Shown: positions 1-64,000 of the stretch, in pieces
Layout: the number at the start of each line of letters is the position of its first letter
Position numbering within the stretch: position 1 is the stretch's first letter
Source of the DNA: Escherichia coli
GTDB lineage: Bacteria; Pseudomonadota; Gammaproteobacteria; Enterobacterales; Enterobacteriaceae
Strand: one strand, 5' to 3'
Length of the DNA: 64,000 nt
Assembly: GCF_048403405.1 (NCBI RefSeq)
Contig: NZ_CP183129.1
Program-made: the position numbers and the translations under genes
The notes under the pieces: generated by a model
What the model was told of the DNA's origin: nothing
Seen by the model: only the letters and a program-made list of their open reading frames with translations
Database searches by the model: none

Positions 1-108
1 CAGCAGCAAGGCGTGGCGGTGAAAACGTCTGCCGAAGCTTTGCAACAAGCCATTGATGATAATTTCTGGCACGCCGAATACCGCGACTACCGCCGTACCT
101 CCATCTAA
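1..108 (+). CDS. maeA: NAD-dependent malic enzyme, 3' end only (window starts inside the gene)
   Basis: Frame 1 translates to ...[11 protein letters not shown] then TAA at 106..108; recognised as MaeA C-terminus; position upstream of adhP fits K-12 synteny. Confidence 0.75.
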
Positions 109-241
109 GCCTGCGCCCGGTGGTGAAAGCTGCCGGGCAATTTTCCTCTCCCTTTTTCAGATCTCATCCATACTGGGTAGTGGCGAATAAATCTCATTTG
201 CCTCACCTGCTATGCAGAACATCATCCGAAAAGGAGGAACT

Positions 242-1252
242 ATGAAGGCTGCAGTTGTTACGAAGGATCATCATGTTGACGTTACGGATAAAACACTGCG
301 CTCACTGAAACATGGCGAAGCCCTGCTGAAAATGGAGTGTTGTGGTGTATGTCACACCGATCTTCATGTTAAGAATGGCGATTTTGGTGACAAAACCGGC
401 GTAATTCTGGGCCATGAAGGCATCGGTGTGGTGGCAGAAGTTGGCCCAGGTGTCACCTCATTAAAACCAGGCGATCGTGCCAGCGTGGCGTGGTTTTACG
501 AAGGATGCGGTCATTGCGAATACTGTAATAGTGGTAACGAAACCCTCTGCCGTTCTGTTAAAAACGCCGGATACAGCGTTGATGGCGGGATGGCTGAAGA
601 GTGCATCGTGGTCGCCGATTACGCGGTAAAAGTGCCCGATGGCCTGGACTCGGCGGCGGCCAGCAGCATTACCTGTGCGGGCGTCACCACCTACAAAGCG
701 GTGAAGCTGTCAAAAATTCGTCCCGGTCAGTGGATTGCTATCTACGGTCTTGGCGGTCTGGGTAACCTCGCCCTGCAATACGCGAAGAATGTCTTTAACG
801 CGAAAGTGATCGCCATTGATGTCAATGATGAGCAGTTAAAACTGGCAACCGAAATGGGCGCTGATTTAGCGATTAACTCACGCACCGAAGACGCCGCCAA
901 AATTGTGCAGGAAAAAACCGGTGGCGCTCACGCTGCGGTGGTGACAGCGGTAGCTAAAGCTGCGTTTAACTCGGCAGTTGATGCTGTCCGTGCAGGCGGG
1001 CGTGTTGTGGCAGTCGGTCTGCCGCCGGAGTCTATGAGCCTGGATATCCCACGGTTGGTGCTGGATGGTATTGAAGTGGTCGGTTCGCTGGTCGGCACGC
1101 GCCAGGATCTAACCGAAGCCTTCCAGTTTGCGGCCGAAGGCAAAGTGGTGCCGAAAGTCGCCCTGCGTCCGTTAGCGGACATCAACACCATCTTTACTGA
1201 GATGGAAGAAGGCAAAATCCGTGGCCGTATGGTGATTGATTTCCGCCGCTAA
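242..1252 (+). CDS. adhP: Zn-dependent alcohol dehydrogenase (propanol-preferring)
   Basis: ORF 212..1252; start set at MKAAVV (index 10) preceded by AGGAGG; 336 aa; GHEGIGVV and CGHCEYC zinc-ADH motifs. Confidence 0.95.
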
Positions 1253-1261
1253 GAGGCCTTT

Positions 1262-1289
1262 GCTGCGACTGCCATGTTCGGGTCGCAGC
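1262..1289 (+). terminator. Weak stem-loop downstream of adhP, no U-tract
   Basis: gctgcgac / gtcgcagc 8-bp inverted repeat with 12-nt loop, 10 nt after adhP stop. Confidence 0.3.
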
Positions 1290-1397
1290 ATCGCACACTC
1301 TCCAACATGAAATGGCTAAATGGATTATTGTTGCGTAGGAAGGAACAATAATGATAGTGTTCCTGGTGAAGGAACGCTACTGAGAGTAAAGACACTA

Positions 1398-1682
1398 ATG
1401 AAAATGGCCAATCATCCCCGCCCGGGGGACATTATTCAGGAATCACTGGACGAACTTAATGTCAGCCTGCGCGAGTTTGCCAGAGCAATGGAAATTGCGC
1501 CCTCAACGGCAAGCCGATTGCTGACCGGAAAAGCAGCTTTGACACCAGAAATGGCGATTAAACTTTCCGTGGTGATCGGCAGTTCGCCGCAAATGTGGCT
1601 GAATCTGCAAAACGCCTGGAGTCTGGCAGAGGCAGAAAAAACGGTGGATGTGTCGCGATTACGCCGTCTGGTTACGCAATAA
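1398..1682 (+). CDS. yddM: XRE/HigA-like HTH transcriptional regulator (antitoxin-like, no partner toxin gene seen)
   Basis: 94 aa from [11 protein letters not shown] within ORF 1320..1682; HTH region [23 protein letters not shown]; stop TAA 1680..1682 coincides with the first bases of the IS200 end. Confidence 0.8.
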
Positions 1683-2394
1683 ATAAATATCCTCCGGCAT
1701 AGCCGGAGGTTTTTCAAATGCGCCTGTAAGGCTCTGTTACCAGCCGCGCCCTAACAGGCGCATACGATCTGACATTTGCATTCAACTTCGTTACTTACGG
1801 CCCGTAAACGGGCTGCCCGGATAGGGAATCGATAACTGCTCCCCCATTTTATCCTCTTCAAGCTGGTGCTTTATGTAGTCCTGTATCTTCGCCGTGTTCT
1901 TACCCACCGTATCGACATAGTACCCTCGGCACCAGAACTCCCTGTTTCTGTATTTGAATTTCAAATCCCCAAACTGCTCGTAAAGCATCAGACTGCTTTT
2001 CCCTTTCAGATATCCCATAAAGCCGGATACGCTCATTTTGGGTGGGATTTCCACAAGCATATGGATATGATCTGCGCAGCACTCTGCTTCCAGAATCCGT
2101 ACGCTTTTCCACTCACACAGCTTTCTCAAAATACTGCCTATCGCCCTACGCTTCTCTCCGTAAAACGCCAGTCTTCGGTATTTCGGCGCAAAAACTATGT
2201 GATATTTACAGTTCCAGCGGGTGTGCGCTAAGCTCTTTTCGTCCCCCATTGGGACCCCCTTTTGATTTCTTGTTTGACACTTGCAGTTGCCAGACCGCAA
2301 GGTGTTTTAACAAATCAAAAGGGGTTTTAATAACTGGCTCAAAGCTGAAAGCTTTCCGGAACCCCCAGCCTAGCTGGGGGTTTTCTGTGCACAA
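1680..2394 (-). mobile_element. IS200-like insertion sequence (IS200/IS605 family, tnpA only), copy A; ends +/-3 bp
   Basis: About 715 bp nearly identical to the reverse complement of 40814..41528; contains a single Y1 transposase gene; conserved terminal hairpin cctccggcatagccggagg. Confidence 0.85.
1791..2249 (-). CDS. tnpA: IS200/IS605 family Y1 (HUH) transposase TnpA
   Basis: 152 aa from MGDEKSLAHTRWNCKYHIVFAPKYRR; HUH motif HIHMLV; within ORF 1791..2300. Confidence 0.9.
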   Translation of the reverse strand: MGDEKSLAHTRWNCKYHIVFAPKYRRLAFYGEKRRAIGSILRKLCEWKSVRILEAECCADHIHMLVEIPPKMSVSGFMGYLKGKSSLMLYEQFGDLKFKYRNREFWCRGYYVDTVGKNTAKIQDYIKHQLEEDKMGEQLSIPYPGSPFTGRK

Positions 2395-2420
2395 AAAAAT
2401 GGCGCTTCTTAAAGCGCCAT
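2393..2420 (-). terminator. Rho-independent terminator of fdnGHI
   Basis: Hairpin atggcgc/gcgccat followed on the minus strand by a run of 7 U (A-run 2393..2399 on plus), 25 nt downstream of fdnI stop; the IS200 end abuts this U-tract. Confidence 0.7.
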
Positions 2421-2444
2421 TTTCAGCTTAAAGTTCAAAAGAGA

Positions 2445-3098
2445 TTATATCCCTTCTTCACTCTCTTTTTTCGCTTCTGCCTTCTCGATTTCACGATACC
2501 AGCGCGGATGGTGTTTCTTCGCCCAGCGACGGCTCACCTTCCCTTCGATCATCCCTTTAATCGATCCTTTCACCCAGAATGCCATATACATATGGATCAG
2601 GATGGCGTGGATCAGGATGATACCCGCAGCCGCGTGAATCAGCAGGCTGTAGCGAACAACCTGCATCGGGAAGTACTGCGCAAAGTACGGACGCCAGATA
2701 ATCACCCCGGTCACCAGCAGCACGAAAATCATGCTCATGATCGACCAGAACATCATCTTTTGCCCGGCGTTGTACTTACCGACATCCGCCACTTTGTGCT
2801 CATTGCCTTTTAATACTTCGACAATGTTCAACAGCCACGGAATATCTTTCTTATCCGGGATGTTGTGATGCACAAAACGCACAAACATAAACATCAGCGC
2901 GACGAAAATCGCAATGCCGAAGAACGGGTGCAAAATGCGTCCCATCTGCGGCGTACCGAAGGTTTGCGTCAGCCATTGCAGCGTCGGGAAGAAGAATGAA
3001 ATCCCGGACAGCGCCACCAGGAAGAAGCAAATCACCACGGTCCAGTGACAGGCGCGATCAATAAATTTGGTGCGCACAATCATTTTCGACTTACTCAT
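2445..3098 (-). CDS. fdnI: Formate dehydrogenase-N gamma subunit (cytochrome b556)
   Basis: 217 aa from [12 protein letters not shown] within ORF 2445..3140; multi-TM b-type cytochrome; 8-nt overlap with fdnH. Confidence 0.93.
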
Positions 3099-3975
3099 GA
3101 TGATCCTCCTCGTCATCGTCCACTTCCTTATTCGGGCCAATACCGATGTAGTGGAAAATCAACCCGGCAAAAGTGGCAATAAAGCCAGCCGCTGCCAGCG
3201 GTTTCAACGCGCCTTTCCACAGGCTTACCGAGGTGTCGATCTTCGGATCTTTCGGCAGACCGTGATACAGCTCCGGCTGATCGGCGTGATGCAGCACGTA
3301 CATAACGTGCGTACCACCGACCCCTTCCGGGTTGTAGACGCCAGCATGTTCGTAACCACGCGCTTTCAGTTTCGCCACGCGCTGTTCCGCCAGCTCCAGC
3401 ATCTCCTTCTTGGTGCCGAAGTGGATAGCCCCGGTCGGACAGGTTTTCACACAAGCCGGTTCCTGGCCGACGCTGACGCGATCGACGCAGAGCGTGCATT
3501 TATATACCCGGTTATCCTCTTTGTTGAGGCGCGGAATATTAAACGGACACCCGGCAATGCAGTAACCACAGCCGATGCAGTTTTCCGACTGGAAATCGAC
3601 AATCCCGTTAGCGTACTGAATGATTGCACCAGCAGACGGGCACGCCTTCAGGCAGCCCGGATCTTCACAGTGCATACAGCCGTCTTTACGGATCAGCCAC
3701 TCCAGCTTGCCGTTCTGTTCGGTTTCGCTAAAGCGCATCACCGTCCAGGACTTGGCGCTCAGATCGGCGGGGTTATCGTAAACCCCGACGCAGTGCCCCA
3801 CTTCATCACGGATGTCGTTCCACTCCGAACACGCCACCTGACAGGCTTTACAACCGATACAGGTGGAAACGTCGATAAGTTTCGCGACTTCTGCTTTGTA
3901 ATCACGCACCTGAGAAGGCGGCGTGATGGAGTTAGTTGCGGACCTTTTGATAATGTCCTGCGTTTCCATAGCCAT
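3091..3975 (-). CDS. fdnH: Formate dehydrogenase-N beta subunit (4x[4Fe-4S] ferredoxin-type)
   Basis: 294 aa; repeated CxxCxxCxxxCP clusters ([58 protein letters not shown]); C-terminal TM anchor. Confidence 0.95.
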
Positions 3976-3987
3976 CTGTTCGCCCCC

Positions 3988-6900
3988 TTACGCCTTCTCA
4001 ATGTTGACTAAGAACGCTTTATATTCCGGCGTTTGCGAGTTTGCATCACCGACATTCGGCGTCAGAGTGTTAGCGATATAACCTTTACGCGCGACACCCT
4101 CAAAGCCCCAGTGGATTGGAATACCCACCGTTTCAACCTGCTGACCGTTTACATTCAGCGGCTTCAGACGGCGCGTTACCACAGCCACCGCGCGGATAAA
4201 GCCACGCTTGCTGGATACGGTGACACGGTCGCCATTGGCGATGCCTTTCGCCGCCGCCAGCGTTTCGCTGATTTCCACAAACTGTTCCGGCTGAGCAATG
4301 GCGTTGAGCAATGCATGCTTAGTCCAGGTGTGGAAGTGCTCGGTCAGACGATAGGTCGTACCCACATACGGGAACTGCTCTTTTTTACCCATCCGCAGCG
4401 CGTCTTGTTCATACAGACGAACGACCGGGTTAGACACCACGTTCGGATGCAGCGGGTTAGTGCCCAGCGGCGTTTCAATTGGCTCGTAGTGTTCCGGGAA
4501 CGGACCTTCCGCCATTTTGTTGATGGCAAACAGGCGTCCCATCCCTTCCGGCTGCATGATAAACGGTCCGGTTAGTGTACCTGGCGCGGCATTGCCGAAG
4601 TCCGGAATATCGTTACCCGTCCACTTGCTGCCGTTCCACTGGATCAGCATCCGTTTCGGATCCCACGGTTTACCGTTGATATCCGCCGAAGCACGGTTGT
4701 AGAGTACGCGACGGTTGAGCGGCCACGCCCAGGCCCATCCCAGCGTATTCCCCAGACCGGACGGGTCGGAGTTATCGCGGTTAGCCATCTGGTTGCCCTG
4801 CTCTGTCCAGCTACCGGTGTAGATCCAGCAAGAAGATGCGGTTGTACCGTCATCACGCAGATGCGCAAAGCTACTCAGCAACTGACCTTTCTTCGCAATC
4901 AGCACGCCATTGGCATCATAGAGATCTTCCAGCGCGTAGCCGTTGTTCTCTTTAGCTACTTCGTCAGATTGCGGTTCGTGCGGCTGCTTGTAGTTCCAGC
5001 TCATCTTCATCAGCGGTTCTACGCCTTTACCACCTTCGGCCTGGTACAGCTCGCGCAGATGATGGTAGATACCCGCCAGAATTTCGCCGTCGTTACGCGC
5101 TTCGCCCGGCGCGTCCTGACCTTTCCAGTGCCACTGCAACCAGCGACCGGAGTTAGCAATAGAACCATCTTCCTCAGCAAAGCAGGTCGAAGGCAGACGG
5201 AATACTTCAGTCTGAATAGACGCAGGATCGACATCGTTCGACTCGCCGTGGTTCTGCCAGAAGGTAGAAGTTTCAGTCACCAGCGGATCGATAACCACCA
5301 TATACTTCAGCTTGCTCAGGCAGCTTACCACTTTGTTTTTGTCCGGGAAGGACGCAACCGGGTTAAAGCCCTGGCAGAAATAACCGGTGACTTTGCCTTC
5401 ATCCATCATGTTGAAATACTTGATGACGTCGTAGGTCTGGTCCCACTTGGGCAGCCAGTCGTAGCCCCAGTTGTTCTCTTTCTGCGCAGCATCGCCGTAG
5501 AAAGATTTCATCAGGCTAACGAAGAACTTCGGATAGTTGCTCCAGTAGTTCACCTGATCAGCCAGCGTCGCTTTCGGCGTGTTCGCTTCCAGATACGACT
5601 GCAAATCAACCTGTTTTTCTGACGGCAGCGTCAGATAACCCGGCAGGCTGGTAGAGAGCAGGCCTAAGTCGGTCAGCCCCTGAATGTTGGAGTGACCACG
5701 CAATGCGTTCACGCCGCCACCGGCCATACCCATGTTACCGAGCAGTAACTGGATCATCGCCATAGTACGGATGTTCTGCGCACCCACGGTGTGCTGCGTC
5801 CAGCCCAGCGCGTAAAGGAAGGTGGTTGTGCGATCCGGTGCGCTGGTGGAGGCCAGCACTTCACACACTTTCAGGAAGTCGGCTTTTGGCGTACCACAGA
5901 TGTTTTCTACTACGTCCGGCGTGTAGCGGGAAACGTGCTCTTTCAGCAAGTTCCACACACAGCGCGGATGAGTCAGTGTTTCATCGCGTTTCGCATAGCC
6001 GTTTTCATCGAACTGATAGTTCCAGGACGATTTATCGTATTGACGTTTTTCAGCGTCGTAGCCGCTGAACAGACCGTCTTCGAAAGCAAAATCATCACGC
6101 ACCAGCAGACTGGCGTTGGTGTAATGCTTAACGTATTCGGCGTTGATTTTGTTGTTTTCGATCAGGTAGCGCAAAACGCCAGACAGGAACGTAATGTCCG
6201 TACCGGAACGAATAGGTGCGTAAATATCCGCTACAGAAGCGGTACGCGTAAAACGGGGATCGACAACGATCAAGGTTGCATCGTTGTTGTTTTTCGCTTC
6301 CATCGCCCAGCGGAAACCGACGGGATGCGCTTCAGCAGCGTTACCGCCCATCACCATTACGACGTTAGCGTTTTTGATATCCACCCAGTGGTTGGTCATC
6401 GCACCGCGACCAAATGTTGGAGCAAGACTTGCTACCGTTGGTCCGTGTCAGACGCGCGCCTGGTTGTCTACCGCCAGCATCCCGAGGGAGCGGGCAAATT
6501 TCTGGGTCAGCATCCCGGTTTCGTTGCTGGCACCGGAGGCACACAGCATACCGGTAGAAAGCCAACGGTTTACCGTTACGCCCTGCTCGTTCTTTTCAAT
6601 AAAGTTAGCGTCACGGTCAGCTTTCATCAGCTTCGCAATACGGGAGAATGCTTCATCCCAGCTAATGCGCTGCCATTTGTCAGAACCTGGCGCACGATAT
6701 TCCGGGTAGCGCAGACGGTTTTCGCTGTTGACGTAATCCAGCAAACCGGCCCCTTTCGGGCACAGCGCACCACGGCTTACCGGATGATCCGGGTCACCTT
6801 CAATGTGATAAATCGCTTCTCTGGCGTTTTTCGCGCCATCACCCAGGCTATACATCAATAGCCCGCAACCTACGGAACAGTATGTGCAGGTGTTACGGAT

Positions 6901-7035
6901 CTCTTTAGCGCGTAATAATTTGTAGTTTCGCGCCTGAGCCAGTGCTTGCTTTGGGGCAAAGCCCAATGCCGCTACTGTTGTTCCAGCCATACCGCCCGCG
7001 CAGATTTTAAAAAATTGTCTGCGACTGACGTCCAT
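3988..7035 (-). CDS. fdnG: Formate dehydrogenase-N alpha subunit, selenocysteine-containing molybdoenzyme; in-frame UGA at 6448..6450 decoded as Sec
   Basis: ORFs 6448..7035 (195 aa, Tat signal RRQFFK) and 3988..6399 are in the same frame separated only by one TGA; local sequence ...NQARV-U-HGPTVA matches the Sec active-site context; total 1015 aa. Confidence 0.93.
6400..6447 (-). other. SECIS-like stem-loop region immediately 3' of the fdnG UGA
   Basis: mRNA sense CACGGACCAACGGUAGCAAGUCUUGCUCCAAC... can fold (GCAAGUCUUGC) directly after the UGA, as expected for bacterial SelB-dependent recoding. Confidence 0.6.
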
Positions 7036-7099
7036 TGCTTTCCTCTTTTTTCAGGGGTATTACTGCGCGAGGAAACTAACAGTAAAATTCTGAATCTTT

Positions 7100-7113
7100 T
7101 TGCGCGAAATCAA
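7100..7113 (-). promoter_or_regulatory. Candidate FNR half-site pair in the fdnG promoter
   Basis: Minus-strand reading TTGAT-TTCG-CGCAA versus consensus TTGAT-N4-ATCAA; about 70 bp upstream of fdnG ATG; fdn is known to be FNR-activated. Confidence 0.4.
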
Positions 7114-7160
7114 AAAGAACACGTGTTTGCCACAAAATAATCCGCCTGCGCAAATTGACC

Positions 7161-7176
7161 TACCTCAATAGCGGTA
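7161..7176 (-). promoter_or_regulatory. Candidate NarL 7-2-7 heptamer pair
   Basis: TACCTCA-AT-AGCGGTA, two inverted near-consensus TACYYMT heptamers with 2-bp spacing, about 60 bp upstream of the FNR-like site; overlaps an alternative FNR-like TTGAC-N4-CTCAA at 7155..7168. Confidence 0.4.
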
Positions 7177-7266
7177 GAAAAACGCACCACTGCCTGACAG
7201 GCCAGTTAAAAAAATGCTATAAAATTCAGCTTAATTTTTAACGGCAAGAGAGACAAAACAGCGAGC

Positions 7267-8148
7267 ATGACACGACAAAAAGCAACGCTCATAGGGCTAA
7301 TAGCGATCGTCCTGTGGAGCACGATGGTAGGATTGATTCGCGGTGTCAGTGAGGGGCTCGGCCCGGTCGGCGGTGCAGCTGCTATCTATTCATTAAGCGG
7401 GCTGCTGTTAATCTTCACGGTTGGATTTCCGCGTATTCGGCAGATCCCGAAAGGCTATTTACTCGCCGGGTGTCTGTTATTCGTCAGCTATGAAATCTGT
7501 CTGGCGCTTTCCTTAGGATATGCGGCGACCCGTCATCAGGCGATTGAAGTGGGTATGGTGAACTATCTGTGGCCCAGCCTGACAATTCTCTTTGCCATTC
7601 TGTTTAATGGTCAGAAAACCAACTGGCTGATTGTACCAGGATTATTATTAGCCCTGGTTGGCGTCTGCTGGGTGTTAGGTGGTGACAATGGATTACATTA
7701 TGATGAAATCATCAATAATATCACCACCAGCCCATTGAGTTATTTCCTGGCGTTTATTGGTGCGTTTATCTGGGCAGCCTACTGCACAGTAACGAATAAA
7801 TACGCACGCGGATTTAACGGAATTACCGTTTTTGTCCTGCTAACGGGAGCAAGTCTGTGGGTTTACTATTTTCTCACGCCACAACCAGAAATGGTATTTA
7901 GCACGCCAGTCATGATTAAACTCATCTCTGCGGCATTTACCTTAGGATTTGCTTATGCTGCATGGAACGTCGGTATATTACATGGCAACGTCACCATTAT
8001 GGCGGTAGGTTCGTATTTTACGCCCGTCCTTTCCTCAGCGCTTGCAGCCGTGCTGCTCAGCGCCCCGCTGTCGTTCTCGTTCTGGCAAGGCGCGCTAATG
8101 GTCTGCGGCGGTTCCCTGCTCTGCTGGCTGGCGACACGTCGTGGCTAA
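7267..8148 (+). CDS. yddG: Aromatic amino acid exporter (DMT/EamA family)
   Basis: 293 aa, about 10 TM segments, recognised as YddG; divergent from fdnG. Confidence 0.93.
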   Translation: MTRQKATLIGLIAIVLWSTMVGLIRGVSEGLGPVGGAAAIYSLSGLLLIFTVGFPRIRQIPKGYLLAGCLLFVSYEICLALSLGYAATRHQAIEVGMVNYLWPSLTILFAILFNGQKTNWLIVPGLLLALVGVCWVLGGDNGLHYDEIINNITTSPLSYFLAFIGAFIWAAYCTVTNKYARGFNGITVFVLLTGASLWVYYFLTPQPEMVFSTPVMIKLISAAFTLGFAYAAWNVGILHGNVTIMAVGSYFTPVLSSALAAVLLSAPLSFSFWQGALMVCGGSLLCWLATRRG

Positions 8149-8406
8149 AATAATTGTCGGGTCTACGGCCCGGCAGTTAATCAGATAAATTCCGACAATA
8201 TAAAAAAATAAATTTCAAATACCAGTAGTTCACCTTATATTTCATTTCGACTTCGATCACATATCGATAAATAATATTATTTCATCTATTTTTCTCATTG
8301 TTTTTAATCACCATTCTATTTTAAAAACAGTATGTCATTTATAAATGACGCCGTTTAAAATTCGTTTAGAAAATACGTTTAACGATAATTAAAAGGATTC
8401 TGTTAA

Positions 8407-9507
8407 ATGAAATTAAAAATAGTTGCGGTGGTTGTAACTGGTTTGTTAGCTGCGAACGTAGCACACGCTGCCGAAGTCTATAACAAGGATGGTAATAAAC
8501 TCGACCTTTATGGCAAGGTTACCGCTCTACGTTATTTTACTGATGATAAGCGTGACGATGGTGATAAAACTTATGCCCGTCTCGGCTTTAAAGGAGAAAC
8601 GCAAATCAATGATCAAATGATTGGTTTTGGTCACTGGGAATATGATTTTAAAGGCTATAACGATGAAGCCAACGGCTCGCGCGGTAACAAGACCCGTCTG
8701 GCCTATGCAGGTTTAAAAATTAGTGAATTTGGCTCTCTGGACTATGGTCGTAACTACGGTGTCGGCTATGACATTGGTTCATGGACCGATATGTTGCCAG
8801 AATTTGGTGGCGATACCTGGAGTCAGAAAGATGTCTTCATGACATACCGTACTACCGGTGTGGCAACCTATCGCAACTACGATTTCTTCGGCTTAATTGA
8901 AGGTCTGAACTTTGCCGCGCAATATCAAGGCAAAAATGAACGCACTGACAATGGCCATCTTTATGGTGCTGACTACACGCGTGCCAATGGTGACGGTTTC
9001 GGTATCTCCTCAACTTATGTTTATGATGGCTTTGGTATCGGTGCGGTGTATACCAAATCCGATCGGACAAATGCGCAGGAAAGAGCCGCTGCTAATCCTC
9101 TCAATGCCTCCGGTAAGAATGCAGAACTGTGGGCTACAGGTATAAAATATGATGCCAACAACATCTACTTTGCAGCTAATTACGCTGAAACATTAAACAT
9201 GACCACCTATGGCGATGGTTATATCTCTAACAAAGCACAAAGTTTTGAAGTAGTGGCACAATATCAATTCGACTTCGGCTTGCGCCCATCACTCGCTTAC
9301 CTGAAATCGAAAGGCAGAGATCTGGGCCGCTACGGCGACCAGGACATGATTGAGTATATCGACGTTGGTGCGACGTATTTCTTCAACAAAAATATGTCGA
9401 CCTATGTTGATTATAAAATCAACCTGATTGATGAAAGCGACTTTACCCGTGCCGTAGATATTCGCACCGATAACATCGTCGCAACGGGCATTACCTATCA
9501 GTTCTAA
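8407..9507 (+). CDS. ompD: General porin of the OmpC/OmpF/PhoE family, OmpD/NmpC-like; intact counterpart of the K-12 yddL pseudogene position
   Basis: Signal peptide [21 protein letters not shown] then [16 protein letters not shown]; C-terminal ...GITYQF; 366 aa; sits next to yddG as ompD does in Salmonella (symbol by synteny and family, from memory). Confidence 0.8.
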
Positions 9508-9520
9508 CATCCTCTCCTGA

Positions 9521-9547
9521 CCAGCCCTTCTCTGGGCTGGTTTTTGA
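9521..9547 (+). terminator. Rho-independent terminator after the porin gene
   Basis: ccagccc-ttctct-gggctgg followed by TTTTT, 14 nt after stop. Confidence 0.8.
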
Positions 9548-9676
9548 TTTAAGTGCTGCTGTATGACTCCTTAAGTAAAAATGAGCAATTTTTGATATTT
9601 CTGGTCACTCACCTCAATTAATATTCTTCCATACCCTCCGGGGACATCTTACTATAATATTTATTGATGTGTGATT

Positions 9677-10936
9677 ATGACCAATATTAATACAGCTTGT
9701 GTAAAAAATAATGCCAGTTATCAATTAAATAACGCATTACCTAACAAAGAAACCATCTCCAGCAATTTTTGTGAACGACTGGCAAAATGGGGTAATAAGT
9801 CGCTTAATAATGGTGAAGAAAGAGCAATTGCCGTAGAGCGAATTAAAGAAGCTTACAATTCGAACATGGCATCTCTTGATTTGTCATATCTTGATTTGAG
9901 TGAGTTACCGACTATCCCCTCGACAGTTAACACGTTAAATCTGGAAAACAATTGTCTCACTTGTCTTGACTTTACTGACAATGCCAGCCTCGTCAATATC
10001 AACCTCAGCTTTAATAAAATTAAAACGATAACCTTTCCAAATGAATCAAAACTGGAAAATATTTATATTGATCACAACAATCTGGAAAGTTTGGATTTAA
10101 AAAATCAGCATTCATTGGTTAACCTGGAAGCGCAAAATAACAATCTGACAAAAATTAACATTTCTGATAGTTATAAACTGAAATTTCTTAATCTTGATTA
10201 TAACAAGCTAGCATCGCTGGATCTCTCCCGGCAAGAATCTCTGATTGAGTTAAGTGCCCATCACAATATGATCACTGACCTTATATTACACAATCATCCC
10301 AGGATGAAAAAAATCACTTTAAACGACAACCATATTGCACATTTAAACGCGAAAACCACTACAAAGCTGGAATATTTAAACTTAAGCAATAACAATTTAT
10401 TGCCAACAGATGACATTGATCAATTAATATCATCAAAACATCTTTGGCATGTATTAGTTAACGGCATCAACAATGATCCACTTGCCCAAATGCAGTACTG
10501 GACTGCAGTAAGAAATATAATTGATGACACTAATGAAGTGACCATTGAATTATCTTATAACCTGGCAATCACAAATATCGATACCAGCGATGAACATCTT
10601 GTAGAAGTAAGCGAGAATTCCGAAGGAAATCATATAAAAGACAATGACTCAATGTCTATTCGTTATAGATCAAAATATTATTCCAGAGAGTACGATTTAA
10701 TAGAAGAAGAAACAATATTTTCTGACGCAGAACTAAAAGCCATTCTGCCTATGCATCGCATGTACGGGGTTGGTGACTATAAGTCAAATTCCTCTTCTCT
10801 ACCCTCACACTCGGGGCTAAAGGACCCAACGGGCACACCCGTCTGTTATTATATTCATAATGAGGATAAACCTTCCTTAGGTTATGGTTCAACACCCAAT
10901 AATTGGTTAAGCCAATCCTTTTCTACAGAGTTATAA
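9677..10936 (+). CDS. yddK: Leucine-rich repeat protein with an IpaH/SspH/YopM-like LRR N-terminal region; no signal peptide; no NEL ligase domain
   Basis: ORF 9671..10936 (GTG; ATG at 9677 chosen); N-terminal ...ERIKEAYNSNMASLDLSYLDLSELPTIPSTVNTLNLENNCLT followed by about 21-22 aa LxxLxLxxNxL repeats; AT-rich; symbol by position relative to K-12 yddK. Confidence 0.75.
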   Translation: MTNINTACVKNNASYQLNNALPNKETISSNFCERLAKWGNKSLNNGEERAIAVERIKEAYNSNMASLDLSYLDLSELPTIPSTVNTLNLENNCLTCLDFTDNASLVNINLSFNKIKTITFPNESKLENIYIDHNNLESLDLKNQHSLVNLEAQNNNLTKINISDSYKLKFLNLDYNKLASLDLSRQESLIELSAHHNMITDLILHNHPRMKKITLNDNHIAHLNAKTTTKLEYLNLSNNNLLPTDDIDQLISSKHLWHVLVNGINNDPLAQMQYWTAVRNIIDDTNEVTIELSYNLAITNIDTSDEHLVEVSENSEGNHIKDNDSMSIRYRSKYYSREYDLIEEETIFSDAELKAILPMHRMYGVGDYKSNSSSLPSHSGLKDPTGTPVCYYIHNEDKPSLGYGSTPNNWLSQSFSTEL

Positions 10937-10997
10937 AACACATCCTGATTTATCAAGGGTGATAAATCAGAAAAGAAAGTATTACTACGGAGCAGTT

Positions 10998-21769: not shown

Positions 21770-22615
21770 TTATTTTCCCGCCTCCGGGTGCGTATCAAAC
21801 GCCGCCATCACCAACGCTAACTCATCCACAGTAAAGCCATGTTTCACATCATCCACGCCCAGACCAAACTGTTCTTGCATCACAGCATATAACGACGCCA
21901 CATCCGCTAGATTTCGCTGTTCCACCGCGTGCCCATTTTCATAATGGGTAAAATGAAAATTGGTCAGTGTCAGCTTGCCGCCGTCCGGCAAATGGCGGCA
22001 CATCAGCAAATGATGGCGAAAATGCGACTGCGGCCAGTGTGCAGACCAGAAATTGCCCATTACATAATCGCTTTGTTGCTGCTCGCAGAGATCAAAACGG
22101 TACATCGACTGCCAGTGCTGATGATGATTAAACTGCAACACCCAATCATCACCCTCCTGTAACAACCGATACTCTCCGTGTGGCGTGAACTGCACGAGAT
22201 CGGGAACTAACCGAATCGGCGCGGTTAGCGTCTGTCCACCGAAACCGACATCAGCAATCCATTTTTCCCCTTCCAGTTCCACCAACAGCAAACGATGGGT
22301 GCGCGGCGGTAATGCTGGCGGATTTGATAACACTACGCGCCCTAACAAGCTGCGAACGTTAAACCCCAGCTCGCGTAACACCCGCTCAAACACGCCATTC
22401 TGCTCAAAACAGTAACCGCCACGACGGGCTGTCACCAGTTTCTCTTCCAGCGATTGATCATCAAGCTGTATTTCCCTTGGCAGCAAAACGTCGAGGTTTT
22501 CAAATGGAATGGTGCAATTGTGTTTCAGGTGCAATGCACGCAGCGTATCAATATTGGCCGCAGCAGCTCCCAACCAGTTAATACGGGCAAAATAGTGATT
22601 CAGAATGGGCGTCAT
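21770..22615 (-). CDS. nhoA: Arylamine N-acetyltransferase / N-hydroxyarylamine O-acetyltransferase
   Basis: 281 aa; NAT family with catalytic Cys context GGYCFEQNG. Confidence 0.93.
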   Translation of the reverse strand: MTPILNHYFARINWLGAAAANIDTLRALHLKHNCTIPFENLDVLLPREIQLDDQSLEEKLVTARRGGYCFEQNGVFERVLRELGFNVRSLLGRVVLSNPPALPPRTHRLLLVELEGEKWIADVGFGGQTLTAPIRLVPDLVQFTPHGEYRLLQEGDDWVLQFNHHQHWQSMYRFDLCEQQQSDYVMGNFWSAHWPQSHFRHHLLMCRHLPDGGKLTLTNFHFTHYENGHAVEQRNLADVASLYAVMQEQFGLGVDDVKHGFTVDELALVMAAFDTHPEAGK

Positions 22616-22789
22616 CAGGCGTTTCCCTTAGTGGTTTTCTCAACTTATAACCTGGAATAGACGCTGCACCGGCTATTTTGTGCGATCGCGGACATGCATC
22701 ACGTTCGCAAATCGCCAATCCCGTTAATTTCGTTACTTATTGCGTTACGAGCTACGCTTTTAAAACACCCTTCATAGCGAGGCGATACC

Positions 22790-23359
22790 GTGAGCCGATT
22801 CATCCCTGTCGAATTACACCATGCCAGCCGTCTGTTAAATCATGGCCCAACTGTCTTGATCACCAGTTTCGATGAGCAATCCCAGCGGCGTAACATTATG
22901 GCAGCCGCCTGGTCAATGCCGGTGGAGTTTGAACCGCCACGCGTGGCGATTGTGGTAGATAAATCGACATGGACCAGGGAGTTGATTGAACGTAATGGTA
23001 AGTTTGGCATCGTTATCCCGGGTGTTGCAGCAACTAACTGGACGTGGGCGGTGGGAAGTGTGTCGGGGCGTGATGAAGATAAGTTTAATTGCTATGGTAT
23101 TCCGGTTGTGAAAGGTCCGGTGCTTGGTTTGCCGCTGGTCGAGGAAAAATGTCTGGCGTGGATGGAGTGTCGCCTGCTACCTGCAACTTCCGCGCAAGAA
23201 AAATACGATACGCTATTTGGCGAAGTGGTATCTGCAGCGGCAGACGCACGAGTATTTGTCGAAGGCCGCTGGCAGTTTGATGATGACAAACTCAATACGT
23301 TGCATCATTTAGGTGCTGGCACGTTTGTTACCAGCGGCCAGCGTGTTACGGCAGGTTAA
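22790..23359 (+). CDS. yddH: Flavin reductase-like (FMN-binding split-barrel) protein
   Basis: 189 aa, GTG start; recognised as YddH. Confidence 0.85.
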   Translation: MSRFIPVELHHASRLLNHGPTVLITSFDEQSQRRNIMAAAWSMPVEFEPPRVAIVVDKSTWTRELIERNGKFGIVIPGVAATNWTWAVGSVSGRDEDKFNCYGIPVVKGPVLGLPLVEEKCLAWMECRLLPATSAQEKYDTLFGEVVSAAADARVFVEGRWQFDDDKLNTLHHLGAGTFVTSGQRVTAG

Positions 23360-23362
23360 GCA

Positions 23363-23590
23363 TTACATGCTGTAACCGGGTTTCTTTATCAAAGCCTCCA
23401 TTTGGGGCTCGATTTCGGCATCCCAGATAGCTTGCCAAGATTCTGGTTGAATCTGCTGTAGAGAAATGCTTATCGAGCTATCTTTACTGTTCAGATGGCG
23501 AATAATAACGTCGGTAATATCTGCAGCGAGTGCTGCTTTTTGTTGTTCGTCCAGTTCACGCGGAAAACATTTAATGTCTATGTGCGGCAT
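23363..23590 (-). CDS. pptA: Tautomerase (4-oxalocrotonate tautomerase family)
   Basis: 75 aa from [18 protein letters not shown] (N-terminal Pro after Met removal) within ORF 23363..23629. Confidence 0.88.
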
Positions 23591-23895
23591 GATTGTGCTC
23601 CTTTTGAAAGATGTCAGTAAAATTAACACACGTTGTGAATGTCGTGTGTCCGGTAATGCGTTTTTACGGCAATAATGCCTACTTGAAATTGTACATATTT
23701 GTACTACACACTTTTAAATAAAGCGCCAATGAAAACGTTAACTTGCAGAATATATTCTTCGCCAACATGCCATTAAGAAAACATCAAGTTCCCGGCTTGC
23801 CAATTGGTTAACGCCCATTATAGTTATTCTTGCCCTCACTAAAAATTTTCATCCGTAATTACCCCCAATAAAAATCCATTCTGGAGACGCTTAAG

Positions 23896-25872
23896 ATGCA
23901 GCTTAATCATATCGTTAAAAGTCTGCTAATAACGGGATTATTCACCACCAGTTCTTTACCTCTCCTCGCGGCGGAAGCTCCTAAAGACGCCACCGCAGCC
24001 ACGCAACAAGCAAACAATTTACTCTACAACCAGTTGCCGTTTGCCGATAACACTGACTTTACTGATGCCCATAAAGGTTTTATTGCCCCTATCCCTCAAG
24101 ACGTGATTAAGGGCGAACAAGGGAATGTTATCTGGGATCCACAACATTACGCTTTTATCAAAGAAGGCGATAAAGCCCCTGATACGGTGAATCCGAGTTT
24201 ATGGCGTCAGGCGCAACTGATAAATATCAGCGGGTTATTCGAAGTAACTGAAGGTGTCTATCAGATTCGCAATCTCGATCTATCAAATATGACCATCATT
24301 GAAGGCAAAGAGGGTATTACCGTCGTTGATCCCCTTGTTTCAGCAGAAACAGCCAAAGTGGGTATGGATCTCTATTACAAAAATCGCGGCAAAAAACCGG
24401 TAGTGGCGGTTATCTATACACACAGTCATGTCGATCACTACGGTGGTGTTCGTGGCGTAATTGATGAAGCTGACGTTAAATCAGGCAAAGTTAAAATCTA
24501 TGCGCCAGCCGGATTTTTGGAGGAAGCCGTTTCCGAAAACATCATGGCTGGCAATGTTATGAGCCGACGAGCCAGTTATATGTATGGCAACTTATTGAAA
24601 CCTGATGTTAAAGGCCAGGTGGGGGCTGGACTGGGAACGACTACTTCAGCAGGAACAGTCACGTTGATTGCTCCTACTAACTACATCACCAAAACCGGAC
24701 AAAAAGAAACTATTGACGGGTTGACTTATGATTTCCTGATGGCGCCAGGTTCTGAAGCGCCTTCTGAAATGCTGTGGTTTATTGAAGAAAAGAAACTGAT
24801 CGAAACCGCTGAAGATGTCACGCACACCCTTCATAACACCTATTCGCTGCGTGGGGCTAAAATTCGCCAACCGCTGCCGTGGTCAAAATATATTAATGAA
24901 GCTCTCAATTTGTGGGGTGATAAAGCCGAGATTATTCTCGCTCAACATCACTGGCCAACCTGGGGCAACGATAACGTGGTCAAACTGCTTAAAAGCCAGC
25001 GTGATTTGTATCGTTACATCAATGATCAAACTCTGCGCATGGCTAATCAAGGGATGACCCGTGATGAAATTGCCGCAAACTTTAAACTGCCCTCTTCACT
25101 GGCTAACACCTGGGCGAATCGCGGCTATTACGGTTCGGTAAGTCATGACGTGAAAGCAACTTACGTGCTTTATCTCGGCTGGTTTGATGGTAACCCCGCG
25201 ACGCTTGATGAACTGCCGCCAGAAGAAGGCGCAAAAAAATTCGTCGAGTATATGGGCGGTGCTGATGCCATTTTACAGAAAGCCAAACAGGATTATGACC
25301 AGGGTAATTTCCGCTGGGTTGCCCAAGTTGTTAGTAAGGTGGTGTTTGCCGATCCAAACAACCAGGCAGCGAGAGATCTGGAAGCTGATGCGCTTGAGCA
25401 GTTAGGCTATCAGGCTGAATCTGGGCCGTGGCGTAATTTCTATCTCACTGGTGCACAGGAATTGCGTAATGGCGTACAAAAATTACCAACACCAAATACT
25501 GCCAGCCCAGACACCGTGCGTGCGATGACGCCGGAGATGTTCTTTGATTATCTTGCCGTCCATATTAATGGTGAGAAAGCGGCAGATGCCAAAACCGTGT
25601 TGAATTTCGATTTTGGTGAAGATGGCGGCACCTATAAAGTGGAGCTTGAAAATGGTGTTCTCAATCATACCGCTGGTGTAGAGGCTTCGGATGCTGATGC
25701 CACTATCACTCTGTCTCGTGATGTATTGAACAAAATTGTACTGAAAGAAGAGACGCTGAAAGAAGCCACGGCCAAAGGAGATGTCAAAATTACTGGCAAT
25801 GAGGAAAAACTCAACGAGCTGTTAGGTTATATGGATAATTTTGAATTTTGGTTCAATATAGTGACACCATAA
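23896..25872 (+). CDS. Periplasmic alkyl/aryl-sulfatase-like protein (metallo-beta-lactamase fold, SdsA1/YjcS family)
   Basis: 658 aa; signal peptide MQLNHIVKSLLITGLFTTSSLPLLAA; MBL motif YTHSHVDHYGG; C-terminal SCP2-like region; not at this position in K-12 as I recall it. Confidence 0.8.
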   Translation: MQLNHIVKSLLITGLFTTSSLPLLAAEAPKDATAATQQANNLLYNQLPFADNTDFTDAHKGFIAPIPQDVIKGEQGNVIWDPQHYAFIKEGDKAPDTVNPSLWRQAQLINISGLFEVTEGVYQIRNLDLSNMTIIEGKEGITVVDPLVSAETAKVGMDLYYKNRGKKPVVAVIYTHSHVDHYGGVRGVIDEADVKSGKVKIYAPAGFLEEAVSENIMAGNVMSRRASYMYGNLLKPDVKGQVGAGLGTTTSAGTVTLIAPTNYITKTGQKETIDGLTYDFLMAPGSEAPSEMLWFIEEKKLIETAEDVTHTLHNTYSLRGAKIRQPLPWSKYINEALNLWGDKAEIILAQHHWPTWGNDNVVKLLKSQRDLYRYINDQTLRMANQGMTRDEIAANFKLPSSLANTWANRGYYGSVSHDVKATYVLYLGWFDGNPATLDELPPEEGAKKFVEYMGGADAILQKAKQDYDQGNFRWVAQVVSKVVFADPNNQAARDLEADALEQLGYQAESGPWRNFYLTGAQELRNGVQKLPTPNTASPDTVRAMTPEMFFDYLAVHINGEKAADAKTVLNFDFGEDGGTYKVELENGVLNHTAGVEASDADATITLSRDVLNKIVLKEETLKEATAKGDVKITGNEEKLNELLGYMDNFEFWFNIVTP

Positions 25873-25886
25873 ATTTACTGCATACC

Positions 25887-25909
25887 GGGCAGGTATCCTG
25901 CCCTTTTTT
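25887..25909 (+). terminator. Rho-independent terminator after the sulfatase gene
   Basis: gggcagg-tatc-ctgccc followed by TTTTTT, 15 nt after stop. Confidence 0.8.
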
Positions 25910-25918
25910 GGTTAAAAA

Positions 25919-27016
25919 ATGGCTGAACGAAGAAAAACGCATCACTCATGGAAAACCCGCCGCGATATGGTTATTCGCGGCATGACGATTAGTTTGCCAT
26001 GGTTTGCTTTTATCAATGTCAGTTTTGCATTGATAATTTTGCTGCGCCGTGTTCTGTTTAATGACCTTACTCCACCCTGGTTAAATGAAAAAAGCCTTAT
26101 ACATTCTATTGATATATCTGCAACGGGTATTCTGCTGATTTGCAGTGGTTTACTACTCATCCCTCGGCAAAAAACATTACCTATCCAGGTGCTATTAGTT
26201 GCCCTGAGCCTGCTATGGTCATGGTGTAGTTATCACTTTATTGCGTACTGGACGCTGCAGTTTGCTTATCCACTATGTGTATTATTAATGCTTAGTGGCG
26301 TTGTCGCACTTTATTTCCATACCCCATCATTGCTCGCATTTGTCATTCCCTTATGGTTCACCACTCCAATAGCGAGTCTTATGCTTAATCAACAGATCAA
26401 TATTCATTTTGCTGTTGTATGGTGTATTTTTTCACTGGCGCTATATGGTGGGCGACTCATTTTGTTACGTTGGTTTGAAGAAGCATGGGTACAAAACAGT
26501 TATAACAACCAGTTAATTAATCGCCTTGATGCATTAGCACATCGTGATCCTTTAACTGGGATAGCAAACCGACGTGCAATGAACAGTATCTTACACGACG
26601 CGATGGATAACGGCGGGTCATTTGCTCTTATTATGCTGGATGTCGATTTTTTTAAACGTTACAACGACACTTACGGGCATCCTGCTGGGGATCGTTGTCT
26701 AATACAAGTTGCCGACGCTCTACAGCGTTCAACTCGCCAGTCGGAGGATGTTGTTGTCCGTTATGGTGGCGAAGAGTTTGCCATCATACTTTTTAATGCA
26801 ACATTGCCGGAAGCAGAGACGGTAGCAGCCAGAGTGAAGCAAGAACTTAAACTGGCAGCTATCCCACATCAGGCATCTGCTGTTAATGCATTTGTTACGG
26901 TTAGTCAGGGGATTACCTGTTCTGCTCCCGCAAAAACGGCTGAACAAATTATTTCAGATGCCGACGCTGCGTTATACCGGGCGAAAGAAAGTGGGCGAAA
27001 TCGATGGGCTTTATAA
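25919..27016 (+). CDS. Membrane-anchored GGDEF diguanylate cyclase (multi-TM N-terminal sensor-like domain)
   Basis: 365 aa; about 6 predicted TM helices then GGDEF domain with RYGGEEF active-site motif and D-x-LTG; start codon uncertain (ATG at 25919 lies 10 nt after a terminator U-tract with no SD). Confidence 0.8.
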   Translation: MAERRKTHHSWKTRRDMVIRGMTISLPWFAFINVSFALIILLRRVLFNDLTPPWLNEKSLIHSIDISATGILLICSGLLLIPRQKTLPIQVLLVALSLLWSWCSYHFIAYWTLQFAYPLCVLLMLSGVVALYFHTPSLLAFVIPLWFTTPIASLMLNQQINIHFAVVWCIFSLALYGGRLILLRWFEEAWVQNSYNNQLINRLDALAHRDPLTGIANRRAMNSILHDAMDNGGSFALIMLDVDFFKRYNDTYGHPAGDRCLIQVADALQRSTRQSEDVVVRYGGEEFAIILFNATLPEAETVAARVKQELKLAAIPHQASAVNAFVTVSQGITCSAPAKTAEQIISDADAALYRAKESGRNRWAL

Positions 27017-27089
27017 GCATTAGGGGACTGGACAGATTACGTCTCTCCTCGCTTAACAAGGGCTGACGGAGGGTAATAATTGTCTATAG

Positions 27090-27641
27090 CTATCTTCTTA
27101 GCGATGTCTTTCTGGTATCACATTGGATCGGTGCAATTATTTTTCCTTTAATACCCATTATGTTAAGAAATTCAGAAACAGCTGTAATCTCATTGTTTTT
27201 TTCATTCGTCTTGATCTTACAAGGAATCTGACTGTGCATTATTGAGAACACACTAATAACGTGAATCGCTCCCTTGCGACGACTCTTGTCATAAGAGTAC
27301 CGGAGCGTTTTTCCATCAATTGCAATGACGTCTTTATCATCTGAAGAATGGCAGTCAAGCATCCAGTTAATAAAGCACTCATGAAATTTTTCAGGACTGA
27401 TACAGGATACAACTCTGGCAATGGTATCGTGAACAGGAATACCATTATCAAAATCACCATATTGCTTCAAAAAATCGAGATGTGTTTCCCCAAAATCCTC
27501 TATATCTTCCCAGCCTTCTGCACCCGAAATAACGGCACAAATAGTCAACAGTAGAATATCCGATAATTTATGTTCCACTTTCCAGGCTTGTCTGTAATCG
27601 GGGATAATAGAAATATGTCCCATCAATTTTTTAAGTTCCAT
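27090..27641 (-). pseudogene. ISAs1-family (H-repeat, YhhI/YdcC-like) transposase, 3'-truncated fragment
   Basis: N-terminal about 166 aa match the H-rpt protein ([12 protein letters not shown]...[11 protein letters not shown]...IDGKTLR) then the frame diverges and stops; full-length homologs are about 378 aa. Confidence 0.8.
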
Positions 27642-27789
27642 TTTGTTCTCCTTAATTATGTAAGGAGTATTTGATCATGTATACGCAATAAAAAACAGCT
27701 TCAGGTAATGAGGAATATCTCAATTGTTAAACATAAAATGCGAATTGTCTAGTACAAAAAAGCAGCGTTACGTGATCTTTCCGTGGATC

Positions 27790-27912
27790 GTCAAATTGTT
27801 CGAGAGAAAATACCAACATGATGGATTTTACTGTAAAAGTAATGTCGTAGTTTAAAAACTCATCATCCGGTAAAGCCTTGTGGGGCGTGGGCTTTCATAC
27901 TTTTACCCTGAT
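27790..27912 (-). repeat. ISAs1/H-rpt element upstream end (copy 1 of a conserved roughly 120-bp block)
   Basis: tcaaattgttcgagagaaaataccaacatgatgg...cttgtggggcgtgggctttcat...ccctgat is about 85 percent identical to 34529..34650. Confidence 0.65.
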
Positions 27913-28226
27913 GTCTGCTATACGCCGGACACCCTTTACGTAGCATTCGGAATTCACCCGTAAATTTATCACGGCGGTATCACGAAACCTCCGGTTCTGA
28001 TGCCGCTTAGGACTAACGACACGTCAACACAGGTTCGGGTTTATTCATTTCACTGTATCTCATATAATCTGAGCACTCCCCCTGCGCTCGCTACTATGAC
28101 TCTTTACCACAGCAACCGGGGTTGTTTGGGATCGGCTTTCAACAGCAGATCCCGGTGGCTATTGCAAGTAAGTCTACTTTCCACATCAGTGTTACTGACA
28201 CAGAAAATAATGAGTTATGATCCTTG

Positions 28227-28712
28227 TCATATTTTTAATATAGCCCCATGAGCTATAGGATCAAAACCTTCTAACCATGAGGTGTTTTTATCGAATAATG
28301 CACCTGTTATATTTATATCGCCATATCTATCACATAATAAATTAGCGCCACATAAGTCAGCACCAGAAAAATTTGAATCTTTAACGTCTGCATTGCAAAA
28401 GGTTGAATTAGTTAATATAGCACCCTCAAAGTTTGCACCTATTGACCTTGAATTACTAAAGTCACTTCCAGTGAAATCTGAGTTATTAAGAATAGCGTTC
28501 ATCAGAGCCGCATTGCGAAAGACAGCATTTCTAGTTGATGTATGTTGAATCATTACATTTCTTAAATGGGAATTTTCAAATTTCGCCCCATCAAGACAAT
28601 AACCATTGAGGATGGCACGATGTAGATCCATCCCGCTAAAATCATATCCAGCAAGAGTGGTACTATCTATATCAAGAAATTTATTGGTTATTAAAAACGC
28701 GATTCTTATCAT
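28227..28712 (-). CDS. Pentapeptide-repeat protein; putative cognate immunity protein of the adjacent Rhs toxin
   Basis: 161 aa; tandem A(D/N)(L/F)xx pentapeptides ([11 protein letters not shown]..., [33 protein letters not shown]); start ATG overlaps Rhs stop (ATGA) so translationally coupled; AT-rich. Confidence 0.8.
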
Positions 28713-31700
28713 CTATTCCCCCAATCATCTAACTCCGGAAAAATTTGGCTAAACGGATATAGTGGTGCCGATAATGGACGCGTACCTGGCCGCTCAGGAG
28801 GAAGTTTATCACATAACAGACCCGCAACCATCCTGTGATTACCATTAACAATCACATTCCCATCCATATCAACCGGTGGTGCTCCACTACCATCTTCCAG
28901 CATTTGTACGTAGTGAGCTACTACGGGTACTGAGACTTTTTGTTGTACTGTCAACAAGGGACTGTTGGCCACAACCATCCTGATGTTTTCAGGTGTCGTA
29001 GGTAAACATTTAGTCTTCTCTTGACTAAAGGTATCATCCCACAATTTTGTTAAACCCATCACTGCCTGTTGTCTGTATTTATCCATGGGGTCAGCAATCA
29101 ACCAAGATGGACCTGACTGCTCTATGGAATCTTCTCCGGAGAGACCCAACGGATCTATCTTAGTAGTTGGATTCAATGGATACTGATACAGGTTCCATGC
29201 ACCTCTTAGCCCAATGGGATCCTGGGTGATATACCGCCCCTGCAACGGGTCATAGTACCGGTTGCGGTTATAGTACAGCCCCGACTCCTCATCATACTGC
29301 TGCCCCGGCAGACGGTACGGCTGTTGCAGTTGCTGCGCGCTGGTTTCGCCCAGCAGGTTTCCCCACTCGTCATACTCCCCCTGCCACGCCGTTTCCCCTT
29401 CCGGGCTGATGAGCGCCTGCGGCAGCCCCCGGTGGTCGCAGTGGTAAAGATGAAGTGTCCTCTCCGGGATGTATTCCGCCTCCATCTGGTTTTTCATCTG
29501 TTCCGCCGTCAGCCCGCACTGCTGAAGCCATGCCTCACTCTCCGCACTCACCGCACCCGCGCGCAGTTCCCGCTCCAGCCTCCCCAGCATCACCGACAGC
29601 TCCGCCGGTAGCGTCACCCCCGTGTCCTCCTGCAACACCTCCGCCAGACTCCGGTGCCGCGCCTTCGCCTGTTCACCATTCTCTGTTTCGATTCTGATGA
29701 GCGGCGTGAAGCTCCCCGGCTGGTATACCGTCTGGATACGCGTGGTGCCGGTCTGTACCGTCGTCAGCCTGTCACCGTCCCACCCGTACCAGGTCTCCTC
29801 CGGTTTACGCGACAGCGACATCCACCCCGTCAGGTCACGCTCCCGCCGCCACACCCGTTTCCCCGTCCGGCGGCCCAGCGGGTCATAGAGGTAGCGGCTC
29901 TCCACCTGTGGCTCGCCGTGCTGTATCCGCGTGTAGAACACCAGGCGGTGCTGGCTGTCGTAATGGTAGTGGTGCGTCCGCTCGTCGTGCATCCGTATCA
30001 CCCCTTCCGGGATACGGTCCGTCTTCTCCGCCAGCCTGCCGTATTCATCGTAGCGGTAGACATAGTGCGCATCTTCCGTGATGCGGTTATCCGGCCACGC
30101 CGTGAAGGTGCTGTCCGGGTGCAGTTCCGGGTCCGGCAGCCGGTTTCCTGCCGGGTCCGTCGCATACGGGATATCGATATCCAGGTTCGCCGCCGTGGTG
30201 TGAACGCCCGTCAGTCTTCCCGTGTCGCTGTAACGGTACTTCCGGCTCTCCTGCGGGCCGCTGATGCGCACCAGTTGCCCGTTATCGTTCCACGTATACT
30301 CACGGTCAAGCTGCGGAAGGTTCAGGTGCCTGCTCCGGAGCTGCCCTGTGAGGGTGTACGCCGTGGCCTGTTCGTACCCCGCTGTACTGCCCGCCCCGCC
30401 GAAGCTGCGGGCCGTCTCACGGTGCAGCCGGTCCCGCGTGTACTCGACCAGCGGCGTTCCGCCCAGCTTCATCCCCGCAAGATAACCGCTGCCATACGTC
30501 AGCCACTCCACCGGCGGCAGACCGTCCGGCTCCTGACGGGTCGCCAGCCCCTGTTCGCTGTAGACGTGCCTCGTCTCATGCTCCCACAGCATCTCCCCCG
30601 TCTCCTGGTTCTCCACCGTCTGCCGTTCGCCCGTCAGGCGGCCTTTATCGTCATAGCCGTAGTGGACCGCCACACGGTGGCCTTCGCTCAGGTGGCTGAT
30701 TTCTGTCAGCCAGCCGTGGTCGTCATACTGCCACTGCTCCGCCGGGTCGCCGTTCACCGTCCGGTGCGTGATGCGCCCGGCGTCATCGTAGTACCACTGC
30801 GTGACCTGCCCCTCATCCTCGCTGCGGATGAGCTGCCCTGTGGCGCTGTACCGGTAACGCTGTGTCCTGCCGTCAAAGCCGCGCTGCTCCGTCAGCCTGT
30901 CCACCGGGTCATACCGGAACGTGGACTGGCTGCCGTTCTCGTTGGTCAGCACGGTGATGCGCCCGGCGGCGTCATACTCCATGCTGCGCGTCAGTCCGCC
31001 CTGCGTGGTGCTGACGGCCTTTCCCCACGCATCATACTGTGTCTCACTCCGGCTGCCGTTCGGGGCAATGATAGCGGTGAGGTCGCCTGCGGCGCTGTAC
31101 TCATAACGGGTTTCACGTCCCTGCGCATCCTTCTGACTGACCAGTTGACCACGCGGGTTATAACTGCTGTAAGTGCTGATGCCTTCCTCCCGGTGAACCG
31201 CCGTCCTCTGACCGTACCGGTCGTATTCATACCGCGTCGTGTACCCTGAACAGTCCGTAAATGCCTGAAGCTGACCGTACCGGTTTCGCGTTATTCTCCG
31301 CCTCACCCCGGTTCCGTCTTCCACCGCACAGGGCAGGCCACTGCGGGAAGAATCATAAAACCAGCGCGTAATGTTACCGTTGCGCGAGACCTCTTCCGCC
31401 AGCCTGCCCTGACGGTCATATTTCCGGCTGCGGCGCAGCCCGTCCGGGTACGTCACTGACGTCAGTTGCAACTGGTTGTTGTAACCATACCGTACCGTCC
31501 TGCCGTCCGGCAGTATCACTGAAGTCAGCTTTCCCGACGCCATATGCAGCCGGTACTCCGTCCGCCGTCCCGCCGCATCCGTCTGCGCCTTCAGCCTCCC
31601 CGCCTCATCATACTCGCTGCGGGTGATGCTCCCGTCCCCATACTCCTTCTTCACCACCCGCTTCAGGCCGCCCTCGCCCTCCGTGTACAGCACCTCCCGC

Positions 31701-32920
31701 CGGTTCAGGCTGTCCGTGATGGTCACGCGGTCCTGCCCGTACTCAAAGCGGTAGTCCAGCCCCTCCGGGTTGACCTGCTCCGTCACCCGACCGGTATCAT
31801 CATACCGGTAGCGGCTCTCCGGCCTCCCCGCATAATGGTGCGCCACCATCCGCCCGGCGTGCTCCGCATCATAAGTAAACCCGCGCACCTGCGTCCCGCT
31901 GCGGTCATACACCGCCCGCAGTTCTCCGCTGGCCGTGTACGTGTAGCGCGCCAGCGGCGCAGTCGGCAGTTCATCCGGGTATGCCGGGTCGTGTGTCAGC
32001 CATACCGCCTCCAGCCGGATACCGTTATCGGCACCGTACTCTGTACCGGTGGGCAGCGTGTCGGGGAAAAACTGAGAAGAGGAAACAGAACGGGGACTGG
32101 CCGGAGAAGATAAAGAAGACTCGCGCTGTTTACGGAAGGCTTTCGCCCGCTGCGCCTGTGTGGTCAGCGCCAGATGAAAACGGCGGCCCGCGCCGTCCGT
32201 CACCCCCGTCACCGCGCCCGCCGCTTCCCCCTCTGCCGCCCGGTGGAAGGCCAGCGTCCGCCCGAAGCCGTCCACCACGCCCGTCAGCACCCGGTATGCG
32301 GGCGGCTCCGGCGGCAGCACCTCGTCCGCCTCCGGCACCCGCTCCGGCCAGCCGAGTATCCACCACGGCCCCTGAAGGCTGTTTGTCGCCAGGTACACAT
32401 GCGGGCTTAAGCGGAGACTCTCCGGCAGCACCTGCCAGAGCGCGCTTAGCGGCTGCGAACTGTGCTGCTCCGCCACCCCGCCCCTTGCCAGCCAGAACGA
32501 CTCGCTGCGGCTGTAGCTTATCTCGCCGGGAAACAGCGGCTCAAAGTGAATGCTCCTGCCGCCACTGTCGTTGAGTATCAGTTCCCGCTCATGAACCTGT
32601 AAGCGGATATCGAAGGGCGCTTTCCAGCCGGGACCAAACACCCCCACCGGCGCGGGTGTCCTGGTCCGGTAGCTGCTGTAGGCGCGGGAAAGAATAAACG
32701 GCAACGGGCCGGGCAGCGCAAGATCCGTCTCGCCCGGCAGCACCTTCGCACCCAGTAGCGGGTTCACCGGGTTACCCTTCTGCTCCTCCACCGGGCTGTT
32801 GGGACACACCGAGCAGGCCACTCCCGTCGGCGCACCTATCAGCACCCCCGCTGAACCCTGCACAATATCCAGTCCCTTGCGGGTCATATCGCCCTGTCGC
32901 GCCGCCGGTTTTCCGCTCAT
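28709..32920 (-). CDS. Rhs-family polymorphic toxin (PAAR-containing N-terminus, YD-repeat shell, DPLGL-delimited variable C-terminal toxin tip)
   Basis: 1403 aa; N-terminal [13 protein letters not shown]...[12 protein letters not shown]; many YD repeats ([18 protein letters not shown]...); conserved PxxxxDPLGL just before the last 143 aa; GC-rich core, AT-rich tip. Confidence 0.93.
28712..29140 (-). other. Rhs C-terminal variable toxin domain (last 143 aa), family not recognised
   Basis: Sequence after DPLGL: [10 protein letters not shown]...VVAHYVQM...[17 protein letters not shown]...ELDDWGNR; base composition drops relative to the Rhs core. Confidence 0.6.
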
Positions 32921-32939
32921 GGTTTATTCCTTAAATTAT

Positions 32940-33131
32940 TTATGGTTTTATTCTGAGTGCAATCCATACTGATTCATAACCAGTGAATAAGATTTCCCCG
33001 AATAATCTATATAAATTAGCGAAGTCCTCTTCACTAATTAACCGTAAAATCCCGTACCAATGAAATATAAAAATAACCACCCACACAAATTTATTGCAAA
33101 TATTATTTATTATTGTATATACATCATTCAC
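32940..33131 (-). CDS. Hypothetical small hydrophobic protein immediately upstream of Rhs (may be spurious)
   Basis: 63-aa ORF with GTG start in an AT-rich region; ends 17 nt before the Rhs start; no recognisable domain. Confidence 0.2.
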   Translation of the reverse strand: MNDVYTIINNICNKFVWVVIFIFHWYGILRLISEEDFANLYRLFGEILFTGYESVWIALRIKP

Positions 33132-33341
33132 TGAACGTTCTCAAACTGCATACCTTAGAACCATCAATTAAAGCCACAACAAAAAAAATCGATTACTTTA
33201 TGTCGCATGACAAATATGAATTACATATTAATCAACCTTAAAAACAATCATCTCTTATAATTAACAGCATACCATGAGAAACACAAAATCAATTTACCAT
33301 GCATACCAGGAGCATAATTAACCTCTCACCGCAGGGCGAAA

Positions 33342-34478
33342 TCATGAAGGCCCGCAGCCAGCAAGGATTAGAGAAAGGTATTCATTCTTACGTCCTGCCC
33401 GCTTTTGCTTGCGTTTAATACCCGCTTTAAAGCTATTCTCTGCGGTCAGTAAATTCATCGCGATATGTCGACAAACTGCCAGATTTTCTCCCGCTTCTCC
33501 ACGAACAATCTGGCATTCATCTTCCCGCATCCCCATATCAAGTCGCCAGTGCAGTTGATTTTCTACCGACCAGTGTGCTCGTGTTGCTTCCAGGAGTTCT
33601 TTCGCCGTAAGCGTCACCGAACTTATGTAGTAGCGAAGAATACACTTCTCTGATTTCACCGCTGTTTCTCCTTCCTGTCTGCTCGCCAGCACTATTCCTA
33701 TCGTGCTCAGCTCTGACCATTCATAAGCTAAATCACCCAGAGCGGTTAAATCATGGCTCACAATGCAGCATCGTGTATCTTCCCGTCCATGCCCTTTTTC
33801 CTGCGTGCTGTAACTGTCATACCTCTCACCCAGCCACATTGTCGGCGAGTACCCGTTATCAAACGCCTCCGCTAATTTTCCCTGATTTCCTTTCAGCGCC
33901 AGCAGGTAACCGGCTTTCTTTTTCAGAATTTCACGGGCGATTATATGCTGGCAACCCATTGCATCCAGCGTGACCAGACACCCTTTTAATTCCAGCAACT
34001 GGAGCCGTTCCGGGATCGCCGTTATCTCATTCGATTTTGCCCCTGTTTTCACCTGCCCCAAAACCAGACGATTTTCTGCGCTAAAAGCACTGACCCTATG
34101 GATCACGGCATTACGTTTCGATTTATCGTAAGTACCCCGTAATGACTTACCATCAATCGCCACAACAGAGCCTTCAGACAACGTGTGACAGTCCTTCATC
34201 TACTGGATAAAAAGGGGCTGTAATTGTTTTGCTGAAATCATTCCCATCACTCGGGCAATCGTGTGATGGGAGGGGGTGCCATTTTCAAAATCACCATACA
34301 GGCGTAACCATTCCAGATGCTCCTCACCAAAATCAGCAATTTCTTCCCATCCTTCAGCGCCACCGATAATGGCGGTGATCGTCAGAAAAAGGATATCCGC
34401 CAGGCTGTAACTGGTTTTCCAGGACTGGCGATAATCGTGAATAATTGAAATTTGATCCAAAAGGCTTAGTCCGTTCAT
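33342..34478 (-). pseudogene. ISAs1-family (H-repeat) transposase gene inactivated by a single in-frame amber codon
   Basis: ORFs 34200..34478 (92 aa) and 33342..34199 (285 aa) are in the same frame separated only by TAG at 34200..34202; together 378 codons, the length of an intact H-rpt protein; the stop sits where homologs have Trp (…FINW-MRDCH…). Confidence 0.85.
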
Positions 34479-34528
34479 GGTGTGCTATCCATCAAAAAGA
34501 AAGGATAAGATCACACTGAAATAAGATG

Positions 34529-34650
34529 GTCAAATTGATCGAAAAAAAGATCAACATGATGGGTTTTACGATAAAAGTAATGTCGCGATTTAAAAATTCA
34601 TCATTCACCAAAGTCTTGTGGGGCGCGGGCTTTCATGCTTTTTCCCTGAT
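34529..34650 (-). repeat. ISAs1/H-rpt element upstream end (copy 2)
   Basis: Paired with 27790..27912 (see above). Confidence 0.65.
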
Positions 34651-34888
34651 ACGCTACCGCTCTGCCCTGATAACATGATCTGCACGGCGCTATCATATCG
34701 ACATATTTCTCTACATGCGAAAGGATGTTTTATTTTCGGATTATATTAAATTGATATTTCATATAAAAAACGAGATTACATAAATCATATAAATAATTGT
34801 ACCAACTTTAATTACCATTCATAGCAAACAAATGGATGTCCAGTTAACTACGCCAGTGATTTATTAACATTAATCTCCGGCATTATTG

Positions 34889-35495
34889 TTAAATAATGGC
34901 ATTCCTTTTTAGTATTTCTTGTAACGTTGGTATCGGACATACAGCATCAGCAATCGCACTGATATTCGCGGCATTATCTTGAAACCATTCATGCCCCGGT
35001 CCCCATATGCGCATAACGCAGAGATAAGGGTAGCTGATCGCCAAACGCATAAGGTTCAGCAGTGAGCTACGAATTCAACCAGATATAAAACGATTTTCGA
35101 TATTCAATAACATTCTTCTTTAACTGTTCGGGTGCGTCAGGAGCCCAACGCTCAGGGTAATCGGCGAAAGTGAATGTTGGATAGACATTAGCAACCAGCC
35201 AGACCAATAGCCGTTGAAACTGCTGACGTTCGGCGCGCCCAACCGGTGGCGCAAGGTCCGGGCGACGATCGAGAACCATCAATGCAATCGCCGCTGTCTC
35301 CGTCATAATCTCGTCATTTTCCAGCGCCAGTGTCGGAATCTGACACAACGGGTTCAGGGTTTTCAATAACTCGCGTGAGGTTCCCTCGTGGTCAAAACCA
35401 CTGACATCAACGAACTGATAAGGAATATCAGCCAGTGTTAGCATCAGCTCACTGATTGTAGAGCCCCATCCGGGTACGCCATACACCTTAATCAT
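34889..35495 (-). pseudogene. yncG: Glutathione S-transferase homolog, disrupted (in-frame TAG plus a frameshifting deletion)
   Basis: N-terminal 142 aa intact (MIKVYGVPGWGSTISEL...YIWLNS) then TAG at 35067..35069; the GST C-terminal region (...WGPGHEWFQDNAANISAIADAVC...) continues in another frame; total 607 nt, not a multiple of 3. Confidence 0.75.
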
Positions 35496-35761
35496 ATGCC
35501 CCTCACAATCTTTTAAAGATTAAGTGTAGGACAGTACACAGGTTAACCAGCAAAAGGATTTGTCATTTTTTCGTCAGTTGTATTATTCCCCTTCAGGATT
35601 GTAAGGGGATGTTTTGCATCGTTTATCGATAACGGGTAGGATGCTGCGCCGATAGTTTTATACCCATAAAGAATAATGGTGATAACTATCATCGCCAGGA
35701 TGAATAAACATTGTTCATGGCAACTTATATGACTTTTTCATTAAAGCAATCAGGGAGAGCA

Positions 35762-37261
35762 ATGAGTAAACACGACACCGACACTTCAGATCAACACGCC
35801 GCGAAACGCCGCTGGCTTAATGCCCACGAAGAGGGGTATCACAAAGCGATGGGCAATCGCCAGGTACAGATGATCGCCATTGGCGGCGCGATTGGTACGG
35901 GTTTGTTTTTAGGCGCGGGAGCCCGACTGCAAATGGCGGGGCCAGCACTGGCACTGGTCTATTTGATCTGCGGCCTGTTTTCATTTTTTATTCTGCGTGC
36001 ATTGGGTGAGCTGGTGTTACACCGCCCTTCCAGTGGCAGTTTTGTCTCTTATGCCCGTGAGTTTTTAGGAGAGAAAGCCGCTTACGTTGCAGGCTGGATG
36101 TACTTCATCAACTGGGCGATGACGGGGATTGTCGATATTACCGCCGTCGCTCTGTATATGCATTACTGGGGTGCGTTTGGCGGCGTGCCGCAGTGGGTCT
36201 TTGCGCTCGCTGCGCTGACCATCGTTGGCACCATGAATATGATCGGTGTGAAATGGTTTGCCGAGATGGAGTTCTGGTTTGCGCTTATTAAAGTGCTCGC
36301 CATTGTTACCTTTTTGGTCGTGGGTACAGTGTTCCTCGGTAGTGGTCAGCCGCTGGATGGCAACACCACTGGTTTTCATTTAATTACCGATAACGGCGGC
36401 TTCTTCCCCCACGGTTTGCTGCCTGCGCTGGTGTTGATTCAGGGCGTAGTGTTTGCTTTTGCCTCCATTGAAATGGTGGGTACAGCTGCCGGAGAATGTA
36501 AAGATCCGCAGACCATGGTGCCTAAAGCCATTAACAGTGTGATTTGGCGTATTGGCCTGTTTTACGTCGGCTCCGTGGTGTTGCTGGTTATGTTATTGCC
36601 GTGGAGCGCATATCAGGCGGGGCAAAGTCCGTTCGTGACGTTTTTCTCTAAACTGGGTGTGCCATATATCGGCAGCATTATGAACATTGTGGTGCTGACC
36701 GCTGCCCTCTCCAGCCTGAACTCAGGTCTGTACTGCACCGGACGTATTCTGCGCTCAATGGCGATGGGCGGTTCCGCACCGAGTTTTATGGCGAAAATGA
36801 GTCGTCAGCATGTGCCGTATGCCGGGATTCTGGCGACACTGGTTGTGTATGTCGTCGGCGTATTCCTCAACTATCTGGTGCCGTCGCGCGTATTTGAGAT
36901 TGTGTTGAACTTCGCGTCGCTGGGAATCATCGCCTCATGGGCGTTTATCATCGTGTGCCAGATGCGCCTGCGTAAAGCGATTAAAGAAGGCAAAGCCGCG
37001 GATGTCAGTTTTAAACTGCCTGGCGCGCCCTTCACTTCCTGGCTGACATTACTGTTTTTGCTGAGCGTCCTGGTGCTGATGGCGTTCGATTACCCGAACG
37101 GGACTTATACCATCGCGGCGCTGCCGATTATCGGTATTCTGCTGGTTATAGGCTGGTTTGGTGTGCGCAAACGCGTTGCTGAAATTCACAGCACTGCGCC
37201 AGTCGTCGAGGAAGATGAAGAACAACAGGAAATTGTGTTTAAGCCTGAAACGGCGAGTTAA
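35762..37261 (+). CDS. ansP: L-asparagine permease (APC family)
   Basis: 499 aa from MSKHDTDTSDQHAAKRRW within ORF 35711..37261; amino acid permease signature. Confidence 0.93.
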   Translation: MSKHDTDTSDQHAAKRRWLNAHEEGYHKAMGNRQVQMIAIGGAIGTGLFLGAGARLQMAGPALALVYLICGLFSFFILRALGELVLHRPSSGSFVSYAREFLGEKAAYVAGWMYFINWAMTGIVDITAVALYMHYWGAFGGVPQWVFALAALTIVGTMNMIGVKWFAEMEFWFALIKVLAIVTFLVVGTVFLGSGQPLDGNTTGFHLITDNGGFFPHGLLPALVLIQGVVFAFASIEMVGTAAGECKDPQTMVPKAINSVIWRIGLFYVGSVVLLVMLLPWSAYQAGQSPFVTFFSKLGVPYIGSIMNIVVLTAALSSLNSGLYCTGRILRSMAMGGSAPSFMAKMSRQHVPYAGILATLVVYVVGVFLNYLVPSRVFEIVLNFASLGIIASWAFIIVCQMRLRKAIKEGKAADVSFKLPGAPFTSWLTLLFLLSVLVLMAFDYPNGTYTIAALPIIGILLVIGWFGVRKRVAEIHSTAPVVEEDEEQQEIVFKPETAS

Positions 37262-37271
37262 TTGCAAAATT

Positions 37272-37290
37272 GCCCGGCTACGTGCCGGGC
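37272..37290. terminator. Stem-loop between convergent ansP and yncE, probably a terminator for yncE
   Basis: gcccggc-tacgt-gccgggc; on the minus strand followed by AATTTT; weak U-tract on plus. Confidence 0.5.
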
Positions 37291-37373
37291 AAATTCAAAT
37301 TACTGACGAAGGTGCCGGATACGGCGTGATAAAAGTCAGGCAAGTCTCACCGTTTTCACCCTCGCCATATCTA

Positions 37374-38435
37374 TTACAGCGCAATACGAATCACATCATC
37401 CGGCTGGGTTGCTTCCTGCTGTTTAGTGGATTTTTGTTTCACACTGACATACAGCGTTTTACCATCGGCAGACAGCGCCAGGCTGTTCGGATGAGTCGGC
37501 GTATCGAACGTTTTCACCACTTTATAGCTTTTCGCGTCAATCACACTGACTTTACCTGCCTGACGATGCGTTACGTAGGCTTCATTACGCGCCGGGTTAA
37601 ACAGCACAGCCAGTGATTCCGGTGCCGCAACCTTCGCCAGAATATTGCCATTACGGGTATCGACCACTAACACTTCTGCGGCTTTAGAATCGGTGATAAA
37701 TGCACGCTGCCTGGCGGTATCAAGGCTAATGTTGATAAAGAAGTGCTCTTTGCCGTCATCCAGCAGCTTTTTACGGCTGAGGATTTTATTGTCGGCGGTG
37801 TCGATGGTAATCAATTCGCCGTCAGCGTTAGTGGTGTAAAGACGTTTGCCTTTGCTATCCAGCGCCAGACCGGTACTCATTTTACCGGTGTTCTGGATGG
37901 CGGTTTTCAGTTTGATATTCTCGCCATCAACGACCCAAATCACGCTCTCTTTACCAATACCACTGATGTAAACGGTGTTCGTGGCATCATCAGCTACCAG
38001 CTCACGCGGTTGCAGCGGGCGCACCTCTTCCGTGCGCTTACGATCATCCAGCACCAGACGGCCTTTCACTTCGCCCGTTTTGGCATCTATCGCCGTGACC
38101 GCGCTGTTTACAGTGTTACCAAACCACAACGTCTGAGTCGTGTTATTGATGGTGGCACCAAACGGCTTGAGATCGTTATGGATCGCCTGCGTCACTTCCA
38201 GAGTAACCGGATCAAGACGATAAACCACGCCGCCTTTATCCAGTTTGCGGCTTTGCGAAGTGGCGAGCCACAGCGCGTTCTCCTGCTGGCTATAAGCCAT
38301 TTCGTAGGCACCTTTACCTACCGCTTTACGCAGCATTTCTTCTGCAGCCTGCGTACTGAATGATGAAGCAACAAGCAATGAACCTAACAGTAATGAACCA
38401 CGCAGGCGCGATGAAAACAGATGACGTAAATGCAT
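37374..38435 (-). CDS. yncE: Periplasmic beta-propeller (PQQ-like repeat) protein
   Basis: 353 aa with signal peptide; recognised as YncE. Confidence 0.92.
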   Translation of the reverse strand: MHLRHLFSSRLRGSLLLGSLLVASSFSTQAAEEMLRKAVGKGAYEMAYSQQENALWLATSQSRKLDKGGVVYRLDPVTLEVTQAIHNDLKPFGATINNTTQTLWFGNTVNSAVTAIDAKTGEVKGRLVLDDRKRTEEVRPLQPRELVADDATNTVYISGIGKESVIWVVDGENIKLKTAIQNTGKMSTGLALDSKGKRLYTTNADGELITIDTADNKILSRKKLLDDGKEHFFINISLDTARQRAFITDSKAAEVLVVDTRNGNILAKVAAPESLAVLFNPARNEAYVTHRQAGKVSVIDAKSYKVVKTFDTPTHPNSLALSADGKTLYVSVKQKSTKQQEATQPDDVIRIAL

Positions 38436-38518
38436 GACGACTCCCTTTGATGAACCGATATTTTTGCTGCTTCACAATGCTTCGCTAAGCGTAATCATCG
38501 TTACGCTCTTGTTATAAA

Positions 38519-38537
38519 TGGGAATGGTAATCATTAT
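38519..38537. promoter_or_regulatory. Candidate Fur box in the divergent yncE/yncD promoter region
   Basis: gggaatggtaatcattatt matches about 15 of 19 positions of GATAATGATAATCATTATC; yncD is a TonB-dependent receptor and yncE is iron-regulated in K-12 (from memory). Confidence 0.4.
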
Positions 38538-38676
38538 TTTCTCAAATGTGGAGCATTTCTTGCCGTTACGACTACAATTTTCTCAATTACTTAACGTATC
38601 GTGCCGTTTCGTTTTCCATATATTTACAATTTTATTACCATGGCGGCGTTTTCCCATTCTTAACTTGGCTTTTTTC

Positions 38677-40779
38677 ATGAAGATTTTTTCCGTCCGACAG
38701 ACCGTTTTGCCCGCACTGCTTGTCCTTTCCCCCGTTGTTTTTGCCGCTGATGAACAGACCATGATTGTCAGTGCCGCACCGCAGGTGGTTTCAGAACTGG
38801 ATACCCCAGCAGCCGTGAGCGTGGTGGATGGCGAGGAGATGCGCCTGGCAACACCGCGCATTAACTTGTCCGAATCACTGACCAGCGTGCCTGGTTTGCA
38901 GGTACAAAACCGGCAGAACTATGCGCAAGATTTACAGCTGTCGATTCGCGGATTTGGCTCCCGCTCCACTTACGGAATTCGCGGTATTCGCCTGTATGTG
39001 GACGGTATTCCCGCCACCATGCCCGACGGACAAGGGCAAACATCCAACATCGATTTAAGCAGTGTACAAAATGTGGAAGTGCTGCGCGGCCCCTTCTCTG
39101 CTCTGTATGGCAACGCGTCTGGCGGTGTAATGAATGTCATCACCCAGACCGGACAACAGCCACCAACCATTGAAGCCAGTAGTTACTACGGCAGTTTTGG
39201 CAGCTGGCGCTATGGGCTGAAAGCAACAGGCGCAATGGGCGACGGCACTCAGCCTGGCGATGTCGATTACACCGTCTCAACCACGCGCTTTACGACCCAC
39301 GGCTATCGTGATCATAGTGGCGCACAGAAAAATTTAGCCAATGCCAAACTGGGCGTACGCATTGATGACGCCAGCAAATTAAGCCTGATTTTCAATAGTG
39401 TGGATATCAAAGCAGATGACCCAGGTGGGCTAACCGAAGCAGAATGGAAGGCGAATCCGCAACAAGCGCCACGCGCTGAACAGTACGACACGCGAAAAAC
39501 CATCAAGCAAACTCAGGCTGGGTTGCGCTATGAACGTAGCCTGAGCGCACAAGATGATATGAGTGTGATGATGTATGCCGGGGAGCGAGAAACGACCCAG
39601 TACCAGTCAATCCCGATGGCACCACAACTTAACCCGTCGCATGCGGGCGGCGTGATTACTCTGCAACGCCATTATCAGGGGATAGACAGCCGCTGGACAC
39701 ACCGTGGCGAGCTGGGCGTTCCGCTCACGTTCACTACCGGCCTGAACTACGAAAACATGAGTGAAAATCGCAAAGGCTACAATAACTTCCGCCTGAATAG
39801 CGGCGTGCCGGAATACGGGCAAAAAGGTGAGTTGCGCCGTGACGAACGCAATCTGATGTGGAACGTCGATCCCTATTTGCAGACACAGTGGCAGCTGAGC
39901 GAAAAACTGTCGCTGGATGCTGGCGTGCGCTACAGCTCCGTATGGTTTGATTCCAACGACCATTACGTTACTTCGGGTAACGGCGATGACAGCGGTGATG
40001 CCAGTTATCACAAATGGCTACCTGCCGGTTCGTTAAAATATGCAATGACCGATGCCTGGAATATCTATCTGGCAGCCGGGCGAGGTTTTGAAACGCCGAC
40101 GATTAATGAGCTGTCTTATCGTGCTGACGGTCAAAGCGGTATGAACTTTGGTTTAAAACCATCCACCAACGATACAATTGAGATCGGCAGTAAAACGCGT
40201 ATTGGTGATGGGCTGCTTAGTCTCGCATTGTTCCAGACCGACACCGATGATGAAATTGTAGTCGATAGCAGTAGCGGTGGGCGTACGACTTACAAAAATG
40301 CCGGAAAGACCCGTCGTCAAGGCGCTGAGCTGGCATGGGATCAACGTTTCGCGGGAGATTTTCGTGTAAAAGCGTCCTGGACCTGGCTCGATGCGACCTA
40401 TCGCAGCAATGTTTGCAATGAACAGGATTGTAACGGTAATCGGATGCCAGGGATCGCCCGTAATATGGGCTTTGCGTCGATAGGTTATGTACCGGAGGAT
40501 GGCTGGTATGCAGGTACGGAAGCGCGTTATATGGGCGATATTATGGCAGATGATGAAAATACGGCCAAAGCGCCGTCTTATACTCTCGTCGGCTTATTCA
40601 CCGGGTATAAATACAATTACCACAATTTAACTGTGGATTTATTTGGTCGTGTCGATAATTTATTCGATAAAGAATACGTTGGTTCTGTCATTGTCAATGA
40701 GTCAAACGGGCGATATTACGAACCTGCGCCCGGGCGAAATTATGGTGTCGGCATGAATATTGCATGGCGATTTGAGTAA
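38677..40779 (+). CDS. yncD: TonB-dependent outer-membrane receptor
   Basis: 700 aa from MKIFSVRQTVLPALLVLSPVVFA within ORF 38518..40779; TonB box region, C-terminal ...NIAWRFE. Confidence 0.93.
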   Translation: MKIFSVRQTVLPALLVLSPVVFAADEQTMIVSAAPQVVSELDTPAAVSVVDGEEMRLATPRINLSESLTSVPGLQVQNRQNYAQDLQLSIRGFGSRSTYGIRGIRLYVDGIPATMPDGQGQTSNIDLSSVQNVEVLRGPFSALYGNASGGVMNVITQTGQQPPTIEASSYYGSFGSWRYGLKATGAMGDGTQPGDVDYTVSTTRFTTHGYRDHSGAQKNLANAKLGVRIDDASKLSLIFNSVDIKADDPGGLTEAEWKANPQQAPRAEQYDTRKTIKQTQAGLRYERSLSAQDDMSVMMYAGERETTQYQSIPMAPQLNPSHAGGVITLQRHYQGIDSRWTHRGELGVPLTFTTGLNYENMSENRKGYNNFRLNSGVPEYGQKGELRRDERNLMWNVDPYLQTQWQLSEKLSLDAGVRYSSVWFDSNDHYVTSGNGDDSGDASYHKWLPAGSLKYAMTDAWNIYLAAGRGFETPTINELSYRADGQSGMNFGLKPSTNDTIEIGSKTRIGDGLLSLALFQTDTDDEIVVDSSSGGRTTYKNAGKTRRQGAELAWDQRFAGDFRVKASWTWLDATYRSNVCNEQDCNGNRMPGIARNMGFASIGYVPEDGWYAGTEARYMGDIMADDENTAKAPSYTLVGLFTGYKYNYHNLTVDLFGRVDNLFDKEYVGSVIVNESNGRYYEPAPGRNYGVGMNIAWRFE

Positions 40780-40789
40780 TTACCTTGAT

Positions 40790-40811
40790 GCCCGGTATTT
40801 GCCGGGCATTT
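40790..40811 (+). terminator. Stem-loop terminator after yncD, immediately abutted by IS200
   Basis: gcccgg-tattt-gccgggc then ATTTAA, 11 nt after the yncD stop. Confidence 0.5.
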
Positions 40812-40813
40812 AA

Positions 40814-41528
40814 TTGTGCACAGAAAACCCCCAGCTAGGCTGGGGGTTCCGGAAAGCTTTCAGCTTTAAGCCAGTTATTAAAACCCCTTTTGATTTGTTA
40901 AAACACCTTGCGGTCTGGCAACTGCAAGTGTCAAACAAGAAATCAAAAGGGGGTCCCAATGGGGAACGAAAAGAGCTTAGCGCACACCCGATGGAACTGT
41001 AAATATCACATAGTTTTTGCGCCAAAATACCGAAGACAGGTGTTCTACAGAGAGAAGCGTAGAGCAATAGGCAGTATTTTGAGAAAGCTGTGTGAGTGGA
41101 AAAGTGTACGGATTCTGGAAGCTGAATGCTGTGCAGATCATATCCATATGCTTGTGGAGATCCCGCCCAAAATGAGCGTATCCGGCTTTATGGGATATCT
41201 GAAAGGGAAAAGCAGTCTGATGCTTTACGAGCAGTTTGGTGATTTGAAATTCAAATACAGGAACAGGGAGTTCTGGTGCAGAGGGTACTACGTCGATACG
41301 GTGGGTAAGAACACGGCGAAGATACAGGATTACATAAAGCACCAGCTTGAAGAGGATAAAATGGGAGAGCAGTTATCGATTCCCTATCCGGGCAGCCCGT
41401 TTACGGGCCGTAAGTAACGAAGTTGGATGCAAATGTCAGATCGTGTGCGCCTGTTAGGGCGCGGCTGGTAAGAGAGCCTTATAGGCGCATTTGAAAAACC
41501 TCCGGCTATGCCGGAGGATATTTATTTA
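40814..41528 (+). mobile_element. IS200-like insertion sequence, copy B (inverted relative to copy A)
   Basis: Near-identical to the reverse complement of 1680..2394 with a few substitutions; boundaries +/-3 bp. Confidence 0.85.
40959..41417 (+). CDS. tnpA: IS200/IS605 family Y1 transposase TnpA
   Basis: 152 aa from MGNEKSLAHTRWNCKYHIVFAPKYRR; differs from copy A at a few residues (e.g. D3N, LAFYG to QVFYR). Confidence 0.9.
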   Translation: MGNEKSLAHTRWNCKYHIVFAPKYRRQVFYREKRRAIGSILRKLCEWKSVRILEAECCADHIHMLVEIPPKMSVSGFMGYLKGKSSLMLYEQFGDLKFKYRNREFWCRGYYVDTVGKNTAKIQDYIKHQLEEDKMGEQLSIPYPGSPFTGRK

Positions 41529-42191
41529 ACGATTGTATTGCTGGTATAAAATAGCAATATTTTGTTGCATAATTTCAGCAAGACAATGTCTGCATCCCTC
41601 TTTGTCTTTTGCTTTTAACGCGGCGAGTAATAGACGATAGTTTTCTATACGTTCCCGTAATTCCGCTGGATTAATCGCTTCATAAAGATAATGTAAACCA
41701 GGTCCCATCCTGACCCACAGTTGCTCAATCATCTCACACAGGATGGGCATATTTGAACGATGATAAATTGCTAAGCGAAATAGCCTGTTCGCATTAATGA
41801 TTTGTTCCATGTCGCCCTTTTCTTGCGCCTGCTGTAATTTCTCGAGCAATTCCTCGAGTTCCGCCAGGTCTTGCGAGGTGAGGTTTTCAACAGCCAGAGT
41901 AACTGCCATTAATTCCAGCTCGTAGCGGATCCGATTGATTTCGTCTAATTGACGTTTCCCCACTTCCGGAACTGTAAATGCTTGCGCTGGTGCGACAGAA
42001 AGCGCATTCACCGAAACCAGACGTAATAATGCTTCACGCACAGGTGTAATACTCATACCTAATTGCTCCGCCAGATTTTTAGTAATCAGGCGTGCGCCAG
42101 GTTTTAGTGCGCCAATACTAAGCTGATGTTTCAGGTCATTCTCAACCTGCAGAGTCAAACTGACATGTTTCATTTTTTCCGTTCCAGGCAT
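41526..42191 (-). CDS. mcbR: GntR/FadR-family transcriptional regulator (colanic acid/biofilm regulator)
   Basis: 221 aa from MPGTEKMKHVSLTLQ within ORF 41526..42248; N-terminal wHTH; stop codon overlaps the IS200 copy B end. Confidence 0.88.
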   Translation of the reverse strand: MPGTEKMKHVSLTLQVENDLKHQLSIGALKPGARLITKNLAEQLGMSITPVREALLRLVSVNALSVAPAQAFTVPEVGKRQLDEINRIRYELELMAVTLAVENLTSQDLAELEELLEKLQQAQEKGDMEQIINANRLFRLAIYHRSNMPILCEMIEQLWVRMGPGLHYLYEAINPAELRERIENYRLLLAALKAKDKEGCRHCLAEIMQQNIAILYQQYNR

Positions 42192-42388
42192 TTTAATTCC
42201 TTCGCGTGTTTTCTGTCCAACCCTGCCTGCATGGCAGAAGGAGTTCACCTGGGGTATTAAAGTGAATAATCATAAACCACTCACCTTTATTGTTATTAGC
42301 AGCAGAACAATGACGTAGTTAGTTAATTAAAGCTGAAAATAAGCTTTTTGCCTGGATTTTTATGGCGGCTTACGCCGCCGTCGTATCT

Positions 42389-43426
42389 TTAATCATCACC
42401 CGCCACGCGGATCACCACTTTGCCGAAGTTTTTACCCTTCAGCAGGCCGATAAATGTCTGTGGCGCATTCTCTAAACCGTCAGTAATTTCTTCGCGGTAG
42501 TGGATTTTATCCTCTTTCACCCATTGCCCCATCTCCTTCTGAAACTCATGGATGCGGTGACCATAATCCTGAGCGATAATAAATCCTTGCAAGCGAATAC
42601 GTTTTTTCAGCACCGTAGCCATCAGCAGAGGTAAACGATCCGGGCCGGGTGGTAGCTCTGTAGCGTTATAGCTGCTCACTAAGCCGCAGACGGGAATGCG
42701 CGCAGATGTATTAAGTAACGGTAGCACCGCATCAAATACTTTACCGCCCACGTTTTCATAATAGATATCAACGCCTTTTGGGCACGCTTTCGCCAGTTGT
42801 TCGGCAAAATCATCCGCGTGATGGTCAAGACAAACATCGAAGCCCTGCACCTCAGTAGCATGGCGGCATTTTTCCGCGCCACCGGCCACCCCAACCACTC
42901 TACAACCTTTAAGTTTGCCGATTTGACCCACCGTCGCCCCTACTGGTCCTGTCGCCGCAGCTACCACCAGCGTTTCGCCCTCTTTAGGCTGGCCGATATC
43001 CAGTAGGCCCATATAAGCAGTAAAGCCTGGCATCCCCAGCACACCCAGCGACCACGATGGATTTTGCGGATGATCGCCAAGTTTCACCAAATCATCACCA
43101 CTGGATATGTCATAGTCCTGCCATCCACTGTAGCCCAGCACCCAGTCGCCAGGCTGATAATCAGGATGATTCGACTCCACGACACGGCTCACCGTGCCGC
43201 CGACCATCACGCCGCCAATATCAACAGGCGGTGAATAAGATGGCTCATCGCTCATACGTCCACGCATATACGGGTCCAGGGACAAATAAACTGTGCGCAG
43301 TAACACCTGTCCTTCACCCGGTGTGGCGACATCATCTTCTTCAAGACGGAAATTCTCCGGAACCGGTGCGCCATGCGGACGCGAGGCCAGAACCCAACGG
43401 CGGTTACGCTGCTTTTGTTGCCCCAT
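42389..43426 (-). CDS. curA: NADPH-dependent curcumin/dihydrocurcumin reductase (MDR superfamily)
   Basis: 345 aa from MGQQKQRNRRWVLASRPHG within ORF 42389..43519. Confidence 0.9.
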   Translation of the reverse strand: MGQQKQRNRRWVLASRPHGAPVPENFRLEEDDVATPGEGQVLLRTVYLSLDPYMRGRMSDEPSYSPPVDIGGVMVGGTVSRVVESNHPDYQPGDWVLGYSGWQDYDISSGDDLVKLGDHPQNPSWSLGVLGMPGFTAYMGLLDIGQPKEGETLVVAAATGPVGATVGQIGKLKGCRVVGVAGGAEKCRHATEVQGFDVCLDHHADDFAEQLAKACPKGVDIYYENVGGKVFDAVLPLLNTSARIPVCGLVSSYNATELPPGPDRLPLLMATVLKKRIRLQGFIIAQDYGHRIHEFQKEMGQWVKEDKIHYREEITDGLENAPQTFIGLLKGKNFGKVVIRVAGDD

Positions 43427-43606
43427 AATGCTCTCCTGTGCTTTTGGCATGAATCCATCAATAGTAGCAGGCTCACGGGATTGGTTTTGTTTGCAGCCGT
43501 CACATCCCCTCTGCAACACGCAATAATTTCATCGAGGAATCCGTTGCTTCGGGCTGTTTTCGATAGTATTGATAACATCATCATCATTATTTTATCGAGG
43601 CCAGAC

Positions 43607-44125
43607 ATGTCCATCCGTTTTGCCCGCAAAGCCGACTGTGCTGCCATTGCGGAAATTTATAACCACGCCGTGTTGTATACGGCGGCTATCTGGAATGACC
43701 AAACGGTGGATGCAGATAACCGCATTGCCTGGTTCGAAGCGCGGACTTTAGCAGGTTATCCGGTGCTGGTGAGTGAAGAAGATGGCGTCGTTACAGGATA
43801 TGCCTCGTTTGGCGACTGGCGTAGTTTCGATGGTTTTCGCCATACCGTGGAACATTCGGTTTATGTCCATCCCGATCATCAGGGCAAAGGTCTTGGGCGT
43901 AAATTGTTAAGCCGATTGATTGATGAAGCGCGGGATTGCGGGAAGCATGTCATGGTCGCCGGGATCGAATCGCAAAATCAGGCGTCTTTGCATCTGCACC
44001 AGTCGTTGGGATTTGTCGTCACCGCACAAATGCCGCAGGTAGGCACTAAATTTGGGCGCTGGCTGGATCTGACATTTATGCAGTTGCAACTCGACGAGCG
44101 CACTGAACCGGACGCGATTGGATGA
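43607..44125 (+). CDS. mnaT: GNAT N-acetyltransferase (L-amino acid N-acyltransferase)
   Basis: 172 aa from MSIRFARKADCAAIAEIYNH within ORF 43373..44125. Confidence 0.88.
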   Translation: MSIRFARKADCAAIAEIYNHAVLYTAAIWNDQTVDADNRIAWFEARTLAGYPVLVSEEDGVVTGYASFGDWRSFDGFRHTVEHSVYVHPDHQGKGLGRKLLSRLIDEARDCGKHVMVAGIESQNQASLHLHQSLGFVVTAQMPQVGTKFGRWLDLTFMQLQLDERTEPDAIG

Positions 44126-44571
44126 ATCAGTCGCTTACCCTTGCTTTTTTGATTGCCGCCGGAATTGGTCTGGTAGTCCAGAACACGCTGATGGTGCGCA
44201 TCACCCAGACCTCCTCTACCATTCTCATCGCCATGTTGCTGAACTCTTTGGTAGGAATTGTGCTGTTCGTTTCTATTTTATGGTTTAAACAAGGCATGGC
44301 GGGGTTTGGCGAACTGGTGTCCAGCGTGCGCTGGTGGACACTTATACCTGGCTTGCTGGGATCGTTTTTTGTCTTCGCCAGTATCAGCGGATATCAGAAT
44401 GTGGGAGCGGCGACAACTATTGCGGCACTGGTCGCCAGCCAGCTGATTGGCGGTCTGGTGCTGGATATCTTCCGCAGCCATGGCGTACCACTACGGGCGT
44501 TGATCGGCCCAATTTGTGGCGCAATTTTACTTGTGGTTGGTGCCTGGCTGGTGGCCAGGCGCACATTTTAA
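44122..44571 (+). CDS. ydcZ: Inner-membrane protein, DMT-like
   Basis: 149 aa, 4-5 TM; 4-nt overlap with mnaT. Confidence 0.85.
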   Translation: MNQSLTLAFLIAAGIGLVVQNTLMVRITQTSSTILIAMLLNSLVGIVLFVSILWFKQGMAGFGELVSSVRWWTLIPGLLGSFFVFASISGYQNVGAATTIAALVASQLIGGLVLDIFRSHGVPLRALIGPICGAILLVVGAWLVARRTF

Positions 44572-44805
44572 TCAGAGGATGGTGCCACCTTTGGTTAACT
44601 GTTCGTGGCGCGCTTCCATATCTTCTTTATGCTTGCGACCGTGATGGGCGATCGCTGTGCGCAGACGCTGCTGCTGGGTGTAGCGATCTTCCCGACTTAA
44701 CTCCGCGTCATCGCTCAGGGCGATTAATAATTCGTTCATATGGGCAATGACGCTCTCTTCAATCGCGGCATCCACGCGCGCGATGACTTCATCCAGATGC
44801 GACAT
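44572..44805 (-). CDS. ydcY: Small uncharacterised protein
   Basis: 77 aa; position and length match K-12 ydcY. Confidence 0.8.
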   Translation of the reverse strand: MSHLDEVIARVDAAIEESVIAHMNELLIALSDDAELSREDRYTQQQRLRTAIAHHGRKHKEDMEARHEQLTKGGTIL

Positions 44806-44890
44806 ACTTTCTCCTTAGCCACTTGTGAAATTTATCGATTCATCCAAATGATATAAGTCTGCGTGGTGCCGTCAAGCCAGTGAGTAAGAT

Positions 44891-45064
44891 TTAAAACAGT
44901 GAAAACAACAGCGCCACCGGGAAACTCATCGGCCATGTTGCCCCCACCAGAAAGGCGCTTAAGAAACGGATGCGTTTCTTATCGTGAGAAAGAAACCAGG
45001 TGATAAGAAATGCGATTGCTGCCATAACCGCATAAAAAACAAGCATGTGTTGATAGAGAGACAT
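44891..45064 (-). CDS. ortT: Small membrane toxin OrtT (orphan toxin related to GhoT)
   Basis: 57 aa from MSLYQHMLVFYAVMAAIAFLITWF within ORF 44891..45139. Confidence 0.8.
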   Translation of the reverse strand: MSLYQHMLVFYAVMAAIAFLITWFLSHDKKRIRFLSAFLVGATWPMSFPVALLFSLF

Positions 45065-45258
45065 GTACGGGCGTCCAGCCAGATGAATAAAACGCGCGCA
45101 AATATGCGTCATTTTTTGACGTGCATCAAGTTTTATCACCAGTTTGAGAAAAAATCATCAAACAGCAACTTGCCCTTATCCATCTTCAGAATGAGTATTA
45201 TTGCGGATTTTCTTAACCCGTACTATACACATAGGGGCAATGATAAAAGGTGGCAAAA

Positions 45259-45354
45259 ATGAATGTTTCCAGTAGAACTGTAGTACTGATAAATGTCTTT
45301 GCTGCTGTTGGTTTGTTTACTCTTATCTCTATGAGATTTGGCTGGTTTATTTGA
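45259..45354 (+). CDS. yncL: Small stress-induced membrane protein (31 aa)
   Basis: ATG with AAAGGTGG SD; MNVSSRTVVLINVFAAVGLFTLISMRFGWFI; below the 60-aa ORF-track cutoff. Confidence 0.75.
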   Translation: MNVSSRTVVLINVFAAVGLFTLISMRFGWFI

Positions 45355-45377
45355 TGTAGTGATTTTGCACGCAGCAC

Positions 45378-45410
45378 GTACTGTCAGAGAAATCAGTGCT
45401 CTGACAGTAC
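45378..45410. repeat. Perfect 12-bp inverted repeat (stem-loop) between yncL and patD, no U-tract
   Basis: gtactgtcagag-aaatcagtg-ctctgacagtac. Confidence 0.6.
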
Positions 45411-45450
45411 GCAAGATCTTCTCATACTCTTACGATCTGCAATATTATCC

Positions 45451-46875
45451 TTAATGTTTAACCATGACGTGGCGGACGACGGTGTAATCCTCCAGCCCAT
45501 AAAGTGACATATCCTTGCCGTAACCAGAAAGTTTCTGCCCACCGTGCGGCATTTCACTTACCAGCATGAAATGGGTATTGACCCAGGTACAACCATATTG
45601 CAGCCGCGCGCTGACGCGATGCGCCCTGCCCACATCTTTCGTCCATACCGAGGATGCAAGTCCGTACTGGCTGTCATTCGCCCAGTTCACCACCTGTTCT
45701 TCGTTGTCGAAGAGCGTAACACTCACTACCGGACCAAATACCTCTTTTTGCACGATGGCATCGTCCTGTAATGCGCCAGCCAGCAACGTCGGTGCATAGT
45801 AATAGCCATTACCCTTGCGCTTTTCACCACCGGTGATCACTTTGATGTGCCCTGTCGCTTTCGCCTCTTCTACCGCCTTGCTGACGCGTTCGAGATGCGC
45901 CAGCGAGCTTAAAGGTCCAAGCTCCGTAGACTCGTCATCCGGTGCACCCGATTTTAACGTTGCCACTGCAGCACCGAGTTTTTCCACCAGCGTATCGTAA
46001 ATACCTTTTTGCGCGTAGATCCGACAAGCCGCAGTACAATCCTGTCCGGCATTGTAATAGCCAAAAGTACGTACACCTTCGACCACCGCTTCAATATCCG
46101 CATCATCAAAAACTATCACTGGCGCTTTGCCTCCAAGTTCCATATGAGTACGCTTTATGGACGGCGCGGTATGGCTGATGATGTGCTCGCCAGTGGCGAT
46201 AGAGCCCGTCAGCGACACCATCCGTACTTTGGGATGTCCGGTCAGCGGATCTCCCACCGTTTTGCCTCTGCCAAACAGTACGTTAATCACGCCTGCCGGG
46301 AAGATATCTTTCGCCAGCTCTGCCAACTTCAACGCGGTCAGCGGGGTAATTTCTGATGGTTTAAGCACTACACAGTTCCCTGCCGCCAGCGCCGGAGCCA
46401 GTTTCCACGCGGCCATCATCAGCGGATAATTCCACGGTGCGATCGAAGCCACGACCCCCAACGGATCGCGACGGATCATCGAAGTATGACCTTCAAGATA
46501 TTCACCTGCCGCCAGACCATTCAGACAGCGCGCCGCACCAGCGAAAAAGCGAAAAACATCGACAATCGCCGGGATTTCATCATTGAACGCACTATGCAGC
46601 GGTTTGCCACAATTACGGGACTCCAGTTCGGCAAAAACCTGACCATTTTCTTCGATAACATCAGCCAGTTTCAGCAGACATTCCGCACGCACTTTCGGCG
46701 TGGTTTGCCCCCATTCGGCAAATGCTGCATCTGCCGCGCGCACAGCAGCATCGACCTGCTCTGCGGATGCCTCGGCAATCTCCAGTAAAACGTCCCCCGT
46801 TGCCGGATTATAGACAGGCTGTTTTTCCCCTTCGCCGCTAACCAGTTCTCCGTTAATCAGTAACTTATGTTGCAT
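45451..46875 (-). CDS. patD: Gamma-aminobutyraldehyde dehydrogenase (aldehyde dehydrogenase family)
   Basis: 474 aa; ALDH catalytic motifs (ELGGKAP, ...CTAACR...). Confidence 0.93.
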
Positions 46876-46896
46876 AGCATATTCCTGTATCAGTGG

Positions 46897-47691
46897 TTAT
46901 TGACCATTGTCGCCTTCGCGGGTTAGCCACCAGGCCCCCAGGATCGGCAAGGTTGTTACCAACATAACCAGCAGTGCCACCACGTTGGTTACCGGTACAT
47001 CACGCGGTCGCCCAAGCTGATTGAGCAACCACAACGGTAACGTTCGTTCATGACCTGCCGTAAAGGTCGTCACGATGATTTCATCGAACGACAAGGCAAA
47101 CGCCAGCATTCCTCCTGCCAGTAACGCCGAACTGAGATTCGGCAACACTACGTAGCGGAAGGTTTGCCAGCCATTGGCCCCAAGATCCATTGACGCCTCA
47201 ACCAGACTCCACGAGGTGCGGCGAAAACGGGCGATGACATTGTTAAACACCACAACTACACAAAAAGTCGCATGACCGACCACGATGGTGAAAAATCCCG
47301 GCTCCAGATTGATGGTTTTAAAGGCGGTTAACAACGCCAGACCAGTGACAATGCCCGGCAGCGCAATGGGCAGCAGCAGTAACAGCGAAATGGCGTTTTT
47401 GCCGAAAAAGTCTCGTCGCCACAGCGCGGCAGCGGCCAGCGTCCCTAACACCAGCGCCATTAATGTCGCCAGCGCCGCCACTTTAAGTGACAGTGTCACG
47501 GCATCAAGAATATCACTACGCTGTGCTGCCACGCTAAACCAGCGCAGCGTCAGGCCCTGCGGTGGAAAACTAAACGCCGCATCTTCAGTGTTAAACGCAT
47601 AGGCGGCGATAATCAGGATGGGAAAATGTAGGAAAACCACGCCGCCCCAGGCCGCCAGTTTGAGGAAAAACGGTGCGCGTTCAGAGTGCAT
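46897..47691 (-). CDS. ydcV: ABC transporter permease
   Basis: 264 aa, 6 TM permease. Confidence 0.9.
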
Positions 47692-48622
47692 CGAACGCTC
47701 CCAGACGTTTCACGAACGCCAGGTACAGTGCGATGAGAACAATCGGCACCAGGGTGAATGCCGCCGCCATCGGCATATTGCCAATCGCTCCCTGCTGGGA
47801 ATAAACCATATTGCCGATAAAATATCCTGGAGGGCCAACCAGCTGCGGAACAATAAAATCGCCCAGTGTGAGTGAAAAGGTAAAGATAGAGCCAGCGGCA
47901 ATACCAGGGATTGCCAGCGGCAGCACCACATAGCGAAAGGTTTGCCGTGGACGCGCGCCAAGATCAGCCGACGCCTGCAACAATGACGGCGGCAAACGCT
48001 CAAGCGCCGCCTGCACGGGCAGGATCATGAACGGCAGCCAGATATAGAGAAACACCAGAAAGCGCCCCAGCCCGGAAGTTGACAGCGTATTGCCGCCCAC
48101 CGCAGGTAATGTAAGGAACGCAGTCAGCAGTGGTTCCAGCCCAAGATGTTGTAAAAACCACTGAGCCACGCCATCTTTTGCCAGCAATAACGTCCAGGCA
48201 TAGGCTTTAACAATGTAGCTCGCCCACATCGGCAACATTACCGCAATATAAAAAAACGCTTTCATTTTCCCGCTGGTATAGCGCGCCATATACCACGCCA
48301 TTGGAAAAGCCAGAATGGCGCTGGCGATAGTGACTGCCACAGCCATAGTCAGCGTGCGGAGAATGATGTCGTAATTCGCCGGATTAAACAGCGCACGGAT
48401 ATTCGCCAGCGTCAGTTCCGGCGTTACCGACATGGTGAAATCGTCAAAGGTATAAAATCCCTGCCATAACAGTGTCAGCAGCGAGCCGAAATAGACAATG
48501 CCAAACCACATTAGCGGGCCAAGCAGCAGTAAAAACAGCCCCAGCCCCGGATTACGCCAGAAGAAACCGGACACCTTACCCAGACCTGGACGTGAAGGTG
48601 ATTGCAATACATTCATCGCCAT
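47681..48622 (-). CDS. ydcU: ABC transporter permease
   Basis: 313 aa; 11-nt overlap with ydcV. Confidence 0.9.
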
Positions 48623-49636
48623 TCACCTCTCCTCAACCAGCGGCACCATCACATCACGCGACCAGGAAACCATCACCTGTTGTCCGGGCGTGAGCGTGGC
48701 AGGCAGTTCTTCGCCTGTCATATTGGCCTGACTCACAAGCAGTTTTTCACCGCCGTTCAATTTCAGTTCAAAACGTGTTGCCGCGCCCTGATATTGCACC
48801 GCCTGGATCGTGCCATTGGTCTGCAGTTCACCAGGGGTGTTGAGGCGGATATGTTCCGGTCGCAGGGCGAAGCTTCCCGTCATGCCACAAAGTTTCTCTG
48901 CCATCAGTCCATCAAAAACGTTGGATGTCCCGACGAATCCGGCAACAAACGGCGTGCGCGGGCGCATATAGAGATCGCGCGGGGAATCGACCTGCTCAAT
49001 GCGTCCATTATTGAAAACCGCCACACGATCGGACATCGATAACGCTTCGCCCTGATCGTGGGTAACGAAGATAAAAGTGATACCGAGAGACTGTTGCAGT
49101 TTTTTCAGTTCCAGCTGCATCTGCTCACGCAATTTGAGATCCAGTGCGCCGAGCGGTTCATCCAACAGCAATACGCGCGGTTCATTCACCAATGCTCTGG
49201 CGATAGCAACCCGCTGGCGCTGACCACCAGAAAGTTGTGACGGTTTACGTTGATGTACAAACCCCAACGCCACTTTCTCCAGCGCCTCTTGCGCCATTGC
49301 GTGCCGCTGCTTTTTATTCACGCCTTTGACCATCAGCCCATAGGCGACATTGTCAAGAATCGACATATGCGGAAATAGCGCGTAGTCCTGAAAGACAGTA
49401 TTCACGTCCCGCTCCCACGGTGGCAGATTGCTGGCGGGTTTACCAAAGATAGAGATAGCCCCGCCGGAAAGCTGTTCGAAGCCAGCAATCAGGCGCAGGC
49501 AGGTGGTTTTGCCGGAGCCGGACGGCCCCAGCATAGAGAAGAACTCACCATCTTTTATCGCAATACTGACGCCATCTACTGCGCGCACGTCACCGTACAA
49601 CCGCGAGACGTTGTCAAACTCCACTGCGTACGTCAT
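48623..49636 (-). CDS. ydcT: ABC transporter ATP-binding protein
   Basis: 337 aa; Walker A GPSGSGKTT, signature LSGGQRQRVAIARAL. Confidence 0.93.
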   Translation of the reverse strand: MTYAVEFDNVSRLYGDVRAVDGVSIAIKDGEFFSMLGPSGSGKTTCLRLIAGFEQLSGGAISIFGKPASNLPPWERDVNTVFQDYALFPHMSILDNVAYGLMVKGVNKKQRHAMAQEALEKVALGFVHQRKPSQLSGGQRQRVAIARALVNEPRVLLLDEPLGALDLKLREQMQLELKKLQQSLGITFIFVTHDQGEALSMSDRVAVFNNGRIEQVDSPRDLYMRPRTPFVAGFVGTSNVFDGLMAEKLCGMTGSFALRPEHIRLNTPGELQTNGTIQAVQYQGAATRFELKLNGGEKLLVSQANMTGEELPATLTPGQQVMVSWSRDVMVPLVEER

Positions 49637-49653
49637 AAAGCACCCCAGCGAAG

Positions 49654-50799
49654 TTAGCGACCGCCCATAATGGCAATGTAATCCTGCGTCCAGCGACTGT
49701 AGGGAACAAACTTGCCCCCTTCTGCTATAGGCGTTTTCCAGAAGGCGATTTTGTCGAAATAGTTAAAACCGTTGGTTTCACAACCTTTTTCGCCTAATAA
49801 CGGACTGGCTTTACACCCTTCCGGCACTACCGGTAACGAGCCAAACCAGGCCGCCACATCGCCCTGCACTTTTGGCGTTAATGACCAGTTCATCCATTTG
49901 TAGGCGCAAACCGGATGTTTCGCTTCGCTATGCAGCATGGTGGTATCAGCCCAACCGGTAACACCCTCCTTCGGGAAAACGGTAGCAACAGGCTGGCCTT
50001 CGGCTTTCAGGGCGTTGGCCTGATAGGGCCAGGCACTGGAAGCAACCACACCCTCGTTTTTGAAATCGCTCATTTGCACGGTAGTGTCATGCCAGTAGCG
50101 ATGGATCAAACTGTGTTGAGCGCGCAGCACTTTCAGCACCGCCTGGTACTGTTCTTCGGTTAGTTGATACGGATCGCTGATGCCCAACTGCGGCTGAGTG
50201 GCTTTAACGAACAACGCAGCGTCCGCAATGTAGATAGGGCCATCATAAGCCTGAACGCGGCCTTTATTGCTCTTGCCGTCCGGCAGATTTTGCTCAACAA
50301 AAACCACTTGCCAGCTATCCGGCGGCGTCGGGAAGGTTTTAGTGTTGTACATCAGCAGGTTCGGCCCCCATTGGTAAGGTGTGCCGTAAACTTTGCCGCC
50401 AACATTAAACCAGTCGCCTTTAACCACGCGCGGATCGAGCGTTTTCCAGTTGGGAATCAAGGCGGTATTAATCGGCTGCACGCGTTTGCCCATAATCAAA
50501 CGCAGCGAGGCATCGCCGGATGCCGTAACCAGATCGTAACCCCCTTTGGTCATCAGACTGACCATTTCATCGGAAGTCGCGGCGGTTTTCACATTCACCG
50601 CGCAGCCTGTCTCTTTTTCAAATTGCGTTACCCAGTCGTATTGTTTATCAGTTTGTCCGCGTTCGATGTATCCCGGCCAGGCGATAATATCCAGTCGCCC
50701 TTCCGGTTTATCTAAATTGGTAGGTGGTTCGGCGGCGTGAGCGGTCATTATTGTCATGGTGAGCGCACACAGGCTGCTGCGGGCAAATGTCTTGCTCAT
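49654..50799 (-). CDS. ydcS: Periplasmic substrate-binding protein (polyamine-type)
   Basis: 381 aa with signal peptide. Confidence 0.92.
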   Translation of the reverse strand: MSKTFARSSLCALTMTIMTAHAAEPPTNLDKPEGRLDIIAWPGYIERGQTDKQYDWVTQFEKETGCAVNVKTAATSDEMVSLMTKGGYDLVTASGDASLRLIMGKRVQPINTALIPNWKTLDPRVVKGDWFNVGGKVYGTPYQWGPNLLMYNTKTFPTPPDSWQVVFVEQNLPDGKSNKGRVQAYDGPIYIADAALFVKATQPQLGISDPYQLTEEQYQAVLKVLRAQHSLIHRYWHDTTVQMSDFKNEGVVASSAWPYQANALKAEGQPVATVFPKEGVTGWADTTMLHSEAKHPVCAYKWMNWSLTPKVQGDVAAWFGSLPVVPEGCKASPLLGEKGCETNGFNYFDKIAFWKTPIAEGGKFVPYSRWTQDYIAIMGGR

Positions 50800-51043
50800 A
50801 AGGTCTTACTCCTGTCGTAATTAATTGTTCAGCCGCCGTGCCGTAAAAATATCTCCTTGTTTAACCATAGACGGCGGCTAGCAGGCACACCTTCGCCCCT
50901 GAGAAAATTTAATCAGGTTGTGAGCTACCGCGCATTATGCCGTCTGTAAGGTTATCTTCTGGAGTATAGACAAGGAGTTAGGAAATATGACTGCTATTCG
51001 AAATTCATATTACCCAACCTGAGAGGAATTTAATTAAACGCTA

Positions 51044-52450
51044 TTACAGCCGTTCTTGAATAAGTTTGCCTAATTGTTTAACCGCCTGTTCTTCACGTTC
51101 TCCCCACTGCCACGCGGTATTAAAACGGAAAAAACGTGACCAGTTTTCACCGGTAGAAAACATTTTACCCGGCGCAATACTGATATGATGCGCCAGTGCC
51201 GCCAGGCTTAATTCGCCCGCATCTAACGGTTCGGGAAGCTCCAGCCAGAGAAAATAACCGCTGTCATTATGATGAATTTTCACTTCCGCAGGCAGATAAC
51301 GCAGCAGTGCTTGCCAGGCACGTTGTTTACGTTCCGCAAGCTGGCGACGCAGGCGACGAAGATGGGCGTCGTATCGGCGCGTGGAAAGGTAATCCACCAG
51401 AGCAAGCTGCATCGGTGAGCTGGTGGAAAGCGTACTCATCAACTGCAAGCGTTGAATTTTACGTGCATGTTTTCCGGCGGCGACCCAACCAATACGAAAA
51501 CCAGGCACCAGACATTTCGAAAACGAAGAGCAATGCAAAACACCATCGTGGTGATCCCACGCTTTCGCAGGCAGCGGTTTTTCCCGTCCAAAATAAAGTT
51601 CGCTGTAAACGTCATCTTCAATCAGCGTTACGTTGTACTGATTGAGCAACGCTACCAGCCGCGCTTTTTTCTGCGGCGTTAAGGTAAATCCGAGTGGATT
51701 CTGGCTATTAGTCATCAGCCAGCACGCTTTCACCGGATACTCCTGCAACGCCAGTTCCAGCGCCTTGAGATCAATCCCTTCTTTAACGTCCGTCGCCACC
51801 GATAACGCCTTCAGCCGTAACCGCTCCAGCGCCTGCAACGCGCCGTAGAAACAAGGATTCTCTACTATCACCCAATCGCCCGGTTCAGTGACCGCTTGTA
51901 AACTGAGGTTTAATGCCTCTAACGCCCCGGCGGTAATGACAATTTCATCAGGAGAAATAGTGATGCCCTGTAAGGCATAACGACGAGCAATAGCCTGACG
52001 CAGTTCTGCGTTTCCTGGCGGTAAGTTTTCAATCACGCTCATCGCCGTGGCGGTTTTGCTTACCTGCGCCAGCGAGCGGTTTAGTTGTTGGAGGGGGAAA
52101 AGTCGCGGGTCGGGAAAGGCCGAGGCAAACGGAACTACCGACGGATCGCGACTGGCCTGCAACATATCAAAAATATAGGTGTTGATATCGACTGCTTCAT
52201 CTCGAGTGACAGGAATGACTGGCGCTTTCGGCATTTTTATTGCCTGTGGCGCAACGTAATAACCCGACTGCGGTCGAGCGATAATATGTCCCTGACTTTC
52301 GAGCAACTGATAGGCATGGCTGACAGTCATAAAGCTCATGCCAGAAAGCGCCACCTGGTCACGCAACGAAGGCAAACGATCGCCAGGTTGCCAGATACCC
52401 GACGCAATCTGCTCGCGTAATTGTTCTGCAAGCTGCTGGTATTTTTTCAT
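51044..52450 (-). CDS. ydcR: MocR/GntR-family regulator fused to an aminotransferase-like PLP domain
   Basis: 468 aa; N-terminal wHTH then fold-type I aminotransferase-like domain. Confidence 0.9.
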   Translation of the reverse strand: MKKYQQLAEQLREQIASGIWQPGDRLPSLRDQVALSGMSFMTVSHAYQLLESQGHIIARPQSGYYVAPQAIKMPKAPVIPVTRDEAVDINTYIFDMLQASRDPSVVPFASAFPDPRLFPLQQLNRSLAQVSKTATAMSVIENLPPGNAELRQAIARRYALQGITISPDEIVITAGALEALNLSLQAVTEPGDWVIVENPCFYGALQALERLRLKALSVATDVKEGIDLKALELALQEYPVKACWLMTNSQNPLGFTLTPQKKARLVALLNQYNVTLIEDDVYSELYFGREKPLPAKAWDHHDGVLHCSSFSKCLVPGFRIGWVAAGKHARKIQRLQLMSTLSTSSPMQLALVDYLSTRRYDAHLRRLRRQLAERKQRAWQALLRYLPAEVKIHHNDSGYFLWLELPEPLDAGELSLAALAHHISIAPGKMFSTGENWSRFFRFNTAWQWGEREEQAVKQLGKLIQERL

Positions 52451-52528
52451 TATCGAATCGTAATTATGTGCAGATGATTCGGCAGTCTATATCAGTTGTT
52501 AAAAATGACAACTTTTCGTTAACTGTAA

Positions 52529-52945
<417 letters not shown>

Positions 52946-52990
52946 AATTTCGACTGTCTCTCGCATGTCATTAACCTTTTTAATTGGCGA

Positions 52991-53167
52991 TTAACTCAAA
53001 CCGAGTTGCTTCAGGATTGCTTTACGCAATGGTTCTTTTATCTCATCACTGGGGTGACGCGGCATGACACTGCGTCGCCCTTGAAACCTGAGTTTCAAAT
53101 GGTTGCTGCCATTCGCCACATCGACGCCCTGAGATTCGAGCCAACGTCTGAACTCGCTTTGTTTCAC
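52991..53167 (-). CDS. hicA: HicA mRNA interferase toxin
   Basis: 58 aa, GTG start with GGAGG SD; translated by hand: (M)KQSEFRRWLESQGVDVANGSNHLKLRFQGRRSVMPRHPSDEIKEPLRKAILKQLGLS; below ORF-track cutoff. Confidence 0.8.
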   Translation of the reverse strand: MKQSEFRRWLESQGVDVANGSNHLKLRFQGRRSVMPRHPSDEIKEPLRKAILKQLGLS

Positions 53168-53388
53168 ATCACCTCCCTGCCGCTGAGTATATCAACAAAG
53201 TAAACATTAGTGTTTACCTCCGTGTGTAATTTGCTCGAAAATAGCACTAAATCGCCGCAACGGCAGAATGCAATGCAAAATCAGGAAGGAAGATTCCAGA
53301 ATTTCTTTGCGCTAATTTGCAAAACTGAATAATAACCTCAAGAAACGATCGGCATCATAGCGGCAAAAGGTCAGAAAAAGGTGGTGGG

Positions 53389-53619
53389 ATGTTTTCGAAG
53401 GTGTTATCGGTTGTCTTATTAACGTGTGCGCTGTTCTCAGGACAACTCATGGCAGGGCACAAAGGACATGAATTTGTGTGGGTAAAGAATGTGGATCATC
53501 AGCTGCGTCATGAAGCGGACAGCGATGAATTGCGTGCTGTGGCGGAAGAGTCGGCGGAAGGTTTGCGCGAGCATTTTTACTGGCAAAAATCGCGCAAACC
53601 AGAAGCGGGACAGCGTTGA
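53389..53619 (+). CDS. yncJ: Small secreted protein (DUF2554-like)
   Basis: 76 aa with signal peptide. Confidence 0.85.
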   Translation: MFSKVLSVVLLTCALFSGQLMAGHKGHEFVWVKNVDHQLRHEADSDELRAVAEESAEGLREHFYWQKSRKPEAGQR

Positions 53620-53628
53620 GTCATTTGT

Positions 53629-53661
53629 TGCCGGATGCGGCATGACGCCTTACCCGGCAGG
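53629..53661. repeat. REP element after yncJ
   Basis: gccggatgcggcatgacgccttacccggcaggc matches the REP consensus. Confidence 0.7.
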
Positions 53662-53710
53662 CAATATCATGCAGATTTGATGAGTTGTGAGTAACCAGAA
53701 AACTGGCGTT

Positions 53711-55672
53711 TTACCCTTTTCGCTTCGGTAAAGTTTTCAGCAGCTCATCCGGACTTACGGATGCCACTACGCTTCCCGGTAACGGCATTTTCAGTATGTG
53801 ATTTTTGATTTTGCCAATGACGTGCATCTCGCATGGGCGGCAATCAAACTTTAGCGTTAACACTTCATCACCGTTAACCAGTTGCATTGGCGTCGCCTTC
53901 CAGCTTTTGATATTGCCTTTCGCCTGTTTCGGGCACAGATTGAAGGCAAAGCGCAGACAATGCTTAGTGATCATCACCGGGACTTCGCCCTTCTCTTCAT
54001 GTGCCTCATACGCCGCGTCAATCAGCTGCACACCATAGCGATGATAAAATTCACGCGCTTTCTGGTTGTATACGTTCGCGAGGAAACTCAGATGCGTTTG
54101 CGGATAAACCGGCGCAGGATCAGCAACCGGTTTACGGCTGCCCCGCTGGTAACAGGCTAGACGTGCAGCATCCAGCATGTCGGCGGCTTCACGGCGGAAC
54201 TGGTTTAACAGACTGTTTGGTACAAACAGCGCCCCGGGCAAATTAATTTGCACATCGCGGGCGTAATAGATGGTTTGCCCCAGTTTTGCCAGACCATCCT
54301 TCAGATTGTTCATTGCTTTTTCGGCGTTATTGGCTTCGTCGAATTGCCCGTCCAGGGTATGCGTGACGCTGACACCCTCTTCACTGGTGAGGGTCAGAAT
54401 CAGTTGTTCCTGCCAGCCGCCCAGTTCAATGTCTACCGCCACCCGACGTTCGCTGGATGTTTTTGTCAGTGCCTGCTGCCAGTTATGATCAAGATTACGG
54501 TTTAGTGGGTGATGCGGGCGAATTTTGTGCAAATCTGCTGGCATTTCATTTGGCCAGACGCGGTACTGATTTTCTCCGGTTTTCTCTACCGTATTGGCAC
54601 GAAAACCGACTACTTCACGTTTAATCATCACGTTCAGGCCATCGCCATTTGCCAGTGGCTCGGTGACGGCAACATCAAGATGATCTTTCGCCACTTTCAA
54701 TACTTCACCCACCGGCAGGCCGATAAATTTCGGCGAATCGAACGCGCCAATATCGCCTTTACGGGCATTCACAAAATAATCTGTGCTACCACGGTGGAAA
54801 GTCTTTTCCGTCGATGGAACAAAGAAATGTTCAGTACGACCTGATGAAGCACGCGCCAGATCGCCACGTTCTTCAATAATGGCATCCAGCATTTGGCGAT
54901 AATGCGCGGTGATATTCTTCACGTAGCTCATATCTTTGTAACGCCCTTCAATCTTGAAGGAGCGCACGCCAGCATCAATCAGCGCGCCAAGGTTGGCAGT
55001 CTGATCGTTATCTTTCATCGACAGCAGATGTTTTTCATAAGAAACCACCCGCCCCTGATCGTCTTTCAATGTGTATGGCAAACGGCATGCCTGCGAGCAA
55101 TCGCCACGGTTGGCGCTACGCCCTGTTTGCGCATGAGAAATGTAGCACTGACCAGAATAGGCCACGCACAATGCACCATGAATAAAGAATTCAATGGTCG
55201 CGTCCGTGGCCTGGTGAATCGCGCGGATCTGCTCAAGATTCAGCTCTCGCGCTAGCACTATCTGCGTGAAACCAACATCAGAGAGGAACTTCGCTTTTTC
55301 TACTGTGCGAATATCGCACTGCGTACTGGCGTGAAGTTCAATCGGCGGAATATCAAGTTCCAGAATCCCCATATCCTGAACAATCAGCGCATCGACGCCA
55401 GTCTGGTAGAGGTCGGTAATCAGCCGTTGCGCAGGTTCCAGCTCATCATCATGCAAAATGGTGTTAAGCGTGACGAAAATTTTTGCACCATAACGATGGG
55501 CAAATGGCACCAGTTCGGCAATATCTTTCAGGCTATTACTGGCATTATGACGGGCACCAAAACCAGGGCCGCCGATATAAACAGCATCGGCACCGTGCAA
55601 AATAGCTTCGCGGGCAATGGCGGCATCGCGTGCCGGGCTTAACAGTTCAAGTCGATGAGAAGATACGGTCAC
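53711..55672 (-). CDS. ydcP: Peptidase U32-family protein (RlhA-type)
   Basis: ORF 53711..55714; start set at the GTG giving 653 aa (length recalled for K-12 YdcP); start uncertain. Confidence 0.85.
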   Translation of the reverse strand: MTVSSHRLELLSPARDAAIAREAILHGADAVYIGGPGFGARHNASNSLKDIAELVPFAHRYGAKIFVTLNTILHDDELEPAQRLITDLYQTGVDALIVQDMGILELDIPPIELHASTQCDIRTVEKAKFLSDVGFTQIVLARELNLEQIRAIHQATDATIEFFIHGALCVAYSGQCYISHAQTGRSANRGDCSQACRLPYTLKDDQGRVVSYEKHLLSMKDNDQTANLGALIDAGVRSFKIEGRYKDMSYVKNITAHYRQMLDAIIEERGDLARASSGRTEHFFVPSTEKTFHRGSTDYFVNARKGDIGAFDSPKFIGLPVGEVLKVAKDHLDVAVTEPLANGDGLNVMIKREVVGFRANTVEKTGENQYRVWPNEMPADLHKIRPHHPLNRNLDHNWQQALTKTSSERRVAVDIELGGWQEQLILTLTSEEGVSVTHTLDGQFDEANNAEKAMNNLKDGLAKLGQTIYYARDVQINLPGALFVPNSLLNQFRREAADMLDAARLACYQRGSRKPVADPAPVYPQTHLSFLANVYNQKAREFYHRYGVQLIDAAYEAHEEKGEVPVMITKHCLRFAFNLCPKQAKGNIKSWKATPMQLVNGDEVLTLKFDCRPCEMHVIGKIKNHILKMPLPGSVVASVSPDELLKTLPKRKG

Positions 55673-55744
55673 ATTCTTATCCAGTAGCTGAAAAATGGCG
55701 GCTATTTTAGCCACAAGCGCGACGTTGCGAAATAGTTTTCCCGC

Positions 55745-56281
55745 TTAACTGCGTGGGTAATGGATGAGGGAATGAAAATGTACGATTTGCTCCCCACCAT
55801 TACGATAGATATGCGTAACGTCTGCAGCAAATCGAGCGCCTTCTCCACAATTAAGGCTCTGCCATTCACCATCAACGCACAGATCAAGTTGCCCATCAAT
55901 GACGACAACATGTTCGATTACTCCCTTCTCATGGGGCGTCGATTCACTTATTGCACCAGGTGCCATCTGAATCGAGAAGTGTTCAAAGCAGAGTTGTGGA
56001 TCATAAGGAAACAGTGAAGTGATCACCATCGCCTGCTGTTGTGGATCATAAACTGAAGGCGTAGCGGACTGTGGCGGAGAAATAAATGTCGAAAATGGCA
56101 CGTTCAACCCGGTGGCAATTTTCCATAATGTCGCGACCGTCGGGCTGGATTCATTACGCTCAATCTGCCCTAACATCGCTTTAGAAACGCCCGTCGCTTC
56201 TGCCAGTCGCGAAAGACTCCAGCCGCGCTGCTGACGTAGTTGTTTAAGTGTGGTGGATAAAAAGCGAGTGAGATTTTCCAT
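55745..56281 (-). CDS. sutR: HTH (XRE) plus cupin transcriptional regulator
   Basis: 178 aa; N-terminal HTH, C-terminal cupin. Confidence 0.88.
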   Translation of the reverse strand: MENLTRFLSTTLKQLRQQRGWSLSRLAEATGVSKAMLGQIERNESSPTVATLWKIATGLNVPFSTFISPPQSATPSVYDPQQQAMVITSLFPYDPQLCFEHFSIQMAPGAISESTPHEKGVIEHVVVIDGQLDLCVDGEWQSLNCGEGARFAADVTHIYRNGGEQIVHFHSLIHYPRS

Positions 56282-56372
56282 GTGACTCCTCCGGCAAAGC
56301 GGAAGTTTATCACTTGTGCGTTATAACGGACAAATGCTACGGTGCCTGTATGCTATAACGCACGAGGTGACT

Positions 56373-57545
56373 ATGCGTCTGTTTTCTATTCCTCCACCCA
56401 CGCTACTGGCGGGGTTTCTGGCGGTATTAATTGGCTACGCCAGTTCAGCGGCAATAATCTGGCAAGCAGCGATTGTCGCCGGAGCCACCACTGCACAAAT
56501 CTCTGGCTGGATGACGGCGCTGGGGCTGGCAATGGGCGTCAGTACGCTGGCTCTGACATTATGGTATCGCGTACCTGTTCTCACCGCATGGTCAACGCCT
56601 GGCGCGGCTTTGTTGGTCACCGGATTACAGGGACTAACACTTAACGAAGCCATCGGCGTTTTTATTGTCACCAACGCGTTAATAGTCCTCTGCGGCATAA
56701 CGGGACTCTTTGCTCGTCTGATGCGCATTATTCCGCACTCGCTTGCGGCGGCAATGCTTGCCGGGATTTTATTACGCTTTGGTTTACAGGCGTTTGCCAG
56801 TCTGGATGATCAATTTACGTTGTGTGGCAGTATGTTGCTGGTATGGCTGGCAACCAGGGCCGTTGCGCCGCGCTATGCGGTAATTGCCGCGATGATTATT
56901 GGGATCGTCATCGTTATCGCGCAAGGTGACGTTGTCACAAATGATGTTGTCTTTAAACCCGTTCTCCCCACTTATATTACCCCTGATTTTTCGTTTGCTC
57001 ACAGTCTGAGCGTTGCACTCCCCCTTTTTCTGGTGACGATGGCATCGCAAAACGCACCGGGTATCGCAGCAATGAAAGCTGCCGGGTATTCGGCTCCTGT
57101 TTCGCCGTTGATTGTGTTTACTGGATTGCTGGCGCTTGTTTTTTCCCCTTTCGGCGTTTATTCCGTCGGTATTGCGGCAATCACCGCAGCTATTTGTCAA
57201 AGCCCGGAAGCGCATCCAGATAAAGATCAACGTTGGCTGGCAGCTGCCGTTGCCGGCATTTTTTATTTGCTCGCAGGTCTTTTTGGTAGTGCTATTACCG
57301 GGATGATGGCTGCCCTGCCCGTAAGTTGGATCCAGATGCTGGCAGGTCTGGCGCTGTTAAGTACCATTGGCGGCAGTTTGTATCAGGCGCTGCATAATGA
57401 GCGTGAGCGAGACGCGGCGGTGGTGGCATTTCTGGTAACGGCAAGTGGATTGACGCTGGTCGGGATTGGTTCTGCGTTCTGGGGATTAATTGCCGGAGGC
57501 GTTTGTTACGTGGTGTTGAATTTAATCGCTCACAGAAACCGATAA
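56373..57545 (+). CDS. ydcO: BenE-family transporter (benzoate membrane transport protein-like)
   Basis: 390 aa from MRLFSIPPPTLLAGFLAV within ORF 56316..57545. Confidence 0.88.
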   Translation: MRLFSIPPPTLLAGFLAVLIGYASSAAIIWQAAIVAGATTAQISGWMTALGLAMGVSTLALTLWYRVPVLTAWSTPGAALLVTGLQGLTLNEAIGVFIVTNALIVLCGITGLFARLMRIIPHSLAAAMLAGILLRFGLQAFASLDDQFTLCGSMLLVWLATRAVAPRYAVIAAMIIGIVIVIAQGDVVTNDVVFKPVLPTYITPDFSFAHSLSVALPLFLVTMASQNAPGIAAMKAAGYSAPVSPLIVFTGLLALVFSPFGVYSVGIAAITAAICQSPEAHPDKDQRWLAAAVAGIFYLLAGLFGSAITGMMAALPVSWIQMLAGLALLSTIGGSLYQALHNERERDAAVVAFLVTASGLTLVGIGSAFWGLIAGGVCYVVLNLIAHRNR

Positions 57546-57579
57546 TAAAAAGCGCCATCTTACGATGGCGCGGCTGGAA

Positions 57580-58248
57580 TTACTTTTTGTTAACGTCAAA
57601 CATAGTGGCATCGGTCGCCATGTCATCAATAACTTGTTTAATATTTTCGAAAGCCATTGGCGTACTTTCGTTATTCAGGTCTTTACCTTCGCCCTGACGA
57701 ACGACTTTGATAACCGGTTTATTAGTCGCTGCATCAATCAGCTCACCTTCAAAATAGAGGCGAGTATCCATGGTACGGTGGCCTGTAGCCATTTGCGTCC
57801 CCGCAACCACTAATGCAACAGGAACCACTTCATAGAATTGCAGCCCTTCTTTGCTGGTATCTACACCGGTAATGGCCCCACGGAAAATCAGACTACGCGG
57901 CCCAGCGGTGGTAACCAGTGGTTTACGCTGCGCTATCGCTTCTTTCATTTCGGTGTTGGTATAGTTCAAAATTTTATCCAGAACTTTCTGCCCTACCTGG
58001 GTAGAAGGTTTTGGCACCGGATAATAAGTGATTGGGTTCCAGACGATGCTGTCATATTTGCTTTGATCAAAACTCGGGTCTACCCAACGTAAAACAGGTT
58101 TACCTGTTGCTGAGGTTGTTTCTTTTAAATCAGAGTAATTGTTTAAAAAACCAGAATATTTATCTGGCTGGGTGATTTTAGAGGCACAACCAGACAGAGC
58201 CAACAAGCCGCATAAAGCTGCAACTTTCGCAAATGATGTAGTACGCAT
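57580..58248 (-). CDS. ydcL: Lipoprotein
   Basis: 222 aa; lipobox LALSGC. Confidence 0.88.
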   Translation of the reverse strand: MRTTSFAKVAALCGLLALSGCASKITQPDKYSGFLNNYSDLKETTSATGKPVLRWVDPSFDQSKYDSIVWNPITYYPVPKPSTQVGQKVLDKILNYTNTEMKEAIAQRKPLVTTAGPRSLIFRGAITGVDTSKEGLQFYEVVPVALVVAGTQMATGHRTMDTRLYFEGELIDAATNKPVIKVVRQGEGKDLNNESTPMAFENIKQVIDDMATDATMFDVNKK

Positions 58249-58550
58249 GAATAGTTTCCTGAGATGATTATATTACTTTCTAAGTTATAGCAAAAAGCGC
58301 CGCTTCGTGTTGTGGCAAAAAAAGTGTTGGTGAAAATAAATTTTTTAGCCCCTTTTCAGACGACATAGTCAATGCCGAAAAAGGGGCTAAGTCAATCATC
58401 AGTAGTTAAATTTCAGTAAGTTAAGCGGCTAAAAAACTTCGACTACTGTGATTGATTTCACATCCCTTCGATAAAAAATATGCTTACCGAAAAGAAGAAC
58501 AGTAAACCATCTCAGCGTGGGGAATTTTCACGCGCTTTGTTCTTACCGGA

Positions 58551-59144
58551 TCATTTTTTACGTGCCAGCATCGTGGCGAAACGCAGTTTAATACGATTAC
58601 CGTTGGCGTCGGTGCGGTGCAGCTCGCCGACGTCTTCATTGTATTTCACCCTCTCCCAGCCTTCGTAATATCGACGTAATTCTCCCTCTTTGAAGGCAAA
58701 CGGGAAGCCGACGGTACATGGATAATCAGCGGTATCCATCGCCGCCACAATCAGGTTGTAACCGCCAGGTTTAGTGCAACGTTGCATATTGGCAATCAGC
58801 CCTGGGATGGTTTTAGCCTCAAGGAACATCAGCACCACAGTCGAAAGAATAAAATCGTATTGCCCATCAAACGTGAGGTTATTCAGATCAACGACCCGGG
58901 TGTGTAAATTATCCAGATTTTCAATGGATTTAATGCGCTCGACGTTGGCGATACTCATGGCATTTTTATCCCATGCGTCAACTTCATAACCATTGGCTGC
59001 CAGGTAAAGACTGTTACGACCATTGCCACAGCCCAGATCCAGCGTTTTACCGGGTTTAACCACTTTCACCGCTTCCAGTACTTCAGAGTGTGTGCGGGTT
59101 AATTCATACTTATCAGTAAAATAGTTTTCGTCACGAATGATCAT
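58551..59144 (-). CDS. tehB: Tellurite methyltransferase (SAM-dependent)
   Basis: 197 aa; SAM motif [15 protein letters not shown]. Confidence 0.93.
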
Positions 59145-60133
59145 TCTTTGTCCTCTGCTTTCATTAAAACGGCGCGCTCGGTTCTGATTAACAATTTTCC
59201 TTGCATCAGAAGCGCAAAAGTACGGATGAGCAGTATTGCAATAATAAAATTGGTAAAGATAAACAGCGGCACCGCCAGCGTATGGAAAAATCCATTATCG
59301 CTGCCACTCCCCAGATGCAAACCGGTGGTTGCCAGTGCAGATACGCCGAACGAGAAACTCCAGAATGAAGCATTAAATGGCTGGGAGAGATACCATGGCA
59401 TCAGACGTAGCATAAACAGCAGTTGCAGCAGCCCATAACCGAAAAGCATTTTCGCCAGCGTGTCACCCTCGCCGCCGTTGACGCTCAGCCAGGCACTACA
59501 GGCCACGAGCGCAGGAGCGAGCTGAATGCCGAGTGATGTCCGCAGCGCCGTGGGTAATTCTCCCGAACTGCGCAGACGCTGCAAGATCACCGGTTCCAGG
59601 CTTAACCATGAGAAAACGCCTGCGCCTAAAAACACCAGACCGGCGTCGGTGTAGCCCAATGCACCACAGGCCATTGCGCTGATAAAGTTGTTGGCAACTG
59701 TCGGCAGATACAGTCCAGGCGTGGTAGCTTCTTCAGGGTGAGATCCGCGCCATAATCCCGCAGTTTGCCATGCGGCATAAGCCAGTTGCACCACGACACC
59801 AAAACTGAACAGGCACACCGCCAGTGGGCGAAACCACGGAACAAAACCAATCGCCACCAGCATCGTCGTTGCCGGAAACAAACTCACAAAACTGCTCAGC
59901 ACTGGATGGCGCACTTCCGCCAGCACGCTATGCGGAAAGCGTATGAGTCGGGTAATAAATGCGCCAGTCAATAATCCCCAGATGATCATCGCCAGAATCA
60001 CCAGCCCATCCCCTAACCAGTGGCTGACCTGCCAAACCTGGCTGGCATAGCGCCAGGCAAATCCCATCCCTATCGTCCCCAACACAATACCAAAATAGCC
60101 TGCCGGCAAATTGAGCACTTTATCGCTCTGCAT
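59141..60133 (-). CDS. tehA: Tellurite resistance membrane protein (TDT family)
   Basis: 330 aa from [19 protein letters not shown] within ORF 59141..60241; 4-nt overlap with tehB. Confidence 0.9.
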
Positions 60134-60256
60134 CTTCTTACTCATTTTGTTTAATTTATAAAGTATATTTGAAATGCATTTTATGGAATTTTCTCGAGCA
60201 TAGCCAGAGCCGCAGAATTTGCTACGGTTATAGTAAGTCACCTGTGGGAAAACGCT

Positions 60257-61237
60257 ATGCGCAAATATCGTCTAAGTGAAGAACAGCGAGCCTTTAGTTA
60301 TCAGGAAGATGGCACTAAAAAAAATGTGTTATTACGGCAGATTATCGCCATTAGCGATTTTAACGATGTGATAGCAGGAACCGCTGGCGGCTGGATCGAT
60401 CGCGAAACGGTGTTAGCACAGGAAGGAAATTGCTGGATTTACGACCAGAATGCTATTGCGTTCGGCGGAACGGTGATTTCCGGTAATACGCGTATCACCG
60501 GCACCAGCGTGCTGTGGGGAGAGGTTTACGCAACGGATAACGTCTGGATCGATAATAGTGAAATCAGCCAGGGTGCATATATAAGTGACAGTGTCACCAT
60601 TCATGACTCATTAGTTTACGGGCAATGTAGAATATTTGGTCACGCCTTAATTGATCAACATTCTATGATCGTCGCCGCACAAGGCTTAACGCCCGACCAT
60701 CAACTCCTGCTACAAATTTATGATCGCGCAAGGGTTAGCGCCTCGCGTATTGTTCACCAGGCACAAATTTATGGCGATGCCGTCGTCCGGTATGCTTTTA
60801 TTGAACATCGCGCCGAAGTTTTTGATTTTGCCAGCGTTGAAGGTAATGAAGAGAACAACGTCTGGCTATGCGATTGCGCTAAAGTCTACGGTCACGCGCA
60901 GGTGAAAGCTGGCATAGAAGAAGATGCCATTCCGACGATTCATTACAGTTCGCAGGTGGCGGAATATGCCATTGTGGAAGGTAATTGTGTGTTAAAACAT
61001 CATGTCTTGATTGGCGGAAATGCCGTGGTACGTGGCGGACCGATTCTGCTCGACGAGCACGTTGTAATACAAGGTGAGAGCCGTATTACAGGTGCGGTGA
61101 TAATTGAAAAACATGTGGAGTTAACCGACCACGCCGTCGTTGAAGCCTTTGATGGCGACACGGTTCATGTCCGTGGTCCAAAAGTCATTAACGGCGAGGA
61201 GCGCATTACGCGAACGCCGCTGGCAGGGTTATTGTGA
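60257..61237 (+). CDS. ydcK: Uncharacterised protein with left-handed beta-helix-like repeats
   Basis: 326 aa; position and length match K-12 ydcK. Confidence 0.85.
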
Positions 61238-61768
61238 ATCGATAATACGCGCGTATAAGTTCACATCATCATAGGCATCATTCAGGAACTCAGCCTGTTT
61301 CAGACAACCTTCAAGGATAAAACCATTGCGCAAAGCGACCTGGTTGCTTTGCGGATTGTCCACCCGACATTTGATCACGAAGCGTCTAAGTTCACCAGAC
61401 TGAGCGTAATGATGAATCAATGCCTGCAGCGCCTGAGAAATGATCCCCTGCCCCTGATGAGATTCGTCCAGCCAGTAGCCGATTTCAGCGGTTTTATTCA
61501 GTGGTTCAATACGATTAAACGAGATAACGCCGATAAGTTCATCTTCTTTGAAAATCATGAACATTTTGGCATATCCGCGTTGATGCAACATTACATTGCC
61601 CTGCACCGTTTTTCGCGTGTCCTCTTCACTTTGAACAAACTGCGGCCAGTTTAGCGACTGCTGTAACCAGGTTCTATTTTTACAGATTAACTGATAAAGA
61701 GGTGTGACATGACTTTCTGCAACAGCATGTAATTCAAGTGATTCACTTACTTTTATCGTTTCGGTCAT
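61229..61768 (-). CDS. rimL: Ribosomal protein L7/L12-serine N-acetyltransferase (GNAT)
   Basis: 179 aa from [16 protein letters not shown] with GGAG SD. Confidence 0.9.
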
Positions 61769-61830
61769 CTTATCTCCAGTCAATCCATGCAGTTGTTAAA
61801 AAAGCCGCCTGGCTGGCGGCTTAGGAAAGT

Positions 61831-62055
61831 TTACACCTCTTTGACGCTCTCCTGCTGCAGGATTTTGAGCATCTCATCTTTTAACTGTAGCTTTTGTTTT
61901 TTCATGCGGACCACTTCCGCATTGTACCCTCGACCGTCGGAACCTTCCTTTCTGGCAATTTCATGATCAAGTTTATTGTGTTTATCGAACAAGGACATAA
62001 AGCGAGGATTTTCGTTTTTCAGACGGGATATTAAATCTCGGTATTCTGGAAACAT
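61831..62055 (-). CDS. ydcH: DUF465-family small protein
   Basis: 74 aa from MFPEYRDLISRLKNENPRF. Confidence 0.85.
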   Translation of the reverse strand: MFPEYRDLISRLKNENPRFMSLFDKHNKLDHEIARKEGSDGRGYNAEVVRMKKQKLQLKDEMLKILQQESVKEV

Positions 62056-62194
62056 ACGCACTCCCTGTTAGTGGCTGACAAGGTGTATCTGAAATACACA
62101 CTATCAGATTACTCATTTAACTTAGGGAAAAATGCGAGCGGGATCGTGTTTAACCAGACGGCACCTCCCGAAGAAGGTGCCGAAGAAAAAACGA

Positions 62195-64000: not shown

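What the first reader, a model, noticed from the sequence alone, without database searches (positions are those of the whole stretch)
28712..29140. Rhs C-terminal tip of unrecognised family with a compositional break
The last 143 residues share none of the YD-repeat character of the core, and base composition drops sharply at the DPLGL boundary, as expected for a swapped toxin cassette. I cannot assign it to a toxin family by eye; a motif ...VVAHYVQM...NGNHR... is weakly reminiscent of HNH/EndoVII-type nuclease tips, but that is speculative.
Basis: partly seen in the sequence, partly recalled or inferred. Interest (0 to 1): 0.65.

Follow-up and report, generated by a model that had tools for sequence, protein, structure and literature searches.

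The report
ParB-like Rhs toxin, pentapeptide-repeat immunity
The end of this E. coli Rhs protein is a swapped-in toxin module that looks like a small nucleotide-binding ParB/sulfiredoxin domain, not an HNH nuclease, and it is almost always paired with an unusual DNA-mimic-type (pentapeptide-repeat) immunity protein.

Summary
The Rhs ORF (28709..32920, minus strand) matches the RHS core model up to residue 1260 (DPLGL). The last 143 residues are unrelated to the core. GC falls from 0.64 in the core to 0.45 in the tip and 0.35 in the next gene.

The tip has no Pfam, NCBIfam or PDB sequence match, but it is not an orphan. Its last ~100 residues form a C-terminal domain found in at least 329 protein clusters on Rhs, HINT and CdiA-like carriers across many phyla.

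The overlapping downstream gene (28227..28712) encodes an acidic 161-aa pentapeptide-repeat protein. This pairing recurs in 51 of 61 loci from other species.

A shorter subclass of the toxin is instead followed by small HAD phosphatase-like proteins. This suggests, but does not prove, that the toxin makes a phosphoester.

K-12 rhsE/ydcD carry a different tip and immunity pair. I rate this a new variant of a known kind, of moderate interest.

The parts
29141..32920 (-). Rhs core (residues 1-1260), ending in the DPLGL boundary motif (codons 29141..29155)
   Evidence: NCBIfam RHS_core NF041261 covers 1-1260 at 2513 bits, with YD repeats and Rhs_assc_core at 1183-1260. GC is 0.64. DNA homology to K-12 rhsE ends at 29145.
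29009..29140 (-). Tip residues 1-44: a variable linker predicted to be unstructured, between the cleavage motif and the toxin domain
   Evidence: pLDDT is 52-62. Most homologues do not align over this stretch; the family match starts at about residue 43.
28712..29008 (-). Tip residues 45-143: a ParB/sulfiredoxin-like toxin domain of the 'DWGN-tail' subclass
28832..28846 (-). N99-G100-N101-H102-R103: the predicted phosphate-binding P motif (ParB Box II, GxxR)
   Evidence: G100 is invariant. H102 and R103 are at least 96% conserved and N101 is 85% conserved across 131 representatives. The motif is identical to G105-N106-H107-R108 of ToxB, where G105A and R108A abolish toxicity.
28227..28712 (-). 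Candidate immunity gene: an acidic 161-aa pentapeptide-repeat protein, whose ATG overlaps the rhs TGA (ATGA)
   Evidence: Pfam Pentapeptide PF00805 and PF13599 match. The model shows a regular beta-helix at pLDDT 97-99. A homologous gene sits in the same position in 51 of 61 loci from other species. pI is 5.2; the family median is 4.8.
27090..27641 (-). Truncated ISAs1 (H-repeat) transposase fragment closing the rhs element
   Evidence: NCBIfam transpos_ISAs1, E 9e-50 over profile positions 1-142 of 314. RefSeq annotates it as an incomplete pseudogene in an identical locus.

Best explanation
The 143-residue tip is an exchangeable Rhs toxin cassette. After a ~44-residue flexible linker comes a ~100-residue domain of the ParB/sulfiredoxin superfamily.

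Its invariant G-N-H-R motif sits at the start of a helix, where ParB, sulfiredoxin and ToxB hold the phosphates of a nucleoside triphosphate. The most likely working model has four steps:
1. The tip is released from the Rhs shell at DPLGL and reaches the target cytoplasm.
2. It binds an NTP, ATP by analogy with ToxB and sulfiredoxin.
3. It poisons the cell through NTP-dependent chemistry (hydrolysis or phosphoryl transfer), not through an HNH-type DNA cut.
4. The producer is protected by the acidic pentapeptide-repeat beta-helix protein encoded by the overlapping downstream gene. That protein probably binds the toxin and blocks its substrate or active-site face.

Shown here: the cassette structure, family membership, motif conservation, the fold assignment (moderate strength) and the conserved toxin-immunity gene pairing.

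Inferred only: delivery, NTP binding, the chemistry, the cellular target and how the immunity protein neutralises the toxin.
For: Cassette:
- The core model ends at residue 1260.
- Homology to K-12 rhsE ends at 29145, with a GC/GC3 break.
- The K-12 tip and ydcD are unrelated to this pair.
- The same tip plus immunity gene is found in 143 of 5426 E. coli genomes.

Family:
- 329 clusters at E<=1e-3 and 117 at <=1e-10, with the domain always at the C-terminus.
- The carriers have RHS, YD-shell, PT-HINT, DUF637 and DUF6443 regions. 55 of 151 have a PxxxxDPxG motif within 200 aa upstream.

Fold:
- The AF2 model has pLDDT ~97 over residues 45-140.
- Foldseek against AFDB finds relatives named ParB/Sulfiredoxin, down to 15-25% identity at E~1e-6.
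- Two members hit DUF1015 faintly (E~0.05). From memory, DUF1015 belongs to the ParB Pfam clan.

Motif and collinearity:
- hhalign against ToxB gives 85% probability on the P motif. The global alignment lines up TxQ/SMQ(Q60), P, ML, AP, GN and GNHRMVA.
- Human sulfiredoxin aligns in the same register: helix, PPIDV versus PPVDM, GGCHRYAA versus NGNHRMVAG.

ToxB biology: ATP binding is essential, G105A and R108A are non-toxic, and ToxB is not a nuclease.

Immunity:
- The downstream protein is a pentapeptide-repeat protein.
- 51 of 61 loci in other species have a homologous gene of ~160 aa in the same slot, including a P. aeruginosa locus.
- The start/stop codons overlap as ATGA.
- Remnants of this gene lie in the orphan immunity array at rhsA in other strains.
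Against: - No member hits Pfam ParBc (PF02195).
- hhalign against a single sulfiredoxin sequence gives only 13% probability.
- Confident similarity to ToxB is limited to 14 columns. ToxB's essential Y81 and W134 have no clear counterparts, and the residue aligned with M76 is not conserved in the family.
- The E. coli tip has N at position 99, where 94% of the family has D or E. Its activity could therefore differ.
- A fused toxin-linker-immunity AF2 model gave pTM 0.65. This neither supports nor excludes direct binding.
- No biochemical data exist for any member of this family in the literature I could search.
Confidence: 0.68

Rival explanations
1. The domain is a ParB-like DNase. It cuts or nicks DNA in the target cell, and the pentapeptide-repeat protein protects the producer by mimicking B-form DNA and occupying the DNA-binding cleft.
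For: - Zhang et al. 2012 proposed a nuclease role for Tox-ParB domains.
- Pentapeptide-repeat proteins such as MfpA and Qnr are DNA mimics (established knowledge; NCBIfam similarity).
- The immunity proteins are consistently acidic, with median pI 4.8 and net charge -7.
- GH-E His-Me nuclease Rhs toxins are also neighboured by YjbI-like pentapeptide-repeat genes (PMC5714182).
Against: - ToxB, the only studied toxin with the same GNHR motif, does not degrade DNA or induce SOS.
- The toxin domains are not consistently basic. Median net charge is +1, and the E. coli domain has pI 5.1 and net charge -3.
- The conserved residues (Q66, S70, G100, H102, R103) match nucleotide-phosphate contacts, not a typical two-metal nuclease site.
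- HAD phosphatase-like partners in the short subclass are hard to explain for a nuclease.
Confidence: 0.17
2. The toxin attacks DNA gyrase or another topoisomerase. The pentapeptide-repeat protein protects the target rather than binding the toxin, as McbG, AlbG and Qnr do for gyrase poisons.
For: - All well-studied pentapeptide-repeat resistance or immunity proteins act on gyrase (established knowledge; weak NCBIfam similarity to MfpA/Qnr).
- ToxB causes nucleoid collapse and segregation failure without DNA damage, and its authors list topoisomerases among possible affected systems.
- The fused model gives no confident toxin-immunity docking (pTM 0.65).
Against: - At 161 aa the protein is shorter than Qnr or MfpA, and it scores far below their NCBIfam cut-offs (33-37 bits versus 240-460).
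- The immunity sequence diverges along with the toxin, which is what a cognate binder would do (38-45% identity across fused toxin+immunity pairs).
- Other subclasses of the same toxin use unrelated immunity proteins, HAD-like or helical. That fits toxin-directed or product-directed protection better than protection of a universal target.
Confidence: 0.08
3. The tip is an HNH/EndoVII-type nuclease.
For: Only the presence of a conserved histidine in the NGNHR motif.
Against: - No HNH-type Pfam or NCBIfam hit for the tip or for 67 family members.
- The predicted order of elements is helix-strand-helix-strand-strand-helix-strand-strand, with the His at the N-terminus of a helix. There is no beta-beta-alpha finger and no conserved Cys/His metal ligands.
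- Structural neighbours are ParB/Srx proteins.
Confidence: 0.02

Closest known systems
ToxB, the ParB-CTPase-fold ATPase toxin at the C-terminus of CdiA in Erwinia amylovora and other Enterobacterales (bioRxiv 10.64898/2026.05.05.722872)
   Same: - A ~100-residue C-terminal polymorphic-toxin domain.
- An identical [E/D/N]-G-N-H-R-M-V-A P motif.
- A collinear arrangement: TxQ (ToxB Q60, a phosphate contact), Pro, the ML helix, the AP strand, the GN turn, then GNHR.
- Both are cytoplasmic toxins neutralised by a small protein encoded immediately downstream.
- A ToxB-like sequence is also named 'Rhs family protein' in Leclercia.
   Different: - It is a separate sequence family. hhalign is confident on only 14 columns, and identity is about 25% in the global alignment.
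- The hairpin before the P motif is shorter, and the C-terminal third differs (PP..PGT..P..D..DWGN versus QEIYK..GSW..).
- ToxB's essential Y81 and W134 have no clear counterparts.
- The carrier here is Rhs/DPxGL, not CdiA/VENN.
- The immunity proteins are unrelated: a 161-aa pentapeptide-repeat beta-helix versus the 112-aa iToxB.
- ToxB was found through PF02195. This family does not hit PF02195.
[quoted passage not shown] 2012, PMC3482391)
   Same: - A predicted ParB fold with a DG(H)HR-type motif.
- Carried on RHS, filamentous haemagglutinin, MafB-type and HINT-containing proteins.
- The same broad spread of phyla.
- One homologue also carries Ntox10, whose immunity family Imm27 is listed for Tox-ParB.
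   Different: - The immunity families listed for Tox-ParB are Imm20, Imm27 and Imm-SuFu. Pentapeptide repeats are not mentioned anywhere in that paper.
- The motif here is DGNHR (N in 85%), not DGHHR.
- I could not confirm that this exact family was in their set, because the supplementary alignments are not held.
Sulfiredoxin, free serine kinase (SerK) and SbnI: ParB/Srx-fold ATP-dependent phosphotransferases
   Same: - The order of elements and the register match human sulfiredoxin: helix, PPI-V strand, second strand, G-x-H-R helix.
   Different: - The sulfiredoxin catalytic Cys (GGCHR) is Asn here.
- Sequence similarity is not significant (13% hhalign probability).
- The substrates are unrelated, and those enzymes are housekeeping proteins, not toxins.
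Pentapeptide-repeat proteins MfpA, Qnr, AlbG and McbG (DNA mimics that protect gyrase)
   Same: The immunity candidate is an acidic right-handed beta-helix of pentapeptide repeats, with weak NCBIfam similarity to MfpA, Qnr, HetL and Alr5209.
   Different: - It is far below every curated cut-off.
- It is shorter (161 aa) and has its own conserved caps: N-terminal I-x-I-x-F-E-T-G...L-H-R-A and C-terminal T-x-W-P-x-G-F-D-P...G-A-I.
- It is genetically tied to a toxin cassette, not to a small-molecule gyrase poison.

Membership tests
Rhs C-terminal toxin cassette (polymorphic toxin) | Conserved RHS core ending in PxxxxDPxGL, followed by a variable tip | tested here: met
   RHS_core covers 1-1260 and Rhs_assc_core covers 1183-1260. 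DPLGL lies at 29141..29155.
Rhs C-terminal toxin cassette (polymorphic toxin) | Homology and composition break at the boundary; different tips at the same locus in other strains | tested here: met
   Homology to K-12 rhsE ends at 29145, and the K-12 tip and YdcD are unrelated. GC falls from 0.64 to 0.45 to 0.35.
Rhs C-terminal toxin cassette (polymorphic toxin) | Small cognate immunity gene immediately downstream | tested here: met
   A 161-aa ORF with an ATGA overlap. The pairing is conserved in 51 of 61 loci. The immunity function itself was not tested.
Rhs C-terminal toxin cassette (polymorphic toxin) | Tip is toxic and is neutralised by the downstream protein | not testable with these tools
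   This needs expression and competition assays.
ParB/sulfiredoxin superfamily (Tox-ParB class) | ParB/Srx alpha/beta fold | tested here: inconclusive
   [not shown]
ParB/sulfiredoxin superfamily (Tox-ParB class) | G-x-x-R phosphate-binding motif (Box II; DGHHR in Tox-ParB) at the start of a helix | tested here: met
   G100 is invariant. H102 and R103 are at least 96% conserved. Helix 101-109 starts at the motif.
ParB/sulfiredoxin superfamily (Tox-ParB class) | Match to Pfam ParBc PF02195 or a related model | tested here: not met
   No hit for the tip, even at E<=10, nor for 67 members. Two members hit DUF1015 faintly at E~0.05.
ParB/sulfiredoxin superfamily (Tox-ParB class) | Immunity of type Imm20, Imm27 or Imm-SuFu, as listed for Tox-ParB | tested here: not met
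   The downstream protein is a pentapeptide-repeat protein. That paper does not mention such proteins.
ToxB (CdiA ParB-fold ATPase toxin) | GNHR P motif | tested here: met
   N-G-N-H-R-M-V-A-G versus E-G-N-H-R-M-V-A-A.
ToxB (CdiA ParB-fold ATPase toxin) | Whole-domain sequence homology to ToxB, including the C-motif residues M76/Y81 and W134 | tested here: inconclusive
   hhalign gives 85% probability over 14 columns and 66% in global mode at 25% identity. M80 aligns with M76 in the E. coli tip but is not conserved in the family. There is no counterpart for Y81 or W134.
ToxB (CdiA ParB-fold ATPase toxin) | iToxB-type immunity protein | tested here: not met
   iToxB (112 aa, recovered from gBlock142) shows no similarity to the pentapeptide-repeat protein.
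ToxB (CdiA ParB-fold ATPase toxin) | ATP binding and hydrolysis; nucleoid compaction without DNA damage | not testable with these tools
   This needs biochemistry and microscopy.
HNH / EndoVII (His-Me finger) nuclease | Beta-beta-alpha-metal finger with a catalytic His and metal ligands; match to HNH-type models | tested here: not met
   No model hit. The predicted topology and structural neighbours are ParB/Srx-like.
Pentapeptide-repeat protein (immunity candidate) | At least 8 contiguous pentapeptide repeats forming a quadrilateral beta-helix | tested here: met
   PF00805, PF13599 and PF13576 hits span residues 18-125. The model shows a strand every 5 residues from about residue 150 to 275 of the fusion, at pLDDT 97-99.
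Pentapeptide-repeat protein (immunity candidate) | Orthology to Qnr or MfpA (gyrase protectors) | tested here: not met
   Scores of 32-37 bits against curated cut-offs of 240-460.

The most novel reading that the evidence does not exclude
The toxin is an ATP-dependent kinase (phosphotransferase), not a mere ATPase or a nuclease. It puts a phosphate on a nucleic acid or on a nucleic-acid-associated macromolecule.

Three lines of evidence point this way:
1. Its closest fold relatives with known chemistry are ATP-dependent phosphotransferases (sulfiredoxin, serine kinase).
2. In the short subclass of the same toxin family, the overlapping downstream gene encodes a small capless HAD phosphatase-like protein. 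It belongs to the DUF705 / baculovirus 38K-like group, and all catalytic motifs (DxDxT, S/T, K, DD) are conserved. Distant stand-alone relatives pair with a second, unrelated HAD family (HAD_SAK_2, from RNA-repair proteins).
3. The main subclass pairs with acidic pentapeptide-repeat proteins, which are DNA-mimic shaped.

On this reading the HAD proteins would be enzymatic antidotes that remove the phosphate, and the pentapeptide-repeat proteins would be substrate mimics. If true, this would also explain why ToxB's slow ATPase activity does not account for its toxicity.
Probability: 0.25. Interest if true: 0.8.

Novelty: new variant of a known kind. Interest (0 to 1): 0.55.

Why it matters
ParB-fold toxins have only just been shown experimentally to exist (ToxB, 2026 preprint), and how they kill is unresolved.

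This locus shows that a much larger and more widespread sister family rides on Rhs and other carriers, including in about 2.6% of complete E. coli genomes. That family uses immunity proteins of informative kinds: DNA-mimic-like pentapeptide-repeat proteins and, in a sister subclass, HAD phosphatase-like proteins.

These partners turn a vague question (what does the nucleotide-binding fold do?) into concrete experiments:
- Look for a phosphorylated, nucleic-acid-like substrate.
- Test whether the HAD partner reverses the modification.

The finding also suggests that pentapeptide-repeat proteins are an overlooked general class of polymorphic-toxin immunity proteins. They also sit next to GH-E nuclease toxins, where a 2017 survey reported finding no immunity gene.

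If none of this holds, the finding is still a clean annotation of an unannotated toxin-immunity pair.

Tried and rejected
Searches that found nothing:
- Pfam on the tip plus flank gave nothing; the OCRE hit at E 0.12 is noise.
- Pfam on 67 family members found no family.
- NCBIfam and PADLOC on the tip gave nothing.
- PDB sequence search with the tip and with the family profile gave only chance hits at E>0.3, for example SRP54.
- Foldseek against PDB was not significant.
- The word-indexed protein search with the tip found only two fragments. Full Rhs proteins are probably clustered under representatives with other tips.

Comparisons that came out negative or unresolved:
- K-12 rhsE/ydcD: the tip and immunity are unrelated to this pair.
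- A single-chain AF2 model of toxin domain, 25-aa Gly/Ser linker and immunity protein, with a paired alignment of 30 loci, modelled both domains well. But pTM was 0.65 and no coordinates or PAE were available, so direct binding is undecided.
- The charge argument for DNA binding fails: the immunity proteins are acidic but the toxins are not consistently basic, so it does not discriminate.

Sequences I could not obtain:
- The Zhang 2012 supplementary alignments are not held.
- Stenotrophomonas Tse6/Tsi6a (bioRxiv 10.64898/2026.07.13.738213) has a pentapeptide-repeat-like immunity protein. No sequence was available, so I could not test whether Tse6 belongs to this family.

Rejected ideas:
- HNH/EndoVII (see rival explanations).
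- A decayed or inert remnant. The ORF and its immunity gene are intact and at least 99% identical in 143 genomes.
Full report
**1. What is in the sequence**

The window is the rhsE locus of an E. coli strain. An identical stretch in RefSeq genome NZ_CP042899.1 lies between yncE-ansP-yncG and pptA-yddH-nhoA.

One minus-strand ORF, 28709..32920, encodes a 1403-aa Rhs protein. NCBIfam's RHS element core model (NF041261) matches residues 1-1260 from end to end (2513 bits). The RHS-associated core domain matches 1183-1260. The conserved part therefore ends at DPLGL (codons 29141..29155), and the finding's 143 residues (28712..29140) are the variable tip.

The next ORF, 28227..28712, starts with an ATG that overlaps the rhs TGA (ATGA). 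A truncated ISAs1/H-repeat transposase fragment follows at 27090..27641.

**2. Observation check**

Composition:

| Region | GC | GC3 |
|---|---|---|
| Rhs core | 0.64 | 0.78 |
| Tip | 0.45 | 0.38 |
| Downstream gene | 0.346 | 0.24 |

The GC jump around 29140-29240 is 0.14-0.19 between adjacent 429-nt windows. That is the 98th percentile for this 64-kb window. Only the rhs start at 32920 is sharper.

DNA similarity to the K-12 rhsE core (82% over 1058 nt) continues to window position 29145 and then ends. The K-12 rhsE tip and YdcD have no similarity to this tip or to the downstream protein.

GC begins to fall about 100-150 nt before the DPLGL codons, inside sequence that is still conserved.

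**3. The tip belongs to a large family that has no library model**

Pfam, NCBIfam, PADLOC and PDB sequence searches return nothing for the tip.

An exhaustive phmmer search of 1.84 billion cluster representatives finds 329 proteins at E<=1e-3, of which 117 are at <=1e-10. The match covers tip residues ~43-143 and always lies at the extreme C-terminus of proteins of 73-2388 aa.

The N-terminal parts of these proteins carry RHS, YD-shell, pretoxin-HINT, DUF637 (haemagglutinin/CdiA-type), DUF6443 and DUF6531 regions. 55 of 151 have a PxxxxDPxG motif within 200 residues upstream. This is the signature of a polymorphic-toxin domain.

A scan of one genome per species found 64 loci. They come from Neisseria, Aggregatibacter, Pseudomonas, Achromobacter, Pantoea, Budvicia, Bacteroidota, Bacillota, Myxococcota, Actinomycetota, Verrucomicrobia and others.

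**4. Fold**

With a 67-sequence alignment, AlphaFold2 gives pLDDT ~97 for residues 45-140 and 52-62 for the first 44. The order of elements is helix, strand, helix, strand, strand, helix (starting at N101), strand, strand.

- Atu1540
- Arabidopsis sulfiredoxin
- human sulfiredoxin
- SbnI
- free serine kinase
- PadC
- KorB
- a pNOB8-like ParB-N domain

Foldseek against PDB is not significant. Foldseek against AFDB50 finds family members and more distant small proteins (15-25% identity, E~1e-6) that UniProt names 'ParB/Sulfiredoxin domain-containing protein'.

hhalign against human sulfiredoxin aligns the expected elements in register: helix KVQSLVDTIRED with [17 protein letters not shown] with PPVDM, and GGCHRYAA with NGNHRMVAG. 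The probability is low (13%).

I take the fold assignment as probable but not proven. The HNH/EndoVII idea has no support.

**5. Closest characterised relative**

A May 2026 preprint (10.64898/2026.05.05.722872) describes ToxB, a ParB-CTPase-fold domain at the C-terminus of rare CdiA proteins.
- ToxB binds and slowly hydrolyses ATP, at about 300 per hour.
- It needs G105 and R108 of its G-N-H-R motif for toxicity.
- It compacts the nucleoid without cutting DNA or inducing SOS.
- It is blocked by iToxB, which occludes the active site.
- The authors state that the true mechanism is unresolved.

I recovered the ToxB core and iToxB sequences from the paper's gBlock table.

ToxB reads ...YYISEGNHRMVAA... 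and the E. coli tip reads ...[12 protein letters not shown].... Profile-profile comparison gives 85% probability, but only over 14 columns. In global mode the two align collinearly at 25% identity and 66% probability, through TxQ/SMQ (ToxB Q60, a phosphate contact), Pro, ML, AP, GN and GNHR.

ToxB's essential Y81 and W134 have no clear counterparts. iToxB (112 aa) is unrelated to the protein downstream of this tip.

So this is a sister family to ToxB, not ToxB itself. It probably falls in the 'Tox-ParB' class that Zhang et al. defined in 2012. The carriers, the spread of phyla and a DG(H)HR-type motif agree. That paper lists other immunity families and never mentions pentapeptide repeats.

**6. 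The immunity candidate**

The 161-aa downstream protein is a pentapeptide-repeat protein. It hits Pfam PF00805, PF13599 and PF13576. It has weak similarity, below every cut-off, to Alr5209, HetL, MfpA and Qnr. Its model is a regular beta-helix at pLDDT 97-99.

In the 64 loci from other species, the gene in the same position is homologous to it in 51 of the 61 loci where a downstream ORF could be called. These genes are typically 158-166 aa and often overlap the toxin stop codon. A small P. aeruginosa plasmid shows the same pair.

The immunity proteins are acidic (median pI 4.8, net charge -7). The toxin domains are not consistently basic.

Fragments of this immunity gene, 95% identical and including the last 36 nt of the tip, sit in the orphan immunity array at the rhsA locus of other E. 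coli strains. That is what one expects of a displaced toxin-immunity cassette.

Whether the protein binds the toxin directly is undecided. A fused toxin-linker-immunity model gave pTM 0.65.

**7. An unexpected lead**

The family splits into two subclasses:
- A 'DWGN-tail' subclass, 99 of 131 representatives, which includes the E. coli tip.
- A short subclass ending ...L-x-I-x-P, 17 of 131 representatives.

Rhs-linked members of the short subclass are not followed by pentapeptide-repeat genes. In L008, L032, L071/L072, L076 and L077 the next gene encodes a ~115-aa capless HAD phosphatase-like protein, and in L032, L071/L072, L076 and L077 it overlaps the toxin stop by 4 nt. It has conserved DxDxT, S/T, K and DD motifs. 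Several members match DUF705, the family of the baculovirus 38K protein.

Distant stand-alone relatives in Bacteroidota pair with a different HAD family, HAD_SAK_2 (E 1e-22 to 1e-26). A third, helical, immunity type also exists in L075 and L078.

The DUF705-like family is large (921 clusters) and also occurs away from toxins. The link is therefore suggestive, not exclusive.

Two unrelated phosphatase families with intact catalytic motifs sit in the immunity slot of one toxin fold. That fold's characterised relatives are ATP-dependent phosphotransferases. Together this makes a kinase-type toxin with enzymatic antidotes a real possibility. I put it at about 25%.

**8. Verdict**

The tip is a genuine, exchangeable Rhs toxin cassette. 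Its active part is most likely a ParB/sulfiredoxin-type nucleotide-binding domain related to ToxB and Tox-ParB. Its partner is a pentapeptide-repeat immunity protein.

What is shown and what is inferred:
- Shown: family membership, motif conservation and gene pairing.
- Moderately supported: the fold.
- Inferred: the chemistry, the target and the immunity mechanism.

One caution applies to the E. coli copy. It has N at position 99, where 94% of relatives have D or E.

The cassette occurs in 143 of 5426 complete E. coli genomes at >=99% identity.

I rate it a new variant of a known kind and of moderate interest. The interest lies mainly in the immunity partners, which make the open question of how ParB-fold toxins kill directly testable.

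Noticed in passing
L002 8001-8320 (E. coli SCU-102, rhsA locus between yibF and yibA): Other E. coli strains carry broken remnants of this pentapeptide-repeat immunity gene, 95% identical over 320 nt and including the last ~36 nt of the toxin tip. They sit inside the orphan immunity array downstream of rhsA, next to NTF2-fold, DUF6258 and Imm57 immunity genes. Most genomes with the intact pair also have a second matching place, which I did not locate.
   Followed up: partly
L032 348-704; L008 1173-1529; L071 837-1184; L076 2716-3063; L077 2772-3125: A short subclass of the same toxin domain (ending ..L.I.P, without the DWGN tail) is followed by a ~115-aa capless HAD phosphatase-like protein (DUF705 / baculovirus 38K-like). 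In most of these loci the gene overlaps the toxin stop. The protein keeps the DxDxT, S/T, K and DD motifs and takes the place of a pentapeptide-repeat protein.
   Followed up: yes
L054 3875-4809; also L062 and L063: Bacteroidota have stand-alone ~110-150-aa relatives of the toxin domain (DGHHRY motif) that are not attached to Rhs. Each is followed by a HAD_SAK_2 (PF18143, RNA-repair type) phosphatase-like gene. This may be a separate two-gene module.
   Followed up: partly
L075 5184-5510; L078 about 3990-4330: A third, apparently helical ~108-aa protein occupies the immunity position after short-subclass toxins that have the VDGNHRYVAFRLC motif.
   Followed up: no
window 28844-28846 (tip residue N99): The E. 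coli tip has Asn immediately before the G-N-H-R motif, where 123 of 131 relatives have Asp or Glu. ToxB has Glu there (E104). The effect on activity is unknown.
   Followed up: no
P0152 (Leclercia adecarboxylata fragment): A protein 93% identical to the ToxB core is named 'Rhs family protein' by NCBI. The ToxB-type domain described on CdiA may therefore also travel on Rhs carriers.
   Followed up: no
literature: PMC5714182 section 'Group 14 (GH-E)'; bioRxiv 10.64898/2026.07.13.738213: GH-E His-Me nuclease Rhs toxins are reported to be neighboured by YjbI-like pentapeptide-repeat genes, while 'no immunity gene' was found. A Stenotrophomonas Rhs effector (Tse6) has a pentapeptide-repeat-like immunity protein, Tsi6a. 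Pentapeptide-repeat proteins may be a general, under-recognised class of immunity proteins.
   Followed up: partly
window 23896-27016: Compared with K-12, this strain has an alkyl/aryl-sulfatase gene (23896..25872) and a GGDEF diguanylate cyclase gene (25919..27016) between the H-repeat fragment and pptA. K-12 has yncI and ydcC there.
   Followed up: no
window 33342-34478: A second ISAs1-family transposase pseudogene lies just upstream of the rhs start, so the rhs element is bracketed by H-repeat/ISAs1 remnants. The coordinates were converted from the annotation of the identical RefSeq locus.
   Followed up: no
window 9671-12251: A low-GC stretch (0.34-0.38) encodes two leucine-rich-repeat proteins of 421 and 430 aa, between a porin gene and a nitrate/nitrite transporter-like gene. 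They are probably the yddK/yddJ-type genes of this region.
   Followed up: no

Follow-up and report, generated by a model that had tools for sequence, protein, structure and literature searches.

A proposed orphan Rhs effector-immunity module at the Escherichia coli rhsE site, with a single PAAR-like repeat and a probable T6SS-2 delivery route in trans

In a 64,000-nucleotide stretch of Escherichia coli DNA (referred to as the window herein; contig NZ_CP183129.1), we found an intact rhs gene at the rhsE site. We propose that it forms, with the small gene downstream, an orphan ("neighbourless") Rhs effector-immunity module which, judging from sequence comparison, is probably delivered in trans by a T6SS-2 encoded ∼1.46 Mb away. 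The gene architecture, its conservation, the homology to Tse5 of Pseudomonas aeruginosa, the occurrence in one genome of a T6SS and a paralogue that matches, and the fact that a local vgrG is lost or absent are established. Several observations count against delivery in trans, namely an N-terminus that scores below the PAAR threshold with one repeat out of three, an AF2 model that is not confident for residues 1-103, the lack of a sigma-70-like promoter site upstream on the gene's strand, and ISAs1 pseudogenes on both sides of the element.

The rhs gene and its architecture

The Rhs reading frame proposed in the preliminary description at 28709-32920 was confirmed on the minus strand. It begins with ATG and encodes 1403 residues, of which 1-1260 match NCBIfam NF041261 ("RHS element core protein") with 2513 bits against a cut-off of 2000. 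The gene, its parts, and its flanks are as follows.

27090-27641, minus: truncated ISAs1-family (H-repeat, ydcC-like) transposase pseudogene, downstream flank of the element
28227-28712, minus: presumed immunity gene, 161-aa pentapeptide-repeat protein WP_000618048.1
28709-32920, minus: intact rhs gene, RefSeq WP_001563834.1 ("RHS element core protein")
28709-29140, minus: codons 1261-1403, variable C-terminal toxin domain, putative ParB/sulfiredoxin-like fold with an invariant GNHR motif
29141-32542, minus: codons 127-1260, YD/RHS-repeat cage and Rhs-associated core (RHS_repeat, RHS, and TIGR03696 matches)
32543-32776, minus: codons 49-126, DUF6531, N-terminal plug of the cage (Pfam E 1e-18)
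32771-32833, minus: codons 30-50, invariant anchor followed by a variable linker
32834-32920, minus: codons 1-29, single PAAR-like repeat, presumed VgrG-tip-binding element (sub-threshold Pfam PAAR_motif)
32921-33341, minus: 421-bp AT-rich spacer upstream of rhs, where relatives have the vgrG 3′ end
33342-34478, minus: ISAs1-family (H-repeat) transposase pseudogene interrupted by an internal stop, at the O157:H7 position of yncH and vgrG
34889-35495, minus: yncG pseudogene with a frameshift and an internal stop, chromosomal boundary of the rhsE insertion site

Pfam RHS_repeat matched the protein in 11 stretches (E 1e-76) and TIGR01643 in 13; Pfam RHS was also matched, and the Rhs-associated core profile TIGR03696 scored 80 bits over residues 1183-1260. 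The core of the gene is GC-rich (59-65% GC) and its 3′ end AT-rich. Identity to paralogues and orthologues stops at residue ∼1260, beyond which lies the variable C-terminal region. By its repeats, its PxxxxDPxGL core end, and its C-terminal toxin followed by a small downstream gene, the protein is classified from sequence as a YD-repeat polymorphic toxin.

Among proteins of solved structure, Tse5 (RhsP1, PA2684; PDB 8cp6), a T6SS effector, is the best match (E 1.5e-120). In each of the two proteins an N-terminal fragment of ∼50 residues precedes PVNP, directly in front of which lies the cleavage site (a predicted one in the present protein); a DUF6531-type plug and a YD cage follow, then the DPxGL site of an aspartyl protease and the C-terminal toxin. 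The DUF6531 region aligns with the N-terminal plug of the Tse5 shell (Tse5 residues 48-124), and the cage is homologous to the solved Rhs cages 8cp6, 7q97, and 8qja. Two DPxGL motifs close the core, DPIGL at 1234-1238 and DPLGL at 1256-1260, with the spacing of D1141 and D1164 in Tse5, which is cleaved after L1168; the Rhs protein probably self-cleaves after DPLGL-1260. Tse5 differs in lacking a literal PAAR signature, in having a pore-forming toxin, and in having a membrane protein as its immunity partner. We take tse5 to adjoin its vgrG.

Two further groups of Rhs proteins were compared. The prePAAR/Eag effectors (RhsA of P. protegens, 7q97; Rhs1/2 of S. marcescens; Rhs1/Tre23 of Photorhabdus, 7pq5) share the cage and plug, autoproteolysis motifs, and T6SS spike delivery, but they have an AARxxDxxxH motif, transmembrane helices, and a full PAAR, their N-terminal regions measuring 25-45 kDa, and a DUF1795 chaperone gene lies next to theirs. 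We rejected this class for the present protein, which has a Lys where AARxxDxxxH needs His and a maximum hydropathy of 1.28; no DUF1795 (Eag) gene is annotated in the window. The classical E. coli elements (RhsA-E of K-12) resemble the present one in combining a GC-rich core with an AT-rich extension and in being flanked by H-repeat (ISAs1) copies; vgr genes lie upstream of RhsE and RhsG. The core studied here is of the T6SS2-Rhs subfamily, and the gene is full length, whereas K-12 rhsE is presumably a pseudogene.

The rhsE site and a T6SS-2 elsewhere in the genome

The window spans the E. coli rhsE site (ansP-yncG...pptA), which we take to have the same borders in K-12 (ansP-yncG...ydcC-pptA on the K-12 map). 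The preliminary description had noted that vgrG, hcp, and tss genes were missing nearby, and this holds across the 64 kb. When Hcp (two copies), VgrG, TssA-C, TssE-H, TssJ-M, TagH, VasI, and VasL from a T6SS-positive genome having the same window were used as tblastn queries, only Rhs itself was matched (others E > 0.05), and in near-identical genomes RefSeq annotates no T6SS gene anywhere in the window. Directly upstream of rhs we did not find the vgrG of a vgrG-rhs auxiliary module; an ISAs1 pseudogene and the 421-bp spacer are there instead. At the same site O157:H7 has vgrG-rhs, with a VgrG 91% identical to that of T6SS-2 and an rhs to which our core is only 76.7% identical in DNA; here the ISAs1 pseudogene replaces vgrG. 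E. coli ST69 encodes a 94-aa canonical PAAR protein at this site. Among species representatives, vgrG ends 33-197 bp upstream in 15 of 34 related rhs genes, including that of the closest relative, from E. albertii, to which homology starts exactly at the rhs ATG. The spacer is lineage-specific, the upstream sequence being present in only 143 of 5426 genomes.

A genome-wide view comes from E. coli MS 69-1, whose DNA matches 36 kb of the window at 99.994% identity and whose Rhs at this site is the same protein. About 1.46 Mb from the Rhs site, in the aspV island, MS 69-1 carries a complete T6SS-2 cluster with tssA, B, C, E, F, G, H, J, K, L, and M, two hcp genes, and vgrG, directly followed by another rhs (hcp-vgrG-rhs). 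This vgrG-linked Rhs is 89% identical to the orphan over the core and has the same residue at 39 of the first 40 positions. At least 15 of the 25 listed carrier genomes are among the 60 best matches to the T6SS-2 segment. The suggestion that delivery could use a T6SS encoded elsewhere thus gains support from sequence.

PAAR-type Rhs proteins encoded far from T6SS genes have already been documented among E. coli Rhs elements, and the orphan position therefore opens no new question. A review describes "neighbourless" E. coli PAAR-Rhs (Rhs-Nb) related to T6SS2-Rhs and states that killing by E. coli Rhs-CT3 required ClpV2 (PMC6730261). As the Rhs-Nb/T6SS2-Rhs group of Ma et al. (2017, Environ Microbiol 19:345) is presented in that review, our protein shares its core, N-terminus, variable C-terminal toxin, downstream immunity gene, and lack of an adjacent vgrG or eagR. 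Going by the activities that the review gives, the toxin-immunity pair is not among Rhs-CT1 to Rhs-CT10.

The intact gene could instead be a silent reserve, neither expressed nor loaded since losing its cognate vgrG and the operon promoter, and persisting as a donor of toxin/immunity cassettes to the expressed T6SS-linked rhs and as protection, by way of its immunity gene, against kin that fire the same toxin. We consider this rather unlikely. It is favored by the pseudogenes on both sides and the missing vgrG and yncH relative to O157:H7, by the AT-rich spacer, and by a simple promoter scan that found no sigma-70-like site upstream of rhs on the gene's strand. Lacking such a site, and no longer in the hcp-vgrG operon from which its paralogue is driven, rhs may be poorly expressed. 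The 89% core identity offers ample substrate for homologous exchange, and in other strains the rhsA locus has orphan arrays that contain fragments of a related immunity gene. Recombination activates orphan Rhs toxins in Salmonella, and K-12 presumably retains only its rhsE pseudogene at this site. Against a silent reserve stand the undisrupted 4.2-kb reading frame, 100% conserved in about 140 genomes, and the full conservation of the N-terminal delivery element; the promoter scan is itself weak evidence, as read-through or non-consensus promoters are possible. Delivery in trans by T6SS-2 remains our preferred reading.

A single PAAR-like repeat at the N-terminus

A literal PAAR motif near the N-terminus had been reported, and we located it at residues 5-8 (32897-32908), its sole occurrence in the protein. 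The composition of Rhs leads one to expect 0.037 such tetrapeptides per protein, and 2.7e-4 within its first ten positions. Since the motif is invariant in all 32 related enterobacterial Rhs proteins compared, whose overall identity is only 56-92%, it is not a chance match. It belongs to a PAAR/GD signature, GKPAARQGD (residues 3-11). Further invariant positions in this set, besides PAAR5-8, are G3, D11, T13, G16, Q21, G22, V26, and G29, then T32-P40 except V34 (≥90% conserved), and G49, P51, N53, and P54.

Whether this segment is a PAAR domain was judged with profiles. The isolated N-terminus scored 16.2 bits against Pfam PF05488 (PAAR_motif), below the gathering score of 27; the match covers residues 2-29 only, corresponding to profile positions 21-51 of 70. 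Residues 1-148 scored 13.7 bits against the same gathering score, and the full-length protein had no match to PAAR_motif at E ≤ 0.01. A profile built from full PAARs did not find the N-terminus, and hhalign against a canonical PAAR profile gave 92% probability over 10 columns only. In the canonical PAARs 4jiv and 9rce, it is the last repeat to which residues 2-29 align. Canonical PAARs (PF05488; V. cholerae VCA0105, PDB 4jiv; the 94-aa ST69 protein) share the GxPAARxGD....GG.I..G...V.IG repeat, but have three repeats in about 90 residues that form a cone with a His/Cys metal site, whereas Rhs has one repeat in 29 residues. The match is confined to residues 2-29, the plug starts at residue 49, and the three repeats of the cone were not found. 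By sequence, the N-terminus is thus assigned a PAAR motif, one of the three repeats of the PAAR cone, and not a full PAAR domain. The preliminary description was right about the motif and overstated its equivalence to the PAAR that caps VgrG spikes.

The layout matches, at the level of sequence, the 47-residue N-terminal fragment of Tse5, which has been called a "cryptic PAAR-like domain" and is needed for VgrG-dependent secretion. Tse5 is cleaved at K47|P48, with residues 30-47 anchored inside the shell. The first residue of chain B of 8cp6 (PVNPMLGSK) aligns with P51 of Rhs (PVNPLLGAK; E 1.7e-14), and N-terminal autocleavage of Rhs is predicted between N50 and P51. An AF2 model of residues 1-460 gave no confident structure for residues 1-103.

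How such a segment might cap a spike is a more tentative matter. We regard it as possible, if doubtful, that the 29-residue repeat is a minimal spike adaptor that works unlike the canonical PAAR cone: the T6SS-2 VgrG tip may be capped by one-third of a cone with two faces left free, or up to three Rhs N-termini may jointly rebuild the cone on the tip.

Quite improbable, in our estimation, is that binding to VgrG depends on something other than the PAAR-like repeat, with Rhs loaded through another contact (such as the surface of the cage or plug, the C-terminal tail of VgrG, or an adaptor) and the N-terminal segment serving mainly as a plug anchor. The repeat is single and below the Pfam threshold; in Tse5, which has no literal PAAR, residues 30-47 are a structural anchor and residues 1-29 are disordered; and the T6SS-2 VgrG has a proline-rich C-terminal tail. 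However, residues 3-29 of Rhs match the anchor in invariance, implying that the exposed part of the N-terminus has a partner with which it interacts. Furthermore, the alignment of the segment is specifically to a true PAAR repeat, and according to a paper citing Ma et al. (2017), the PAAR region is needed for Rhs translocation. We found no stand-alone PAAR gene and no canonical PAAR in the T6SS-2 cluster examined, and the Rhs N-terminus is therefore its only PAAR-like element.

A T6SS-independent route was also raised in the preliminary description. Such export of Rhs, for instance through lysis, in outer-membrane vesicles, or along a different secretion pathway, is very improbable: T6SS genes are missing within 64 kb and several rhs genes are retained in E. 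coli K-12, which has no functional T6SS, yet Rhs has no signal peptide and no transmembrane or hydrophobic segment (maximum Kyte-Doolittle 19-residue mean 1.28), all solved close homologues are T6SS effectors, and the same genome holds a complete T6SS whose own Rhs has a near-identical N-terminus.

Proposed mechanism and implications

The mechanism that we infer covers VgrG binding, the two cleavages, expression, the toxin target, and immunity. The 1403-aa protein would fold into a YD-repeat cage around its 143-residue C-terminal toxin and probably cleave itself after DPLGL-1260 and between N50 and P51. The 50-residue N-terminal piece would stay threaded in the cage through the invariant TGVACSVCP segment and expose one PAAR-type repeat (residues 2-29), which would dock on the VgrG trimer at its tip, competing there with the near-identical N-terminus of the vgrG-linked paralogue. 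Firing of the T6SS would carry the cage into a neighboring cell, where the putative ParB/sulfiredoxin-fold toxin would act, probably on DNA or a nucleotide substrate, and the pentapeptide-repeat protein encoded just downstream would protect sibling cells.

The start of the presumed immunity gene overlaps the rhs stop by 4 nt, and of 5426 complete E. coli genomes only 143 contain the DNA of toxin and immunity gene. The nearest described toxin domains would be Tox-ParB and Tox-ParBL1 of polymorphic toxins (Zhang et al. 2012, PMC3482391); the immunity families given there for Tox-ParB are Imm20, Imm27, and Imm-SuFu, and not pentapeptide-repeat proteins. If a pentapeptide-repeat protein, which has a DNA-mimic fold, does neutralize a putative ParB/Srx-fold toxin, the pairing would be one absent from that survey of polymorphic toxins.

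The locus shows that a 64-kb window is too small for judging effector-machine linkage in E. coli. The further value of the locus is modest. Its rare cassette pairs an uncurated putative ParB/sulfiredoxin-fold toxin family with a presumed pentapeptide-repeat immunity protein, and the "PAAR" of a large Rhs family is a single cone repeat for which no structure shows the contact with VgrG. If several Rhs N-termini do jointly rebuild the cone, the cluster-encoded and the orphan Rhs could share one spike.

The orphan rhs gene and its chromosomal site

The rhs gene of the window is an orphan, with no secretion gene beside it. Its position, strand, ATG start, length and starting residues are as the preliminary description gave them. 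The element comprises the following features.

27090-27641: ISAs1-family (H-repeat) transposase pseudogene, flanking the rhs element
28227-28712, minus strand: pentapeptide-repeat ORF, presumed immunity gene (161 aa), overlapping the rhs stop codon
28709-32920, minus strand: rhs, ATG start, 1403 aa
33342-34478: ISAs1-family (H-repeat) transposase pseudogene, flanking the rhs element

The product of the 28709-32920 ORF is a Rhs protein. The NCBIfam equivalog NF041261 ("RHS element core protein") covers residues 1-1260 with 2513 bits against a cut-off of 2000, and Pfam matched RHS_repeat (E 1e-76), DUF6531 (residues 49-126) and RHS. The GC content of the rhs core is 59-65%, compared with ∼40% in the flanks.

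The preliminary description had also claimed that the 64 kb hold no type VI secretion (T6SS) genes, and this was borne out. As tblastn queries we used proteins of the near-identical E. coli strain MS 69-1 (NZ_CP146675.1), namely Hcp (two copies), VgrG, TssA/B/C/E/F/G/H/J/K/L/M, TagH, VasI and VasL; rhs alone was matched, all other matches having E > 0.05. The RefSeq annotation lists no T6SS gene across the window, and searching the window with a profile of canonical PAAR proteins likewise yielded nothing. A vgrG remnant upstream of rhs was ruled out, since tblastn detected none and homology to vgrG-linked relatives begins exactly at the ATG.

The window is E. coli chromosome. Stretches 1-14000, 27000-36000 and 50000-64000 are 100% matches to MS 69-1 (2636071-2700071) and to a small number of further genomes, and 14001-50000 is 99.994% identical to MS 69-1, with an identical Rhs protein. 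One 1-nt indel somewhere in 27000-36000 sets the window apart from MS 69-1 and several otherwise identical genomes; annotated gene offsets place it at 34479-34889, between the ISAs1 pseudogene and yncG, leaving rhs untouched. The gene order is maeA-adhP...fdnGHI...narUZHWI-yddE-nhoA-yddH-pptA-sulfatase-GGDEF-ISAs1'-imm-rhs-ISAs1'-yncG'-ansP-yncE...ydcR-hicAB...tehAB...opgD, and from the K-12 map we take the site of the orphan rhs to be the rhsE site.

The yncG-pptA interval (window 32921-35495; locus L006, 12773-16607; locus L007, 12743-16607) is a hot spot for T6SS auxiliary modules. It holds yncH-vgrG-rhs in O157:H7, PAAR-vgrG(frameshifted)-M35 peptidase in ST69, and ISAs1'-rhs with a decayed yncG in the lineage of the window. 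Window 23896-27016, which separates pptA from the ISAs1 fragment on the downstream side, carries genes for an alkyl/aryl-sulfatase and a MASE5-GGDEF diguanylate cyclase, both absent from O157:H7 and ST69 in the nar-to-yncG stretch compared. Farther away, a low-GC island (∼8200-13000, 34-41% GC) between yddG and narU contains genes for an ompC-annotated porin paralogue and leucine-rich-repeat proteins, and in the related strain WP9-S17-ESBL-11 ISKpn26 is inserted at its edge. Two IS200/IS605-family tnpA copies, ∼96% identical to one another, lie beside yddM/fdnI (1791-2249) and between pqqU and mcbR (40960-41418).

The N-terminus of the Rhs protein

Of the PAAR motif that had been proposed for the Rhs N-terminus, the literal tetrapeptide stands and the PAAR domain does not. 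PAAR occurs once in the protein, at residues 5-8; given its composition, 0.037 such tetrapeptides would be expected in the whole protein and 2.7e-4 among its first ten positions. The Pfam PAAR_motif profile gave no match at E ≤ 0.01 on the full-length Rhs, and on the N-terminus it reached 16.2 bits, short of the gathering score of 27, with residues 2-29 corresponding to profile positions 21-51 of 70. In a comparison with PDB sequences, the same residues gave weak alignments (E 0.2-0.8) to the third and last repeat of canonical PAARs (4jiv, residues 67-93 of 93; 9rce, residues 71-98 of 99). When a profile of 27 Rhs N-termini was compared with one of 22 canonical 94-aa PAARs, only ten columns aligned, at 92% probability, the canonical side reading GLPAARxGDP. 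Because the Pfam score lies below the gathering score, residues 2-29 alone align and only ten columns are shared, the N-terminus is one PAAR-type repeat and not a three-repeat cone. The DUF6531 plug domain begins as early as residue 49.

We aligned 32 Rhs proteins, overall 56-92% identical, from genera that include Escherichia, Citrobacter, Trabulsiella, Buttiauxella, Rahnella and Serratia. Invariant residues include M1, G3, P5, A6, A7, R8, D11, T13, G16, Q21, G22, V26 and G29, and further on T32, G33, A35, C36, S37, V38, C39, P40, G49, P51, N53 and P54. This conservation marks the PAAR-type repeat as functional and no relic. An AF2 model of residues 1-460 made with this 32-sequence alignment gave pLDDT < 30 for residues 1-103, probably because the cage was truncated.

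The top PDB match of the Rhs was Pseudomonas aeruginosa Tse5 (8cp6, E 1.5e-120), above other T6SS Rhs cages, among them 7q97, 8qja, 8uy4 and 8h8a. The first residues of 8cp6 chain B, PVNPMLGSK, align with P51-VNPLLGAK of the orphan Rhs. According to the Tse5 paper, autocleavage occurs between K47 and P48 and yields a 5-kDa N-terminal fragment, in which the N-terminal plug anchors residues 30-47 within the shell and the first 29 residues are disordered; blocking cleavage did not impair killing. For the orphan Rhs, homology predicts two cleavages, one between N50 and P51 and the other after DPLGL-1260. The two proteins are alike in layout, but the PAAR signature kept in the E. coli Rhs is missing in Tse5, the N-terminus of which other papers call a "cryptic PAAR-like" domain without PAAR signature. 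Membership in the prePAAR/Eag chaperone class was excluded because the Rhs has no hydrophobic or transmembrane segment (19-residue hydropathy maximum 1.28) and no His at the prePAAR position, and there is no Eag/DUF1795 gene.

A T6SS-2 cluster elsewhere in the genome

MS 69-1 carries a complete T6SS at the known E. coli T6SS-2 location, the yafV...aspV interval (4,124-4,158 kb), ∼1.46 Mb from the orphan rhs. The interval reads ISEc1, a small ORF, rhs (1499 aa), vgrG, hcp, tssB, tssC, tssE, tssF, tssG, tagH, tssJ, tssK, tssL (icmH/dotU), tssH, vasI, tssA, tssM, vasL and a second hcp. The VgrG of this cluster has only the domains of a plain spike (Phage_GPD, Phage_base_V, Gp5_trimer_C) and lacks an effector extension, and none of the ORFs of the cluster encodes a PAAR protein. 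Over residues 1-1261, the vgrG-linked Rhs and the orphan share 89% identity, and among their first 40 residues only position 2 differs. The Rhs of the T6SS-2 cluster (MS 69-1, 4126-4158 kb; L004, 26366-33459, and L005, 1-8166) has the same one-repeat N-terminus as the orphan. After the vgrG-linked rhs comes ISEc1, likewise of the ISAs1 family; the orphan locus shows the same arrangement.

Of 5426 complete E. coli genomes, 2061 contain the hcp-vgrG-rhs-tssBC segment at ≥80% coverage, and at least 15 of the 25 listed carriers of the orphan locus are among the best 60 matches to this segment. Together with the complete T6SS-2 and the 89%-identical vgrG-linked Rhs in MS 69-1, this genome evidence supports the view that a distant T6SS delivers the orphan Rhs in trans, the first of the two routes named in the preliminary description. 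The rival reading, a silent reserve cassette, is less likely. It is favoured, though weakly, by a simple consensus scan of the 421-bp upstream spacer, in which the gene's strand showed no sigma-70-like promoter; against it, the 4.2-kb ORF has no disruption and is 100% identical in ∼140 genomes.

Relatives of the orphan rhs occur with and without vgrG. The O157:H7 VgrG at the orphan site is 91% identical to the T6SS-2 VgrG of MS 69-1. An origin by mere loss of vgrG from an O157-like ancestor was rejected as too simple: the O157:H7 rhs core shares only 76.7% DNA identity with the rhs of the window, which is therefore a member of the T6SS2-Rhs subfamily and no simple deletion derivative. Among species representatives, the closest relative is an E. 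albertii rhs that has the same 10-residue linker and whose DNA identity, 89%, sets in precisely at the ATG; there, vgrG ends 79 bp upstream. Among the related loci, 34 have upstream sequence of 2.5 kb or more; vgrG ends 33-197 bp upstream in 15 of them and is absent in 19, so orphan copies are as common as linked ones.

The C-terminal toxin and its published context

Only 143 of the 5426 genomes contain the immunity gene together with the coding sequence of residues 1261-1403; these carriers also have a second, partial immunity-gene copy. Downstream of rhsA (yibF...yibA; L055, 7036-7401), other strains carry fragments of a 95%-identical immunity gene within an array of orphan toxin and immunity genes. 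An exhaustive search gave 328 cluster representatives of the C-terminal domain at E ≤ 1e-3, compared with 6 matches by a word-indexed search. Among 150 listed representatives the domain lies at the C-terminus of proteins of 73 to 2388 residues, and Q, S and GNHR are invariant across a 38-member alignment. Pfam did not match the domain, its family profile gave nothing meaningful against PDB sequences and Pfam (ddrB-ParB, E 0.28, one member only), and Foldseek with a confident AF2 model (pLDDT 94.4) returned nothing significant. Tox-ParB and Tox-ParBL1 are ParB-fold toxin domains known on RHS proteins, the former with the immunity families Imm20, Imm27 and Imm-SuFu (PMC3482391); the survey nowhere uses the word "pentapeptide". 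The immunity candidate resembles Qnr/MfpA-type pentapeptide proteins at the repeat level only, below family cut-offs. DNA or a nucleotide is a putative target of the toxin.

That E. coli Rhs elements encode PAAR-type Rhs proteins remote from T6SS genes is known and has been described before. Ma et al. [quoted passage not shown] An in-silico study of EDL933 listed seven long "PAAR" Rhs genes, several without vgrG nearby, and Zhang et al. (2012, PMC3482391) proposed the N-terminal PAAR motif as a T6SS export determinant of RHS toxins. At the present locus, a one-repeat PAAR element would engage VgrG in a T6SS without canonical PAAR, and would serve a putative ParB-fold toxin.

Follow-up and report, generated by a model that had tools for sequence, protein, structure and literature searches.

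A single amber codon at a conserved tryptophan interrupts the transposase of a Tolumonas-like ISAs1 element bordering an Escherichia coli Rhs island

The window, a stretch of 64,000 nucleotides of Escherichia coli chromosomal DNA, contains an ISAs1-family insertion sequence (IS) with a transposase gene interrupted by one amber codon. Very probably this is a structurally complete IS inactivated by a single TGG to TAG change and now fixed as an immobile single-copy relic. In such a model the change at Trp93 would cut the catalytic domain off the DNA-binding part of the transposase and inactivate it, the mutation would have become fixed and been inherited vertically in one E. coli lineage, and the element would have been left as an immobile relic, present once, at the yncG-proximal edge of an RhsE-type toxin island. 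The lesion itself was already known, as RefSeq annotates a pseudogene ('ISAs1 family transposase; internal stop') in both of two independent records, and it is an ordinary IS pseudogene. What our analysis adds is where the element truly begins and ends, that it is something other than an H-repeat (H-rpt), that the TAG is fixed, and a second fragment that brackets the Rhs module.

The transposase is encoded on the minus strand by two open reading frames (ORFs). The N-terminal ORF (34203..34478) comprises 92 codons from its ATG start and carries a DDE_Tnp_1_assoc domain (PF13808, E 2.8e-28), while the C-terminal ORF (33342..34199) comprises 285 codons plus TGA (33344..33342) and carries the DDE_Tnp_1 catalytic domain (PF01609, E 1.7e-22). 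A first-pass annotation had described the two as contiguous in one frame and split only by TAG at 34200..34202, and direct reading of the minus strand bears this out; the sole separator is this codon ('cta' on the plus strand), which sits at the boundary with the PF13808 domain on one side and the PF01609 DDE domain on the other. Directly 3' of the TAG, the family's invariant Met94 (ATG at 34199) opens the 285-codon ORF. With tryptophan restored, the 378-aa protein matches the NCBIfam model NF033564 ('ISAs1 family transposase') at 386.7 bits (E 7.4e-116; cut-off 70 bits) and aligns over its full length with 378-aa relatives with zero indels, so that the further frameshifts envisaged as a possibility by the same annotation are absent. 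It had also placed the TAG where intact proteins have Trp and proposed a single G to A change as its origin. Column 93 is indeed Trp in 17/17 intact sequences of a first alignment and in 115 of the 116 intact homologues of a larger one (the lone exception being Cys), and a stop occupies it in none of the 116. In the DNA of the nearest relatives (five aligned copies, three distinct proteins) codon 93 is TGG, and because Trp has only this codon, one G>A transition (C>T at plus-strand 34201) suffices to create the stop.

D109 (AIDGK), D172 (LDAMGCQ) and E306 (HWSVEN), the putative catalytic triad judging from the positions of the DDE_Tnp_1 motifs, occupy invariant columns and are all kept in the window gene. 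Besides W93*, three non-consensus residues (L158R, V195L and E234D) fall at columns conserved in at least 95% of the 116-homologue alignment. These four deviations compare with a homologue median of 1, and as many occur in 7 of the 116 intact homologues, which may weakly suggest some decay. Relative to its homologues the gene has a dN of ~0.10 and an overall dN/dS of ~0.03, the only usable form of this ratio, because saturation at synonymous sites (dS > 3) and an uncertain branching order of the closest relatives rule out branch-specific estimates. The low overall value therefore indicates purifying selection through nearly all of the gene's divergence, a span against which the stop is a recent event. 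One in-frame stop at a conserved codon, with neither frameshift nor indel, is what would be expected of a transposase pseudogene arising via a single nonsense mutation, and the capacity for transposition has presumably been lost with it. The counterpoint to reading the element as a dead IS is that, the TAG is the only break in its ORF, with the DDE columns and the two terminal repeats preserved, so that a single A>G reversion might in principle bring it back. Restoration by suppression appears less straightforward. Amber suppressors insert Gln (supE), Tyr (supF), Ser (supD) or Leu (supP), and none inserts Trp. The proposal that an amber-suppressor background would yield full-length transposase consequently holds for the length of the polypeptide, but the chain would carry Gln, Tyr, Ser or Leu at a near-invariant Trp in addition to the three changed conserved residues, and its activity is not assured. 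No tRNA genes were found in the window, and hence no window-encoded suppressor.

The interval 33342-34478, originally given for the element, is correct for the coding sequence but not for the IS, which spans 33332..34648 on the minus strand (1317 bp). These limits derive from an alignment of copies in unrelated contexts, in which homology to Tolumonas-like relatives (1318-1319 bp) is bounded by CAGGG...CCCTG. The left inverted repeat (34625..34648, minus strand), CAGGGAAAAAGCATGAAAGCCCGC in minus-strand reading, has one mismatch against that of the relatives (IRL, CAGGGC...). The right inverted repeat (33332..33355, plus strand), CAGGGCGAAATCATGAAGGCCCGC in plus-strand reading, includes the transposase stop codon. 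The two 24-nt repeats match at 20/24 positions and both begin CAGGG. An untranslated leader of 146 nt (34479..34624, minus strand) connects the left repeat to the ATG and contains an A7 run at 34542..34548 (plus strand). No target-site duplication is present, the flanks CCTCTCACCG and ATACGCTACC matching at 3/10 positions. Of three distinct relative insertions whose contigs extend past both ends, one (L005) is flanked by a 10-bp duplication (AGGGAAGCAT) and the other two (L002 and L007) are not; a missing duplication speaks to the history of this copy rather than to family membership. A promoter and terminator scan of 32800..35100 returned counts not above those of shuffled sequence.

The element also serves as a phage target. 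In some E. coli assemblies a lambdoid prophage is integrated at 34203/34204 within the IS (loci L016 and L017, at 3775/3776), with an Arm-binding integrase, a small upstream ORF at the excisionase position and a RecE-like exonuclease, and the fusion protein P0202 is found on 13 contigs. The junction reads ...CCCCTTTTTATCCA / TAAGGTGGAGCAC, and the sequences first differ at the base 1 nt 5' of the TAG. An integrase of this same type occurs beside potC in ~1700 complete genomes with the junction ...CCACCTTCTTATTCA / TAAGGTGGAGCAC. The IS, which matches the core at 11/14 positions, therefore provides a secondary attachment site.

The transposase gene lies upstream of an Rhs gene, as first described, and the two are co-oriented. 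The IS right end is separated from the start of the Rhs core protein gene (28709..32920, minus strand; 1403 aa) by an AT-rich spacer of 411 bp (32921..33331; 30% GC) that occurs only in IS-carrying genomes. The IS is placed at the yncG-proximal edge of a variable RhsE-type island, whose neighbours at higher coordinates are yncE, ansP and a yncG pseudogene; 34649, the base next to the left repeat, is exactly where homology with other E. coli sets in on the yncG side. The glutathione S-transferase homologue yncG (34889..35495, minus strand) carries a frameshift and an internal stop here according to RefSeq; it is intact in strain PK8261 and broken in Nissle and EC5654. Beyond the Rhs gene lies a second, partial copy of the focal IS type (27786..27910, minus strand), consisting of a left repeat (CAGGGTAAAAGTATGAAAGCCCAC) and 5' leader and present only in the ~144 focal-IS genomes. 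This 125-nt copy is identical to focal IS positions 1-124 at 104/125 positions (~83%), and shares 64-72% identity with the Tolumonas-like copies. It directly abuts the left end (CACGGAAAGATCACG...) of a classical H-rpt (27090..27785, minus strand), which begins at 27785 and has a 144-nt leader and a frameshifted ORF (27641..27090) without its C-terminus. RefSeq annotates one truncated ISAs1 gene here, and this composite of abutting left ends precedes it. The truncated H-repeat that had been noted downstream of Rhs (27090..27641) is a classical H-rpt. In the sequence upstream of its ORF, matches to classical H-rpts (~5 per genome, in 5336 genomes) are confined to 27785..27642, and the left ends of these elements do not match that of the focal element. 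A classical H-rpt was inserted into or joined onto the downstream focal-type copy, and that H-rpt was later truncated.

Two co-oriented left ends of one IS type consequently bracket the Rhs module, which contains rhs, a pentapeptide-repeat gene and a group II intron fragment. The last of these, located at 28051..28159 (minus strand) where the pentapeptide-repeat gene gives way to the downstream IS fragments, is an Rfam group-II-D1D4-2 match with 48 bits against a gathering score of 36 and looks like an intron remnant inside the Rhs island. The first-pass annotation had considered a location upstream of Rhs unusual, H-repeats being classically found downstream. The upstream location stands, but it is less unusual than supposed given the left-end fragment of the same type downstream and the H-rpt left ends found at the same junction elsewhere. 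In strains with a PAAR-VgrG island (PK8261, Nissle and EC5654) a classical H-rpt left end lies 5 nt from the same core junction. In PK8261 (L008, 8842..9000) the equivalent of the 34649 junction is followed by TTAAT and then by H-rpt sequence that runs from the left end through the whole leader to nt 11 of the ORF, after which comes the PAAR gene, and Nissle (L019) and EC5654 (L020) have the same layout. ISAs1-family ends upstream of cargo are therefore not peculiar to the window. A tail-only ISAs1 fragment is present at the far end of the PK8261 island. The PK8261 sequence 'TTTCCCTG' was considered as a stub of the focal left repeat and rejected, as it is the classical H-rpt left end (CAGGGAAAGATTACG...). 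Also rejected was a mosaic origin of the focal IS from an H-rpt 5' end and a Tolumonas-like body. The idea arose because, in comparison with the truncated H-rpt and what precedes it, identity falls from 83% over the first ~120 nt of the IS to ~54% over its body (maximum-chi-square scan, p = 7e-6); the sequence at 27910..27786 is not H-rpt but a fragment of the focal IS type.

This layout raises the tentative possibility, to which we would give perhaps one chance in several, that the IS upstream of Rhs is one arm of an IS-bracketed module assembled or moved by two co-oriented copies, the downstream copy having later been hit by a classical H-rpt and truncated. Such an origin complements rather than competes with the pseudogene explanation, and the element and second fragment may once have framed, or helped to assemble, the Rhs module. 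It would account for the second left end having the same orientation and occurring only in the same ~144 genomes, for a left repeat that abuts the core genome exactly, and for a focal IS without a target-site duplication when a relative has one of 10 bp. The spacer and IS are moreover always found together, the spacer and junction occurring only with the IS, and no empty site exists among 5426 genomes. However, the two left ends at 83% identity are not recent sister copies, two of the three distinct relative insertions likewise lack duplications, and the downstream copy has lost its right end, where an outer duplication would have been expected. Islands at this locus may also simply exchange by homologous recombination in the flanking core genes.

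A different and improbable view of the amber codon itself is that the split gene is still used. Reinitiation at UAG-AUG would produce separate DNA-binding (92 aa) and catalytic (285 aa) polypeptides, or only the 92-aa product might be in use, in a regulatory role that could concern the element or read-through transcription into rhs. The immediate succession of the TAG and the invariant Met94 ATG, with no gap, makes some downstream translation possible, and each half keeps a complete Pfam domain. Gene callers also pick out a GTG start, preceded at 7 nt by an AAGG motif, which yields the 273-aa product. Against this, the ATG is not preceded by a purine-rich ribosome-binding site (Shine-Dalgarno), every intact relative makes one polypeptide with TGG, and the single copy at one locus in every genome gives no sign of activity. 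Nor is there a second disabling lesion in 140 genomes, which might speak for continued use, but these genomes are at least 99.9% identical here and the lack of lesions therefore reflects youth rather than constraint. Slightly less probable still is the broader proposal that UAG-AUG reinitiation or rare read-through yields a 92-aa DNA-binding protein and a catalytic fragment that would be retained as a regulator of the element or rhs, or as a conditional two-part transposase.

Some IS elements are known to regulate the level of their transposase by recoding, IS1 and IS3 doing so by frameshifting, and UAG followed by A is a relatively leaky, well-suppressed context. The UAG-A found here, positioned between two domains, could in that light be a programmed read-through signal setting the transposase level. 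We regard this as very unlikely, since none of the 116 relatives has a stop at this position and Rfam finds no match inside the element. An origin of the TAG in faulty sequencing or assembly, or as a mutation private to one strain, has nothing in its favour beyond prior possibility and may be dismissed, the sequence being identical in 140 independently assembled complete genomes, the split products occurring on at least 1000 contigs each and metagenome contigs sharing the same TAG.

Returning to the inactivated, fixed IS as the preferred explanation, its distribution is that of a clonal locus. The element is present in 145/5426 complete E. coli genomes (~2.6%), in one place per genome and always at 99% identity or above, with identical flanks in 139 genomes. 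A megablast search found no second place for it in any complete genome, and this single copy at one locus per genome argues against recent transposition. Across the 140 complete E. coli genomes in which it is present, the 61-mer with the TAG at its centre shows no difference (100% identity), and no one-mismatch version occurs among the complete E. coli genomes searched, which settles the concern, raised in the first-pass annotation, that the stop might be a sequencing error. The recorded split products are of 92 aa and 279 aa, and the metagenome contigs with the TAG number two. One carrier strain, NMBU_W05E18, belongs to ST38 and phylogroup D (PMC7311804). The TAG is fixed and vertically inherited in one E. 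coli lineage that includes at least one ST38/phylogroup D strain. The A7 run of the leader is A8 in part of the carriers, for example CFSAN061763, and across 33050..34760 this is the sole difference from that strain, the one carrier compared base by base. Protein P0213 (contig L014), tried as a divergent relative with the same stop, was rejected because it is the same E. coli element at 99.1% identity; its differences, 8/10 of them C>A, are taken to be read errors. In the protein cluster of the 279-aa C-terminal fragment (P0171), some GenBank records read 'type IV secretion protein Rhs', a name that looks to have been carried over from the neighbouring gene. No publication on this element, and none with usable ISAs1 family parameters, came out of our literature search.

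Elsewhere, the window is collinear with strain WP9-S17-ESBL-11 (NZ_AP022287.1) from ~24001 on. Over 1..24000 the comparison with that sister genome shows two offsets, +1189 and then -11/-12 nt, suggestive of a differing IS content; an IS200-family and an ISKpn26-like element are annotated there in the sister genome. Two full-length Rfam STnc490 matches of 146 bits each (2259..2382, minus strand; 40826..40949, plus strand) are consistent in position with two annotated IS200-family transposase genes of NZ_AP022287, and a SECIS_3 match (6395..6453, minus strand; 84 bits) corresponds in the sister annotation to fdnG, the gene for the selenoprotein alpha subunit of formate dehydrogenase-N.

As a routine example of IS decay the lesion matters little. 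Of modest note is that the Tolumonas-like ISAs1 lineage in E. coli consists of one broken copy and one 125-nt fragment that together bracket an Rhs toxin module, a small data point for the long-noted link of ISAs1/H-rpt elements with Rhs. Because the lesion is fixed and clonal it can be used as a marker of the island-carrying lineage, and the element offers a one-nucleotide revertant substrate for the study of transposition in the little-studied ISAs1 family.

The element belongs to the ISAs1 family, whose prototype is ISAs1 of Aeromonas salmonicida. ISAs1-family elements are about 1.2-1.35 kb in length. The focal element resembles them in its 1317 bp, in terminal inverted repeats beginning CAGGG and in a 378-aa transposase with PF13808 followed by PF01609 that scores 386.7 bits against NF033564; it differs in carrying an amber at Trp93 and in lacking a target-site duplication. 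Its closest counterparts are ISAs1 elements from Tolumonas, sewage and metagenomes. In a search of 5.8 billion protein clusters the nearest intact proteins were 83%, 79%, 78% and 76% identical, with no intact protein above 83%. The 83% and 79% clusters include proteins of an uncultured Tolumonas (WP_320153683.1) and of T. auensis DSM 9187 (WP_015878551.1), and E. coli entries in the clusters are only fragments of 92 aa and 273-285 aa. The plasmid collection yielded nothing above ~67% identity over most of the element. Tolumonas-type elements share with the focal copy 79-83% amino acid identity, a length of 378 aa, a collinear leader, a total of 1318-1319 bp and the same 24-nt repeats with one mismatch. 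They are however only ~76% identical in nucleotide sequence with saturated synonymous sites, and for this reason do not represent a recent donor. Tolumonas-type copies are intact and multi-copy, in contrast to the lone, broken copy of E. coli. At 61-67% identity to the focal transposase, named Oceanisphaera and Vibrio proteins are more distant, and the H-rpt-like proteins of Salmonella and Citrobacter more distant again at 51-53%.

The first-pass annotation had treated the element as an H-rpt, and this assignment is not upheld. The classical E. coli H-repeat (H-rpt/ISEc1; YhhI, YdcC and YbfD) belongs to the same IS family, is likewise associated with Rhs and is often defective. It nevertheless has a different leader and a left end that reads CA[G/C]GGAAAGATCACG..., and the H-rpt protein in the window (ORF 27641..27090) is 52% identical in amino acids to the focal protein. 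Copy number also separates the two, classical H-rpts occurring ~5 times per genome in nearly all E. coli and the focal element once in 2.6%. By these comparisons the focal element is to be read as a separate, Tolumonas-like ISAs1 lineage and not as a classical H-repeat. The nearest precedents for its decay are the H-rpt pseudogenes yncI and ybfL of E. coli K-12, which are ISAs1-family genes at Rhs loci with point lesions and are annotated as pseudogenes. Both are of classical H-rpt descent and are found on the downstream side of Rhs cores.

Follow-up and report, generated by a model that had tools for sequence, protein, structure and literature searches.

In the literature retrieved, the yncG gene of Escherichia coli is described only as encoding a putative GST. 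Over-expression of yncG gives a five-fold higher MIC for H2O2 (PMC8228696), while cell-free-expressed YncG was without GST activity in an earlier study, as cited in that paper. The gene has also been listed as a flank of Rhs locus 6 (PMC2935791). In K-12, YncG (WP_000598857.1, 205 aa) belongs to the GST superfamily, and two beta-class proteins, 1PMT (Proteus mirabilis GST B1-1) and 1A0F (E. coli GST), are homologous to it across nearly the whole 205-aa length. YncG aligns to 1PMT over residues 3-190 and to 1A0F over residues 6-200, with E-values of 1e-13 and 1e-11, respectively. Both are distant paralogues of YncG, not orthologues, and share with it a T/S-x-x-D motif at the point where helix alpha6 begins; phmmer places T157-L-V-D160 of YncG opposite F-T-v-a-D of 1PMT, at the start of alpha6.

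We analysed a contiguous stretch of 64,000 nt from an E. coli genome (NZ_CP183129.1; hereafter the window), in which the yncG locus lies on the minus strand. In every genome examined the gene adjoins ansP, from which it is divergently transcribed, at the edge of an rhsE-type variable region. The copy in the window is very probably a lineage-specific dead relic of this non-essential GST-superfamily gene, retained beside ansP at the margin of an rhsE-type island. For comparison we used the genomes of CFSAN061763, LR-58-2, a K-12-like genome, K-12 (WP_000598857.1), PT62 and NRZ14408. The features on which the analysis draws are as follows.

34889..35495, minus strand: yncG pseudogene locus, 607 nt compared with 618 nt in intact alleles
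35067..35495, minus strand: 5′ ORF with an ATG start, 142 codons plus TAG (ORF listing)
35067..35069, minus strand: amber codon 143 (TAG; CTA on the plus strand), from CAG (Gln) via C->T
35026..35032, minus strand: deletion junction at codons 156-160, net 11 nt lost (alignments)
34889..35050, minus strand: out-of-frame 3′ remnant, with the original TAA at 34889..34891 (ORF listing)
33342..34478, minus strand: ISAs1-family transposase gene with an in-frame TAG at 34200..34202 (ORFs; "internal stop" in PGAP)

The initial annotation had read the GST-like frame as ending at TAG 35067..35069 after 142 codons, and the ORF listing agrees. It had also proposed that the C-terminal homology picks up in another frame; the second minus-strand ORF, 34889..35050 (translation ...RIWGPGHEWFQDNAANISAIADAVCPIPTLQEILKRNAII), does contain the C-terminal YncG homology (...WGPGHEWFQDNAANISAIADAVC...) and is off the frame of the 5′ ORF, because the distance between the two (35067-34889 = 178) is no multiple of 3. 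Intact yncG is 618 nt (205 aa) in K-12, LR-58-2 and PT62, and the out-of-frame deletion of about 11 nt suggested for the 607-nt locus comes to exactly 11 nt net when aligned with K-12 yncG. Opposite the window TAG the alignments give Gln in all cases, encoded by CAA in LR-58-2 and by CAG in PT62, NRZ14408 and K-12, for which the initial annotation had named a Gln codon. When both lesions are repaired in silico (+11 nt, T->C), the window yncG becomes an uninterrupted 205-aa frame.

The bases that K-12 and LR-58-2 have and the window lacks are AACGCTGGTGG. The nearest intact haplotype is the PT62 class, which reads ...CTAACCCTGGTGGACTGTTATC... where the window reads ...CTACCCTTATC... (longer context: ...CAGCTAACCCTGGTGGACTGTTATC... 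in the PT62 class and ...CAGCTACCCTTATC... in the window). From this haplotype the junction can be derived either by an 11-nt deletion plus TG->CC, or by a 1-nt deletion (A) and a 10-nt deletion (GGTGGACTGT) with zero substitutions. On these alignments the two derivations are equally valid, and the net 11-nt loss and the frameshift are identical under both. The codons lost at the junction are those for T157-L-V-D160.

In the 142-aa product, Pfam finds GST N-terminal domains above their cut-offs at residues 2-79 (GST_N_2, 34.3 bits with a cut-off of 25; GST_N_3, 30.2 with a cut-off of 22; GST_N, 23.7 with a cut-off of 20.9). The 5′ ORF covers this thioredoxin-like N-terminal domain and extends into the first part of the C-terminal one; the contiguous C-terminal alpha-helical domain, and with it a product of ~205 aa, is absent, the frame ending at codon 143. 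A Pfam search of the 53-aa 3′ remnant found nothing. Since the GST_C matches are below the cut-offs even for intact K-12 YncG, the loss of the C-terminal domain is argued here from the PDB alignments and from knowledge of the GST fold. The S/T-x-x-D N-capping box is important for GST folding, and a GST without alpha6-alpha8 is not expected to fold. Residues 143-205 of the intact protein align within the 1PMT/1A0F fold, which argues that neither the 142-aa product nor one of ~168 aa should be a functional GST. On this basis, we infer that the window yncG is a non-functional relic.

The pseudogene is already annotated in RefSeq: CFSAN061763 (NZ_CP042899.1) carries the identical 607 nt (100%) under locus tag CA897_RS12350, with the PGAP label pseudogene, "frameshifted; internal stop". 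New here are the sequence in which the two lesions arose, the recombination boundary inside the gene and the independent inactivations of yncG in other lineages. Of 5,426 complete E. coli genomes, 4,708 were matched in a megablast search with the region, and the matched feature is yncG; 4,542 genomes match at least 80% of the locus, with identities of roughly 87-100% among the matches listed. Within the same 5,426 genomes the 607-nt allele is found at 99% identity or more in 148 records and its 3′ 187 nt, at the same threshold, in 141, while an 80-mer across both lesion sites shows 156 records spanning the deletion junction. Both lesions are present in about 140-150 of these genomes, such that roughly 2.6-2.9% carry the allele, and the carriers come from many laboratories, hosts and countries. 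Two of them, 28Eco12 and 266917_2, are ST38 (PMC6963479), and the names of many others resemble the OXA-48/244 ST38 surveillance series, which suggests that these may be ST38 too. The allele marks a lineage that includes the ST38 clone.

Five records contain the deletion and all of the 3′ substitutions but still have CAG at codon 143: NRZ14408 (two assemblies), OZ547043, OW967178 and GMF054. In NRZ14408, PGAP describes yncG as "frameshifted" only. Because these records have the deletion yet keep CAG, parsimony across 4-5 genomes indicates that the deletion is the older lesion and that the amber struck a second time, after the gene had died, although reversion of the amber or recombination might in principle also account for the same records. 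The amber codon of the neighbouring ISAs1 transposase gene is also present in NRZ14408 and therefore predates that of yncG. The papers retrieved that mention NRZ14408 do not give its sequence type.

Codons 128-205 of the repaired gene differ from PT62 by six nonsynonymous changes (L136F, E153D, T167I, Q191P, K194T and V198I) and two synonymous ones (Nei-Gojobori), giving a dN/dS of 0.83, compared with 0.10-0.16 for the same codons in pairs of intact alleles. Six or more of 8 changes would be nonsynonymous with a probability of 0.006-0.03 under the constraint seen in intact pairs and of 0.76 under neutrality; this contrast is based on 8 substitutions only, 2 of them common to the MS1170 pseudogene allele, and depends on the indel alignment. 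The downstream frame holds a Pro and other radical replacements. The pattern is suggestive, on small numbers, of neutral-like evolution in the 3′ third and of constraint having been relaxed after inactivation. High divergence of the 3′ third is by itself no sign of decay, since intact alleles also diverge strongly there (dS of 0.19-0.42, versus 0.05-0.07 in the 5′ part). Among the 5,426 complete genomes the intact allele closest to the repaired 3′ 218 nt is 95.0% identical, and no intact ancestor was found in that set. A search with the repaired 205-aa protein returned cluster representatives at 92-93% identity, the clusters being built at 90% identity and hence blind to closer members.

The initial annotation had pointed to an amber-split transposase 0.9 kb away as a mark of a decaying neighbourhood. 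The transposase gene is as described, with its TAG (34200..34202) lying 867 nt from the yncG amber. The idea of a decaying neighbourhood holds at the margin of the RHS/ISAs1 island and fails for the core neighbours, which are intact. Of the 44 features annotated across 50 kb of the genome with the identical locus, 4 are pseudogenes or fragments; yncG, the amber ISAs1 and a fragment of ISAs1 account for three of these, all at the margins of a single RHS island. The intact neighbours include the 1,403-aa RHS core gene and the pentapeptide-repeat gene downstream of it, ansP, yncE, pqqU and narUZHWI. The ISAs1 variant occurs as a single copy in 142-145 of the 5,426 genomes only, at the yncG locus wherever checked, and carries the in-frame TAG in those genomes whose annotation was read. 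Its matches to other E. coli ISAs1 copies are partial and only ~68% identical, and it looks like a dead, lineage-restricted IS.

Relative to LR-58-2 and MS1170, the island itself is an insertion: a block of ~6.9 kb at 27783..34648 that comprises the pentapeptide gene, the RHS core gene and ISAs1. In both of those genomes, 152 nt matching window 27631..27782 directly adjoin the sequence downstream of yncG. A short TTTCC is present at both junctions of the block, and ~45 nt just inside its left junction resemble window ~34525..34575. Several further details were seen in this part of the window. A second ISAs1 fragment, truncated and frameshifted, lies at the opposite end of the RHS block at ~27091..27641 (17145-17695 in the record of the identical genome), and PGAP annotates a fragment of an LRR protein ~17 kb further left in that genome. 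On the other side, the identical genome has an intact IS200C tnpA annotated between pqqU and mcbR, corresponding to window ~40959..41417 (31014-31472 in the same record).

Alignment with the intact LR-58-2 allele reveals that the window yncG is a mosaic. Its first 381 nt are identical to that allele, and divergence between the two genomes is 0-0.7% across yncE, ansP, the intergenic region and 5′ yncG, as opposed to ~16% across the last third of yncG and 6% in the sequence beyond it. The identity of the 5′ 381 nt to an intact allele places an apparent recombination breakpoint within the gene, at ~35090..35115, which is about 65-95 nt upstream of the deletion. We suggest that the core side has probably been homogenised with the species pool, and that the broken 3′ end has remained linked to the island.

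How these data are read depends on whether the lesions are real and whether anything useful is still made from the locus. Were they sequencing or assembly artefacts, the real gene would be an intact 205-aa yncG. No supporting point was found for this, and it is exceedingly improbable: many complete genomes, each sequenced independently, contain the same 607 nt (100% identity), the deletion lies outside any homopolymer, and recurrence of the lesions in more than 140 independent complete assemblies argues against error of either kind. A full-length protein might in principle still be produced by programmed recoding, in which read-through of the amber is combined with a ribosomal frameshift. We regard this as so improbable as to be negligible, given that two separate events would be needed, that a sister allele is without the amber, and that 11 nt of conserved coding sequence have been lost with no slippery site created. 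The downstream frame has, moreover, taken on its Pro and other radical replacements, and the deletion is found in about 150 genomes only, compared with more than 4,000 for the intact 618-nt form. No point in favour of recoding was found, and an Rfam scan of 32500..36500 found nothing. The gene could also be truncated but not dead, with the 142-aa fragment (GST_N and about two helices) still made and its function kept or gained. The start codon and about 27 nt upstream are unchanged in the alignment, so the product could still be made, its GST_N domains score above the Pfam cut-offs, and there are 0 lineage-specific substitutions in the first 381 nt versus 8 in the last 212 nt (P = 2e-4 if uniform). 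The clean 5′ part is, however, the intact allele of an unrelated genome and runs into ansP and yncE at 0-0.7% divergence, and such continuation of the 5′ identity is what a recombination tract leaves behind, as opposed to selection acting on the fragment. Since folding is not expected without alpha6-alpha8, since the amber as a second hit shortens the product further, and since other lineages stop at codon 59, we consider a functional fragment very unlikely.

More weight attaches to a different history for the same dead gene, in which its 3′ end arrived already broken, together with the ISAs1-RHS island, by recombination from an unsampled donor. The 3′ third, the spacer, the amber ISAs1 and the RHS core gene are almost identical between NRZ14408 and the window, despite differences of 1.4-1.8% in ansP and yncE; the low identity of the ISAs1 copy to other E. 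coli ISAs1 elements (about 68%) and the absence of an intact form of the 3′ haplotype from 5,426 genomes point the same way. An ancestral island whose flanks were later replaced would yield the same pattern, however, and arrival in a broken state is a possibility that we hold to be less likely than decay in place. The preferred reading is that the gene was broken within the lineage and that its 5′ part was exchanged afterwards.

The deletion site coincides with a Chi sequence in other alleles. The 11 nt absent from the window read AAC-GCTGGTGG in alleles of the K-12 type and include the Chi octamer GCTGGTGG on the sense strand of yncG. This octamer is present at the site in K-12 and LR-58-2, as well as in about 2,585 genomes that share the K-12-type 80-mer. 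PT62, the closest of the intact haplotypes, reads CCTGGTGG here and is without canonical Chi, MS1170 reads CTTGGTGG, and the window has no Chi at the deletion site. The window as a whole contains 9 Chi sites in 64 kb, compared with 1.9 expected by shuffling, with none on either strand between 20505 and 42964, a span of ~22 kb around the RHS island and yncG. If the junction arose by the derivation with a 10-nt deletion, the end of that deletion lies some 5 nt beyond the Chi-like octamer, on its 3′ side.

Within ~20 nt of the octamer lie three further yncG lesions of independent origin, one in LR-28 and one in each of two draft genomes. They were traced to the DNA from truncated YncG proteins (P0107, P0094 and P0105), a protein list that reveals lesions only between roughly codons 155 and 185 and so brings a detection bias. 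The draft genome L010 (P0094) has a 1-nt deletion directly 3′ of GCTGGTGG, and the draft genome L011 (P0105) has an IS3-family insertion inside the octamer, between GCTGGT and GG. The latter insertion (GCA_023581345.1, 2985-4245) is apparently flanked by a 15-nt target duplication (GCAACTAACGCTGGT), which is unusually long for an IS3-family element. Exchange through RecBCD, Chi and RecA is expected to start on the 5′ side of Chi and would, by extension, do so at the yncG locus; the breakpoint in the window is 65-95 nt on the 5′ side of Chi. Taken together, these positions might suggest that RecBCD processing at Chi makes the site a local hotspot for small lesions and for the ends of recombination tracts. 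We think this unlikely: the +T at codon 59, which is the most frequent of the other yncG lesions, is far from Chi, the 3′ third of LR-28 shows further breakpoints unrelated to Chi, and the PT62 haplotype is without the canonical octamer. Two of the three extra lesions (the P0094 and P0105 types) are, in addition, absent from the complete genomes, and the P0107 type is present in one only. The co-location with Chi is best treated as a curiosity, and it would gain importance only with confirmation from a systematic survey.

The sequence comparisons are consistent with the following history. In the ancestor of the ST38-type genomes and a small sister group, codons 156-160 would have lost a net 11 nt, an event that removed the start of alpha6 in the GST C-terminal domain and left a protein of ~168 aa with a nonsense tail. 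The 3′ third of the dead gene would then have drifted neutrally. In the sub-lineage of the window, a C->T change would have turned Gln143 (CAG) into an amber codon and cut the ORF to 142 codons. Homologous recombination with intact alleles would have continued to refresh ansP and the 5′ 381 nt of yncG, leaving the breakpoint about 65-95 nt upstream of the deletion.

Loss of yncG is not confined to this lineage. At least 381 complete genomes carry a +T insertion by which codon 59 becomes TAA; SCU-122 (1501-2101 of its record) combines this +T allele with an 18-nt deletion, and MS1170 (4001-4618 of its record) combines it with a 1-nt deletion, with PGAP flagging yncG as "frameshifted" in both. 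LR-28 carries an independent 1-nt frameshift (CTAACCC->CTACCC), for which PGAP gives the same flag, and about 820 of the 5,426 complete genomes (about 15%) give no yncG match. From these comparisons yncG appears to be dispensable in nature and to have been broken at least three times independently, which bears on how the reported H2O2-resistance phenotype of its over-expression should be read. For the ST38-type group the present allele adds one lineage-marking pseudogene, which matters little in itself, although the stepwise damage, with every carrier having the deletion and most having the amber as well, could be of modest use for phylogenetic marking within that group.

Set beside the described alleles, the window yncG is the same as that of CFSAN061763, in the gene itself and in its position relative to ansP and ISAs1. 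The only difference is in the AT-rich ISAs1-yncG spacer, which is 1 base longer in CFSAN061763; in the window this spacer occupies 34479..34699, and the missing base is deduced from coordinate offsets. The +T alleles of MS1170 and SCU-122 affect the same gene, likewise through small indels, but differ from the window allele in both event and background. The LR-28 lesion falls at exactly the 5′ edge of the window lesion and is again a separate event on a separate background. The K-12 locus is 93.5% identical to the window in nucleotide sequence, and the N-terminal 142 residues differ at few positions only; K-12 departs from the window in having CAG at codon 143, the extra 11 nt including Chi and an intact C-terminus, and in being followed downstream of yncG by yncH and rhsE, where the window has the ISAs1-RHS block.

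Follow-up and report, generated by a model that had tools for sequence, protein, structure and literature searches.

The 242-bp interval that forms the whole intergenic region between yncE and pqqU (yncD) of Escherichia coli is very probably a cis-regulatory region of yncE, in which a Fur operator, a leader hairpin and a RyhB-pairing box lie next to each other on the minus strand. The Fur box is a known element, which the initial annotation of this DNA attributed to the wrong gene, and the palindrome beside it is a real and apparently undescribed hairpin of the yncE leader, which stands next to a probable RyhB site (Table 1). Sequence matches, conservation, covariation of the stem with its strand bias and the conserved complementarity to RyhB were computed in this work. 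The literature supplies the binding of Fur at yncE with the repression of this gene, the independence of pqqU from Fur, and the activation by RyhB through the region -80 to +24.

Table 1. Features of the yncE-pqqU region, with positions in the analysed window of 64,000 nucleotides and yncE mRNA numbering from the putative start
Feature	Position	Strand	Remarks
yncE coding sequence	37374..38435	-	ORF, RefSeq annotation; 7-bladed beta-propeller periplasmic protein
yncE Shine-Dalgarno AAGGGAG (38441..38447) and ATG (38433..38435)	38433..38447	-	from sequence; conserved AAAGGGAGTCGTCATG
Probable RyhB pairing site GAAGCAUUGUGAAGCAG, +33..+49	38467..38483	-	complementary to RyhB core (nt 42-57); duplex over RyhB nt 41-58; K-12 1523259..1523275
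Part of the RyhB box, GAAGCAUUGUG	38473..38483		
RNA hairpin, yncE mRNA +9..+28	38488..38507	-	7-bp stem, hexaloop CGAUGA; eighth G·U pair 38487/38508
Putative yncE transcription start (A)	38515	-	80 nt before ATG; K-12 1523227; based on a single described construct and a single database offset
Fur operator of yncE	38520..38538	-	minus (yncE-sense) strand AATAATGATTACCATTCCC; -5..-23 from the putative start; 15/19 consensus
Putative yncE -10 hexamer TACCAT	38524..38529	-	inside the Fur box; TACTAT in most genera; fits start 38515
Putative yncE -35 hexamer TCCACA	38547..38552	-	17-bp spacing to TACCAT; within the near-invariant GCTCCACA block
Predicted pqqU core promoter	38612..38641	+	-35 TTTTCC 38612..38617; -10 TACCAT 38636..38641
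pqqU (yncD) coding sequence	38678..40779	+	ORF, annotation; true ATG 38678, protein starts MKIFSVRQ; outside the Fur-controlled unit

The Fur operator and the promoter of yncE

Several RefSeq chromosomes match the 501 bases around the site with 100% identity, and 5411 of 5426 complete genomes contain them. The RefSeq annotation of the identical DNA names the flanking genes yncE and pqqU, which is the current name of yncD, in the same arrangement as in K-12, so the genes had been correctly named in the initial annotation, as the ORFs also indicate. Directly downstream of pqqU, where K-12 has mcbR, lies an ORF for an IS200-type transposase (40908..41417, plus strand; Pfam Y1_Tnp, E = 3.8e-38). 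For comparison, 80 loci encoding YncE relatives were collected from Enterobacteriaceae genomes, and 73 distinct leaders were aligned.

The sequence GGGAATGGTAATCATTATT matches the Fur consensus GATAATGATAATCATTATC at 15 of 19 positions and is the best match in the 64-kb window. It is also the only 19-mer there with four mismatches or fewer, with a mean of 0.23 such sites in 30 dinucleotide shuffles. The string and its reading as a Fur box, both given in the initial annotation, hold; its coordinates, 38519..38537, are one base off. The core AATGATT is found in all 79 loci that have enough upstream sequence. In 76 of these its distance to the yncE ATG is 94-107 nt, and the three others, with the core at another distance, have a shortened leader. 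In every other genus the full 19-mer departs from the consensus at 3-6 positions, and a second register 6 bp away often accompanies it. Strong and deeply conserved, this operator also has a published record: Fur binds upstream of yncE in ChIP experiments (PMC4676285, PMC7157518), yncE belongs to both Fur iModulons (PMC10164565) and is induced 16-fold on iron limitation (PMC8896160), and a fur mutant overproduces YncE (PMC5120174). The gene is absent from the Fur-site catalogue of Chen et al. 2007. A further Fur-like sequence, AATAATGGTGATAACTATC at 35672..35690 just upstream of ansP, matches 14 of 19 consensus positions; chance alone would give about 1.5 sites of this quality in the window, and it is probably not meaningful.

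The Fur box is the operator of yncE and not a control element of the divergent pqqU/yncD. Divergent Fur-controlled pairs that share their boxes do exist, fepA-fes being an example, and the box could in principle repress pqqU/yncD together with yncE, as the initial annotation had interpreted it from the fit of a Fur site to a TonB-dependent receptor gene. YncD is such a transporter, and seven of the nine TonB-dependent transporters of E. coli are Fur-regulated (PMC7193533); a review also notes overlapping head-to-head UTRs for yncD and yncE (PMC7154689). However, YncD is reported to be neither Fur-regulated nor iron-induced (PMC7193533) and to be the TonB-dependent importer of PQQ (bioRxiv 10.1101/2022.06.07.495086), which removes the receptor rationale. 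The position of the box also speaks against a shared function: it covers the putative -10 hexamer of yncE, is separated from the predicted pqqU start by about 110-130 bp and from the pqqU ATG by 140 bp, keeps a nearly fixed distance to yncE, and persists in nine Citrobacter loci where yncE has no yncD beside it. Control of both genes by this box is therefore improbable. An AATGATT motif about 255-285 nt upstream in some genera, considered as a second Fur box near yncD, was rejected: it proved to be the start codon region of yncD, ATGAAAATCATT, in reverse complement.

The operator of yncE resembles the classical Fur operators of cirA, fepA and fhuA, which share the consensus, in its 15 of 19 matches, in the overlapping second register seen in many genera, in its position over the -10 hexamer and spacer, and in the published Fur ChIP signal with iron- and Fur-dependent repression. 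It differs from them in that its product is a periplasmic beta-propeller of unassigned function and no known iron transporter, and in that the divergent TonB-dependent receptor gene beside it stays outside its control.

The yncE start was placed at 38515 from two sources. According to the supplement of Wang et al. 2015 (PMC4666370), the segment from -80 to +24 relative to the start codon was cloned behind a constitutive promoter as the "entire 5' UTR" of yncE. RegulonDB, as quoted in the Reg-Seq supplement, has a MarA site of weak evidence at -41.5 of yncEp. A marbox-like element at 38547..38566, with its centre at 38556.5, gives the start 38515 in agreement with this offset. Transcription would thus begin at 38515 from the -10 and -35 hexamers assigned in Table 1, and, given this start, the span of the Fur box from -5 to -23, which includes the -10 hexamer, corresponds to a classical occlusion arrangement. 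The -35 block GCTCCACA is conserved in nearly all genera. The TCCACA/TACCAT promoter was missed by a simple promoter scan, and the Cappable-seq supplements gave no matching coordinates. If the alternative marbox at 38588..38607 (13/14) were used, the start would be at 38556, and the hairpin described below would still be transcribed. The hexamer TATAAC (38511..38516) was rejected as a -10 element, since the start would then fall inside the stem, against the covariation of its outer pairs, and would also conflict with the leader of 80 nt.

Other elements of the region are also conserved. The marbox-like sequence ACGGCAAGAAATGCTCCACA at 38547..38566 (11/14) overlaps the yncE -35 hexamer, and a MarA site at this place was not recovered by Reg-Seq. 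The near-invariance of GCTCCACA, which is embedded in this sequence, exceeds the apparent need of a -35 hexamer with four of six matches. In the half of the interval that is proximal to pqqU, the block 38588..38607 (ACGGCACGATACGTTAAGTA on the minus strand, TTAACG-N8-CGTT on the plus strand) is conserved across genera as TTAACG-N4-GTGC-N-GTTAA. It has 13 of 14 matches to the MarA/SoxS/Rob marbox consensus, forms a 6-bp inverted repeat in most genera and immediately precedes the -35 hexamer predicted for pqqU. To our knowledge, no regulator of pqqU is known. The predicted pqqU promoter holds a conserved CpxR-like tandem, GTAAA-N5-GGAAA (minus strand, 38627..38613), and both yncD and yncE are listed as CpxR-responsive in a published screen (PMC9600279).

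A covarying hairpin in the yncE leader

The palindrome GCGTAATCATCGTTACGC is present at 38489..38506 as the initial annotation had given it, and the perfect repeat extends to 7-bp arms, AGCGTAA-N6-TTACGCT. Taken alone it is marginal against chance: an inverted repeat with 7-bp arms and a loop of 3-8 nt occurs in 6.5% of shuffles of the 242-bp region. It is the covariation across species that gives it significance. Its assignment as a promoter element did not hold, as it lies downstream of the putative yncE start and its arms covary as the stem of a yncE-sense RNA.

RNAalifold, run with no hint, predicts exactly these seven pairs from the 73 leaders, and compensatory double changes are found in all seven. 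Of the alignment cells that belong to the stem, 94.3% are paired; this share drops to 34-53% in controls that slide the 3' partner by 1-3 columns. Double-change cells number 118, against 10-21 in the slid controls. None of 500 shuffles reached the observed covariation score, a control that overstates the significance because the aligned sequences are related; the argument is carried by the slid control and by the number of distinct stem types, which is 58 among 73 sequences. The arms read GCGUAA/UUACGC in Escherichia, GCAAAA/UUUUGC in Citrobacter, GGCAAAG/CUUUGCC in Enterobacter, CGCGGUG/CGCCGCG in Kluyvera and GCGGAA/UUCCGU in Salmonella. Wobble cells amount to 66 G·U and 8 A·C on the yncE-sense strand, so the hairpin is folded and selected on that strand. 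The geometry, a stem of 6-8 bp with a loop of 6 nt, folds in six genera, and the hairpin makes the 5' domain of the minimum free energy fold of the 80-nt leader. The hexaloop has the consensus C-N-A-N-G-A, with CCAUGA in 35 of the 73 leaders. This pattern of substitution indicates that selection at 38488..38507 is on RNA pairing and not on DNA sequence.

The same data bear on the reading of the palindrome as DNA. If it were the operator of a dimeric transcription factor, which is roughly what the initial annotation implied, it would bind a second regulator of the yncE/yncD promoters. The inverted repeat is perfect over 7 bp and no more than 30 bp from the core promoter, and CpxR (PMC9600279) and MarA have been proposed as other regulators of the region. 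Palindromic operators are recognised by conserved half-sites, and across orthologous promoters these half-sites are not conserved: the arms occur in 58 versions, from GCGTAA/TTACGC to CGCGGTG/CGCCGCG, with only their complementarity kept, the 66 G·U cells would be mismatches in DNA, and the conserved part is the asymmetric loop and not the arms. An operator of this kind is thus very improbable.

Just as improbable is a second, weaker Fur site that would extend an array downstream of the promoter. The motif GTAATCAT is common to the palindrome and the main box, and Fur sites are often found in arrays. However, the best 19-mer at this place has seven mismatches, which is below the chance level, as the window has 22 sites with six, and the arms vary freely in other genera around a loop, C-N-A-N-G-A, that is no Fur hexamer.

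The RNA hairpin could also hide the start of a small upstream ORF that controls yncE. In E. coli and Citrobacter, eight codons run from an AUG in the loop to a UGA inside the RyhB box (AUG AUU ACG CUU AGC GAA GCA UUG UGA), and a stretch AAGAG/AAAGG lies 8-9 nt upstream of this AUG. The probability of such an ORF is very small: the AUG is absent in at least 17 of the 73 leaders, which have loops such as CGAAGA, CCAGGA and CAACGA, frame and length differ among genera, the Klebsiella and Enterobacter ORFs extend into yncE in another frame, and conservation is at the level of the nucleotide and not of the codon.

Other candidates were rejected. An intrinsic terminator does not fit the yncE strand, where the stem is followed by UAGCGAAGC, with no U run. 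A terminator-like match on the plus strand has a weak T run, and both it and the promoter-like matches there are consensus matches on the strand that is disfavoured by the wobble bias. A kissing interaction between the loop and the start codon (CAUGA:UCAUG) depends on a central U that is not conserved.

The hairpin of the yncE leader appears to be undescribed, with none found in Rfam or in the accessible literature. A search of this region against Rfam up to E = 10 gave no credible match (the best scored 14.8 bits, where the gathering score is 50), and the loci of eight other genera gave no match at the gathering threshold.

A probable RyhB pairing site beside the hairpin

The box that begins four nucleotides 3' of the hairpin stem is the most conserved part of the leader, with near-invariant columns GAAGC..UGU. 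In E. coli it forms a predicted duplex of -20 kcal/mol with RyhB nucleotides 42-57, and in nine other genera the duplex has about -20 to -31 kcal/mol and always involves RyhB nucleotides 40-65. The best RyhB duplex covers the box in all 73 leaders, with a mean of -23.2 kcal/mol, against -14.7 kcal/mol for shuffles, with the E. coli (K-12) RyhB sequence used for all genera. For E. coli alone, the advantage of the duplex over shuffles is only slight (p about 0.04). The weakness of the E. coli duplex alone may be the reason for the poor rank of yncE in CopraRNA, where it is 834th with an energy of only about -5 kcal/mol (2019 review, PMC7154689).

RyhB raises both the translation and the mRNA level of yncE (PMC4666370, PMC8896160). 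A fusion with a constitutive promoter that carries only -80 to +24 of yncE is described as still responsive to RyhB (PMC4666370), and yncE was recovered by RIL-seq and MAPS, as cited in PMC8896160 and PMC7154689. Together with the conserved complementarity, this points to the box as the probable RyhB pairing site. No published definition of a pairing site on yncE was found in the open-access literature that names both.

Three loci, from Pseudescherichia vulneris and relatives (L030, L036 and L038), have a leader about 40 nt shorter, which lacks hairpin and RyhB box alike, and they keep the Fur box and yncD. This joint loss fits a single, dispensable post-transcriptional module formed by hairpin and RyhB box. 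Nine Citrobacter loci (L009, L010, L012, L014, L017, L019, L020, L024 and L078) have yncE with Fur box, hairpin and RyhB box and no yncD/pqqU upstream, so the divergent pair is not universal.

RNAalifold was applied to the full set, to the leader with 75 nt of coding sequence and to two subgroups, and in none of these did a conserved fold connect the ribosome-binding site with the hairpin or the box. The opening by RyhB of a conserved fold that sequesters the Shine-Dalgarno sequence was rejected, as the minimum free energy fold of E. coli has only a weak, species-specific one and RNAalifold gives none. Near the start codon, the GUCGU that precedes the yncE AUG is complementary to RyhB nucleotides 36-40, and the first yncE codons (AUG-N3-UUACGUCAUCUGU; 38433..38414 of the window, and orthologues) are conserved across genera at the nucleotide level.

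The yncE leader can be compared with shiA and cirA, which are activated by RyhB through pairing with the 5' UTR at a place that precedes the ribosome-binding site. In shiA, RyhB opens an inhibitory leader structure. The yncE site is similar in its location, 20-50 nt upstream of the Shine-Dalgarno sequence, and in its use of the RyhB core. Unlike in shiA, no conserved fold occluding the ribosome-binding site was found in yncE, and its sole conserved structure is the hairpin 5' of the pairing site. As with cirA, yncE is repressed by Fur at the promoter and activated by RyhB at the leader (PMC4676285, PMC8896160).

Two proposed levels of iron control of yncE and their meaning

In the proposed mechanism, the Fur operator would overlap the -10 hexamer and the spacer of the yncE promoter, and Fe2+-Fur would therefore block RNA polymerase when iron is plentiful. 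The palindrome would be transcribed as positions +9 to +28 of the mRNA and would fold into a hairpin of 7-8 bp with the conserved hexaloop, and the box at +33 to +49 may pair with the core of RyhB, a Fur-repressed sRNA, with activation passing through the 80-nt leader. With operator and box in this arrangement, iron limitation would act twice: Fur would leave the promoter and RyhB would act on the leader.

The hairpin may have a structural role, either in holding the adjacent RyhB/Hfq landing site in single-stranded form or in shielding the leader against decay; this is put forward tentatively and with some doubt. Much less probable is that the hairpin with its conserved loop is recognised by an RNA-binding factor that senses iron, such as apo-aconitase, in an IRE-like manner and in concert with the adjacent RyhB site. 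The IRE hairpin has a hexaloop CAGUGN and a bulged C five pairs below it. Like the IRE and the stem-loops bound by bacterial aconitase, the yncE hairpin is 5'-proximal in an iron-regulated mRNA and has a loop of six nucleotides, and the C at loop position 1 and the G at position 5, both conserved, could form a cross-loop pair like that of CAGUGN. This resemblance is a general one, and there are differences: the yncE loop is C-N-A-N-G-A and not CAGUG, and the stem is uninterrupted, so that neither CAGUGN nor a bulged C is found. If the IRE-like reading were true, a protein would add a third layer to the iron control of yncE, and enterobacterial leaders would have a new motif.

The Fur box itself is nothing new, as the control of yncE by Fur has been on record since 2003, with confirmation from ChIP; what changes is the gene assigned to it, which is yncE and not the TonB-dependent receptor, a PQQ importer outside the Fur regulon. 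For yncE, which was ranked poorly by target prediction in the 2019 review, a concrete and conserved RyhB site is now proposed. YncE is a conserved vaccine-candidate antigen of unassigned function and its gene is among the few activated by RyhB, and the leader architecture defined here makes the mechanism of this activation directly testable by mutation.

Follow-up and report, generated by a model that had tools for sequence, protein, structure and literature searches.

The stem-loops closest to the one analysed here were described by Dar and Sorek (2018), in whose model PNPase and RNase II trim Rho-dependent transcripts as far as a stable stem-loop; the precise 3' end follows a stem without U-rich tail, and C prevails over G in the downstream region (PMC6061677). 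Intrinsic terminators likewise place a stable hairpin soon after the stop codon with the RNA 3' end nearby, and are defined by a U-rich stretch of 7-8 nt right after the stem and by termination that is insensitive to Rho. REP elements are likewise extragenic palindromes, which are found between convergent genes and block 3' exonucleases. With regard to the gene in front of the hairpin, the closest described case is STnc1110 of Salmonella, a 'coding sRNA', i.e. a short transcript of sRNA size that encodes YncL and whose expression needs sigma-S (PMC5437024).

In E. coli, YncL is an already known inner-membrane peptide of 31 residues with a single helix. Its induction has been reported for stationary phase, minimal medium and heat shock (as cited in PMC12542507, where studies with tagged protein are cited as well), and its over-production depolarised the membrane and condensed the nucleoid (PMC12542507). 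Furthermore, YncL is among the in vivo substrates of RseP (PMC10470546), and yncL mRNA appeared in RNA-interactome data as a partner of RprA and KilS.

Here we report on a yncL locus within 64 kb of E. coli DNA, the whole of which is called the window in the following. The region around positions 45259-45410, which belongs to the E. coli chromosome, had been noticed in a preliminary description because a small ORF is followed there by a perfect stem-loop without U-tract. In our judgement, this hairpin is likely the 3'-terminal stem-loop of the yncL mRNA, the transcription of which would be terminated by Rho further downstream and whose 3' end would be trimmed by exonucleases back to the stem.

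The yncL gene and its product

The ORF on the + strand starts with the ATG at 45259 and includes the TGA that ends at 45354. Its 31 codons encode the peptide MNVSSRTVVLINVFAAVGLFTLISMRFGWFI, which corresponds to the WP_001303494.1 allele of the stress response membrane protein YncL. In the preliminary description the ORF was called 'yncL-like'; it is present as described, but the reservation can be dropped, as it is yncL itself. The peptide reached 72.5 bits with the NCBIfam equivalog model for YncL (NF000537, cutoff 35) over residues 1-30 of 30, and the yncL CDS annotated in an identical E. coli genome has exactly the same span. It also combines the features of YncL proteins, i.e. a length of about 30-31 residues, one hydrophobic helix and the C-terminal motif (M/L/V)RFGW, of which RFGW is retained in the orthologues P0005, P0007 and L020. 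A local Pfam-A search with the YncL peptide gave no match; the precomputed Pfam annotation on YncL orthologues is PF28073:YncL. The good Shine-Dalgarno sequence and the hydrophobic helix that had been claimed for the ORF were both found, the former as AGGTGG at 45248-45253, 5 nt before the ATG, and the latter as a hydrophobic stretch of residues 8-24. The Shine-Dalgarno sequence is kept in L002 and L094, which are divergent Escherichia, and in the Klebsiella-like lineage L091. Whether the ORF is translated, for which ribosome profiling had been proposed, is answered by published top-down mass spectrometry, in which native YncL was seen (PMC12529367).

The gene is annotated in approximately 5,400 of the 5,426 complete E. 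coli genomes. A 321-nt query around the ORF matched 5,415 of them, once per genome, with the annotations 'yncL: stress response membrane protein YncL' and 'patD' beneath the matches. The K-12 gene (b4598) shares with the window gene its position between ortT and patD and its length. Over 45100-45500, the window differs from K-12 at three sites, none of which falls into the hairpin. One of them results in Val13 instead of the Phe13 of K-12 YncL (WP_001310798.1), the two proteins being otherwise identical. This residue (window position 45295) is polymorphic, as Leu is found there in the divergent Escherichia L002 and L094. Moreover, an 82-residue stop-loss variant of YncL exists (protein P0002), in which translation runs through the hairpin into the 3' end of patD.

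Promoter and neighbouring genes

The gene order in the identical genome is curA, mnaT, ydcZ, ydcY, ortT, yncL, patD and ydcV, which is the same as in K-12 MG1655. The yncL gene is flanked on both sides by genes of the opposite strand. It is convergent with patD (45451..46875, - strand), which encodes gamma-aminobutyraldehyde dehydrogenase and whose stop codon is 39 nt away from the hairpin, and divergent from ortT (44891..45064, - strand), which encodes the orphan toxin OrtT and lies outside the hairpin element. The divergent arrangement with adjoining ortT was found in every yncL-bearing lineage looked at, including L090, L091-L093, L094 and L020, and ortT also occurs without yncL (in L015, L017 and L018). 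In the OrtT paper, the intergenic RNA was tried as a possible antidote, whereas the YncL peptide was not tried. A weak published Term-seq 3' end exists on the - strand at 45096 (MG1655 1517357, +), 32 nt upstream of ortT, with an intrinsic terminator score of 3.18 and a Rho score of 0.5. It sits at a small hairpin (45092-45109) that was flagged by the terminator scan, and could represent an attenuator in the ortT leader or the end of patD read-through.

A putative yncL promoter was located at 45201..45229 on the + strand, consisting of a -35-like TTGCGG (45201-45206), a 17-nt spacer and C-TATACA (45223-45229), while TACTAT at 45221-45226 is an alternative -10 element. The block GTACTATAC at 45220-45228 is conserved, with TTGCGG situated 17 nt 5' of TATACA. 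Its CTATAC part is kept in Escherichia L002 and L094, in L090 and in the Klebsiella-like L091; the block together with TTGCGG is common to the Escherichia lineages and is shared in part by L090 and L091. As far as can be judged from these motifs, the block would fit a -10 element used by sigma-S/sigma-70, the start site is predicted at approximately 45235-45237, and the transcript would comprise roughly 180 nt.

The stem-loop downstream of yncL

The stem-loop occupies 45377..45411 on the + strand, i.e. 23-57 nt after the yncL stop. In the inverted-repeat search its arms CGTACTGTCAGAG (45377-45389) and CTCTGACAGTACG (45399-45411) were 100% complementary. The preliminary description was thus right in calling the stem perfect and slightly underestimated its length, which is 13 instead of 12 bp. 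Seven of the 13 pairs are G-C, and the loop has 9 nt. Folded alone, the hairpin has a free energy of -20.5 kcal/mol on the + strand and -19.7 kcal/mol on the - strand, which provides the folding energy that had been suggested as a check. For the complete 96-nt intergenic sequence, the fold on the + strand was better than in all of 200 shuffles (z = -3.3), and z = -2.2 was obtained for the - strand. The same palindrome is predicted to fold on the - strand as well, in any RNA that reads through from patD. Perfect hairpins with at least 12 bp and a loop of 3-12 nt occur twice in the 64-kb window, whereas 30 dinucleotide shuffles contained 0.03 on average, so perfect stems of such length are approximately 60 times rarer in shuffled than in window sequence. 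The second one, at 2396-2423 (AAAATGGCGCTT-CTTA-AAGCGCCATTTT), is bordered by A/T runs on either side and resembles a canonical bidirectional terminator.

The stem-loop itself, with its 13 bp and -20.5 kcal/mol, is what would be expected of an intrinsic terminator, but the U-tract is missing. The 10-12 nt that follow the stem read CAAGAUCUUCUC on the + strand and UGCUGCGUGCAA on the - strand, and neither contains a U-run, as had been noticed before. The immediate tails CAAGAUCUUC (+) and UGCUGCGUGC (-) likewise do not offer the 7-8 U-rich nucleotides right after the stem, and the consensus terminator scan did not call the hairpin at 45377-45411. The difference from intrinsic terminators extends to the RNA level, where the 3' end lies only 3 nt past the stem and is followed by Rho-sensitive read-through (see below).

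The resemblance to REP elements is limited in a similar way. The yncL hairpin occurs once per genome, shows no similarity to the REP consensus and belongs to no repeat family. We rejected membership in a REP/MITE repeat family because the hairpin is found at a single locus per genome; no other copy is present in the 64-kb window either. STnc1110 had first been named as an sRNA, while the search of 45137-45500 with the Rfam 15 covariance models gave no match even at E <= 10, i.e. Rfam provides no matching family for this part of the window.

Conservation among E. coli and relatives

A 45-nt query that covers the hairpin with 5-nt flanks (45372-45416) was found in 5411 of the 5426 E. coli genomes, always at a single locus; the second 'place' that is obtained per genome is the palindrome matching itself on the opposite strand. 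At least 99% identity was found in 4284 records. Another 1,089 records carry a 3-base variant of the loop (GTG to ACT), which adds an A-U pair atop the stem, and any other change of the hairpin is restricted to approximately 40 E. coli records. The stem is therefore essentially invariant in E. coli, and the loop is variable with two common alleles. Among the rare variants, ETEC1749 is changed in the loop only. In E29, a U-A pair became U.G and the outermost pair is lost, so that pairing is retained only on the yncL strand. In 99E2750, a G-C pair is replaced by A.C on the yncL strand and by G.U on the patD strand.

The divergent Escherichia L002 and L094 also keep the stem, with a compensatory exchange of U-A to C-G, for which E29 offers a U.G intermediate, an additional outer A-U pair and a diverged loop. 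L002 is approximately 90% identical in this region, and the flanks of both lineages differ far more than the stem. The covariation count over six sequences comprises 11 invariant pairs and one compensatory pair, which probably reflects one event, and its score was reached by 40 of 500 shuffles, which is too many for significance. The yncL orthologues of other genera also precede stable hairpins, which are unrelated to that of E. coli. These are U-less in L020 (Superficieibacter) and in L090, while the Klebsiella-like L091-93 have a canonical bidirectional terminator flanked by A/U. Hence, the stem-loop after yncL is conserved in kind and not in sequence, and the terminator type changes from lineage to lineage, as was anticipated by Dar and Sorek.

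On the other side of the hairpin, approximately 20% of the complete E. coli genomes have patD separated from the hairpin by an AT-rich island of about 1.3 kb, and the hairpin stays with yncL. In these genomes patD is followed by a small hairpin of its own, the tail of which is U-rich. The island is inserted between positions that correspond to window 45433 and 45451 (1,161 records fall into the 90-95% identity band), carries a gene for a CatB-related O-acetyltransferase (examples are L095, 3621-4959, and L085-L087) and has at either border CTTAAT(A/G)TTTA(A)C, which copies the 3' end of patD. E. albertii has neither yncL nor the yncL hairpin, and its patD is followed by a canonical terminator. 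Two more rearrangements should be mentioned. In strain SY033 (L088, 182-1410), an IS3-family element is located between the yncL stop and the hairpin, equivalent to window ~45355-45376, and represents a natural split of the gene from the stem-loop. In Escherichia sp. ESNIH1 (L017, 2923-3110), the gap between patD and ortT contains REP-like palindromes (GCCCGGTGGCGCTGCGCTTACCGGGCCTAC) and not yncL with its hairpin.

The RNA 3' end and the downstream Rho region

The mapping of 3' ends had been another of the proposed checks, and could be taken from the literature. The K-12 hairpin is identical to that of the window, the published Term-seq data were thus obtained with the same hairpin sequence. 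In supplementary file 1 of Adams et al., 2021 (PMC7815308), a curated 3' end is listed at MG1655 1517039 (-), printed with TTTGCACGCAGCACGTACTGTCAGAGAAATCAGTGCTCTGACAGTACGCAA before and GATCATCTCA after the end. We checked the coordinate transfer, which places this dominant steady-state RNA 3' end (...CAGUACGCAA-3') on the + strand at window position 45414. This is the second A of CGCAA and lies 3 nt past the G that closes the stem. It was supported by 75,264.6 reads in LB at OD 0.4, 536,300 in LB at OD 2.0 and 433,399 in M63 glucose (PMC7815308; the three read-count sheets were assigned to growth conditions according to the file caption). The end was thus found under three conditions, and its higher abundance in stationary phase and in minimal medium is the pattern reported for yncL. 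The authors labelled it 'antisense patD' because the annotation used lacked yncL, which is absent from their tables. None of the three Term-seq sheets gives a 3' end on the patD strand (MG1655 +) at the hairpin, and the yncL locus does not appear in the TERMITe supplements.

According to supplementary file 2 of the same study, a Rho termination region peaks on the yncL strand at 1516753 (Rho score 16.6, p = 5e-21; PMC7815308), which corresponds to window position 45700, 286 nt downstream of the 45414 end. Upstream and downstream coverage amounted to 220/9 in untreated cells and 106/72 with bicyclomycin (PMC7815308), so that the ratio of downstream to upstream coverage rose from 0.04 to 0.68, approximately 17-fold; the published score is a window statistic over 800 nt on each side, which characterises the region and not a specific promoter. 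This Rho sensitivity was demonstrated, as was the position of the 3' end, in K-12 with its identical hairpin. The base composition agrees with it. The + strand downstream of the hairpin, which is antisense to patD and untranslated, contains 443 C vs 317 G. The C/G ratio ranges from 1.2 to 2.4, with C exceeding G throughout, and shows a local maximum at the Rho peak, around which a C-rich and G-poor stretch (45675..45752, + strand) has a C/G of 2.17. As independent evidence, ExcludonFinder includes patD-yncL among the convergent pairs whose transcription units overlap in half or more of the MG1655 RNA-seq samples (PMC12288877). According to these data, transcription crosses the hairpin.

Origin of the 3' end

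In the explanation that we favour, yncL would be expressed as a short monocistronic mRNA, roughly 180 nt long. Because the hairpin has no U-tract, it would not stop RNA polymerase efficiently, and the enzyme would pass it and proceed along the antisense strand of patD, which is C-rich and not translated. Rho would then end transcription a few hundred nt downstream, where the published peak is located (~45700). The resulting heterogeneous tails would be trimmed in 3'-to-5' direction by exonucleases, according to the general model PNPase and RNase II, until these stall at the 13-bp stem. The outcome would be the precise and abundant end at 45414 and a protected body of the mRNA. The Term-seq end just after the U-less stem, the prevalence of C over G and the downstream Rho region together place the hairpin well within the class of Dar and Sorek (2018), for which a steady-state end right after a stable U-less stem-loop, here found under three conditions, and bicyclomycin-sensitive read-through into C-rich, G-poor sequence, here taken from published data, are characteristic. 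The earlier preference for a processing or stability element over a terminator is borne out by the distance of only 3 nt between stem and RNA end and by the Rho region 286 nt downstream.

The members of that class are likewise stable, have neither a U-rich tail nor an upstream A-tract, and the 3' end adjoins them. The yncL hairpin differs by its unusually long perfect stem of 13 bp and by its position between convergent genes, by which it is also included in antisense transcripts. The steps of the scheme are of different weight. A Rho step for the yncL transcript is suggested by the downstream region, and the bicyclomycin-sensitive read-through would begin at the yncL promoter; the RNA induced downstream by bicyclomycin may stem from yncL read-through or from an antisense promoter inside patD. 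Trimming to the stem is assumed for yncL by analogy with the described transcripts, and a stabilising effect of the hairpin on yncL mRNA would presumably follow the same model. Apart from that, the arrangement is ordinary, as the gene has long been known and the hairpin is a textbook case of a described class.

Among the alternatives, a weak, non-canonical intrinsic terminator deserves most attention, even though we think it rather improbable. Some polymerases would stop at the U-less stem and Rho would clear the read-through, a combination of inefficient intrinsic terminators with Rho backup that is allowed for by Dar and Sorek (PMC6061677). It would account for a very precise and abundant end at the same nucleotide in three conditions, and in the corresponding position the Klebsiella-like orthologue is followed by a true intrinsic terminator. 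However, there are only 3 U in the 10 nt past the stem, and the end is situated 3 nt past the stem, compared to 7-9 nt into the U-run of a terminator. The ~17-fold rise of relative downstream coverage on bicyclomycin and the overlap of the transcription units across the hairpin also speak against it, and the Rho score of 16.6 just downstream, although it applies to the region, is not what Rho-insensitive termination would give. Such a weak terminator and the Rho-dependent termination with trimming may coexist.

Slightly less probable still is that the hairpin mainly serves patD, either as 3' stem-loop of the ydcSTUV-patD mRNA or as a bidirectional element shared by both genes, which would be compatible with our main explanation. 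The - strand folds equally well 39 nt after the patD stop (-19.7 kcal/mol), and 99E2750 retains pairing only on this strand. But E29 shows the opposite, i.e. pairing only on the yncL strand, and the three Term-seq sheets list no MG1655 + strand 3' end at the hairpin. Moreover, the island that separates patD from the hairpin in approximately 20% of E. coli leaves the latter beside yncL, with patD having a different hairpin with U-rich tail, and the patD gene of E. albertii, where yncL is missing, manages with a canonical terminator and without such a hairpin.

Endonucleolytic cleavage as the origin of the 3' end, by RNase III on a yncL/patD duplex (an excludon) or by RNase E, is in our opinion very unlikely. 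RNase III usually needs roughly two helical turns, and the 13-bp stem is below this length. Furthermore, the end lies directly beyond the stem, where a stalled exonuclease would leave it, and patD is poorly expressed in those conditions in which the 3' end is abundant, because no patD 3' end is listed. Points in favour are the presence of patD-yncL in the published list of E. coli excludons (PMC12288877) and the changed abundance of yncL mRNA in RNase E or RNase III mutants (PMC3082872).

Finally, a function of the palindrome in the DNA, as site of a dimeric regulator or of recombination, is hardly credible despite the perfect inverted repeat kept across E. coli, its distance of ~20 nt from the junction of the variable island and the likeness of the outer TACTG...CAGTA to LexA half-sites, because the half-sites are spaced by 21 bp and not by 10 bp as in the LexA box, which was rejected on this ground, the junction of the island coincides with the patD stop and not with the hairpin, the RNA 3' end maps to the hairpin base, and the variation of loop length and sequence together with the G.U-type intermediate fits recognition of RNA over that of DNA.

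Significance for the yncL-patD region

The position of the hairpin between convergent genes invites a further reading, to which we give little credence: the palindrome would be functional on either strand and mark out a regulatory excludon, which couples YncL production to silencing or processing of ydcSTUV-patD. In this case, sigma-S-driven transcription of yncL may pass the U-less hairpin into antisense patD, checked only by Rho. The naming of STnc1110 as sRNA and the yncL chimeras with RprA and KilS imply that the yncL RNA could itself be a regulatory RNA. If the excludon exists, the production of YncL would be tied to the putrescine-catabolic ydcSTUV-patD mRNA.

Beyond annotation, the significance of the locus is slight. 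The yncL gene, the hairpin class and the 3' end are already known, and what needs correction is the published table, in which the 3' end is mis-assigned; the 'antisense patD' Term-seq end should be attributed to yncL. The example also illustrates that an ORF cutoff of 60 aa hides genuine genes such as yncL, and that a perfect hairpin without U-tract after a gene should be read as the protective 3' stem-loop of a Rho-terminated transcript and not as a failed terminator.

Follow-up and report, generated by a model that had tools for sequence, protein, structure and literature searches.

A stem-loop downstream of tehB as the probable protective 3′ end of the tehAB message in Escherichia coli

Stable stem-loops without U-rich tails form a described class of RNA 3′ ends: transcripts end immediately after the stem-loop, which protects them against 3′-5′ exonucleases, and the sequence downstream is mildly enriched in C over G (Dar & Sorek 2018, PMC6061677). 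Such protective structures are found on Rho-dependent transcripts. A canonical intrinsic terminator consists of a GC-rich stem-loop on the sense strand after the gene and of a U-rich tract (about 5 or more U in 8 nt) adjoining the stem, and a bidirectional terminator stands between convergent genes, with an A-tract 5′ and a U-tract 3′ of its stem. REP/BIME elements are intergenic palindromes able to act as 3′ stabilisers of mRNA; they share a consensus sequence and are dispersed in hundreds of copies.

The tehB-ydcL spacer of E. coli contains a conspicuous inverted repeat, which we studied in a 64-kb window (the whole stretch of DNA analysed, to which positions refer unless marked K-12). We regard this repeat as the 3′-terminal protective stem-loop of the tehAB mRNA, a reading that we hold with a probability of about 0.65. 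The features of the locus are as follows.

60241 to 59141, minus strand: tehA (open reading frame).
59144 to 58551, minus strand: tehB coding sequence, tellurite methyltransferase (open reading frame and annotation of the K-12 homologue).
58391 to 58550, minus strand: tehB 3′ untranslated region upstream of the hairpin, with three more predicted hairpins (fold of the spacer).
58345 to 58390, minus strand: predicted stem-loop UUAGCCCCUUUUU-CGGCAU-UGACU-AUGUCG-UCU-GAAAAGGGGCUAA (fold, -24.4 kcal/mol), corresponding to K-12 1,502,315-1,502,360.
58378 to 58390, minus strand: 5′ arm of the basal helix, UUAGCCCCUUUUU (fold and inverted repeat).
58345 to 58357, minus strand: 3′ arm of the basal helix, GAAAAGGGGCUAA (fold, inverted repeat and alignment).
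58361 to 58377, minus strand: apical extension, CGGCAU (58377-58372) with AUGUCG (58366-58361) and the loop UGACU (58371-58367) (fold).
58333 to 58344, minus strand: A/U-only tail AAAAUUUAUUUU directly past the stem (U-tract scoring; 58342 is the published K-12 3′ end).
58301 to 58332, minus strand: C-rich, G-poor stretch CACCAACACUUUUUUUGCCACAACACGAAG, a candidate Rho-loading region (base composition).
58283 to 58294, minus strand: core TTTGCTATAACT of a putative ydcL promoter (TGn-TATAAC, extended -10-like), downstream of the hairpin and separate from it (alignment).
58248 to 57580, minus strand: ydcL coding sequence, DUF3313 lipoprotein, the co-directional gene that follows tehB (open reading frame and K-12 annotation).

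From the tehB stop codon to the start of the hairpin there are 161 nt, and from its end to the ydcL ATG there are 97 nt. Gene order is identical in the K-12 record, where the spacer carries no annotated feature. The sequence-only reading had argued from the plus strand; because the window encodes tehA, tehB and ydcL on its minus strand, that was the wrong strand, and the relevant one is opposite to the one described.

The inverted repeat itself is real and lies far above chance. Its arms, TTAGCCCCTTTT (58345-58356) and AAAAGGGGCTAA (58379-58390), are complementary at 12 of 12 positions and are separated by 22 nt, so the stem of 11-12 bp and the loop of 21 nt proposed earlier were essentially right, with 12 bp and 22 nt as the measured values. 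The core pattern AGCCCCTTTT-N(10-30)-AAAAGGGGCT has a single match in the window, against 0.00 expected from 100 shuffles. Folded as RNA, the 46 nt give z = -7.0 on the minus strand and z = -4.2 on the plus strand. The best local structure of the tehB-ydcL spacer is the repeat hairpin, at -26.2 kcal/mol compared with -15.8 +/- 2.8 for shuffled sequence, and none of 200 dinucleotide shuffles of the spacer reaches that value. Most E. coli, K-12 among them, have CTGA in place of CTAA in the outer part of the 3′ arm, which reduces the DNA repeat to 11 of 12; the odd position is a U.G wobble in the tehB-sense RNA. Covariance models from Rfam assigned the region to no family, the best overlap being a Tetrahymena snoRNA model at 17.8 bits (gathering score 70, E = 0.71).

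A T-run before the repeat and an A-run after it had been described on the plus strand. The former exists (T6 at 58341-58346); the latter does not, as the bases that follow the repeat are GTCAATCATC. The A-run of this locus (58378-58382) and the T-run that matches it (58353-58356) form the inner ends of the arms, and the perfect palindrome makes these runs innermost on both strands.

On the tehB-sense RNA, the predicted hairpin is bulged and has about 18 bp: a basal helix of 12 bp, a U.G pair and an apical helix of 6 bp, with the 3-nt bulge UCU at 58360-58358. The antisense RNA folds at -18.2 kcal/mol, compared with -24.4 for the sense RNA, because the G.U pairs of the sense fold turn into C.A mismatches on the antisense strand. 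The apical helix contains such a G.U pair and is thus restricted to minus-strand RNA. E. coli proper and Escherichia sp. MOD1-EC7003 (L001) are the only ones whose sense fold is better than the antisense, by 6-9 kcal/mol; the two folds are about equal in the other Escherichia species, so the argument from strand is suggestive, not decisive. This apical pairing is confined to E. coli proper, the apex being paired in other ways in the remaining Escherichia species.

The 302-nt spacer is unusually structured as a whole (fold z = -6.1). Next to the hairpin on its upstream side, a long imperfect AU-rich palindrome (AAUCAAUCACAGUAGU ... ACUACUGAUGAUUGA) occupies 58392-58459 of the minus strand in the tehB 3′ untranslated region; together with two more hairpins it gives the spacer its high degree of structure. 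This palindrome is deleted in Escherichia sp. MOD1-EC7003. None of the other spacer hairpins has a proximal U-tract.

An RNA 3′ end has been published at the hairpin. A re-analysis of SEnd-seq data from K-12 MG1655 (Adv Sci 2023, PMC10667835) gives, on the 'RNase II ends in WT' sheet of its Supporting Table 3, a + strand 3′ end at 1,502,363 with the location 'tehB<->ydcL, UTR'. The share of ends at this position is 0.361 in the wild type and falls to 0 when rnb is deleted (log2FC 6.13, FDR 0.0041), and ends that are commoner in the wild type are, by the definition used there, stops of exonuclease trimming (PMC10667835). Among the rows listed, it is the sole entry for 1,502,0xx-1,502,5xx. The K-12 hairpin ends at 1,502,360, so the published end lies 3 nt past the last paired base in the tehB-sense direction, at window position 58342. 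As it depends on RNase II, this end is not a primary termination product. The in-vivo support consists of this single listed row of one re-analysis; among the rows listed there, the hairpin end has no PNPase entry and the region has no transcription start site (TSS) or RppH entry (PMC10667835). Neither tehB nor ydcL has an entry in the portions of the Adams 2021 tables covered or in the TERMITe tables, probably because tehAB is weakly expressed. The sequence-only reading had called the function of the repeat unexplained and had proposed the mapping of RNA ends, naming transcripts that terminate elsewhere as the contrary result. The K-12 dataset instead places an RNase II-dependent, tehB-sense 3′ end 3 nt beyond the hairpin.

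What follows the stem does not resemble an intrinsic terminator. The bases past it are AAAAUUUAUUUUCACC: the first 8 nt contain 3 U, four A's come first, and all of the 12 nt after the stem are A or U. The GC-rich stem-loop on the sense strand after the gene is there; the adjoining U-rich tract is not, and a hairpin followed by AAAAUUUAUUUU is therefore not a canonical intrinsic terminator. The earlier statement to this effect thus holds on the strand that is transcribed. A U-tract score (the decaying d'Aubenton-Carafa weighting) is 0.49-0.63 for this hairpin, compared with 4.5 for the canonical terminator of ydcL, and a consensus terminator scan did not report it. The ydcL terminator served as the internal comparison; it lies right after the ydcL stop codon (57552-57571, minus strand) and has an 8-bp GC stem, GCGCCATCGTAAGATGGCGC-TTTTTATTAT. 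The two have in common a GC-rich sense hairpin past a stop codon, and other genera have a true terminator at the corresponding place after tehB. They differ in that the tehB hairpin has no adjoining U-tract and carries its U- and A-runs within the helix instead of flanking it. The hairpin is not a bidirectional terminator either, as the genes are co-directional and the runs are inside the stem.

Downstream of the tail, the base composition changes. The only part of the spacer with a clear excess of C over G starts directly past the hairpin, with 9-11 C and 3-4 G per 40 nt between 58350 and 58301; this bias is mild. Within it, the stretch CACCAACACUUUUUUUGCCACAACACGAAG is a candidate rut site only, proposed from its composition. 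It overlaps a conserved block upstream of ydcL (GCCACAACAC = 58316-58307). The order before ydcL is the block TTTTTGCCACAACA, about 20 nt, and then TTTGCTATAACT (58283-58323, minus strand); the GCCACAACA part of the block is retained by some genera only. Across 20 aligned sequences (9 named genera and two unclassified Enterobacteriaceae) the TTTGCTATAACT core hardly varies, and it looks like an extended -10 promoter. In genomic SELEX, an RpoS-holoenzyme peak was found in the tehB>ydcL spacer (PMC5493296). The hairpin stands just upstream of the conserved ydcL block and outside it, a position that fits with ending tehAB transcripts ahead of an independent ydcL promoter. In most genera, the ydcL leader also carries a short palindrome (TGCA...TGCA), which is replaced in Escherichia.

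These observations suggest the following model. The minus-strand transcript of tehAB would fold, about 160 nt beyond the stop codon of tehB, into the bulged hairpin of about 18 bp. Transcripts that run beyond the hairpin would be trimmed from the 3′ end by RNase II, which would stall about 3 nt short of the stem base, thereby setting the mature 3′ end and protecting the message. The operon would thus end just upstream of the separate ydcL promoter. Because no U-tract adjoins the stem, release of the polymerase probably takes place further downstream, with Rho as the likeliest agent and the C-rich, G-poor region as its target. The structure of the hairpin, its place, strand and conservation and the RNase II-dependent 3′ end in K-12 are shown, whereas we infer a causal role of the hairpin in the RNase II stop, the assignment of the ends to tehAB transcripts and the release of the polymerase by Rho. 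We are confident, short of certainty, that the hairpin is the end-defining, exonuclease-stopping stem-loop of tehB-sense transcripts; for polymerase release by Rho the odds are roughly even. A literature search on tehB with terminator or bicyclomycin returned nothing relevant for E. coli, including bicyclomycin or rho-mutant data for the locus.

The hairpin shares every feature of the protective stem-loop class that was checked, namely the lack of a U-rich tail, a precise 3′ end (in one dataset) that lies a few nt past the stem and depends on a 3′-5′ exonuclease, and a mild excess of C over G downstream. It is an unannotated but ordinary member of the class. It differs from the type in that its Rho dependence is presumed and in the form of its stem: typical terminator stems are shorter than this bulged 12 + 6 bp, and the inner half of the tehAB stem is a U5:A4G run.

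The hairpin is conserved throughout E. coli. Of 5,426 complete genomes, 5,412 have the 302-nt spacer and 5,406 have a 66-nt region around the hairpin, the latter always with at least 95% identity. Searched with this 66-nt query (E <= 10), a genome has a median of 1 and a maximum of 3 places, and with a median of one place per genome the hairpin is not a dispersed repeat. A search with tehB yielded six further Escherichia lineages, and the hairpin occurs in every one of them: E. albertii, E. whittamii and four others, which are Escherichia isolates or divergent genomes filed under E. coli. Conservation across E. coli genomes had been proposed as a check on the repeat, and it bears out the repeat, which about 5,400 of 5,426 E. 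coli genomes and all the Escherichia species sampled possess. Among the 10 distinct Escherichia sequences aligned, all keep the core GCCCCUUUU, and the pairing GCCCCUUUU/AAAAGGGGC hardly changes. Variation is found in the outer pairs, which include one double change from U-A to C-G and several U.G wobbles. Altogether 90.5% of alignment cells are paired and 2 pairs show double changes; the covariation is within the shuffle control and is not significant because 10 distinct sequences are too shallow a set. Escherichia sp. MOD1-EC7003 has lost about 128 nt of the tehB 3′ untranslated region, and this hairpin is the only one left. The E. albertii hairpin is unexceptional when compared with shuffles of its own spacer, 21 of 200 of which fold as low.

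Two strains show changes within the spacer. E. coli FCI1 (L084, NZ_CM172811.1) has a 36-nt insertion in the 5′ arm of the hairpin, made of partial duplications of GCCCCTTTTTCGGCA(TTGACTATGTC), which could reflect replication slippage at the palindrome or an assembly artefact. In E. coli E66 (L087, NZ_CM173951.1), IS1 copies lie about 54 nt past tehB, so that only the first 54 nt of the spacer remain beside the gene.

Other genera lack the sequence of the Escherichia hairpin. Among the 21 non-Escherichia loci in which ydcL directly follows tehB, most have a different hairpin upstream of a conserved block that precedes ydcL, ending about 80-130 nt before the ydcL ATG, or about 200 nt in Atlantibacter; four Buttiauxella loci with spacers of 600-800 nt were left out of this positional comparison. 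A normal T-run follows the hairpin in Trabulsiella, Yokenella, Pseudocitrobacter and Atlantibacter. The Kluyvera hairpin has a partial T-rich tail, and a normal T-run is lacking in Citrobacter, in Salmonella arizonae and diarizonae, in Intestinirhabdus and in the unclassified isolate RIT691. In about half of the genera, the hairpin exceeds shuffles of its own spacer. A hairpin that ends transcripts would be expected to hold its position while its sequence changes, and this is the pattern seen. Hairpins after tehB where the downstream neighbour is a gene other than ydcL made an uninformative comparison, because the DNA downstream of tehB at those loci is, as we take it, mostly coding.

The main rival to a protective stem-loop is a weak, non-canonical intrinsic terminator, with release of the polymerase in AAAAUUUAUUUU 5-12 nt past the stem, followed by the trimming of a few nt by RNase II. 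The base of the stem is GC-rich, the next 12 nt are all A or U, and several other genera have a true hairpin and T-run at the same position. Among the rows listed, 254 RNase II trimming starts are found less than 10 nt downstream of a stop, and for 182 of these the distance is 3-5 nt (PMC10667835); as RNase II often removes only 3-5 nt, the same data would also agree with polymerase release at the U's close by. Against this stand the four A's that precede the U's, with 3 U in the first 8 nt, a U-tract score of 0.49-0.63 compared with 4.5 for ydcL, and the silence of the consensus scan, and we consider it unlikely. A more doubtful variant is an 'inside-out' terminator, in which U- and A-runs buried in the stem let a hairpin stop or insulate transcription without an adjacent U-tract. 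It could work by hairpin-driven release over an all-A/U hybrid or as a regulated barrier to tehAB read-through into the RpoS-dependent ydcL promoter. At K-12 1,861,655 on the minus strand, the 3′ end of yeaC maps by a hairpin of similar design (CAUCCCCUUUUU...GAAGGGGAUAG), with a U-run within the stem and no U-tail (portions of the Adams 2021 tables); this case hints that the architecture may recur.

The remaining explanations place the repeat outside the tehAB message, or give it no function, and we hold all of them to be improbable. The sequence-only reading had suggested the remnant of a small element, and a relic of a mobile or repeated palindrome (REP- or MITE-like), or a functionless neutral palindrome, would agree with a hairpin sequence limited to Escherichia, with an Escherichia spacer about 140 nt longer than that of Salmonella or Citrobacter, and with the plasticity of the spacer in E. 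coli FCI1 (a 36-nt internal duplication) and E. coli E66 (IS1). Many copies would mark REP/BIME or MITE-like palindromes, but the median is 1 place across 5,406 genomes, the window holds one copy, Rfam matches no family, the hairpin is retained beside the 128-nt deletion of MOD1-EC7003 and an RNA 3′ end maps to it. The hairpin shares with REP/BIME elements what an intergenic palindrome may do as a 3′ stabiliser and differs from them in being single-copy, and the suggestion of a remnant finds no support; we give a relic or neutral palindrome very little weight. Slightly less credible is that the hairpin belongs to a separate small RNA or a long ydcL leader. The whole spacer is unusually structured, TTGACT hexamers occur just upstream of the hairpin and within it, and the SEnd-seq table is silent on transcript starts, so the ends could belong to a short RNA begun inside the spacer. 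A predicted small RNA, Ssr15, has moreover been placed in the same intergenic region of Shigella flexneri 2a 301, the SF1779/tehB spacer, at 1,817,490-1,817,786 (PMC4782007). Ssr15, however, is on the opposite strand, spans the whole spacer, comes from a promoter-plus-terminator prediction and is not marked as validated, and RT-PCR did not confirm it (PMC4782007). As read from the sequence, neither TTGACT is followed by a convincing -10 element, the putative ydcL promoter core and the RpoS SELEX peak are downstream of the hairpin, and the lack of a TSS or RppH entry among the rows listed in PMC10667835 also speaks against a separate RNA. The least credible is a DNA palindrome that binds a regulator of ydcL (or tehAB) and has no role as RNA; a protein-binding site had been the other suggestion of the sequence-only reading, and it too finds no support. 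The repeat is about 85-130 bp upstream of the likely ydcL start, its loop CATTGACTAT and the upstream ATTGACT are invariant in the aligned Escherichia sequences, and ydcL expression responds both to a rob deletion and to the RpoS holoenzyme (RpoS: PMC5493296). Arms of 12 bp with a 22-bp gap are atypical of such sites, however, and in most E. coli the DNA repeat is imperfect exactly where the RNA has its U.G wobble. The 10 invariant columns are unremarkable when 66% of columns are invariant, and the cross-genus ydcL block ends downstream of the hairpin, with unrelated hairpins in other genera. Because ydcL expression is lower in the rob deletion, a Mar/Sox/Rob box was searched for; no marbox-like site with at most 3 mismatches occurs in 58249-58400, and the window-wide count is at the chance level.

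Two other candidates in the spacer were set aside. An attenuator-like switch was considered between 58423-58439 (AAGCGGCTAAAAAACTT, a near-copy of the arm) and 58338-58354, which are 88% complementary over 17 nt, and was judged to be due to chance. This pairing is found only in the window strain: all 6 other E. coli examined, including K-12, read AGCAGC at the site, and other Escherichia species diverge more. A 39-codon open reading frame across the hairpin (58399 to 58280, minus strand) was rejected as a small protein. It has no Shine-Dalgarno sequence, its start codon is lost in 3 of 6 non-coli Escherichia (L002, L003 and L005), and its frame is shifted in an O145 strain. On the plus strand, opposite tehB, 58457-58533 contains a promoter-like TTCACA-16-TATGCT and a terminator-like hairpin (GCGTGGGGAATTTTCACGC and GCTTTGTTCT); this is the strand for which Ssr15 was predicted in the corresponding Shigella spacer.

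With a protective stem-loop after tehB, the tehAB operon would gain a defined 3′ end and a conspicuous palindrome would be explained. The locus would also be one more documented example of the 3′ stem-loops that stop exonucleases without a U-tract. Its position carries a hairpin in many enterobacteria even though the sequence turns over. Beyond annotation the finding has little importance; only the unproven 'inside-out' terminator, if true, would be of wider interest.
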